From IMG/VR virus record IMGVR_UViG_3300021978_000005, positions 1 to 26,943 of that record: a stretch of 26,943 nt of DNA; one strand, given 5' to 3'. A program made the translations under genes and the position numbers. Of this stretch, positions 1 to 26,943 are shown one piece after another. Source of the stretch: a virus. Taxonomy: Duplodnaviria > Caudoviricetes. The notes under the pieces were generated by a model. That model did not search any database, was not told the DNA's origin, and saw only the letters and a list, made by a program, of their open reading frames with translations. Each line of letters starts with the position of its first letter. Position 1 is the stretch's first letter.

Positions 1-712
1 AACTCTTGATAACTTTATCATCGCCTGCTTGTACATTTGAGCGTTGGTTGTTGTTACCTACGAAACCTAGAGCTTTGTTCATTTGGAAAGCTGAAAGGTA
101 AACAGAGTCAGGACGACCACCATTTTCCCAAATAGACTGCATCGCTAAATCGAAGTCTGCTTGAGTAAATACGGTTTGAGTACCGTCTGTTCTAGCTGTT
201 GTACCGTCACCTGCAGCGTTTGCACCGCCTGTACCTTGGTTAGTGATATTAGATGTCATCCAAACAGGTGCGCCTGCACACTCACGAGCTACAGTAGAAG
301 AACCTGAAACACGAGCATTGTTATCTAATAACGCCTTCTCAATGTCTAGCTTCTGCTCTTTAGCAATCTTAAGCGTTTGGTAAGCCATTTCAGCAGAACG
401 ACCTGCTTTGTCTAAACCCTCATCTGTATCAGGAACAGTTACTGCGTTCTTGAAGATTTGAGTGTAGTTGCCCAAACGTGAAGTGCCTGTTACTGCGTTT
501 GCAGTAGTGTCGTCACCTTCAATGTGCTTGTTGTCTGCTGAAGCGCGTAGTGAGTCAGTCTGCCACTCATGTAAAGTGTTAGAGGCTGATGTTTTCTTTA
601 ATGATGAATAAAATGGTGTCTCTTCAGGGGAAATGTTGTAGATTACGTTTTCCAAGTCCTCGCGGATACCATTTGCGTCATAGCTATCAAATGTATTTGA
701 TGGTTGTGCCAT
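1..712 (-). CDS. Major capsid protein (SU10/DUF5309-like), runs off window start
   Basis: Not in the ORF track; translated by hand from ATG at 712 with RBS AAGGAG: MAQPSNTFDSYDANGIREDLENVIYNISPEETPF...HEWQTDSL...RLGNYTQIFKNAVTV...EQKLDIEKALL. These motifs are typical of this capsid family; lies directly after the scaffold gene. Confidence 0.92.
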   Translation of the reverse strand, partial: MAQPSNTFDSYDANGIREDLENVIYNISPEETPFYSSLKKTSASNTLHEWQTDSLRASADNKHIEGDDTTANAVTGTSRLGNYTQIFKNAVTVPDTDEGLDKAGRSAEMAYQTLKIAKEQKLDIEKALLDNNARVSGSSTVARECAGAPVWMTSNITNQGTGGANAAGDGTTARTDGTQTVFTQADFDLAMQSIWENGGRPDSVYLSAFQMNKALGFVGNNNQRSNVQAGDDKVIKS

Positions 713-729
713 GTTGAATACTCCTTATA

Positions 730-1752
730 TTAGGTATTTAAAATTAAACCAAGCGCGTCATTAATGCTGCCTGATTTCTGTAGTTTTGCCTGTTGGCGTT
801 TACGAACTTTAGTTTTTGAATCTGCAACCTTCTTAGCACCCGCTTTCATTACAGGGTTTCCTCTATTGGTCTTATTGACCGCCTTAGCTTTGCCTGACAT
901 GATTTCACGGTATTTCACAGCATCGTTTAGAACTTGAATAGCTCTATGGTCCATCACTTGCCCGATTTCCTCAGGTGTGTAGCCATAAGCCTCGTGTCCT
1001 ACCCTTACTAGTCTTTCCTTAATCTTACCGGCTTTTTTAGGGTCGGCAAACTCAGGAATCTTCTGTTGTAAAACTTGCATTTCTTGTCTTAGATAGTGCT
1101 TTTTAGCTTGTACACCTGCTGCATCGTTTTGCTGTGAAACAGCCTGTAACTGAGCCATCTGACCATCATAAAACTCCTTATTCTCGTCAAAGGCGAGTTT
1201 TTCTTCCATGTACCCAATAGGGTCACTTTCAAATAACTCTCTTGACGGTGGAACAGGTGCTTGTGCAATGTCTCCCTGTTGAAGCTCTTGATAAAGTTGA
1301 GCCATCTTCTGTCGTTCGTTATTTAAAGACGCATAAACATCTTCAGCTTCTTTACGCTGTTGAGCTGCTTCCTGCATCTTCTTTTGGACGTATTGTTGTC
1401 CGCTATAGCCTTGCTTTAGGTCATCTAAGGTTACTTGCACTTCCTGTCCATCAATCTTAACAGAATAGCTTTCAAGCTCTGTATGACCGGCATCCTCTAC
1501 TTGGTCGTTATCTTCGTCCAACTCTGACGCTTCATAAGTAATCTCTTCGTCAGAATCTTCGTCAGAATCTAAAGCTTCTACTTCTTCGGACTCAGCAGGT
1601 TCTTCTACAGCAGTATCTTCTACTTCTGCGGTTTCCTCTGTTGCCTGAGCTACTTCCTCAGTTGCTTCTACTTTTTCTTCTTCAATCGGAGCAATAATGC
1701 TCTCTACGGCAGCTTCAATACTGCCATCATTTGTAGTTTCAGTCGCTTCCAC
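730..1752 (-). CDS. Capsid scaffolding protein
   Basis: Acidic N-terminus, YSVKIDGQEVQVTLDDLKQGYS motif, coiled coil, basic C-terminus; between portal and capsid; GTG start with AAGGAGG RBS. Confidence 0.85.
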   Translation of the reverse strand: MEATETTNDGSIEAAVESIIAPIEEEKVEATEEVAQATEETAEVEDTAVEEPAESEEVEALDSDEDSDEEITYEASELDEDNDQVEDAGHTELESYSVKIDGQEVQVTLDDLKQGYSGQQYVQKKMQEAAQQRKEAEDVYASLNNERQKMAQLYQELQQGDIAQAPVPPSRELFESDPIGYMEEKLAFDENKEFYDGQMAQLQAVSQQNDAAGVQAKKHYLRQEMQVLQQKIPEFADPKKAGKIKERLVRVGHEAYGYTPEEIGQVMDHRAIQVLNDAVKYREIMSGKAKAVNKTNRGNPVMKAGAKKVADSKTKVRKRQQAKLQKSGSINDALGLILNT

Positions 1753-1766
1753 GGTGCTGACCCTCC

Positions 1767-2000
1767 TTATTTATTACGTTTACGTTTACTAATTTTATCG
1801 TCAGCTATTACGCTTTCCATATAACTACTAATCGCGTCAATCGCACGAACTATGTCATGCGCCCCATCACGTTCATCCGTTGTCGAATGAGCGTTCATGA
1901 AAACAGCAACTTGCCGCTCCACAACTTCAGAAATGACTTCCATAAAGGTATCATCATTCATCAATGTCTTTATCTTAGCAGATTTCTCGGCTACATTCAT
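1767..2000 (-). CDS. Small head-associated protein (77 aa)
   Basis: Coupled to the portal stop codon; small gene in the usual portal-scaffold position. Confidence 0.7.
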   Translation of the reverse strand: MNVAEKSAKIKTLMNDDTFMEVISEVVERQVAVFMNAHSTTDERDGAHDIVRAIDAISSYMESVIADDKISKRKRNK

Positions 2001-4105
2001 TAAAACCTTCCGCCTGTAACTGCATTAACAGGGGGTTGTTGAGGGTATCTAGCAGCGTTTTGTGCTGCCTTAATTCTCTCAATATCTACCCTTGTTCCTT
2101 GGTCTCCCATAATCTTAGCCGTATTAACGAATAAGTCTTGGTCCATCTGGTCTCGTTTTCTGTCATCTTCAGCGATTGCTTTCATTGCATCAATCTTCAG
2201 TTTAAGCTTATCTGTCTCAATCTTAGCGTTAGCTCTAATCTGCTCGGCTTCAACTTGTCCCTTAGCGATTTCTTGCTCAGGAGTTAGTTGCTGCGATTGT
2301 TGAGCTTGCTGCTGCTGTTGTTGGATTATCATTTGCTCTTGTTCAGGTGACATAGGGCTAAAGTATCTGTCTACGTTTCTAACGCCTGATAAAACTAACA
2401 TATCTGATAATGTATTTCTAATACCAGTCATTGTAACTAAGCCATTACTAGGTCCATAAGACTGCCATATATTCATCTGCATCTGCAGAGCCTGGCTAAG
2501 GGCTGCTTGTTTCTGTTCTTCTTGACCTGTTCCTAAACCCACATTAACGGTAACATCCATAGAAGAGTTCCATGAACGAGGGTCAATAGGAATATATCGT
2601 CCGTTTAGACGCATCAGAGTCTCTTCTGGGCTGTTTTCTACTAGAAGCTTCAGAATTAGCTTAAATAGACGCTTCATGCCTCCCTCGGCTAAATTTCGAG
2701 CTATTACTTCAATTTGACCTGCGCCTTGTTGAGCTGTTAGTTGTGCTGCTGTAGCTGTAGTATTTTGTAGTGCTGAAGGGTCTAAACCCATAGAAGCCTT
2801 GGTAACACCTGTTTTAACTTGGATTTCTTCATCCAGATACTGCATAGCGCCTAGTGTTTGACCTGCCACAAATGGAATTGCATTAACCTGAATAGCACCT
2901 TGCACCTTGACTCGTCTGATTGAGCCAATCTCATTATTCATAATATCGTCCATATTAACTTGTCCTTCGACAACATCAATAGAAGGATTATTAGTTAATG
3001 CTACGTTATCCATCATGCCTCTTAACATGGCAGTAGATGAATCTTGGTCATTCATAATTAGGTCAGCAATAGAGCGTCCGAAGAATGTATGTGGTTCAGG
3101 GTCAATCTCAAAGATTGCAAAAGGAACGTCTCCCCACGGTTCAAAGTCTAAAATCTCTTGGTTTCCACCGCCTAATACAAATCGGTGCATAGTCGGCTGT
3201 CCAGTGCCATAGACATCCATCTTCATATAAGCTTCTGTAACTTCTACAAGTTTCATAGAGGGGTCATCAGAAAGGTCTTCGTCATCGTGCGCGTAACCGC
3301 TTCTTTCAAAATCTTCAGCATCTGAGAAGGTGTCATCTGTAGAGTTGCCTGATAATTCAGAAACCACATCGAAGTCATAACCCATAGCCACTAAATCACC
3401 AACACGCATTTCCGTCTTGTGGGCGACAACATAAGCGTCATCTACACTTTTAGCGTTTCTGTCTACAAAGAACTCTTCAGGTGGAACACTCTCAATACAT
3501 AACTTGCCTGTGTCAGTAGTTCGACTTATTTTAAGCTCATATTTAGGCGTATCTACCTGCATGCCATACGCATCCATTTCCATTTCCATCTCTGAGGTCT
3601 GCTCAATAACAGTAACATCCTCCTCATTAACTAACATGGTCATCTCTTCCTCTGTTAGGTTAGAGTAGGTGTGTATTGTTGCTTCTGAGTAGTCTTCCCA
3701 ATATGTCTTAATAACGCCTGTTTTCTTCACTAAAGCGTCATGAATAGCATCATTAAGTAACGTATAACCGTTTAACTCGTTAAATCTATAATGTGCATAT
3801 TTAGTGGCTTGGTCTGCTGCAGCTACGTCTTTTTGACTTGTTGGTACATATTCAACAGGGTTGTCTGAGGATAAGAAAACTCTCATTAAACTAGGTTTAA
3901 TAGCACGTACAGTATCACGCACCTTTGTTGCTACAATCTTAGAACGGCCTTCTTCTTCACCAATATCTACTTCACCATCAAAATATCTCTGAGCTCTAAT
4001 ACGACCCTCTGTAATCTCACTTTCTACAAAATCAATAGCGTTACTGACAGCATCACTAACAATGCCTTGCATGTCATCTTCGCTCATTTGTTTCAATTCT
4101 TCCAT
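2000..4105 (-). CDS. Portal protein (P22/SU10-like)
   Basis: 701 aa; GRSKIVATKVRDTV, DALVKKTG, VPPEEF, PHTFFGRSIAD, TATA and IARNLAE motifs; Q-rich helical C-terminus. Confidence 0.92.
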   Translation of the reverse strand: MEELKQMSEDDMQGIVSDAVSNAIDFVESEITEGRIRAQRYFDGEVDIGEEEGRSKIVATKVRDTVRAIKPSLMRVFLSSDNPVEYVPTSQKDVAAADQATKYAHYRFNELNGYTLLNDAIHDALVKKTGVIKTYWEDYSEATIHTYSNLTEEEMTMLVNEEDVTVIEQTSEMEMEMDAYGMQVDTPKYELKISRTTDTGKLCIESVPPEEFFVDRNAKSVDDAYVVAHKTEMRVGDLVAMGYDFDVVSELSGNSTDDTFSDAEDFERSGYAHDDEDLSDDPSMKLVEVTEAYMKMDVYGTGQPTMHRFVLGGGNQEILDFEPWGDVPFAIFEIDPEPHTFFGRSIADLIMNDQDSSTAMLRGMMDNVALTNNPSIDVVEGQVNMDDIMNNEIGSIRRVKVQGAIQVNAIPFVAGQTLGAMQYLDEEIQVKTGVTKASMGLDPSALQNTTATAAQLTAQQGAGQIEVIARNLAEGGMKRLFKLILKLLVENSPEETLMRLNGRYIPIDPRSWNSSMDVTVNVGLGTGQEEQKQAALSQALQMQMNIWQSYGPSNGLVTMTGIRNTLSDMLVLSGVRNVDRYFSPMSPEQEQMIIQQQQQQAQQSQQLTPEQEIAKGQVEAEQIRANAKIETDKLKLKIDAMKAIAEDDRKRDQMDQDLFVNTAKIMGDQGTRVDIERIKAAQNAARYPQQPPVNAVTGGRF

Positions 4106-5745
4106 TATTGACCGCCTTGCGATTGTTGTGTCTGGTAACTATAGTTTAACAGACCCTGTATGCCTTGGTTTGTAACTGGGATAGTATCTCTAGCCTGTTG
4201 TGCTACTCGTCCCATTCTTCCTAAAGTGTTAGCTCCCATGCCTACCACTCTAGGTGATTGTGCTGCTGCGCCTGCTACTGCTGCTACAGGTCCACCTGCC
4301 ATATATCCTGCTGCTGCTGTAGGTAGTTGGAATCCTTTTGCTATACCTCTAGGGGTAATCTCTCTTAAGGCTTGTCCTGCTAATGCAGGTCTAAAGTCCT
4401 TTCCTACTTCTGCTAACTCGTCACCTAGTTTAGCTCTCTGTCCATAGTTAGTATTCACATTATCTCTCATAAGAGATTGTAATTTACGCATAGAAGTATC
4501 AGTCATAGCCTTCTTACCGAGACTTAGTGTTCCTGTAATCTCATGTATCATCTCAGAGGCTTCTGTATATTCTCTCATTGCTCTAGCATAATTAGGTGAT
4601 TGTTTAGAAATCGTGTCTTTGATAGTGTGATAAATCTTCTTACCTGCTGCTTGAGCGGTTCTCTGCTCAGGACCGATATTTTCTATATGAGACCAAATCT
4701 TCTGTTTAAGTTGGTCTAAACCTTCAGGGGTGTGGAAGTTCTTAGCGTCTAGCTTTTTCCATGCGTTAATTTCCCCTCTAAGACTATTAATCAATTCTGC
4801 TGTTTCTTTATTAATAACCTGTCCTTTGTAAGAGCCAAGTTTCTCAACACTGTTTAGGGCGTTGTCAATATCATCAAAGTTTAGTTGCTTCTTATCCTTG
4901 CCCCATAACTTCTTGTTAGATTGATATGCAGCCTGTTTGTTACGGTGCAATATCTCAAGGTTAGTCTTAGCAATATTAAGCGCATCTTCCATAGGAACAG
5001 CACCCTTTATATTGTCCATGAATTGCTTTTGAATCTGTCCGCCTGTCTTTCCTGCTTTAAATGCTTGCTCTAGTGGCGCTACACCTACACCTGTAGTTCC
5101 ACCTAATATGTTTTTAGCTAACTTACCACCGCCTTTAACTACCGCACCTGTACCTTTAGCAGCTAATACTAATGGGTCTACAGCAAATCCTGCGCTCTTA
5201 ATCTTTCCACCTAACTCAGCAACTTTAGCTACGTTTGCAACCTCACCTGCTTTAGCAACAGCCATACCACCACCTGTAATTATAGTAGCTAAATCCGCTA
5301 ATACTGAGGCAGGGTCTGTAGCAATAGCTTCTTTAATATTCGCTTCAGAACCGTATTTATTCGTATAAAACTCACCTACTTTAGAAGCCATCTCTGCGTT
5401 ACCACTTTCATCGCCTAGACCAATCAGCATCCCCTTCTCATTAATAAAGTTGGAAATGTCCTCGCCTAGTAGATTCTGTAATCCACCTGACATTAGCTTA
5501 ATAATTGTCTTACCTGTTTCGATAGGGCTTGTTACAGCGTCATATACATGTCCTGCAAGTTTGGCAGTTGAGCTAGGCAATGAGGCTGCGCCCTCTAGTA
5601 GAGTTCCACCCCAACTTCTTTCTTCTTGCTTGGTGTCGCTATAGGTCTCACTTCTAATCATATCGGCTAATGCATTAGCGTCTTCAGTATTACCTGCAGC
5701 GTCTGCCTGTTCTAAAGCTCCGATTAATTCCTGTCTAGTAGCCAT
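4105..5745 (-). CDS. Putative internal virion/DNA ejection protein
   Basis: 546 aa, Gly/Ala-rich helical, N-terminal ADAAGNTEDANALA motif, hydrophobic Gly-rich C-terminal stretch; follows the tail genes. Confidence 0.65.
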   Translation of the reverse strand: MATRQELIGALEQADAAGNTEDANALADMIRSETYSDTKQEERSWGGTLLEGAASLPSSTAKLAGHVYDAVTSPIETGKTIIKLMSGGLQNLLGEDISNFINEKGMLIGLGDESGNAEMASKVGEFYTNKYGSEANIKEAIATDPASVLADLATIITGGGMAVAKAGEVANVAKVAELGGKIKSAGFAVDPLVLAAKGTGAVVKGGGKLAKNILGGTTGVGVAPLEQAFKAGKTGGQIQKQFMDNIKGAVPMEDALNIAKTNLEILHRNKQAAYQSNKKLWGKDKKQLNFDDIDNALNSVEKLGSYKGQVINKETAELINSLRGEINAWKKLDAKNFHTPEGLDQLKQKIWSHIENIGPEQRTAQAAGKKIYHTIKDTISKQSPNYARAMREYTEASEMIHEITGTLSLGKKAMTDTSMRKLQSLMRDNVNTNYGQRAKLGDELAEVGKDFRPALAGQALREITPRGIAKGFQLPTAAAGYMAGGPVAAVAGAAAQSPRVVGMGANTLGRMGRVAQQARDTIPVTNQGIQGLLNYSYQTQQSQGGQ

Positions 5746-5754
5746 ATTTATTCC

Positions 5755-7050
5755 TTATCTCAGGTTGTATCTTTTCAAAAGTTCGTCTTGTGACTTTGTA
5801 AGGGAAGCCGGGGCAACAATATCTAACGCTTTATGAAAGTCGGCAACATTTGGTATTGCTCCTGCATACCCCGCCAATGTTCCATTTTTCCTAGCGTAAT
5901 CCGCCATGTCAGTCTTTTGTTGCGCTGCAATCTGAATTTGCTGAATTAATACCTTTAATCTCTTGGCATTTTCAGCCCCTGAAAGAGTAGGATTAAAAGC
6001 CCTTTTAATGAGTTTTTCACCCTCTTTTTCGGTAAATTGAGCGCCTAATACAGCTTTTAAGTTTCTCTGTACTACTCCTTCTACTGCTTCTCTTGAAGCG
6101 ACAGCTTCAGGATTAAGGAAGGCCATGGCAAAGTCAGGCATTTGTCCTATAATGGGACCTGTCAGCTTATCCCCAGATTCTAGGGCACTCAGAACATCTT
6201 GTATTTTAGCAAGGTTTCCTACAGTATCTGCTGCACCACCACCTGTCCATTTAAGATAATCATCTGCATAGGCTTTGTCTACAGCTTTATTAAACTCGGT
6301 ATCCTGACCTCCCACATTAACTGTGGTTCCACCACCTCCAATCGCACCGCTTTCTTTCAATGCAGCGAATCTTTCAGGGTCTGATTCAAATAATTCTATG
6401 TTTTTATCTCTAGCTGAAACCTTTTCTTTCTTAAATGCCAGCTTAATAGCATCGCCAGGGTCCATTACCCCTTCTGATACTGCAGTGGCTAAATCTGTTC
6501 TTCCGAGTTTAAGCAAAGAAGCCACCGCTTGAGTGGCTTTCGCTTTAGAGGCTTTGCTCTTTTGAAGACCGTCAATACTCTTCTGTAGAGAGGCAGCTAA
6601 GGCTGCATCAGGGTTAAGTCTTAATGAGTTAAGGCCAATTCCTAACCTAGCCATGTTCTCCTTGTCTCCTAACCAATCTCCTATATCGCTAAATATACTG
6701 CTTTCTTTACCGCCCCTTTTAGCTTCTGGTATGTCCTTTCTTATATTGTCGCTAGGGGTTCCAGTAATAAGCTCACTAATATTTTTTGAGTGGCCACTTT
6801 TAATATAATTTTTTAGCATTTGAGCAGAAATTACTGGCTGTCTTGCTGGGAGCATATCAAAGATTTCTTGAGTTTCAGGGTGCTGTTCTTTAGCGACCTG
6901 ACCTATGCCACGTTGACGGTCTAACGCCATCCCTGCGTCTTGGTACTCTTGGGAGCCAACAACGAACTGTTCTGCAATAGGGTCAGTACTCCCAAATATA
7001 CTCATATTGTCTGTCCCGCCAAAATAATCTAATACACCGTTGTGATTCAT
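5755..7050 (-). CDS. Putative internal virion/ejection protein
   Basis: 431 aa; GGGGTTVNVG linker and LGAQFTEKEG motif; position in the ejection cluster. Confidence 0.6.
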   Translation of the reverse strand: MNHNGVLDYFGGTDNMSIFGSTDPIAEQFVVGSQEYQDAGMALDRQRGIGQVAKEQHPETQEIFDMLPARQPVISAQMLKNYIKSGHSKNISELITGTPSDNIRKDIPEAKRGGKESSIFSDIGDWLGDKENMARLGIGLNSLRLNPDAALAASLQKSIDGLQKSKASKAKATQAVASLLKLGRTDLATAVSEGVMDPGDAIKLAFKKEKVSARDKNIELFESDPERFAALKESGAIGGGGTTVNVGGQDTEFNKAVDKAYADDYLKWTGGGAADTVGNLAKIQDVLSALESGDKLTGPIIGQMPDFAMAFLNPEAVASREAVEGVVQRNLKAVLGAQFTEKEGEKLIKRAFNPTLSGAENAKRLKVLIQQIQIAAQQKTDMADYARKNGTLAGYAGAIPNVADFHKALDIVAPASLTKSQDELLKRYNLR

Positions 7051-7073
7051 AATTTTCTCCTATTTTGGGACTT

Positions 7074-8540
7074 CTATCTTAGTTCAGAATATTTAACAGC
7101 ATAGTACCCGTTATCCATCTTCTCAACCGCATCAGGGAATCTCTTTTTAACTTCCTGAGCAATTACACCTATTGTGTGATTCATGTTTGCGCCAAACTTC
7201 TCAGCGCCTTCTTTCCAATCCCACTTGTAAATGTTAAGCCCTGACTTTAACTCACCCATCTTCTTGATGTTTGTTTTAAGTCTTTCATCGGAGGCCAGAA
7301 ATCCAGCTCCAACAGCTAATAAGTCAATTAACCCAGGGTCGTTAGAAGTTGTTGTTTGTTGAGGAACTGGTGCTGCACCTAGTGCTGCCATTCCATAACC
7401 AAGACCAGTTGCAGGGTGTGCTTGTTGTGCTGCACCCATGCCTGCTGCTGCGTCAATCAATGCCTGGTCCATGACCTGCTGGCTTTGACCATCTGCAGCT
7501 AGATTACCTGTAATAGTTTGACCCATTCCAAATCCTAAGTTAGAAACATTAGCTAATTGTGCTGCTGAGTTTAGATTGTGTTGTGCACCCTGTAGTCCTG
7601 TTCCGACATTAAACTGGTCTGCATTTAGTGTGTTACTAATATCTTGGTTAGCTGCTAATTGAGCGTTCTGATAACCCTGGTGTCTTAAAGTTCCAGTAGT
7701 ATCTGCTACGCTTTGCAACATGTTTCTACCTAGCTCACCTTCTGCAATACCGTGCCTAGAACCACCGAACGCTCCGGCTGCGCCAGCAGAAGCTCCGAGC
7801 TGGTTCTGCATATTAGCGCCTTGACGGTTAATATCTGCAATAGACTGGTCAATAACATTCTGCTGGTAAGGATTCATGTAAGCAGACATATCTGTACCTG
7901 CTAACTGTCCTGCTTGAACCTGGCCTGGCTGGTACGTAGTTCCTGCTAGGGAAGCTTGTCCTGCTTCTGTAATTCCTTGGGCTGCCTGCACATTAATATT
8001 AGGCGCTGGTCCCGTTCCTAAAGGTGTTGAACCAGGTGGGGTTAGTGTTGGAGGTGTTGGAGCAGATTGAACTTGTGGCAATGCTTGTCCGGGCTGAGTC
8101 GGTTGATACTGTCCTGCTGTTGCATTTGCAGGATTATAGTTTGGGGTTATTCCTGCAGGTCTTCCTTCAGGCGTATTTGGATTCATTCCTCTTACGGGTT
8201 GTCCGAGCTGTCCGGGCTGTTGTCTAGGTGTAGGAGTGTCCCACTGTTGTCCTTGCTGTTGCTGTTGCATTAGTTGTGCAGCAATGTCGGTTGGTGGCAT
8301 AGCAGGACCAGCATAACTACGTGGGTTAGGGTCTTGAGCCATAGCTCCAGGGCCTCTTCTTTCTGGAGTTTTTTCCCAGGCCCCTATATCGCCACCTACG
8401 TATCCTCGACCTACGGGTCCTTGAGTCTGTGCCGGAGGCATAGGCATGTTATTACCAGGCTGAGGCATTACACCAAATCTAGCTGGTCCGTTATATTGAG
8501 GTTGTGTTGTTGTTCCACCTGGTCCTGCTGCTTGTGCCAT
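7074..8540 (-). CDS. Q/G/P-rich virion protein with C-terminal peptidase S74-like chaperone domain
   Basis: YMNPYQQNVID and AGAFGGSRHG motifs; C-terminal SDERLKTNIK...IYKWDW...GVIAQEV...PDAV...GYYAVKY. Confidence 0.8.
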   Translation of the reverse strand: MAQAAGPGGTTTQPQYNGPARFGVMPQPGNNMPMPPAQTQGPVGRGYVGGDIGAWEKTPERRGPGAMAQDPNPRSYAGPAMPPTDIAAQLMQQQQQGQQWDTPTPRQQPGQLGQPVRGMNPNTPEGRPAGITPNYNPANATAGQYQPTQPGQALPQVQSAPTPPTLTPPGSTPLGTGPAPNINVQAAQGITEAGQASLAGTTYQPGQVQAGQLAGTDMSAYMNPYQQNVIDQSIADINRQGANMQNQLGASAGAAGAFGGSRHGIAEGELGRNMLQSVADTTGTLRHQGYQNAQLAANQDISNTLNADQFNVGTGLQGAQHNLNSAAQLANVSNLGFGMGQTITGNLAADGQSQQVMDQALIDAAAGMGAAQQAHPATGLGYGMAALGAAPVPQQTTTSNDPGLIDLLAVGAGFLASDERLKTNIKKMGELKSGLNIYKWDWKEGAEKFGANMNHTIGVIAQEVKKRFPDAVEKMDNGYYAVKYSELR

Positions 8541-8542
8541 AA

Positions 8543-8908
8543 TTAATTCCCGTATAAACTGTCGTAAATAGCCATAGCATCTGGCTGTGCTGCTCTGGTT
8601 TCTGCAAGCGCTTGCTCGTACAGACCAATGCCTGAATAACCTCTAGTACCATCAGCATAAGTAGTCGGTTCTGGCATACCTTGAGCTGCTGTCATACCAG
8701 GAGCTTGTAAACCAAAGGCTTCTGCTGCACCGATATTCTGCTGCATTGCTGCTAGTTGTGTATCGTTATAAGCAGCGACATGAGGACCACGCCAAGGCAT
8801 GTATTCCATACTCTGCATATCTTCTGCTCTTTCTATTTGTCTGATTGCTGGGTCTTTAATCCAGTCTGGTATTTCTGATAATTGTGTCGTACTTCCGCCC
8901 CAACTCAT
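8543..8908 (-). CDS. Putative virion protein (121 aa)
   Basis: GGSTTQ..EIPDW..YMPWRGPHVAA; tightly packed between neighbours. Confidence 0.65.
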   Translation of the reverse strand: MSWGGSTTQLSEIPDWIKDPAIRQIERAEDMQSMEYMPWRGPHVAAYNDTQLAAMQQNIGAAEAFGLQAPGMTAAQGMPEPTTYADGTRGYSGIGLYEQALAETRAAQPDAMAIYDSLYGN

Positions 8909-8909
8909 A

Positions 8910-9275
8910 TTAAAACTCCTTCTCTAAAAATATATATTTCTCTGTCCAGCCATCGTTTTTAAATACTTGCTTCCAACCTTTACGACCACTTAGCGTCATT
9001 GAACCACATCCCTCGGCTTTACCCCATTTTACAAGACATTTCTCTATATCTATAATTTCTTCAAGATTACCACCAGCTAAAAAAACATGTAGAACTTTCT
9101 TGTTAGGATACACTACTATCTCTGTCACTAGACAGGCTTTTTTTGCTGGCCAAAATTGCATGTGGCCACTCTTTACGCCCTTTACTATGTCTTCATATTC
9201 ATGCGTATTTCCACCCTTGTCTAAAGGGTCATCTATCCACTTCTTACAGCGTAGCATTTCTTCATCTAGTGTCAT
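8910..9275 (-). CDS. GNAT-fold-like virion assembly protein
   Basis: Likely start MTLDEE at 9275 (ATGA overlap); LVTEIVVYP..KVLHVFLAGG..GC..GRKGW pattern; position after the nozzle gene. Confidence 0.6.
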   Translation of the reverse strand: MTLDEEMLRCKKWIDDPLDKGGNTHEYEDIVKGVKSGHMQFWPAKKACLVTEIVVYPNKKVLHVFLAGGNLEEIIDIEKCLVKWGKAEGCGSMTLSGRKGWKQVFKNDGWTEKYIFLEKEF

Positions 9276-9481
9276 GGGTCTAATTTTACCTTTACCCACG
9301 CCCCGTTCTTAGAAACTACTATTGTTTGATTTGTTCTGTCCCACATCAATACACCATCTTCTGCAGCAGACTCACCTGAAGTCATGTGTTTAAGTTTATT
9401 AGTGTTTGTTGCTATATACGAAACAAGACGCTCGCCCCATGCCTTCCAATCTGTTCCTAAAGGAGAGGGGACCTTAATCAT
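9272..9481 (-). CDS. Small tail-associated protein (69 aa)
   Basis: ATGA overlaps on both sides; DGVLMWDRT...VSKNGAW beta motif. Confidence 0.65.
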   Translation of the reverse strand: MIKVPSPLGTDWKAWGERLVSYIATNTNKLKHMTSGESAAEDGVLMWDRTNQTIVVSKNGAWVKVKLDP

Positions 9482-10962
9482 CTCTTACCGCCAGTTCTTG
9501 CTTCAATTCTCATAACTCCTGAGCGCCAGTTCTCGTTAGCTACCCCTTCTACCTTGAGTCTCATTTGTCTCCCAGTAAATCTAACGCCTGTAGGGTTTGT
9601 AAGAGCAAATGGGCCATGTGTTGACTCTGTATCGTTAGGGTACATTCTTGTTTTAAACGTAACCTTTACTTCTCCCTGTGTTTCTTCGTCTGGAATAAGA
9701 TTTGTTACCTTCATTATCTTGTCGCCATTGCCTAGACTAATAGGTCCAGATTCTGCATAAGGCTTATCTGCTCCATGTGTGTGTCCTGTCTCATGGTTGT
9801 ATAAATCACCACTAGCATCACACCAAATAGGGCTTGAATATACACCCCTGTCCACACCTGCCGTTCTGTCTAATGTTCCTATAGACCAGTGCCCTTCTTT
9901 GTAGTCTAAAGCAACGTATCTATCGTTCTCATTTGAACTAGCTGAAGGATAGAACCACCATACCTCTCCATGTTGTGAATTGTGTACTGCATGTACCTTG
10001 GTAATCTGGTCTCTATTAATATCATCAAATACATAGTCTAATACGTCACATTTAATCTCTTGAGCCACTGAGCCGTTAAAAGTATAGAAACTTTTATGCC
10101 CCATCCAGAAGGCTCCTTCATCTATAGCAGCAATTGCCTTTCTTGAAGAAATACCACAGGCTGTTCCCACCCTTTCAAAACCATACACATAAGGAGGACC
10201 AGAGTAGGTTGCTGTGTGAGCGTCTTGGTCTGTCAGTATAAGGGTTCTTCCTCTTATGTTGACTCCACACATAATAGCGCCCTGTGTCTGTAGTTCCATA
10301 TCACCGGCTTCGTTCTCGAAATCAGGAATCCAAAGCGTATTATCTTCTCTGTCACACCATGCAACCTTTCTAGGGTTTCCGCCTGCTCCTAGAGCAAGTA
10401 AAAACCTTTCTTCCGTAACTATTATTGCTCTATTGTACAAGGGGGCGTTAGCTACTACTGCAGCAGGTATTGCTGAGTCCAGAGACCACTCGTATATCTT
10501 TCCGTCTTTAGATGTGCACCCTACTAAGTATTCACCCCATGTATCTAAAGACCAGGAAGTAGCCTCACCAAACACGCCTGAGTTTGGTCTAGCGTCTCCA
10601 TAATTCTTAATTCCGTAGTAGTTACCACCATATCCTGTGTTCTCTACTGAATCTCCTTCACCTGTAATAAACCCGGTAGGCGTTATGTCTGAAACTATAC
10701 CTGATGGAGTTATAACATATAAATTCGTACTTGTTCCCATTGAAAGATTTACACCTGACCCGTTATCAATCCACGCCATCATGCCTCTACAAACGCCTGA
10801 AATAGAGTCACCGGTTGTTTCTCTAACTGTCCATCCGCCCACAGGACGCATAGAGCCATCATGCCACCTGACTAAGCTACCATCGCGCCATCTGTTAGAA
10901 GATTCAAACTCTGTGCCGTTTCTATGTACACCCGGTGGTAATTGTAGTGGTATTAAACTCAT
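9478..10962 (-). CDS. Tail nozzle / packaged-DNA stabilisation protein (P22 gp10-like)
   Basis: Likely start MSLIPLQLPPG at 10962 (ATGA overlap); Trp-rich propeller-like repeats (WSLDTWGEYLV, EVWWFYPS, WSIGTLDRTA); C-terminal G.R. Confidence 0.8.
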   Translation of the reverse strand: MSLIPLQLPPGVHRNGTEFESSNRWRDGSLVRWHDGSMRPVGGWTVRETTGDSISGVCRGMMAWIDNGSGVNLSMGTSTNLYVITPSGIVSDITPTGFITGEGDSVENTGYGGNYYGIKNYGDARPNSGVFGEATSWSLDTWGEYLVGCTSKDGKIYEWSLDSAIPAAVVANAPLYNRAIIVTEERFLLALGAGGNPRKVAWCDREDNTLWIPDFENEAGDMELQTQGAIMCGVNIRGRTLILTDQDAHTATYSGPPYVYGFERVGTACGISSRKAIAAIDEGAFWMGHKSFYTFNGSVAQEIKCDVLDYVFDDINRDQITKVHAVHNSQHGEVWWFYPSASSNENDRYVALDYKEGHWSIGTLDRTAGVDRGVYSSPIWCDASGDLYNHETGHTHGADKPYAESGPISLGNGDKIMKVTNLIPDEETQGEVKVTFKTRMYPNDTESTHGPFALTNPTGVRFTGRQMRLKVEGVANENWRSGVMRIEARTGGKR

Positions 10963-11861
10963 GCTGCGTCTTCCCAATTAGTTGATGTTTCTGAAATAGT
11001 ATCCCAAGTGTTCGCATCATTAGATACAACTGTCCAATTCTTAGGAGTTGCTGAGGCAGTTGTCCATATTTTATCTGTTTCAGGTATTGTATCCCATGTT
11101 TTAGCTGAAACACCTACTGTTTCCCACTTTTCTCTAGCTATACTGAATATAGGAGAGTTTGATGAAACTAGGGCTTCTACATTTCGTTCCCTTATATAGT
11201 TTAAGGCAGTAGATGTATTAACACTAACTGTGCCTTCGCCACTATATATAAATAAACCTTTCGCAGAGAAAGAAAGATAAGAACTAGATAATGCTGTGCC
11301 TAAGTTAATTTTCTCTGCAGAAGATGTTATTGTTGCCGATACGCTTGTTGAAGCCCCTACTAATCTAATTCTCTCACACGCTGCAGAGGAAGATACAGAG
11401 GTGGCTGATACGATTGTCTGTAAGTCTGCTTCGTCATATACCTGCAATCCATACAAGCCTGTACCGTAGGCAAACTTATCAGAACTCTCTAAGAAGAACT
11501 TCTCAGCATTTGCAATAAATGAGGAGTTTGCACTAATGCTTGCAGAAGCAAACCTAATAGAAACACACTGAGCACTTGTAGAAGAGCTAGAGCTTACTGA
11601 GACACTTCCGTCTTTAACTCTAATAGCACTAGAGCTAACTGTAGAGGAAGGACCAATTGACACAGTAACATCTTTAATTCCTATCGCATTAGCAGCAATA
11701 GAAGAAGTCGCTACTATGGAAGCAGAGGCGCTTAGGAGTTTACTTGAAGATACCGATATTGAAGAAGAGGCTGTAACAGTAACAGCATCAGAAAGCACAA
11801 GATGATTTACACCGTACTTTCTTGAGTTATAACTTCCTTGGTCGTAAGCACCTAATGACAT
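10959..11861 (-). CDS. Ser-rich repetitive tail fibre/needle-like protein
   Basis: 300 aa with 20-aa periodic Ser/Ala repeats and 10-aa Trp repeats; in the tail cluster. Confidence 0.6.
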   Translation of the reverse strand: MSLGAYDQGSYNSRKYGVNHLVLSDAVTVTASSSISVSSSKLLSASASIVATSSIAANAIGIKDVTVSIGPSSTVSSSAIRVKDGSVSVSSSSSTSAQCVSIRFASASISANSSFIANAEKFFLESSDKFAYGTGLYGLQVYDEADLQTIVSATSVSSSAACERIRLVGASTSVSATITSSAEKINLGTALSSSYLSFSAKGLFIYSGEGTVSVNTSTALNYIRERNVEALVSSNSPIFSIAREKWETVGVSAKTWDTIPETDKIWTTASATPKNWTVVSNDANTWDTISETSTNWEDAA

Positions 11862-11873
11862 AGGTTACTCCGT

Positions 11874-12260
11874 TTAGTCTAGTGTAATATCTAAGTCGCC
11901 TGTTGGTACTCTGAACACATCGCCTGTATCAATCGACTTAGCTGAAGCTAGTGTTGCATAAGCCATCAGGTTTCCGCCTGTTACTGCATCGAACACACCA
12001 ACATGAGACACCGTGCCAAAAGAGGCTGTTGCTGTTGCATATTCAACTGAAGCAGTGTTTGATGTTGTATTGCCTGTTGTAGTAAATGCTACCGATTGAC
12101 GAACGTAAGCTGTGCCTGAAGTAGTAACTTCTGTACCGCCACCTGTTTCACCCGGTGCTGCTGTAAATAGAGCCAAGTAGTGTGTAGATGGAGCAGTGTA
12201 AGCTGAACCTGCAAATACATGGTCTAATATTTCTGTTTCTAAAAAGTTTGTAAATGACAT
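11874..12260 (-). CDS. Tail fibre-associated structural protein (128 aa)
   Basis: MSFTNFLETEILDHVF..YLALFTAAP..GGGTEV..YVRQSV..FGTVSHVGVFDAVTGGNL, a common phage structural family. Confidence 0.75.
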   Translation of the reverse strand: MSFTNFLETEILDHVFAGSAYTAPSTHYLALFTAAPGETGGGTEVTTSGTAYVRQSVAFTTTGNTTSNTASVEYATATASFGTVSHVGVFDAVTGGNLMAYATLASAKSIDTGDVFRVPTGDLDITLD

Positions 12261-12889
12261 TATCCTTGCCCTCTTATTTTAAGTTTTAAGCCTGAACCGC
12301 TATATTTAGCTTTATCAGACGCGCTGTTTAATTGCAATACTGCTGCAGAATACATCTGTGCCCATATTGCAATTCTCTCGTCTTCCCCTAGATACGGTGC
12401 TGAGTGTAATAACGCTCCATAGAGGTAAACATCAGGCGCTTCTAGTAAAAGCCAATTATCTTCATTACTTGAACTTAGTGCTGTTGTTTTAGCATAGTAC
12501 AGTAATTCTGTATTAGTTGTAGCAGAAGGTGTTGGGTATAACTGAAACTGACTATCTGCGTGTGTGTAGTGTGTGGGCGTTCCTGTAGCATCTTCATTAG
12601 ACGCTCTCTTATCTGACATTGCTGCTCTTGAGATAAGATTTAAAGGTGAAGTGCCGTTGTCTGTTATGTGAAACCTAATAGTTTCCATCCAATCAGCAGG
12701 AACTTGAGAATATTCATCTCCCGGGCTTTGTTGACCGCTAGAGCGTGTCTCCATCTTCCAATGCCTAATATCTCTATTAATCTGTGACTCAGCAAGAGAA
12801 ATAAAGTTTTCTATAGCGCTAGTTAAATCATCCCTATTTAGGAAGTCTGCTATTGCAGAATTTAATGTTGTATAAGTGTTTATAGCCAT
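12260..12889 (-). CDS. Head-tail adaptor / tail tubular protein A-like
   Basis: TYTTL..AIADFLNRDDLT..FISLAE..LYPTP..NWLL..PDVYLYGAL..APYL. Confidence 0.82.
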   Translation of the reverse strand: MAINTYTTLNSAIADFLNRDDLTSAIENFISLAESQINRDIRHWKMETRSSGQQSPGDEYSQVPADWMETIRFHITDNGTSPLNLISRAAMSDKRASNEDATGTPTHYTHADSQFQLYPTPSATTNTELLYYAKTTALSSSNEDNWLLLEAPDVYLYGALLHSAPYLGEDERIAIWAQMYSAAVLQLNSASDKAKYSGSGLKLKIRGQG

Positions 12890-12898
12890 TTTCTACCT

Positions 12899-14737
12899 TT
12901 ATTTGCCTGGTTTAGTTATGCCTTTAGTTGCCAGATATTGCTCAACTGCTTCTTTAATTGATTCTCTTGGTACTCCGTATGCTGACATTGCCTTCTCTGC
13001 TTCATTATAGGTTTTATTGTAAGACATTTCAGCTTTTTGGGCAGTCGCCTTAGCGTTCATCTCTATCATGGCGGAATTTCTTTGGGAAAAGTTAGGGTTT
13101 GGAATACTTGTTTTTACTTCGCCCTTATCAATCCTAGCTTTTCTAAACGCCTTGTCTGATAAATAGTTTGGAGTCTGGTCAGCTTTAGTTATGTTTCTAT
13201 TAAACGGAGCGCCTTTAGATTTTAGTGCTTCTTGGTATGTTTGGTCTTTTCCTAAAGGGTTCCGAGTTCTTCTTGTCACTAGAGGGTCTAGCTGTACTGT
13301 CGGATAATTGTCTCTTTTAAACGGCTGGTTTGCTAGTTTATCAAGACCAGTCTTGCCAGTTCCTTTGAAATAATTAGATAAGAACTGAGAGACGTATGGT
13401 TTTCCATAAGCGTCCCAGGCTTTACCAAATATTGTTTTAGCTGCATTTACAACACCTGCTGGACCTACTGACATAGCAAGCATTTCAAACTGCTTTTCTT
13501 GTTCAGGAGAAATCATACTTAGACCAACCTTTGCCTCTTCTCCCTTGGTCCAACTACTTACTTCATGGTCAATAGTAGGCTTAGAGGCTATTCCTGTGTA
13601 TGGGTCAGGATTTCCCATCTTGTTAGAACCGCCTGTGTACATAGGCGCTGGTGTGTCTGAAGTCTTACCTTCTCTTCTAAATCTATTTATAAGGGCTGCA
13701 TCTTTATCTGAATATTTAGGTTTATAAGAAGACGGCACTAGAGGGTCTCTGTCATATTCCTCAAATCCCACTGGATGTATTGTGCTCTCATAACCTATAC
13801 TATTTATCATTTCGACAATCTCTTTATCCGACTTACCCCAGAAATCTATAGCGTCTGTCATTGTCCCGTTGTTACGTTTGGCAGTCATTTGACTAGTGTC
13901 AATACCTTTTGTGAAGTCTGTATTAAGAAGTCCAACTAGGTTGCTAGGATAAGCACCAGAAGAAGCTTGTATTTCACTCGGTCCTTTTGCTGCTAACTCT
14001 TCATACGGAGACCATCGTCCAGGACTAAAGCTAGTTCCATCAGGTCCAACAGGGCCTGTGTTCCCATCACTACCAGGGACTAAACCACCCTTTACCAAAG
14101 AATTGTACTTGTCAAGGTTAGCATGGACAAGGTTAGGGTTGTTAGGCAAAGTTCCAGTAGGTGTAGGTTGATTAACAACCTTATTGTCGGCTTCCCAATT
14201 CTTTGCTCCTTCTGTAAAGAAGCTTTTACCACTTTCTAATTTATCATGTTTCCATTGGTCTATTGCTGGCTTGGGGTCTTTTGCACCTATCGCATCAAAA
14301 AACCACTCTCTAGCAGGATTTTTCTTTCTTAGTTCATGATGAAACGCCACATCTAAATTGCCCTGGGATTTAGGAATAGGGTTTGCAATAGGGGTAACTT
14401 GAAGTGGGTTTTGCATACTTTGCTCGTGCGGAGCTAGGTTTTGGGTCTTTGCTCTATTCTGAAATATTGCCTCACCCATAGCGTTTAGATTTTGTCTCGA
14501 CCAACCCTTGGATGCCTGCTGTTGGATAAAAGGTTCGTTATGAAACGCAGGATTAACACCTGTAGGCCATGCAGGACTCCATGCAGGACTTGGAGTATGA
14601 TTCTGATATAGGCCACCTGAATCCGGTGAACTATAACCACTACCTGTATCATTGCCAAACTCATCTGTCTCGGTATAATAGCCGGTAGGATTATGAACGC
14701 TATCTACAACTGAATCTTCATAACTATCGAAAGACAT
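12899..14737 (-). CDS. Hypothetical protein, 612 aa, low-complexity; possibly injected
   Basis: Long ORF with GGAG RBS; acidic N-terminus, basic C-terminus; no family recognised. Confidence 0.6.
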   Translation of the reverse strand: MSFDSYEDSVVDSVHNPTGYYTETDEFGNDTGSGYSSPDSGGLYQNHTPSPAWSPAWPTGVNPAFHNEPFIQQQASKGWSRQNLNAMGEAIFQNRAKTQNLAPHEQSMQNPLQVTPIANPIPKSQGNLDVAFHHELRKKNPAREWFFDAIGAKDPKPAIDQWKHDKLESGKSFFTEGAKNWEADNKVVNQPTPTGTLPNNPNLVHANLDKYNSLVKGGLVPGSDGNTGPVGPDGTSFSPGRWSPYEELAAKGPSEIQASSGAYPSNLVGLLNTDFTKGIDTSQMTAKRNNGTMTDAIDFWGKSDKEIVEMINSIGYESTIHPVGFEEYDRDPLVPSSYKPKYSDKDAALINRFRREGKTSDTPAPMYTGGSNKMGNPDPYTGIASKPTIDHEVSSWTKGEEAKVGLSMISPEQEKQFEMLAMSVGPAGVVNAAKTIFGKAWDAYGKPYVSQFLSNYFKGTGKTGLDKLANQPFKRDNYPTVQLDPLVTRRTRNPLGKDQTYQEALKSKGAPFNRNITKADQTPNYLSDKAFRKARIDKGEVKTSIPNPNFSQRNSAMIEMNAKATAQKAEMSYNKTYNEAEKAMSAYGVPRESIKEAVEQYLATKGITKPGK

Positions 14738-14767
14738 TATTTACTCCATTTAAATTTGGTTTTTATC

Positions 14768-14796
14768 ATTATAACACCTTTAGTCTATTTGACTAA
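14768..14796 (-). promoter_or_regulatory. Putative internal sigma70-type promoter with overlapping inverted repeat
   Basis: Minus strand TG-T-TATAAT (TATAAT at 14768-14773); inverted repeat TTAGTC-N5-GACTAA at 14780-14796 covers the -35 position. Confidence 0.55.
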
Positions 14797-17700
14797 TTCC
14801 TTTAATTCTTCTTCAGTCATCCCAAGAATACCAACTAGAATATCAATATAATCATCATTAACCTTCTCACCCCTGATAGTAATATTATCATCTTCTATAT
14901 CCAACAAACTTGTAAGTGCTTCTGTTATATTGTCAGAAGACTCTAAAACTGAGAGGATGCCTTCTACGTGTTCTGCATCTGCTTCTTCAGTAATAGACAA
15001 AGCGCCTAGTCCTGCTCCTGTTGGCATTGCAACTTTAGAGAAATATAGCTCCGGAAACTTATCAAATAGAGACTTCCTTTCTGCATCTGTGCCATACTTA
15101 TAAATCTTCTCTATTCCTTTGCTCTTTAGTAATTCTTCTGCTTTTTTAGCATACTCAGGAATAATTGCACCTTTAAACTTACTTACATCTACAATATCTG
15201 TTCTTTTTACCTCGAAGTATTCTGTCGGCAAACCATCTGCTATATCTTTTAGTTGATTTGTTATAGTTGTTACTTTTGCAATCGCTTCATCGGGCCAGCC
15301 AGTCCAAGACAAATCAGCGCCTTTTATTGAGTCTTCAATAATATCTTCATATCTAAATGAAGGCATATATCCGTCATCTAGTTTAGCACCTAATCTTTCT
15401 ACATCTTCCATAGCGTCACTATAGTGGGCAGTGAAGTAAGACTTAAAATCCGCCTCACCTGCTAGAGGGTCGAACTGGTACTCGTCTACAATATCGTCTC
15501 TACTTTTCTTAATAGCATCTAAAGTTTTAAACTGAGTAGCAGTTAGGGCTCTTGCTTGTCCTGCGCCTTTCAATCCCTCAGTTCCAGGAAGATGAGCTTT
15601 CTTGTCTTTCATAACCTTGTGGGCAGCTTCTGGAGTCCACTCTACTGTGTCTCTCTTTTTTCCTGTTGGTGTGTATTGCCCTTTAGGGTTAACAATAGCG
15701 TGCCTAACTTCTCCAAGATACTGCTCAGGAGTTATATGTGGCTCAGGAACATAGTGCCCGTCACTCTCAGCTTGTCTTCTCATTAAAGCAAAAGAAGCAA
15801 AGTCTGAAGTTTTGTACCCTAACTCTTCATAAACTGGAGTTACTGCTACCTTAGCCTCTAACCCTCCAGGAGTTAAGTTATCAACTGTGTAATAACCGTA
15901 GAAATCAAGCGTTGATTCAGGGATGCTTTCTTTGAGGGTTTTTTTGTCTGTGTATTCCAGCCTAGAGTCTGGCTGTCTTCCTGAATAAATATCAGTGCTA
16001 TATGCCTTTGCTTTAGCCCCAGGAGTAATCAAGTCTGGATGTGCTAGTAGAGAAACTTCACCGAAGCTGGTCATAGGACTTTTAGCTTTGGAAATAGCCA
16101 TTGAAGGCATTGGCAAGCCTTTTTCTTGTTTAAGTAAAGAACTTTCCGTTAGATTGTGTTGAGCAATTAGAGGGTTTTTAATCCCACCGACATATTCACC
16201 GCCTCTAGTAAGAATGCTTACATCGTCAGGGTGGTATATCATTACAGTGCCATCTGTACCTCTGTTTCCAATTATCCCATACTCACGTAAAGTAGCTTGC
16301 GCCTCTCTCTCACCTATCTCTTTTGCTAAAGTAAAGTAATTCTCTGCGTGAAAATCATCTGGGAAATCAATATTGTATTCTCTACTAATCCCCTTAAAAG
16401 CATTATTAACAAAGTTTGAGTTCTTACCGCCCCAATCAATAGTTATATCTTTGTAATTATCAGCAAACTTCCATCCAGTAACAGTGCTTCCAGGCCAAGC
16501 AGCAGCGTCCTTCTCGTCCAAGAACATATAATGTCCTGTTCCATATTGTCCAGGAACTTGCTGATTCGGGTTAGGTTTGTCGTACACTGAGCTCCCTGAA
16601 CGAAAACCTACAACGTCTTTCTCAATAATAGGAGTAATTCCAAACTTACTAGAGACCTTATTCATTGTAATAGGGTCTGCAGCTTTTAATGCTTGGTGTG
16701 CTACTGCTTTACTAATAAATCCTACACCTGTTAGCATTGCTAGTGCCTCTACAGGTCTCTCAGATAGTGTTTTTGTAAACCCGTCTATTGAGCCGTAATC
16801 TTGAAGTACAGCATTACCTAATGCTGAAGCCATCTCCTTGTCGTTTTGATTGTAATCAAACCCTGTTACGTGTTGAAAAGTTCCTGACAATAAATCAACA
16901 AGAGCCTGTCCTGTTTCTACAGGGCTTGAAATCATGTCTATGACACCACCTACTTCAGTTGCAAGCGAAGGTATAAAGTTCCCTGCTGCTTGACCTGCTG
17001 CAGCTTGGTCAGGGTTAAAGTCCGTAACTCCTTGTATAGATTTCTCTAGGTTGTTGTACCAGTTAGTAGCTGGGTTTTTAAGAGTTCCTTCCACAGCTTT
17101 TCCGGCAGTATCAAGCACTCTAGTATTTAGAAATTCATTCCAACCATCCTTAGTAGGGGCTGCTTTAGTATTAGGGACTTCACCTAATATTCCAGGTAAA
17201 TTTAAGTCTGGTGCTATATCTCTAGCAAAAGAGTTTTTATCATTAACAAATGAGTTTTCATTCTTAGTATCTACATAATGCTGCTGTTTAGCATCAAAGT
17301 TATAATTGCCGAAGGCATCTGTTGATATAGGGTTTCCGAAATCATCTGTGTCTGCCCAGTTTTCAGATTGCCATTTAGACGCTTCTTGTAATCCATCGAG
17401 AGTATATTCTCCATCGAACCAACCCCAAGGGGAGGATGACTTAGCGTTATTATCCCTGCCCTTCGTCATGTCATTCCAACCACTGTATTGTAGCCTTGCA
17501 TCAGCTATATCAATAGTTTTTAATTCGTCTACTGTGTCTAAATATGTCTGGCGGTCTGCCCTCATTTCGTCTACATTAGAAAGCATTTGCATCTTAGAAG
17601 CGAAAGAAGGGTTACTACGAATATCGTCAATTACACCTTGCTCTTCTTGGGTTGCATTGTCTAACAAGCCTGGATAACTGGATTGCATCCAAGAGTCTTG

Positions 17701-17847
17701 GAATGATGGAGCGTTCATACTGTCGCCAGCACCCCATGTAAAGTCTCCTACAGAACTTGCACCGTGTACATTTCTATAATCCGCTGCATCCATGTAATCG
17801 GAATCAAACCAATCATCTTCAGACCAGCTACTAATATCGTCAGTCAC
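14785..17847 (-). CDS. Large polyvalent-type protein with ADP-ribosyltransferase-like modules
   Basis: 1020 aa. aa 411-551 resemble the ART domain of polyvalent proteins (YGTGHY, IDW, LREYGIIG, VMIYHPDDVSIL). aa 558-936 carry HNL..GLPMPSMAI..FGEVSL..YFEVK, recalled from large phage polyvalent proteins. Confidence 0.6.
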   Translation of the reverse strand: MTDDISSWSEDDWFDSDYMDAADYRNVHGASSVGDFTWGAGDSMNAPSFQDSWMQSSYPGLLDNATQEEQGVIDDIRSNPSFASKMQMLSNVDEMRADRQTYLDTVDELKTIDIADARLQYSGWNDMTKGRDNNAKSSSPWGWFDGEYTLDGLQEASKWQSENWADTDDFGNPISTDAFGNYNFDAKQQHYVDTKNENSFVNDKNSFARDIAPDLNLPGILGEVPNTKAAPTKDGWNEFLNTRVLDTAGKAVEGTLKNPATNWYNNLEKSIQGVTDFNPDQAAAGQAAGNFIPSLATEVGGVIDMISSPVETGQALVDLLSGTFQHVTGFDYNQNDKEMASALGNAVLQDYGSIDGFTKTLSERPVEALAMLTGVGFISKAVAHQALKAADPITMNKVSSKFGITPIIEKDVVGFRSGSSVYDKPNPNQQVPGQYGTGHYMFLDEKDAAAWPGSTVTGWKFADNYKDITIDWGGKNSNFVNNAFKGISREYNIDFPDDFHAENYFTLAKEIGEREAQATLREYGIIGNRGTDGTVMIYHPDDVSILTRGGEYVGGIKNPLIAQHNLTESSLLKQEKGLPMPSMAISKAKSPMTSFGEVSLLAHPDLITPGAKAKAYSTDIYSGRQPDSRLEYTDKKTLKESIPESTLDFYGYYTVDNLTPGGLEAKVAVTPVYEELGYKTSDFASFALMRRQAESDGHYVPEPHITPEQYLGEVRHAIVNPKGQYTPTGKKRDTVEWTPEAAHKVMKDKKAHLPGTEGLKGAGQARALTATQFKTLDAIKKSRDDIVDEYQFDPLAGEADFKSYFTAHYSDAMEDVERLGAKLDDGYMPSFRYEDIIEDSIKGADLSWTGWPDEAIAKVTTITNQLKDIADGLPTEYFEVKRTDIVDVSKFKGAIIPEYAKKAEELLKSKGIEKIYKYGTDAERKSLFDKFPELYFSKVAMPTGAGLGALSITEEADAEHVEGILSVLESSDNITEALTSLLDIEDDNITIRGEKVNDDYIDILVGILGMTEEELKELVK

Positions 17848-18461
17848 TAAACACCACCTTTAAATTTTTGGTACTCTAGTATTTTAAGAACGTATTGATT
17901 AAACCTCTCGAGAATGTATGCTGTCTTCTGAGGGCCTAGCTTAGAGCCTGCTTTCTCAATAATCATCGCTCTAGTGTTATCAATCATGTCTGGTGTGATT
18001 TTGTCTGGGTCGCTATACATTTTCATGTGTTCGCCAATCGCCTTGTGCGCCATACTATTTACAGGATTGAACCCCATAAATCCACCGCTGAACTCTTTAT
18101 CAATAACATTATGGAAGAACTGATTTATACCGTCAAGTCCTGTATTTACATCAGACCGTCTGACAGTGTAATCCTCTATCACAGGGGTTTCTTGGGCTAT
18201 AACAGGTTCTGGAGAAGGGTTGTCCTCTACCAGCTCTAAAAGAGCATCTTCTAATAAGCCTCCTGACGAATCTTCTTCAATTTCGATGGGGGCTAGTTCT
18301 GAGAATAAGCTTCGGTCAGGCTCTACTACAAATCCCTCAGTAGTAGGCTTTTCAATAGAAGGGCCTGTATTGTTCCAGTTGTATTGTGAATTGTGAAATA
18401 GTAACCCTGTTTCCGGGTCAACCCACGACTCTTTATCTGTCTGTCCGTCCAACAATCCCAT
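17847..18461 (-). CDS. Hypothetical protein (204 aa) downstream of TerL
   Basis: Coupled to TerL and to the 1020-aa gene; acidic; three GLL motifs. Confidence 0.65.
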   Translation of the reverse strand: MGLLDGQTDKESWVDPETGLLFHNSQYNWNNTGPSIEKPTTEGFVVEPDRSLFSELAPIEIEEDSSGGLLEDALLELVEDNPSPEPVIAQETPVIEDYTVRRSDVNTGLDGINQFFHNVIDKEFSGGFMGFNPVNSMAHKAIGEHMKMYSDPDKITPDMIDNTRAMIIEKAGSKLGPQKTAYILERFNQYVLKILEYQKFKGGV

Positions 18462-18462
18462 A

Positions 18463-19785
18463 TTAAACTACACCTTTAATGTTCCTTTTCAATGGTTTAC
18501 CCCACGTTTCAGTCATAGGTCTATAGCCTATAGCAAGGTAACGGAATGCATCCGCAGCATGTGAACTCCAGTCATGCCTAGGGCGAGACCGCCACGTTTT
18601 ACCGTTTTCATCGTAATCACGACTGTAGTTTATCAGACAATCTATGCCTTTTTCGCATTTTTTAGCATCGAAGTAACAACGGTCTAATAGTGACCTAACC
18701 TGTTGAATACCATCGTCTACCATCAACATAGGAGCTATCTCTACATTCCTAATGCCTAAACTATCTAATGTCTCAAGTCTTGACTTACCTGTGCCTAGCT
18801 CTCTAACTCTAACGTCATGTGGAAGAATGTGTTGGTCATAGATAAATCCCTTCTCTTGTAATATCCTTACATAGTGGTCTAAACCTACACCTGAGGCTTC
18901 ATAATAATCAATGATGTGTACTTCTGTACCGATATATTGTGCAAACCAAATAGCTGTTGAATCGCCTACGCCTAAATCCCATGCCGTTATTACAGGCTTA
19001 TCTCTATTGTATCTAACCTCGCCTATCCTATCCTCATCCCTACAGCGTCTCATCTCTGTTGAATAGTAAGCGCCTTCACTGAATACTAAGAACCCACCCT
19101 TCCAAATGTGGTCATACATGTCAACACGTTTCTCTTTGTCTTCTTTTCTCTGAACCTCAAGCACTTCAGGAAACCAAGGGTTGTCGCTGTAATTGATTTC
19201 GCATATCTTCGCATTATCAGGAGTGTTCACTCTAAAGCGTTCATGTGTTGCGCTGTACTTGGATTCGGGATTATAGGAAATCCACACCTCTGAGCCTTCT
19301 TCTCTCACGGTAGGCAGGAGCTTCATATACGCCATCTCAGAAACGTGTTCTGCTTCATCAATCCAAGCCAACAATATACGAGCTTTAGACTTAATAGCAT
19401 CTAGTGAGCGTCTTAAACCTACAAATGTGTAAGAGATACGACCATCCCTAGACCTGATGTATTTCTCGCCCACTTCATAATAGGCTTCTAACCAAGGAAC
19501 TGACCTAATAGCTGTCTTGATTTCTTCTAGTGAGGAATCTTCTAATGAGTTCATATACTCACGACCGCATAATATCTGACCGCTCTTACCAACACGCCCC
19601 CACTCATAACCACGTATTGCAGTCATTAGTGCAAAGGTTCTTGTTTTGCCTGAGCCTCTGCCTCCAAACGCAATGCGGTATCGCGCTTCACCTGTGAATA
19701 TAGGCTTTAGCTTAGGAGGTACTTTTATCTGTGAAGTTATTACCTCTTCTTCTACTTCAGGTTCTTCAATCGTCTGTGTAGTCAT
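18463..19785 (-). CDS. terL: Terminase large subunit
   Basis: Walker A GGRGSGKT, Walker B WIDEAE, motif III SYNP, nuclease AWDLG and HAADAFRY; start at ATG 19785 or GTG 19791. Confidence 0.96.
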   Translation of the reverse strand: MTTQTIEEPEVEEEVITSQIKVPPKLKPIFTGEARYRIAFGGRGSGKTRTFALMTAIRGYEWGRVGKSGQILCGREYMNSLEDSSLEEIKTAIRSVPWLEAYYEVGEKYIRSRDGRISYTFVGLRRSLDAIKSKARILLAWIDEAEHVSEMAYMKLLPTVREEGSEVWISYNPESKYSATHERFRVNTPDNAKICEINYSDNPWFPEVLEVQRKEDKEKRVDMYDHIWKGGFLVFSEGAYYSTEMRRCRDEDRIGEVRYNRDKPVITAWDLGVGDSTAIWFAQYIGTEVHIIDYYEASGVGLDHYVRILQEKGFIYDQHILPHDVRVRELGTGKSRLETLDSLGIRNVEIAPMLMVDDGIQQVRSLLDRCYFDAKKCEKGIDCLINYSRDYDENGKTWRSRPRHDWSSHAADAFRYLAIGYRPMTETWGKPLKRNIKGVV

Positions 19786-20155
19786 CTTCACCGTAACCTA
19801 CAATCTCAATTCTTGTTGGGAATTTTACAGAACCATCACTCGATGTAATATCTTGTGAAGTCTTAGCAACTAGCCCATGGTGTGAGCTTAAAGCAAGGGT
19901 TGCAGTCCTCTCTTTGAACTCGCCATTAAGTGAACCATTCATGAGCTTTCTACCCTGATGAGTCATTAAAGTCCTTACGACGTCGGAAAACTCAGGATAA
20001 ACTCTGCCCCATTCATTGATTGTATCCCTGTGAACGCCTAGCTCTAAAGCTAATCCATCAATCATAGGTATTTGGTCGCCATAGGTAATATAGTTCTTTA
20101 TATAGTCCTCAGCTTTCTCTATTGTTTTGTCATTGTACTTAGTTGGTCTTGCCAT
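19766..20155 (-). CDS. terS: Terminase small subunit (P22 gp3-like)
   Basis: MARPTKY..IPMIDGLALELGVHRDTINEW..PEFSD; directly upstream of and overlapping terL. Confidence 0.88.
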   Translation of the reverse strand: MARPTKYNDKTIEKAEDYIKNYITYGDQIPMIDGLALELGVHRDTINEWGRVYPEFSDVVRTLMTHQGRKLMNGSLNGEFKERTATLALSSHHGLVAKTSQDITSSDGSVKFPTRIEIVGYGEDDYTDD

Positions 20156-20394
20156 TAGTGTAGCTCCTCTCGAGGTGGAACAGCACTGACTTCAAACTCA
20201 AGCTGCTCTCTCATTTCTTCAATTTCTTGGTGAGCGTCTGATATGGATATATCTTCATAACCTGAAAGTATCATCAAAGCACAAACATAAAGCTGTAAAA
20301 ACTCTTCAGGTTCATATTCTGAAAATTGTAAGCCTTCCTTGTCTAACAAGCTATTTAAACTCATACAATCCTTATTTATAACCCATTGATTCAA
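20155..20394 (-). CDS. Hypothetical acidic protein (79 aa)
   Basis: Overlaps ninB and abuts terS. Confidence 0.6.
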   Translation of the reverse strand: MNQWVINKDCMSLNSLLDKEGLQFSEYEPEEFLQLYVCALMILSGYEDISISDAHQEIEEMREQLEFEVSAVPPREELH

Positions 20395-20788
20395 GGTACA
20401 AATCTTCAGGCCTTGGCAACACTATACCATACTCAGCCATAAGCATATCAATCTGCTCTAGGTAGTCTTTGAACTCGCCCACCTTTAATTTGGTTGTGCT
20501 TCTTAGTTCTCGGACTGTTTCACCCTTCTTAGTTGTTATCTCGTTATAGCCTAGAAACTTATCTCTCAGTATCATGTGAGCTTCATCTTTAGTGTAACCA
20601 AGTTCAGGACTTATGACTGTTCCTATCCACTCCCAATACAATCTGTTCTGCTTAGTTGAACGTGAGTCTTTGTCTTGTTTTATTTCAATAATAGCTTTAT
20701 CATCCTCTGAAAACTGACTGAAGTGACTAACTATCATTGATTCAATAATGTGTCGCTTCTCTTTAGTTCTTTCTATTACTCGTTTCAT
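20372..20788 (-). CDS. ninB: NinB/Orf-family recombination mediator
   Basis: RSTKQNRLYWEWI and STTKLKVGEFKDYLEQI..AEYGIVLP motifs. Confidence 0.8.
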   Translation of the reverse strand: MKRVIERTKEKRHIIESMIVSHFSQFSEDDKAIIEIKQDKDSRSTKQNRLYWEWIGTVISPELGYTKDEAHMILRDKFLGYNEITTKKGETVRELRSTTKLKVGEFKDYLEQIDMLMAEYGIVLPRPEDLYLESMGYK

Positions 20789-20979
20789 AAAGTCACTATA
20801 GTGTGCACAGCATGTATAGCGTTAATAGTAGTTAATGTATCTACCATAGGGCCTGAACATCCTGATAATAATAAAACCATTGATACTAATAACACTGTAA
20901 CTATCGGTAACTTAACGAAACATGTATGACAATTACAAATCTTATCGAACACCTCTTTTACCTCTATATTTTTTAACAT
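20785..20979 (-). CDS. Small membrane/lipoprotein (64 aa)
   Basis: Strong RBS; hydrophobic stretch ending in lipobox LSGC; ATGA overlap with ninB. Confidence 0.55.
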   Translation of the reverse strand: MLKNIEVKEVFDKICNCHTCFVKLPIVTVLLVSMVLLLSGCSGPMVDTLTTINAIHAVHTIVTL

Positions 20980-20993
20980 CTCCTCTCCTCTTT

Positions 20994-21278
20994 TTAAATT
21001 AAACCTTTACTAACTAAAATCTCTTGTGTTCTCTTCATCCCCATTAAGTGCATTAAAAGTAAGTTTTCCTTACTATATTCGCTAGGCTTCCTACCGTCAA
21101 GAATATCATGGCAACTATGACAACAGTAAGCACCGTGAATATCCAAACACTTCCTACCAATGCCACCACCGTTAAGATGGGCAAAAACGACAGTTTCGTT
21201 ATTAGGTCCTCCATTGCAACCTTCTAGTCTTATTGTGCATGCTTCTCCTCTAGCTGACTTAGTTATCTTAGAGGACAT
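20994..21278 (-). CDS. DUF1364/YbcO-family Zn-binding putative nuclease
   Basis: KSARGEACTIRL..ETVVFAH..GAYCCHSCHDILDGR; likely start MSSK at 21278. Confidence 0.85.
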   Translation of the reverse strand: MSSKITKSARGEACTIRLEGCNGGPNNETVVFAHLNGGGIGRKCLDIHGAYCCHSCHDILDGRKPSEYSKENLLLMHLMGMKRTQEILVSKGLI

Positions 21279-21621
21279 TGATATGCCACTCAATACATTG
21301 TTCAATCACATCTGCAACTGAATACACTACTGCTACTTCACCACCTGCCTCTTCAATCCTAGCAATAAACTCTTTCTGAGGTTTGCTTAATGTTCCTTTG
21401 CCACTATCTGCTGTCTTAGGCTTCTTAACCTCTAGGAAGTACGCCATTCCATCGTGAATAACACATATATCAGGAACTCCTGCCTTTACACCTTCTGACT
21501 TTAACTTTGCAGCAACAATCTTATTACGTTGACCACCGTTAGGAACTGCAAACCAACAAACCTTTCTCATATCTAAATACTGAGCAATAGCCTTCTGTAC
21601 TTGGTGTTCGTAATCATTCAT
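21268..21621 (-). CDS. VRR-NUC domain (PD-(D/E)xK) nuclease
   Basis: EHQVQ..FAVPNGG..GVKAGVPDI..FLEVK..LSKPQKEF. Confidence 0.88.
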   Translation of the reverse strand: MNDYEHQVQKAIAQYLDMRKVCWFAVPNGGQRNKIVAAKLKSEGVKAGVPDICVIHDGMAYFLEVKKPKTADSGKGTLSKPQKEFIARIEEAGGEVAVVYSVADVIEQCIEWHINVL

Positions 21622-21785
21622 TTCTTCTTAGTCTCATTAAGTAAATTATCAATAATGCCTTTAGCGGATTCACAGGTATGTTTTCTTACTGCGTCATCGT
21701 TCATAAAGCTAATTCTATCTAACAAATGTTTAACGCCTACTAGAGCTGTTGTACATTGTTTCTTACTATGACCCCACCACTTCAT
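21618..21785 (-). CDS. Hypothetical protein (55 aa)
   Basis: Hand-translated MKWWGHSKKQCTTALVGVKHLLDRISF...NETKKK; ATGA overlaps at both ends. Confidence 0.7.
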   Translation of the reverse strand: MKWWGHSKKQCTTALVGVKHLLDRISFMNDDAVRKHTCESAKGIIDNLLNETKKK

Positions 21786-21958
21786 TTGATTGTATTGCTA
21801 TGACCGCCACCACACGGTTTGAACATAGGAGTAGACACTGTTTGTCTTGTATCTTTACTAGTACATTCAGGACATTTACCGCTCTTAGCATGGTCAGTCA
21901 TTCTATTATCCTTTGTGTATTTGTGTTCACAGGTATTACACATGTAATCATAAATCAT
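21782..21958 (-). CDS. FmdB-like zinc-ribbon protein (58 aa)
   Basis: Hand-translated MIYDYMCNTCEHKY...CPECTSKDTRQTVSTPMF; two CxxC pairs; ATGA overlaps at both ends. Confidence 0.8.
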   Translation of the reverse strand: MIYDYMCNTCEHKYTKDNRMTDHAKSGKCPECTSKDTRQTVSTPMFKPCGGGHSNTIK

Positions 21959-22134
21959 TTCTTACTTTTAAAATAAGTAGAGAGAGCGTAAGTAATTAAA
22001 TGAATATCAGGCCTTCCTTTTTTTATCCTATTACTCAAAGCTACATAAGTTATGCCTAGAATAGCTGAGACCTCTTTTTGAGTAAGCCCCATCTTTCTAA
22101 ACTCCTTTTTTATATCATCATATTTTATAAGCAT
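21955..22134 (-). CDS. Cro/XRE-like HTH regulator (59 aa)
   Basis: MGLTQKEVSAILGITYVALSNRIK HTH; first gene of the leftward operon; ATG at 22134 preferred. Confidence 0.75.
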   Translation of the reverse strand: MLIKYDDIKKEFRKMGLTQKEVSAILGITYVALSNRIKKGRPDIHLITYALSTYFKSKK

Positions 22135-22137
22135 AGC

Positions 22138-22189
22138 ACGTATTATATCAAGAAAACTATACATAAACACAACAATTCTTTATATTAAT
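22138..22189 (-). promoter_or_regulatory. Leftward early promoter (extended -10)
   Basis: Minus strand TG-A-TATAAT (TATAAT at 22142-22147), 7 nt before the HTH ATG; shares blocks with the rightward promoter. Confidence 0.7.
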
Positions 22190-22705
22190 CAAGATTATCA
22201 CTCTAACTTACGCACTATCGTTTGTTTGCTCGGTGCTTTGCACCCAAGCCGTTCTCTAGGTAGAGCTCGTCACTTCGTTCCTCTGGGGTATAAATACCCT
22301 TTTTTAGAGCAAGAGCAAGTCAGTGTTATATTCGGTTAAGTTGTTTAGTTGGGGAAATCGGGGTAAAGAAATCCCTAGGCTAAATTAATAACCTAGAGAG
22401 ATTTACATTCGTATAAAGCGCCTAAGCAGTCTTCATCGGATGGTCACACTATTACGTTTGTGACTCAGAGTTCATCGCTACCTTGAACAGGCACTCACCC
22501 ACTATAACTCTGCGCTAGATTTAAAAACACTGTACAGGTATTACCCTAGTAAGTTCGTAACGAGAGGAAATGCTTTGTCCTACATTTAACCTAACGACTT
22601 AATCTAACATCAATCAATAGCATACCCATTTGATGAATCTCTTTTTTTTATTCAGGTGTGAGTGAAACCAATTGGTCAGACATATCACCTGTCGGGGCGG
22701 TGAAA

Positions 22706-22733
22706 TTGCCAAATGGAAAAGATATGATATAAT
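22706..22733 (+). promoter_or_regulatory. Promoter of small antisense RNA
   Basis: TTGCCA (22706-22711), 16-nt spacer ending TG-A, TATAAT (22728-22733). Confidence 0.75.
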
Positions 22734-22738
22734 CTTTA

Positions 22739-22799
22739 ACAGGTGGCGCAATCACCTAATTCGACCCTCGTCAGATTCTAAGTCTTTCGGGGGTTTTTT
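22739..22799 (+). ncRNA. Putative ~60-nt two-hairpin small RNA
   Basis: Bounded by a near-consensus promoter and an intrinsic terminator; hairpin AGGTG/CACCT, then ACCCTCG/CGGGGGT plus T-tract; no ORF. Confidence 0.65.
22764..22799 (+). terminator. Rho-independent terminator
   Basis: Stem ACCCTCG (22764-22770)/CGGGGGT (22788-22794), inner AGATT/AGTCT, T-tract 22794-22799. Confidence 0.75.
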
Positions 22800-22812
22800 C
22801 GTTCTGAAGCAG

Positions 22813-22843
22813 ATTATAAACTAAGTAAATTAATAGATGTAAA
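22813..22843 (-). promoter_or_regulatory. Putative promoter for the long non-coding transcript
   Basis: Minus strand TATAAT (22813-22818) and TTTACA (22838-22843); the 19-nt spacer is long and the context AT-rich. Confidence 0.45.
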
Positions 22844-22859
22844 TTAAATTAGTGAATTA

Positions 22860-22906
22860 AATATAAAGAATTGTTTGCATAACATAAAGTTTTCTGTATA
22901 ATACGT
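22860..22906 (+). promoter_or_regulatory. Rightward early promoter
   Basis: TTGCAT (22875-22880), 16 nt, TATAAT (22897-22902); AT-rich upstream; precedes the early operon. Confidence 0.72.
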
Positions 22907-22957
22907 AGTAACTTGATTGAGACATTAAGTTCTTTAAAACAAAAAACGGAGATACAA

Positions 22958-23293
22958 ATGAGAGAGACAATGACAGATTACCTAGTTGGAGATTTATACG
23001 AGGCTAGACACCAAGATAATAAAGTAGAGGCCAAGCTTGAGTTCTACAACAAGATTGAGAAAATCAAACAGAAGTTTGAGCATCACATAACAGAAGAGGC
23101 TGTATGTGACTTCGGCTACCCAAAGATGAAGCTGTTTGTTGACTCAGTAGAGAAGATGAAAGTCATGGCTGAGTGTTATCAATATGTAGACGATGATAAT
23201 GAGCTTATTGAGTACAACTTCACCAACACTCTAAGAAACCTTCTTATGGACGAATACGGATGGAATATTAGAGATGGAGCTATCAATGATTAA
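22958..23293 (+). CDS. Hypothetical early protein (111 aa)
   Basis: ATG at 22958 with GGAG RBS preferred over the TTG at 22913. Confidence 0.7.
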   Translation: MRETMTDYLVGDLYEARHQDNKVEAKLEFYNKIEKIKQKFEHHITEEAVCDFGYPKMKLFVDSVEKMKVMAECYQYVDDDNELIEYNFTNTLRNLLMDEYGWNIRDGAIND

Positions 23294-23372
23294 AGCATTA
23301 TTAGAAGGGCTTGTATTCCTAATGTTTGCAGGCAGCGTACTTATATTATTAGTTTTATTGGGGAGTCAATGA
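23286..23372 (+). CDS. 28-aa membrane peptide
   Basis: MIKALLEGLVFLMFAGSVLILLVLLGSQ; GGAG RBS; overlaps both neighbours. Confidence 0.65.
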   Translation: MIKALLEGLVFLMFAGSVLILLVLLGSQ

Positions 23373-23545
23373 TGAATATTAAAGAAATCAAAGAGAAGTT
23401 ACAGGCACACATTGCTATACACGGTGTTCCTAAAGTTAAGCAAGATGAAGAGCCGGATATGATGTCTTATGCTCATGAGGTTATGGCAGACGAAGAATTT
23501 AAAACAGAATATGACGAGTTTTTAGCGTCAATACGAGGAGAGTGA
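23369..23545 (+). CDS. Hypothetical protein (58 aa)
   Basis: MMNIKEIKEKLQAHIAIHGVPKV...EFLASIRGE; GGGAG RBS; ATGA overlap. Confidence 0.7.
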   Translation: MMNIKEIKEKLQAHIAIHGVPKVKQDEEPDMMSYAHEVMADEEFKTEYDEFLASIRGE

Positions 23546-23546
23546 T

Positions 23547-23756
23547 ATGACACAAGATGAGAGACTATTAGATTATATGAGAGATAACAAACACATAGAC
23601 CCGCTGCAAGCATGGCAAGAGTTAGGTATTTATAGACTAGCTGCATGTATCCATAGACTGCGTAAGAAAGGACACAACATTATAAGTAATCGCAAGAAAG
23701 TACAAAACAGATTCGGAGAGGTTTGCAATGTTGCTGACTACCGATGGGGGTTATGA
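23547..23756 (+). CDS. Winged HTH DNA-binding protein (HTH_39-like)
   Basis: TQ.ERLLDYM..IDPLQAWQELGIYRLAACIHRLRKKGHNI..VADY; GAGGAG RBS. Confidence 0.8.
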   Translation: MTQDERLLDYMRDNKHIDPLQAWQELGIYRLAACIHRLRKKGHNIISNRKKVQNRFGEVCNVADYRWGL

Positions 23757-23830
23757 TGATTGAATTGCTAATAGGATTTTCGATAATGTACTTCGCTTTC
23801 CTCCTGTACATAAGCTTAGGAGATGACTAA
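23753..23830 (+). CDS. 25-aa membrane peptide
   Basis: MMIELLIGFSIMYFAFLLYISLGDD; ATGA overlap upstream and TAATG overlap with erf. Confidence 0.6.
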   Translation: MMIELLIGFSIMYFAFLLYISLGDD

Positions 23831-24420
23831 TGGATAAGACAACACAGCTTTGCGACAAGCTAATAGATATACAGAGGCAACTAAAATCTGCCAAGGATAA
23901 GAAAAACTCATACGGCAAGTACAACTACAGGAGCGTAGAGGGAATATTAGACGCTTTAAAGCCTTTGCTATCTCTTGCTCAAGCCTCAGTAACCATGTCT
24001 GATACTATTGAGAGAGTCGGTGACAGGAATTACGTGAAAGCAACTGTATGCCTAGCAGACGGTGCAGATTCTATTTGCTCTACCTCTTTTGCATGGGAGG
24101 AAGCTAGGAAGGGAATGAGTGCAGACCAATGTACCGGTTCGGCTAGTTCATACGCCCGTAAATATGCACTTGGAGGCCTCTTCTTAGTTAGTGAAAATTC
24201 AGTGGATGCTGATGACGAAGACAATACTGAAATGAACTATGTTCCCAAGAAGGATATTGAAGCAGCCCTAAAAATGCTAGACAAAGCCTTTGAAGATGGA
24301 AACACGGATAAAGCTAGAAGGATTTACAATAAAGCCGAGGGTAATAACCCACAATTAACACAGGTCTGTGACCGCTATATTATGTTGTTCGGCATTGATG
24401 ACACAACAGAGGGAATGTAG
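23830..24420 (+). CDS. erf: ERF-family single-strand annealing protein
   Basis: YGKYNYRSVEGIL and QCTGSASSYARKYALGGLF..DAD signature. Confidence 0.9.
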   Translation: MDKTTQLCDKLIDIQRQLKSAKDKKNSYGKYNYRSVEGILDALKPLLSLAQASVTMSDTIERVGDRNYVKATVCLADGADSICSTSFAWEEARKGMSADQCTGSASSYARKYALGGLFLVSENSVDADDEDNTEMNYVPKKDIEAALKMLDKAFEDGNTDKARRIYNKAEGNNPQLTQVCDRYIMLFGIDDTTEGM

Positions 24421-24431
24421 GTACAATTAAT

Positions 24432-24606
24432 GCACTGCTAAGGTTCACTACCTCCATTGAGCAGCTCGGGGTTACATTACGGGTACTCTCCTCAAGTTTA
24501 TCTCCCCCTCGAAGCGGTTTATATTTTTTCCGCTGAAGTAAAGGTAAACAGTGCGAATCGTCCACGAAACGGACCACTCATTTAGTAGCAACCACATCCC
24601 TTGTGG
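24432..24606 (+). ncRNA. Putative structured RNA in the erf-ssb intergenic region
   Basis: Several short stems (CTGCT/AGCAG, AGCGG/CCGCT, GTCC/GGAC, CCACA/TGTGG; long-range GCACTG/CAGTGC) and three CTCC motifs. Confidence 0.45.
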
Positions 24607-24612
24607 AAAATG

Positions 24613-24677
24613 CCAAGTTTGTCGGTACTTGGGCTTAGCGAACCGACCTTAACAACTTTAATAAATAGGAGACAACT
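24613..24677 (+). promoter_or_regulatory. H-type pseudoknot plus AU-rich leader before ssb
   Basis: S1 CCAAGT (24613-18)/ACTTGG (24627-32); S2 GTCGGT (24621-26)/ACCGAC (24642-47); then an A/T-rich tract and AGGAG RBS. Confidence 0.65.
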
Positions 24678-25121
24678 ATGTCAGGAGTAAATAAAGTAAT
24701 ACTAGTAGGCAACCTCGGAAGAGAGCCTGAAATCAAATACGCATCTAATGGTGCTGCAATCGCTAACATGGCAATAGCCACGTCTGAGTCTTGGAACGAT
24801 AAGACCACAGGACAGAAGCAAGAAAAGACTGAGTGGCATCGTGTAGTCGTGTTCGGTAAGTTAGCTGAGATTGTTCAACAGTACGTTCATAAAGGTTCTA
24901 AGGTTTATGTCGAAGGACAGCTAAAGACCCGTAAGTGGCAAAATAAGGAAGGAGTAGACGTTTACACCACTGAAGTAGTTTTGTCGGGATTTGGGGGTGT
25001 ATTGCAAATGCTAGACAGTAGAAACAGCTCACCACAACAAGAGCACGTTCCTCAAGTTGCAGCAGACCCTATTACACCTGTAAAAGCTGATAACGCTTTT
25101 GAAGACGAAATCCCGTTTTAG
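24678..25121 (+). CDS. ssb: Single-stranded DNA-binding protein
   Basis: [37 protein letters not shown]; acidic tail EDEIPF. Confidence 0.97.
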
Positions 25122-25370
25122 ATGAACACTAATAAAAAGCAGTACAAATTAGATGACGGAACTATCACAAATGCTCATGAAGTCGCTCAAAAAGTAGGTA
25201 TCACTATTTCAAACGCGAGGTCTCGTTTGTCTACACACTCTGACCCCGACAAGGTTTGGAAGAAGAAACAAAACAAAAACGTACTAGACCCTGACTCATA
25301 CAAAATGAGACGTATTAAATCAAGAGGTATGTGGGATGAAATGCTAGTGCTAGCAATGAAGAAAATTTAA
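25122..25370 (+). CDS. Putative HTH DNA-binding protein (82 aa)
   Basis: AHEVAQKVGITISNARSRL HTH-like segment; last gene of the rightward operon. Confidence 0.6.
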   Translation: MNTNKKQYKLDDGTITNAHEVAQKVGITISNARSRLSTHSDPDKVWKKKQNKNVLDPDSYKMRRIKSRGMWDEMLVLAMKKI

Positions 25371-25422
25371 CTTTACAGGAGCTTAAAACAAAGTTGACTA
25401 GCTAGGTAACTAGAGAAAATGC

Positions 25423-25584
25423 CTAATTACATCTGCAATCACATACAAGAGGAGAAGCCTGTTGTTGTGGTTGTGTCATTTGCATCATGTTCATAGGCAT
25501 CTGAGCCCAATCAGCAAAGAAAGCATAAGAAGCTGTTGATATTAAAACACCTGTTATTATATAAATAATCGCACATTTCTTCAT
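25423..25584 (-). CDS. Small secreted Met/Cys-rich peptide (53 aa)
   Basis: Hand-translated MKKCAIIYIITGVLISTASYA-FFADWAQMPMNMMQMTQPQQQASPCMCDCRCN; signal-peptide-like N-terminus. Confidence 0.65.
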   Translation of the reverse strand: MKKCAIIYIITGVLISTASYAFFADWAQMPMNMMQMTQPQQQASPLVCDCRCN

Positions 25585-25649
25585 TTCTTCATCCTATGGT
25601 GGACATATCTATAAACAGGATTTTGGCTTGTTCCAAAATTAATCATCAT
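25581..25649 (-). CDS. Possible 22-aa micro-ORF
   Basis: MMINFGTSQNPVYRYVHHRMKK; bridges both neighbours by overlap; weak RBS. Confidence 0.35.
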   Translation of the reverse strand: MMINFGTSQNPVYRYVHHRMKK

Positions 25650-26028
25650 GTCTTCTTTTATACTTTTCTTTAGCCTGATTATAACCCCATTTACGAGTGA
25701 AATAAGGCACTGCTAAGTTAGTTATTAGTAAGAACGCTATAAAGCCGTATAAGACGTTCATAAATAAAGAATCAGCAATGTATGCAGCACTCTGTTCTTT
25801 CGTCTCTATTTGGTCAATCTGAGGCTCTTCAGGTATTATTTCATCAACACCAACACTAACAGCTAAGTTAGCAACAGCAGGTATAGGTCCTGCAATGGCA
25901 TAGGTAACAGCAGTGGTAGCGCCTGTCTTGACTATGTTGTTAAATTTCAATGAGTTACAGCCTGCTGCCAACATAAGGGCAGAAATTAGAGTTATTAATA
26001 ATAATATTCTAATGAAGAAGCTCATCAC
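25639..26028 (-). CDS. Lipoprotein with C-terminal TM helix (unimolecular spanin-like)
   Basis: Signal ending LAAG-C; C-terminal hydrophobic helix VLYGFIAFLLITNLAVPYF followed by a basic tail. Confidence 0.55.
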   Translation of the reverse strand: MMSFFIRILLLITLISALMLAAGCNSLKFNNIVKTGATTAVTYAIAGPIPAVANLAVSVGVDEIIPEEPQIDQIETKEQSAAYIADSLFMNVLYGFIAFLLITNLAVPYFTRKWGYNQAKEKYKRRHDD

Positions 26029-26150
26029 ATCTTAGTCCACTTCTCTATTTTGGTAATAAAGAAATTACAGAAGTATTTGATTTTATTAAGGATAGTCAAT
26101 TTCATATACTGACCCTTACTGTTTCTTACTTTTTGATTTGTTCTAGCCAT
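26025..26150 (-). CDS. Small basic protein (41 aa)
   Basis: MARTNQKVRNSKGQYMKLTILNKIKYFCNFFITKIEKWTKM; AGGAG RBS; stop overlaps the next start. Confidence 0.65.
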   Translation of the reverse strand: MARTNQKVRNSKGQYMKLTILNKIKYFCNFFITKIEKWTKM

Positions 26151-26159
26151 ATCGTTCTC

Positions 26160-26237
26160 CTATGCACAAAGCAGGTAAGGCCACAAAACCCAACAATCCC
26201 CTATGCAAGGAGGTATGTTTGGGGCTAGTGCTATCAC
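26160..26237 (-). CDS. Possible 25-aa micro-ORF
   Basis: GTGA overlap; MIALAPNIPPCIGDCWVLWPYLLCA; fills the gap between neighbours. Confidence 0.35.
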   Translation of the reverse strand: MIALAPNIPPCIGDCWVLWPYLLCA

Positions 26238-26482
26238 TTGGCAATTCTCATGTGCTTCCATATTTGGTCAATTTTAGTACCTTGAGACCTTATTTCAGTT
26301 TTAATATCACCTATATCACCATGAAAGTCATCTTTAAGAACGAATTTCATAGGTAAATCACTCTTGCATGAGTTCATACTCTTCTCTAAATCTTTGATGT
26401 CTGTCATTATTGACTTAACAACACCGCCTGTTATTGCAGACAATATTGATACAAATGCTAGAACTATATCTGCAACTTCCAT
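26234..26482 (-). CDS. Single-TM coiled-coil protein, holin/lysis-associated candidate
   Basis: N-terminal hydrophobic helix followed by a coiled coil; AAGGA RBS. Confidence 0.5.
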   Translation of the reverse strand: MEVADIVLAFVSILSAITGGVVKSIMTDIKDLEKSMNSCKSDLPMKFVLKDDFHGDIGDIKTEIRSQGTKIDQIWKHMRIAK

Positions 26483-26943
26483 CTATTTTTCCTTGTAAAT
26501 GAACTTGTCTAAATAATCTTTCTGAGATGATAACATAGTGCGGTCAAATTTTCGGATTTCTTCCATTTGACGTGAAGCATTAATTTCATCTACATATTTG
26601 TATTTATGCCTGTTTCTAGGCTCAAAGTTAGTACCGCTATATGTTGGTAAAGACCACGGCTCTCTATCTTCAAAACCATCCTTCTCAGGGAAGTATCCGA
26701 AACCTATTAGTTTGGAAATCCAACAACTAGGGATAAACATAACATCTCTAATAGGAGGCAACAAGGCCTTCTTGCAGGTATCTAACCAAGCCTTCATACG
26801 CTCAGTGATATGTGTATTCTTACCACGAGACTTCCAAAAGGCTGAGTCGTCTCTACTAGACATGTAATAGTTAGTAGAAATAAAGTCTAGTGTGTCCTCT
26901 AAAGAGGTACTTGTTATGTCGTTGTAAATCTCTTTAGTCATGT
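26483..26943 (-). CDS. Tryptophan halogenase-like protein, C-terminal part (runs off window end)
   Basis: YN..E.TLDFISTNYYMSSRDDSAFW..F..SCW..LIG matches the C-terminal pattern of PrnA-like flavin halogenases. Confidence 0.75.
   Translation of the reverse strand, partial: MTKEIYNDITSTSLEDTLDFISTNYYMSSRDDSAFWKSRGKNTHITERMKAWLDTCKKALLPPIRDVMFIPSCWISKLIGFGYFPEKDGFEDREPWSLPTYSGTNFEPRNRHKYKYVDEINASRQMEEIRKFDRTMLSSQKDYLDKFIYKEK

Follow-up and report, generated by a model that had tools for sequence, protein, structure and literature searches.

The gap between the divergent early arms of a marine tailed phage is a conserved non-coding element in three modules (antisense control, core and 3' DNA cassette), and the element is a real, new RNA family. 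In this phage and in dozens of its relatives we read it as an RNA-based origin of replication under predicted antisense control, a reading to which we assign a probability of about 0.62. The replication role with its antisense control follows from the exchange of the element with protein initiators in one genomic slot, from the absence of replication genes in a complete relative, from a control module like that of the MRB plasmids, and from a 3' cassette that can be exchanged. On these sequence comparisons a role in replication seems highly probable, and, if that role is granted, priming by the long RNA would be the probable mechanism in nearly the same degree.

The window, that is, the whole stretch of DNA analysed, is a 26,943-nt fragment (IMGVR_UViG_3300021978_000005), and coordinates are window positions. 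Its portal, terminase and scaffold genes mark it as a fragment of a tailed phage; a major capsid gene was not found in these 26.9 kb. On the minus strand the arm leading off the gap carries HTH, FmdB-like, VRR-NUC, YbcO-like, NinB and terminase genes, and on the plus strand the other arm carries small ORFs, ERF and SSB. The gene order is lambdoid, with a repressor, an initiator and a helicase loader expected around the point of divergence. At that point the window has a gap (22171-22912) without a gene-like ORF, reaching from the HTH gene to the first left-arm gene (plus strand, ATG 22958), in which the longest reading frames have 45-50 aa and no iterons were found. Each arm has its own promoter (Table 1), so the ~620 nt in between are not simply promoter DNA. 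A 41-nt inverted repeat (76%; 22146-22186 and 22860-22900) overlaps both divergent arm promoters, and its arms are candidate operators of the neighbouring HTH protein. At its far end the window breaks off in a gene fragment (26483-26941, minus strand) with a weak PHROG match to tryptophan halogenase (E 4e-6). The SSB relatives that carry names are Gammaproteobacteria, including Ca. Thioglobus, and, as judged from the SSB relatives only, a SUP05-type host is likely.

Table 1. Features in and around the gap, in window coordinates
Feature	Position	Strand	Remarks
Small HTH gene, anchors the slot	21955-22170	-	likely start ATG 22134; in RNA-type and initiator-type relatives alike
Own promoter of HTH/late arm, with one arm of the 41-nt inverted repeat	22142-22186	-	extended -10 at 22142-50
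3' DNA cassette	22190-22324	-	GCTCTT repeats; A6 run 22300-05; small hairpin 22285-300; PAS-like motif 22270-80; conserved CAAACGATAGTGCG 22211-24
Structured core, ~375 nt	22325-22699	-	5' stem 22691-86/22658-53; long-range helices; variable insertable domain; pseudoknot; further hairpins
Covarying hairpin with U-rich tail, terminator-like	22372-22399	-	base competes with a long-range helix for 22401-22397 (read from the alignment)
5' control module of the long RNA, able to pair with the antisense RNA	22700-22806	-	also heads the type-B body; L086 has none
Sigma-70-type promoter of the predicted antisense RNA, TTGCCA-16-TATAAT, extended TG	22706-22733	+	11/12 consensus match
Predicted 61-nt antisense RNA (RNA I-like)	22739-22799	+	hairpin 1 22741-57; hairpin 2 and U-tract terminator 22763-99
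-10 box (TATAAT), predicted promoter of the long RNA (RNA II-like)	22813-22818	-	+1 predicted near 22806
Promoter of ERF/SSB arm (TTTGCA-17-TATAAT), with the other inverted-repeat arm	22860-22902	+	

Protein-anchored and motif searches gave 72 loci at 100 bits or more (45 distinct), and 71 sequences were reduced to 31 representatives under 95% identity, which are 60-87% identical to the window. The core matches 70-95% of window bases, compared with 56-70% for the adjacent HTH gene (14 loci; aligner background ~57%). Across the 31-row alignment the 49 predicted pairs hold in 98% of 1513 cells and 26 of the 49 show double changes, figures that are inflated by the derivation of the structure from the same alignment; none of 500 shuffles reaches any of these measures, and slid controls reach 33-45%. 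One helix (22512-06/22472-66) has a Watson-Crick run of at least 5 in 28 of 31 rows against 1 of 448 cross-class pairings, and it is crossed by a second covarying helix (22636-32/22499-95), which makes a pseudoknot. One-sided G-U changes in the core favour the minus strand as the RNA strand, and folding of the whole gap by itself gives a modest signal (z -2.0 for the minus strand, -1.1 for the plus strand). A hidden or frameshifted protein gene is ruled out, as 198 of the 227 indels have lengths not divisible by three and no ORF survives in all rows; the best candidate for a conserved peptide is an 11-codon frame present in 21 of 31 rows and broken in the others.

The Rfam search that the first-pass annotation had proposed returned no known RNA family over the element in the window (E<=1), and across the loci only sub-threshold terminator-like matches on element hairpins appeared (E<=5, 10 loci). 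The order of the core helices (22636-22444, minus strand) resembles the P3/P7/P8/P9 pseudoknot of a group I intron, with a 6-nt joiner; this identity was rejected, as there is no Rfam match and no conserved catalytic-core sequence, and the P7-equivalent helix varies freely. A hammerhead-like reading of one core segment was ruled out as well, because the core bases are not conserved. The variable insertable domain of the core is missing in L071, and this locus, from a distant relative, has a candidate type II hammerhead ribozyme at 1542-1605 on the plus strand (35.3 bits, gathering threshold 37, E 0.0007), ~600 nt from the element.

Upstream of the core, the predicted antisense RNA folds into two hairpins with z = -4.0 (0 of 200 shuffles), and its first hairpin combines a near-invariant stem with a variable loop (29 of 32 rows, 19 different loops). 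Its promoter keeps the -10 box in all 32 rows and the extended TG in 13. The minus-strand TATAAT assigned to the long RNA is retained in 28 of 32 aligned rows; in the window it lacks a good -35, so that this promoter is absent from the consensus-scan list, and L013 and L015 add a TTGACA-16-TATAAT. The first-pass annotation, made from the letters of the window, had described the ORF-free gap, the minus-strand TATAAT, the chain of stems and a promoter- and terminator-bounded antisense RNA of ~60 nt, and each of these descriptions is borne out, the last as a predicted RNA; the structural conservation that its reading called for is strong across the 31 rows. The same control module also heads an otherwise unrelated, conserved body of ~320 nt (type B), which occupies this slot in inverted orientation (L001 2090-2560, minus strand; L016, L019, L107-L113), and it is missing from L086. 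The type B fold comes from 7 sequences only, with double changes in 11 of 105 pairs. In L001, L016 and L019 a different conserved segment of ~165 nt replaces the cassette.

The slot itself was followed through the HTH gene, which was found in 112 loci, 102 of them with at least 700 nt upstream, forming 39 clusters. Type A, the form in the window, occupies the slot in 32 clusters, type B in 4, and an initiator and/or a downstream partner gene in 3, with no cluster carrying both the RNA element and an initiator and none carrying neither; the census is biased by the element-based searches, and the clusters reached by protein queries only divide into 10 of type A, 3 of type B and 3 with initiators. 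The three initiator clusters represent two lineages, and L008/L009 and L157/L158 are near-duplicate clusters. There is likewise no overlap between 109 element loci and 28 loci with initiator, loader or helicase homologs. The slot initiators match PHROG initiator families, with a DUF6291/O-like gene in L010 and a different initiator in L157, and each is followed by a gene of ~158 aa without a family match, between the same left arm and HTH gene; more distant relatives have a repressor, Cro, an initiator and DnaB at the slot. On the HTH tree, built from a short protein with 27 rows and 7 of 24 branches well supported, the three slot types interleave, with type B needing 3 changes and the initiator type 2, and this implies repeated exchange.

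The complete relative, G001, is 31,658 bp long, has a terminal repeat of 149 bp and carries an element 95% identical to that of the window. At the level of family detection (36 ORFs or ORF parts scanned with Pfam and 32 with PHROG, in scans that did detect control initiators and DnaB) it shows no match to an initiator, helicase, primase, polymerase, integrase, CI-type repressor or ParA, and in lacking a Rep protein at this level it agrees with ColE1-type replicons. The partition, resolvase and repressor genes by which a phage-plasmid would be recognised were also not found among its ORFs, though a multicopy state that does without such genes is conceivable. A 93% complete type-B record, G009, likewise has no replication gene among 40 scanned of 49 listed ORFs; its PHROG match to "DNA primase" falls on a methyltransferase, the best matches being methyltransferase families. 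This one complete genome and one type-B record form the complete-genome base. Six-frame searches with two initiator families matched only initiator-type records. The first-pass annotation had seen no replication protein in either early arm; for the phage as a whole a 26.9-kb fragment is insufficient to judge this, and the absence is upheld by G001, among whose ORFs the initiator that might have been encoded elsewhere was not found. As a sign of an origin, a GC-skew switch proved uninformative, since the skew tracks gene orientation in both the window and G001. The virion modules of L099/L100 (G001; portal/connector families) differ from those at 730-17847 of the window despite the 95%-identical element, and on this comparison the early region and the structural block appear to recombine freely.

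The 3' cassette is predicted to be a helicase-loading or lagging-strand signal. The PAS-like motif that had been noted there is degenerate in the window itself (GAACGAAGTGA; 2 matches in the window vs 0.23 expected), and it takes a sharper form in homologs. The 12-mer GAGCGWAGCGAG occurs in 25 of 184 loci, namely 23 phage loci (redundant), ColE1 and pVCG1.1, and is absent from the other 159; in the phage loci it is found once per locus, and at the cassette position in the loci checked. The ColE1 copy (1332-43, RNA II strand) is downstream of an A5 run and ~140 nt past the RNA II 3' region, in a segment that we take to be pas, and the copy in pVCG1.1 is on the strand opposite the presumed long RNA. 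L072 and L076 have, in place of the cassette, a hairpin of ~115 nt, with different inner stems, that carries three DnaA-box-like 9-mers, each one mismatch from TTATCCACA (background 0.35 per kb); under a looser DnaA consensus L072 is not enriched over the locus (5 found vs 8.2 expected). In 26 of the 29 type-A representatives with a full cassette, the cassette holds no DnaA-like box beyond one stray match, which indicates that DnaA is not the general initiator. One type-B lineage keeps a window-like cassette on the HTH-ward strand behind the inverted RNA; there the cassette cannot be the downstream site of that primer, and the primer model leaves it unexplained unless it serves later rolling-circle synthesis. 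In L060 (5930-6230) ~150 nt are inserted between core and cassette, so the spacing is not fixed.

These features suggest how an RNA-primed origin might work. Host sigma-70 RNA polymerase would make a minus-strand RNA of ~450-520 nt from ~22806, and the folded core would keep its 3' end on the template, where a host DNA polymerase could extend it as a primer at some point from the hairpin (22372) to the A6 run (22300). The displaced strand would then expose the 3' cassette, on which PriA-type host proteins, helped by the phage SSB, would load DnaB for the lagging strand; in the hairpin-variant cassettes DnaA would load DnaB instead. Binding of the 61-nt antisense RNA to the 5' module through its variable loop would block priming and set both the copy number and the specificity between related phages.

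In its layout the element seems closest to the two-stem-loop MRB class and not to ColE1, with sequence homology to neither. In the MRB description, the origin has ~500 bp, with a 68-nt two-stem RNA I that carries a specificity loop and a 110-bp core shared with an otherwise different origin, and the RNA II mechanism is given there as uncharacterised (PMC3035462); a second source treats MRB as the two-stem-loop branch of the ColE1-type origins and reports two-stem-loop origins from Vibrionales and Pasteurellales (PMC8683028). Like the MRB plasmids of Vibrionaceae (pB1067 / pES213), the element is an ORF-free unit of ~500 bp with a predicted antisense RNA of ~60-70 nt (61 nt, 19 loop variants) that has two stem-loops, a short linker and a terminator, would overlap the long RNA at its 5' end and would have its specificity in the first loop, and in both a control module of ~110 bp is common to otherwise unrelated bodies. 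Unlike MRB, it is in a tailed phage at the place of an initiator gene and has a different core fold, and the ~110-bp conserved MRB sequence of RNA I and promoter is not found in it. There is no sequence or model match to pES213, pSDH-2, pSIO1 or pVCG1.1, with pB1067 and pAK1 outside this comparison, and a short-motif likeness to pB1005 seen by eye is unsupported by the profile. Profiles and an RNA-I covariance model gave no significant match to ColE1, phiX174, two Pasteurella and four Vibrionaceae plasmids, and blastn against phages and plasmids, with the gap, the antisense module, type B and a distant homolog as queries, brought no meaningful match.

The comparison with ColE1 yields a long RNA with a 5' antisense partner, both of them predicted in the element, and, downstream on the same strand, an A-run and the GAGCGTAGCGAG motif in both systems, and ColE1 itself also has a DnaA-box-like 9-mer downstream. 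There is no homology, however, and the element has two RNA I hairpins and not the three of the Enterobacterales form; no Rop homolog was seen. G-rich tracts in ColE1-type RNA serve persistent hybrid formation, and ColE1 RNA II has G6 runs at 928 and 1175, whereas on the RNA strand of the element G-runs do not exceed 3 and the part near the 3' end is rich in C. The missing G-tracts, the C-rich 3' region, the terminator-like hairpin ~70 nt before the A6 run and the orientation exception point against a literal ColE1 mechanism. The first-pass annotation had proposed an RNA-primed, ColE1-like replicon while seeing only an architectural likeness without an extended sequence match; the profile searches agree with the latter, and of the former the replication role with antisense control is well supported by comparison and the specific ColE1 mechanism is not; dependence on RNase H, Pol I and PriA and a plasmid-prophage state would be conjecture.

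Other known systems share single aspects of the element. Mycobacteriophages with non-RepA parABS are reported to have RNA-based prophage origins whose deletion leaves lytic growth normal (PMC7157519); these too are non-coding RNA origins in tailed phages that alternate with protein initiators among relatives, but they sit beside parABS and act in the prophage only, whereas here no partition or other replication gene was found and the element would be the sole origin. DnaA loads DnaB on DnaA-box hairpins (PMC6127211), and this source and PMC5778457 support the A-site and pas concepts; similar to the ABC-primosome A-site and the primosome assembly sites of the phiX174/ColE1 type, the hairpin cassettes would lie on the displaced strand downstream of the predicted priming point, and they differ in that their boxes are one mismatch from the consensus and are candidate binding sites; the cassette profile has no phiX174 match. 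The Rfam motifs ARRPOF, GEBRO and PAGEV of plasmid replication and the phage RNAs GOLLD and ROOL (PMC5737381) are, like the element, extended structured RNAs associated with phages or with replication regions that lack Rep. A further candidate parallel (PMC12753305) was dismissed as a protein-dependent replicon. Full-text literature searches, which covered few subscription papers and, of the RNA catalogues, Rfam only, listed no paper on this element and none on a tailed phage that relies for replication on an RNA origin alone.

Much of this evidence would also fit an origin whose RNA is not a primer, in which transcription or a folded RNA or single-stranded DNA opens the duplex or recruits DnaA or PriA, and host primase primes both strands. 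Such an origin draws on the same slot exchange and absence of replication genes, and it is favoured by the DnaA-box-like hairpin variants, by the lack of a G-rich hybrid-forming tract, by the terminator-like hairpin before the cassette and by the one type-B lineage in which the cassette is kept independently of RNA orientation. We nevertheless consider it unlikely, given that primer control in ColE1 and MRB plasmids is marked by just such an antisense overlap at the very 5' end, and given that DnaA, by the count of cassettes without boxes, cannot be the general initiator. The long RNA could instead be an antisense-controlled leader or antiterminator for the HTH-to-terminase arm, with replication dependent on recombination through ERF/Sak, SSB and host restart proteins. 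Type A does point into that arm, an alternative pairing exists for the terminator-like hairpin, and every relative inspected, where the sequence is long enough, has genes for an annealing protein and SSB. This reading appears quite improbable, however: the HTH arm has its own promoter and the inverted type-B bodies point away from it, initiator-type relatives carry Sak/ERF and SSB yet lack the RNA, and a regulator is not expected to exclude initiators.

An RNA that stands at the divergence point by chance, whether a large non-coding RNA of unrelated function (cf. GOLLD/ROOL) or a type I toxin-antitoxin system, would account for a large, pseudoknotted and possibly abundant transcript and, as in type I systems, for an antisense partner, but the long RNA has no conserved small hydrophobic toxin ORF or other conserved peptide and no Rfam match, and the missing replication genes and the mutual exclusivity would go unexplained; we regard this as decidedly improbable. 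The chance that a small initiator protein escaped recognition elsewhere in the genome, with the element only its binding origin, is very slight. Several small G001 ORFs without a family match would leave room for one, but the unknown left-arm genes of the window are absent from G001, initiator-type relatives also have the HTH and 55-aa genes, and the gap is free of iterons.

Metatranscriptome contigs touch on expression. In four runs of one study, contigs cover 22328-22799 in several variants, mostly 90-99% alike, and three of them end at 22786-22799, near the predicted start of the long RNA; those runs were found with this stretch, the contigs are strandless and the flanking genes also have pieces, so that they give a weak hint of expression of the element. 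Two runs of a second study had no RNA contigs on this stretch, which does not prove that the RNA is absent there. Contig ends at 22733 were discarded as transcript ends, the same ends being present in a non-RNA run. A scan of GTDB gave 4 matches, of which 1 is a true homolog (L098) and 3 have no profile match, and no host-integrated copy. L098, from a bin labelled Parvibaculum, is a phage-like contig whose copy of the element is a distant one; it may be misbinned or may reflect a wider host range.

An RNA-primed origin under antisense control, the reading we prefer, can be extended to a broader scenario that we offer tentatively and hold to be possible and no stronger. A clade of marine tailed phages would have replaced both a lambda-like O/P module and the CI switch by RNA; a pseudoknotted primer RNA would drive all replication on host enzymes, the antisense loop would define immunity or incompatibility groups and allow copy-controlled persistence as a plasmid, and control, core and helicase-loading cassette would be exchanged separately. 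If the RNA-based origin is real, a tailed dsDNA phage can do without any replication protein, the very short list of RNA-based replicons gains at least two new RNA bodies, and small uncultured phage genomes that seem to have no replication module would be explained, with the initiator slot as the place to look for the origin. The natural swaps between RNA and initiator, between PAS-like and DnaA-like cassettes, and between elements with and without the antisense module make the mechanism directly testable, and the element could provide a compact origin for marine Gammaproteobacteria that resist genetic work, among them the SUP05 group.

Follow-up and report, generated by a model that had tools for sequence, protein, structure and literature searches.

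The window (the whole 26,943-nucleotide stretch analysed here) carries a predicted small antisense RNA gene, RNA I, over the 5′ end of an oppositely directed, long structured RNA, RNA II, likewise predicted. Both conservation and covariation give this cis-antisense, RNA I-like arrangement good support as a sequence-based prediction, and the antisense pair is very probably real. By analogy with known plasmids the pair probably works, in our judgement and with some reservation, as an RNA-primed, antisense-controlled replication origin that resembles those of MRB and ColE1 and is a member of neither family.

The window is a tailed-phage fragment whose portal and capsid genes are of SU10 type. Its leftward arm is long (HTH, VRR-NUC, YbcO, NinB, terminase and virion genes) and its rightward arm short (ERF, SSB), and the antisense unit sits inside a gap of ~740 nt between two outward-pointing promoters. 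GC skew turns at this gap; since gene direction turns there too, the skew is not counted as evidence.

The small RNA and its conservation

The small-RNA unit and the promoter opposing it have the following parts.

22706–22733, + strand: small-RNA promoter, TTGCCA-16-TGnTATAAT, with TTGCCA at 22706–22711 and TATAAT at 22728–22733
22739–22799, + strand: predicted RNA I, ~60 nt (start about 22739/41), two hairpins and a U-tract
22741–22758, + strand: RNA I hairpin 1, with a variable loop at 22746–22752, then a linker
22763–22795, + strand: RNA I terminator hairpin (hairpin 2), followed by the U-tract
22813–22843, − strand: long-RNA promoter, −10 TATAAT at 22818–22813, weak −35 TTTACA, 19-nt spacer

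The promoter described in the original prediction, with its extended TG, is present, matches the consensus at 11 of 12 positions and is the best of 29 promoter-like sites in 20000–26943. Shuffled sequence gives 21.1 ± 5.1 such sites at the same loose threshold, so the promoter by itself proves little. The two hairpins and U-tract were likewise confirmed: 22740–22799 folds at −21.6 kcal/mol (z −4.1), and none of 200 shuffles was as stable. Hairpin 2 has internal loops and is not listed by a simple terminator scan. The unit had also been described as free of ORFs, which holds in part: a mechanical 50-aa ORF with a TTG start (22672–22824, + strand) overlaps it, and one relative (L001) has a 10-nt insertion that interrupts this ORF. 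The small RNA does overlap the 5′ end of the long RNA, as proposed, but because the opposite −10 lies at 22818–22813 the pairing would span about nt 8–68 rather than nt 1–65; the exactness of the complementarity carries no evidential weight, being automatic for opposite strands. The long RNA contains two copies of AGGUGAU (22752–22758 and 22684–22692, − strand), a motif that resembles a portion of an extended ribosome-binding site, and the small RNA carries the complementary sequence. A role for the small RNA as leader of the rightward operon was rejected, as its terminator and a separate promoter intervene.

Relatives were first gathered with patterns drawn from outside the small-RNA unit (6 of 13 matches to one pattern and 1 of 16 to the other extended over a short stretch only and were set aside). 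The −10, both hairpins and the U-tract are kept in all 11 aligned relatives found in this way, several of them near-identical. Later patterns demanded the outer stems, so that outer-stem conservation is partly built in. A single regular expression run over all collected loci gave 109 matches in 34 distinct versions, 27 with the long region of the window (class A) and seven with an unrelated one (class B). All 34 versions lie in phage-type contigs, and the proteins flanking 128 such loci are phage-type.

Stems were expected to covary among relatives while loops vary, and they do. Compensatory changes occur in 7 of the 16 RNA I pairs (34 versions; 0 of 500 shuffles), including pairs in the inner stem of hairpin 2, which none of the patterns fixed. 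Column identity is 0.97 in stem 1 and 0.68 in loop 1. Loop 1 takes 17 forms in the 34 versions, some loops are shared by unrelated backbones, and in one relative (L025) two of the 26 alignment columns that differ over the long region fall in loop 1. Judged from these sequences, such diversity is the pattern expected for specificity loops.

The opposing promoter is part of the conserved layout. A TATAAT on the other strand lies 14–18 nt past the start of the matched U-tract, exact in 29 of the 34 versions and with one mismatch in three (one further version is truncated and one diverged), while shuffles would place it in 1.6 of 33. The −35 boxes are less regular: that of the small RNA has at most two mismatches in 18/34 versions, with the TG in 13/34, and that of the long RNA is mostly poor (at most two mismatches in only 9/33). 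The 16 versions with a poor small-RNA −35, the AT-rich region in which promoter-like sites are common, and RNA contigs that give no strand would all suit an insulating terminator beside a chance promoter, or a DNA-level signal such as an operator array or single-strand origin, with no acting small RNA. We regard this as very improbable: the spacing of the −10, hairpin 1, the terminator and the opposing −10 is fixed across two unrelated long-RNA classes, and loop diversity and a strand-picking G-U asymmetry also speak against it.

The full layout was found in none of 24 GTDB pattern matches. Rfam gave no gathering-level match in the window or six relatives (three weak ones, E 0.13–2.2, are sub-threshold), and a BLAST search with the region gave only short chance-level matches in plasmids and in annotated phages. 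Viral matches to a loose pattern (n = 121) were set aside as mostly another motif or chance. A different and very frequent motif (TATAAT, a short hairpin and a flanking inverted repeat) lies at ~3001 in L033, L036, L045, L048 and many more viral contigs. Promoter–hairpin–terminator units of similar layout and unrelated sequence occur in the viral contigs L054 (3007–3067 and 3767–3873), L063 and L087.

The long partner RNA and a predicted folding switch

22330–22806, − strand: predicted RNA II (class A), ~440–475 nt, structured, with no conserved ORF
22362–22399, − strand: 3′ hairpin and U-rich tail, candidate end of RNA II; covarying, z −3.2 on this strand vs −0.5 on the other
22653–22704, − strand: predicted folding switch between helix X and helix B, just downstream of the overlap; a thermodynamic prediction

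The partner had been taken for a long leftward transcript; we predict a discrete RNA of ~440 nt, and not the leader of the late operon. The earlier reading overlooked that the antisense target is itself a large structured RNA. The class A alignment holds 26 sequences, the window and 25 kept from 37 once near-duplicates were removed. RNAalifold predicts 62 pairs in it, 39 of them compensatory. Outside the RNA I overlap, 33 of 49 pairs are changed on both sides (169 cells, against a shuffled mean of 44 and 0 of 500 shuffles), and slid controls reach at most 21 cells. The structures were derived from the same alignments as the pair counts, which therefore lean towards them; given the effect size and the slid controls, there is little doubt from the alignment that the class A long region is a structured RNA. 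The consensus fold also separates the strands, at −42.5 kcal/mol for the leftward vs −20.9 for the other. Contigs of close variants from one RNA library cover 22328–22799, with strand and ends not given and DNA admixture possible. Within 21700–23400 the flanks have no contigs from RNA library X19, and X20 contributes almost none anywhere; contig gaps are not counted as evidence.

An RNA with rich structure and an antisense partner on its 5′ end could also be a toxic or trans-acting RNA (an RNA-only toxin–antitoxin system, exclusion, packaging), or it could encode a small toxic peptide, with the small RNA as its silencer. Class A has an invariant GGUGAUAUG with a ribosome-site-like motif, and all six class B sequences contain a 14-codon ORF. 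No peptide keeps its length or frame across the 26 class A sequences, however, and the differences within the class B micro-ORF are all amino-acid-changing; the conserved small toxic ORF of a type I toxin–antitoxin target RNA was not found. With no Rfam match, and with replication left unexplained, we consider a toxic or trans-acting RNA improbable.

The fold of RNA II suggests how RNA I might act on it. When nascent chains are folded in silico, 23 of 26 free RNAs show predicted pairing between the hairpin-1 part of the overlap and a UCACC-type segment near 22703, and the invariant GGUG would then be left to form the conserved helix B (22691–22686 with 22658–22653). When the overlap is masked, mimicking RNA I, helix X rises in 22/26 sequences (by more than 0.4 in 11) and falls in none. 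Masking the hairpin-1 half alone gives a rise above 0.4 in 10 sequences, the terminator half alone in none of 26. The shift is weaker at full RNA II length. The switch model was picked after the alignment was seen and uses equilibrium folding only.

Cassette classes, flanking elements and replication genes

The cassette is present in 21 of 21 NinB relatives that hold at least 3 kb upstream (many redundant), and in seven of the other 52, the remainder of which are mostly too short to judge. Class B has the same small RNA with an unrelated long region. All nine NinB loci that carry it have it in reverse with respect to the phage arms, so that it faces either the early promoter or variable endonuclease genes. 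Unrelated long-RNA classes are exchanged within one slot, and this swapping and inversion argues against a gene leader. An ORF for a MUG113/T5orf172 or HNH-AP2 endonuclease often follows class B (L240:1928–2311; L163:3966–4424; past the long region in L237 and L314), and such ORFs are a possible means of cassette spread.

A second phage family has an SF2 helicase and a P4-like primase (seven loci). In L367 and L373, which are two of its six distinct-looking members aside from the cut-short L368, class B lies just upstream of the helicase and primase genes, beside the remnant of a class C small RNA. Class C itself is a third unrelated pair, found in L369–L372, with small RNAs of three stems and ~105–115 nt, the size of ColE1 RNA I.

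L372:3400–3950 and L369:3930–4487 (also L370, L371), strand not given: class C pair, the long region of which runs into the helicase start

The phrog_270 initiator was not found in three records of the helicase–primase family (50–89% complete). These loci suit a leader controlling replication genes, and also an RNA origin that uses the phage's own helicase and primase.

The first of these readings is the main rival to an RNA-primed origin: an antisense-controlled attenuator or leader, in which RNA I sets termination at the 3′ hairpin against continuation into downstream genes (the helicase–primase genes in one family, the leftward operon in the window). Control of this kind is known from pT181 and pIP501, or from P4 CI immunity. 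In its favour, the long regions of class B in L367 and L373 and of class C in L369 and L372 lead straight to helicase–primase genes, the class A 3′ end is a covarying terminator-like hairpin, and the predicted folding switch fits it too. We nevertheless judge it unlikely, because the downstream operon in the window's family has its own promoter, class B there faces the other way, a conserved multi-domain structure of 440 nt exceeds an attenuator's needs, and a complete relative (G002, below) would be left without an evident replication start.

The elements beside the cassette in the window are these.

22142–22186, − strand: leftward promoter, twin to the rightward promoter, with the −10 placed 7 nt before the HTH start codon
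22860–22902, + strand: rightward early promoter, separate from the small-RNA promoter
21955–22134, − strand: HTH_3 (Cro/CI-like) gene, 59 aa (22.3 bits vs a cut-off of 23)
22194–22307, no strand assigned: side block; its bottom strand carries G(N1-2)A-loop mini-hairpin motifs and its + strand a hairpin/T-tract
23830–25121, + strand: ERF annealing protein and SSB, the sole DNA-metabolism genes recognised in the early arm

The two outward promoters are near-copies (48 of 73 columns identical). With the −10 so close to its start codon, the HTH gene is likely leaderless, and together with the twin divergent promoters (21955–22186, −; 22860–22906, +) it is possibly an autoregulated switch. The original prediction saw no CI-type repressor and offered RNA I as a stand-in; the small HTH_3 protein, which scores just below the cut-off, was missed there, so that a protein repressor could act here.

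The side block was found in 26 of 46 cassette loci and not in the other 20; across 18 loci its mini-hairpin motifs number 59 on the bottom strand and three on the top. We take these motifs to suggest a single-stranded DNA signal, and the block is a possible single-strand initiation signal. ColE1 needs a single-strand initiation site after its primer, according to the available text of PMC3167613. The block lies downstream of RNA II in class A and upstream in class B, keeping its orientation when class B is inverted; in class B phages neither its side nor its strand suits a lagging-strand signal.

Among the 37 window ORFs scanned, no family of initiators, helicases, primases, polymerases, integrases or partition proteins was matched. 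The most informative relative is G002 (L361/L362), which is 31.7 kb long, has terminal repeats and is rated 100% complete. Its class A cassette is nearly identical to that of the window, whose control region it also shares, and its virion module is different. G002 gave no match to an integrase, DnaB or the phrog_270 initiator, and no replication family beyond SSB and Sak in the 35 of 45 ORFs scanned (the 10 omitted are short, mostly overlapping or opposite-strand); partition families, including parABS/ParA, were absent from the same 35 as from the window ORFs. Another relative, G001, is 93% complete, with 25 of 50 ORFs scanned; its methylase matching a ‘DNA primase’ PHROG was discounted, as the profile is fused and the matched stretch reads as the methylase domain. 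In an ERF relative (G006, 78% complete), an initiator and a DnaB-like helicase are present and the cassette is absent. The anticorrelation of initiator and cassette comes from one phage type (L002 and L003, both fragments).

A 111-aa acidic early protein (22958–23293, + strand) is conserved, with relatives in about 62 loci, and has no match in Pfam, PHROG or the ESM Atlas. It is a candidate helper or anti-RNA I factor; as the ESM Atlas is empty for it, it may also be an unrecognised initiator or helper.

An RNA-primed origin and its relation to known systems

In the origin model, the 60-nt two-hairpin RNA I would be the antisense inhibitor of the ~440-nt RNA II, and the pair would form an RNA-primed replication origin in place of a protein initiator. 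Modelled folding suggests that RNA I, lying over hairpin 1 of nascent RNA II, would free a segment that captures the strand needed by the downstream conserved helix. By analogy with plasmid origins, free RNA II would hybridise to the template and prime host Pol I, and loop–loop contact with RNA I would block priming and so limit copy number; RNA I might similarly block incoming phages with the same loop. The model draws on the boxes on both strands, covariation, the variable 5′ loop and a complete relative without recognisable replication proteins. Of the functions first offered for RNA I, copy-number control and incompatibility fit best, and attenuation of its own leftward operon fits poorly, since that operon has its own twin promoter and the cassette is inverted in relatives. 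Some observations point the other way: the placement of classes B and C at helicase–primase genes is what a leader would show, class A RNA II is, unlike ColE1, rich in C towards its 3′ end, and neither a partition gene nor a switch-off of copy control for lytic growth was found.

A close parallel is with MRB (marine RNA-based) origins, which the available text of PMC3035462 describes as ~500 bp long with no ORF or Rep, a 68-nt two-stem RNA I with an essential 5′ loop, and an RNA II of ~465 nt whose promoter lacks a consensus; there, ColE1 and MRB are the only RNA-initiated plasmid families named. Like the pB1067 type in that text, the phage cassette is an ORF-less region of ~500 bp with a short two-stem RNA I and terminator (here predicted, ~60 nt), an opposite RNA II that spans all of RNA I, a weak RNA II promoter and no Rep ORF (here predicted), a 5′ loop as the specificity site, and an RNA I core on unrelated RNA II bodies, as in pES213. 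MRB replicons are further characterised by autonomous replication from this region and by allele-specific repression in trans by RNA I. The phage cassette differs in having no sequence homology to the ~110-bp RNA I core (our model R1 misses pSIO1, the position of whose RNA I is our own reading, and the plasmid BLAST is empty bar the chance-level matches), in its short hairpin 1 and long hairpin 2, and in residing in tailed phages rather than Vibrionaceae plasmids. The plasmid pPS41 was dropped as an MRB example because it has a Rep gene.

With ColE1/pMB1 the cassette shares a long structured RNA whose 5′ end is covered by an antisense RNA (here predicted), and has no recognised Rep protein (window ORFs, G002). 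In ColE1, RNA I binding refolds nascent RNA II; equilibrium folding of the phage RNAs predicts a shift above 0.4 in 11/26. The ColE1 system further involves RNase H processing, dependence on Pol I and the site ssiA. The cassette differs in its RNA I (~60 nt and two stems vs ~110 nt and three stems), in lacking an Rfam match or a recognised Rop, and in that model R1 misses ColE1. The R-loop region of ColE1 is G-rich, and class A has no G-rich 3′ tract.

The small hairpin RNAs P4 CI, P1 C4 and pT181 RNAI act in immunity or attenuation and, as proposed here, control a longer transcript by pairing. Unlike in those systems, the target here is a non-coding cassette that is self-contained and can be inverted, and that in the NinB family has no tie to a kil, antirepressor or rep gene.

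Cluster A mycobacteriophages have RNA-based prophage origins, called the first such systems in the available text of PMC7157519. Like the present cassette, these lack RepA, depend on a non-coding RNA region and are interchangeable with a RepA module among relatives. They adjoin parABS, serve the prophage only, and have no antisense partner named in that text, whereas here there is a predicted antisense gene, no recognised parABS or integrase, and a complete relative without other recognised replication genes. The literature searched, including the available text of PMC10690425 and PMC12753305, gave no description of the cassette; five contig names had no match in the part of the PMC10690425 supplement covered, so that the candidates left unnamed in that work may include the motif.

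Sixteen of the 20 runs listed with the stretch are labelled hydrothermal vent metagenome, a tally that includes the possible source and three rows of small share. Among the best 120 SSB matches, the relatives that carry a name are three from ‘Gammaproteobacteria bacterium’ and two from ‘Candidatus Thioglobus sp.’, at 62–68% identity, from which a SUP05-type host can be weakly inferred. Plausible rather than probable is a wider picture, in which a widespread group of marine tailed phages without protein initiators, probably of SUP05-type gammaproteobacterial hosts, would use swappable RNA-only origins (at least three unrelated classes), with 17 or more loops as plasmid-style incompatibility groups; they would gain immunity to superinfection without a repressor, and a carrier state like that of a plasmid. 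If true, this would be a sequence-unrelated RNA I/RNA II family and seemingly the sole initiation system of complete marine phage genomes, explaining how small phages without replication genes copy their DNA. To the independent models of primer control it would add a third or fourth, rich in natural covariation, together with allele-specific immunity that can be put to the test and, possibly, vectors for use in marine sulfur oxidisers.

Two other ORFs of the window are on the − strand: a 1020-aa protein adjoining the terminase has a PBECR5 nuclease-like domain (14785–17847), and the C-terminal part of a tryptophan-halogenase-like protein lies at 26483–26941.
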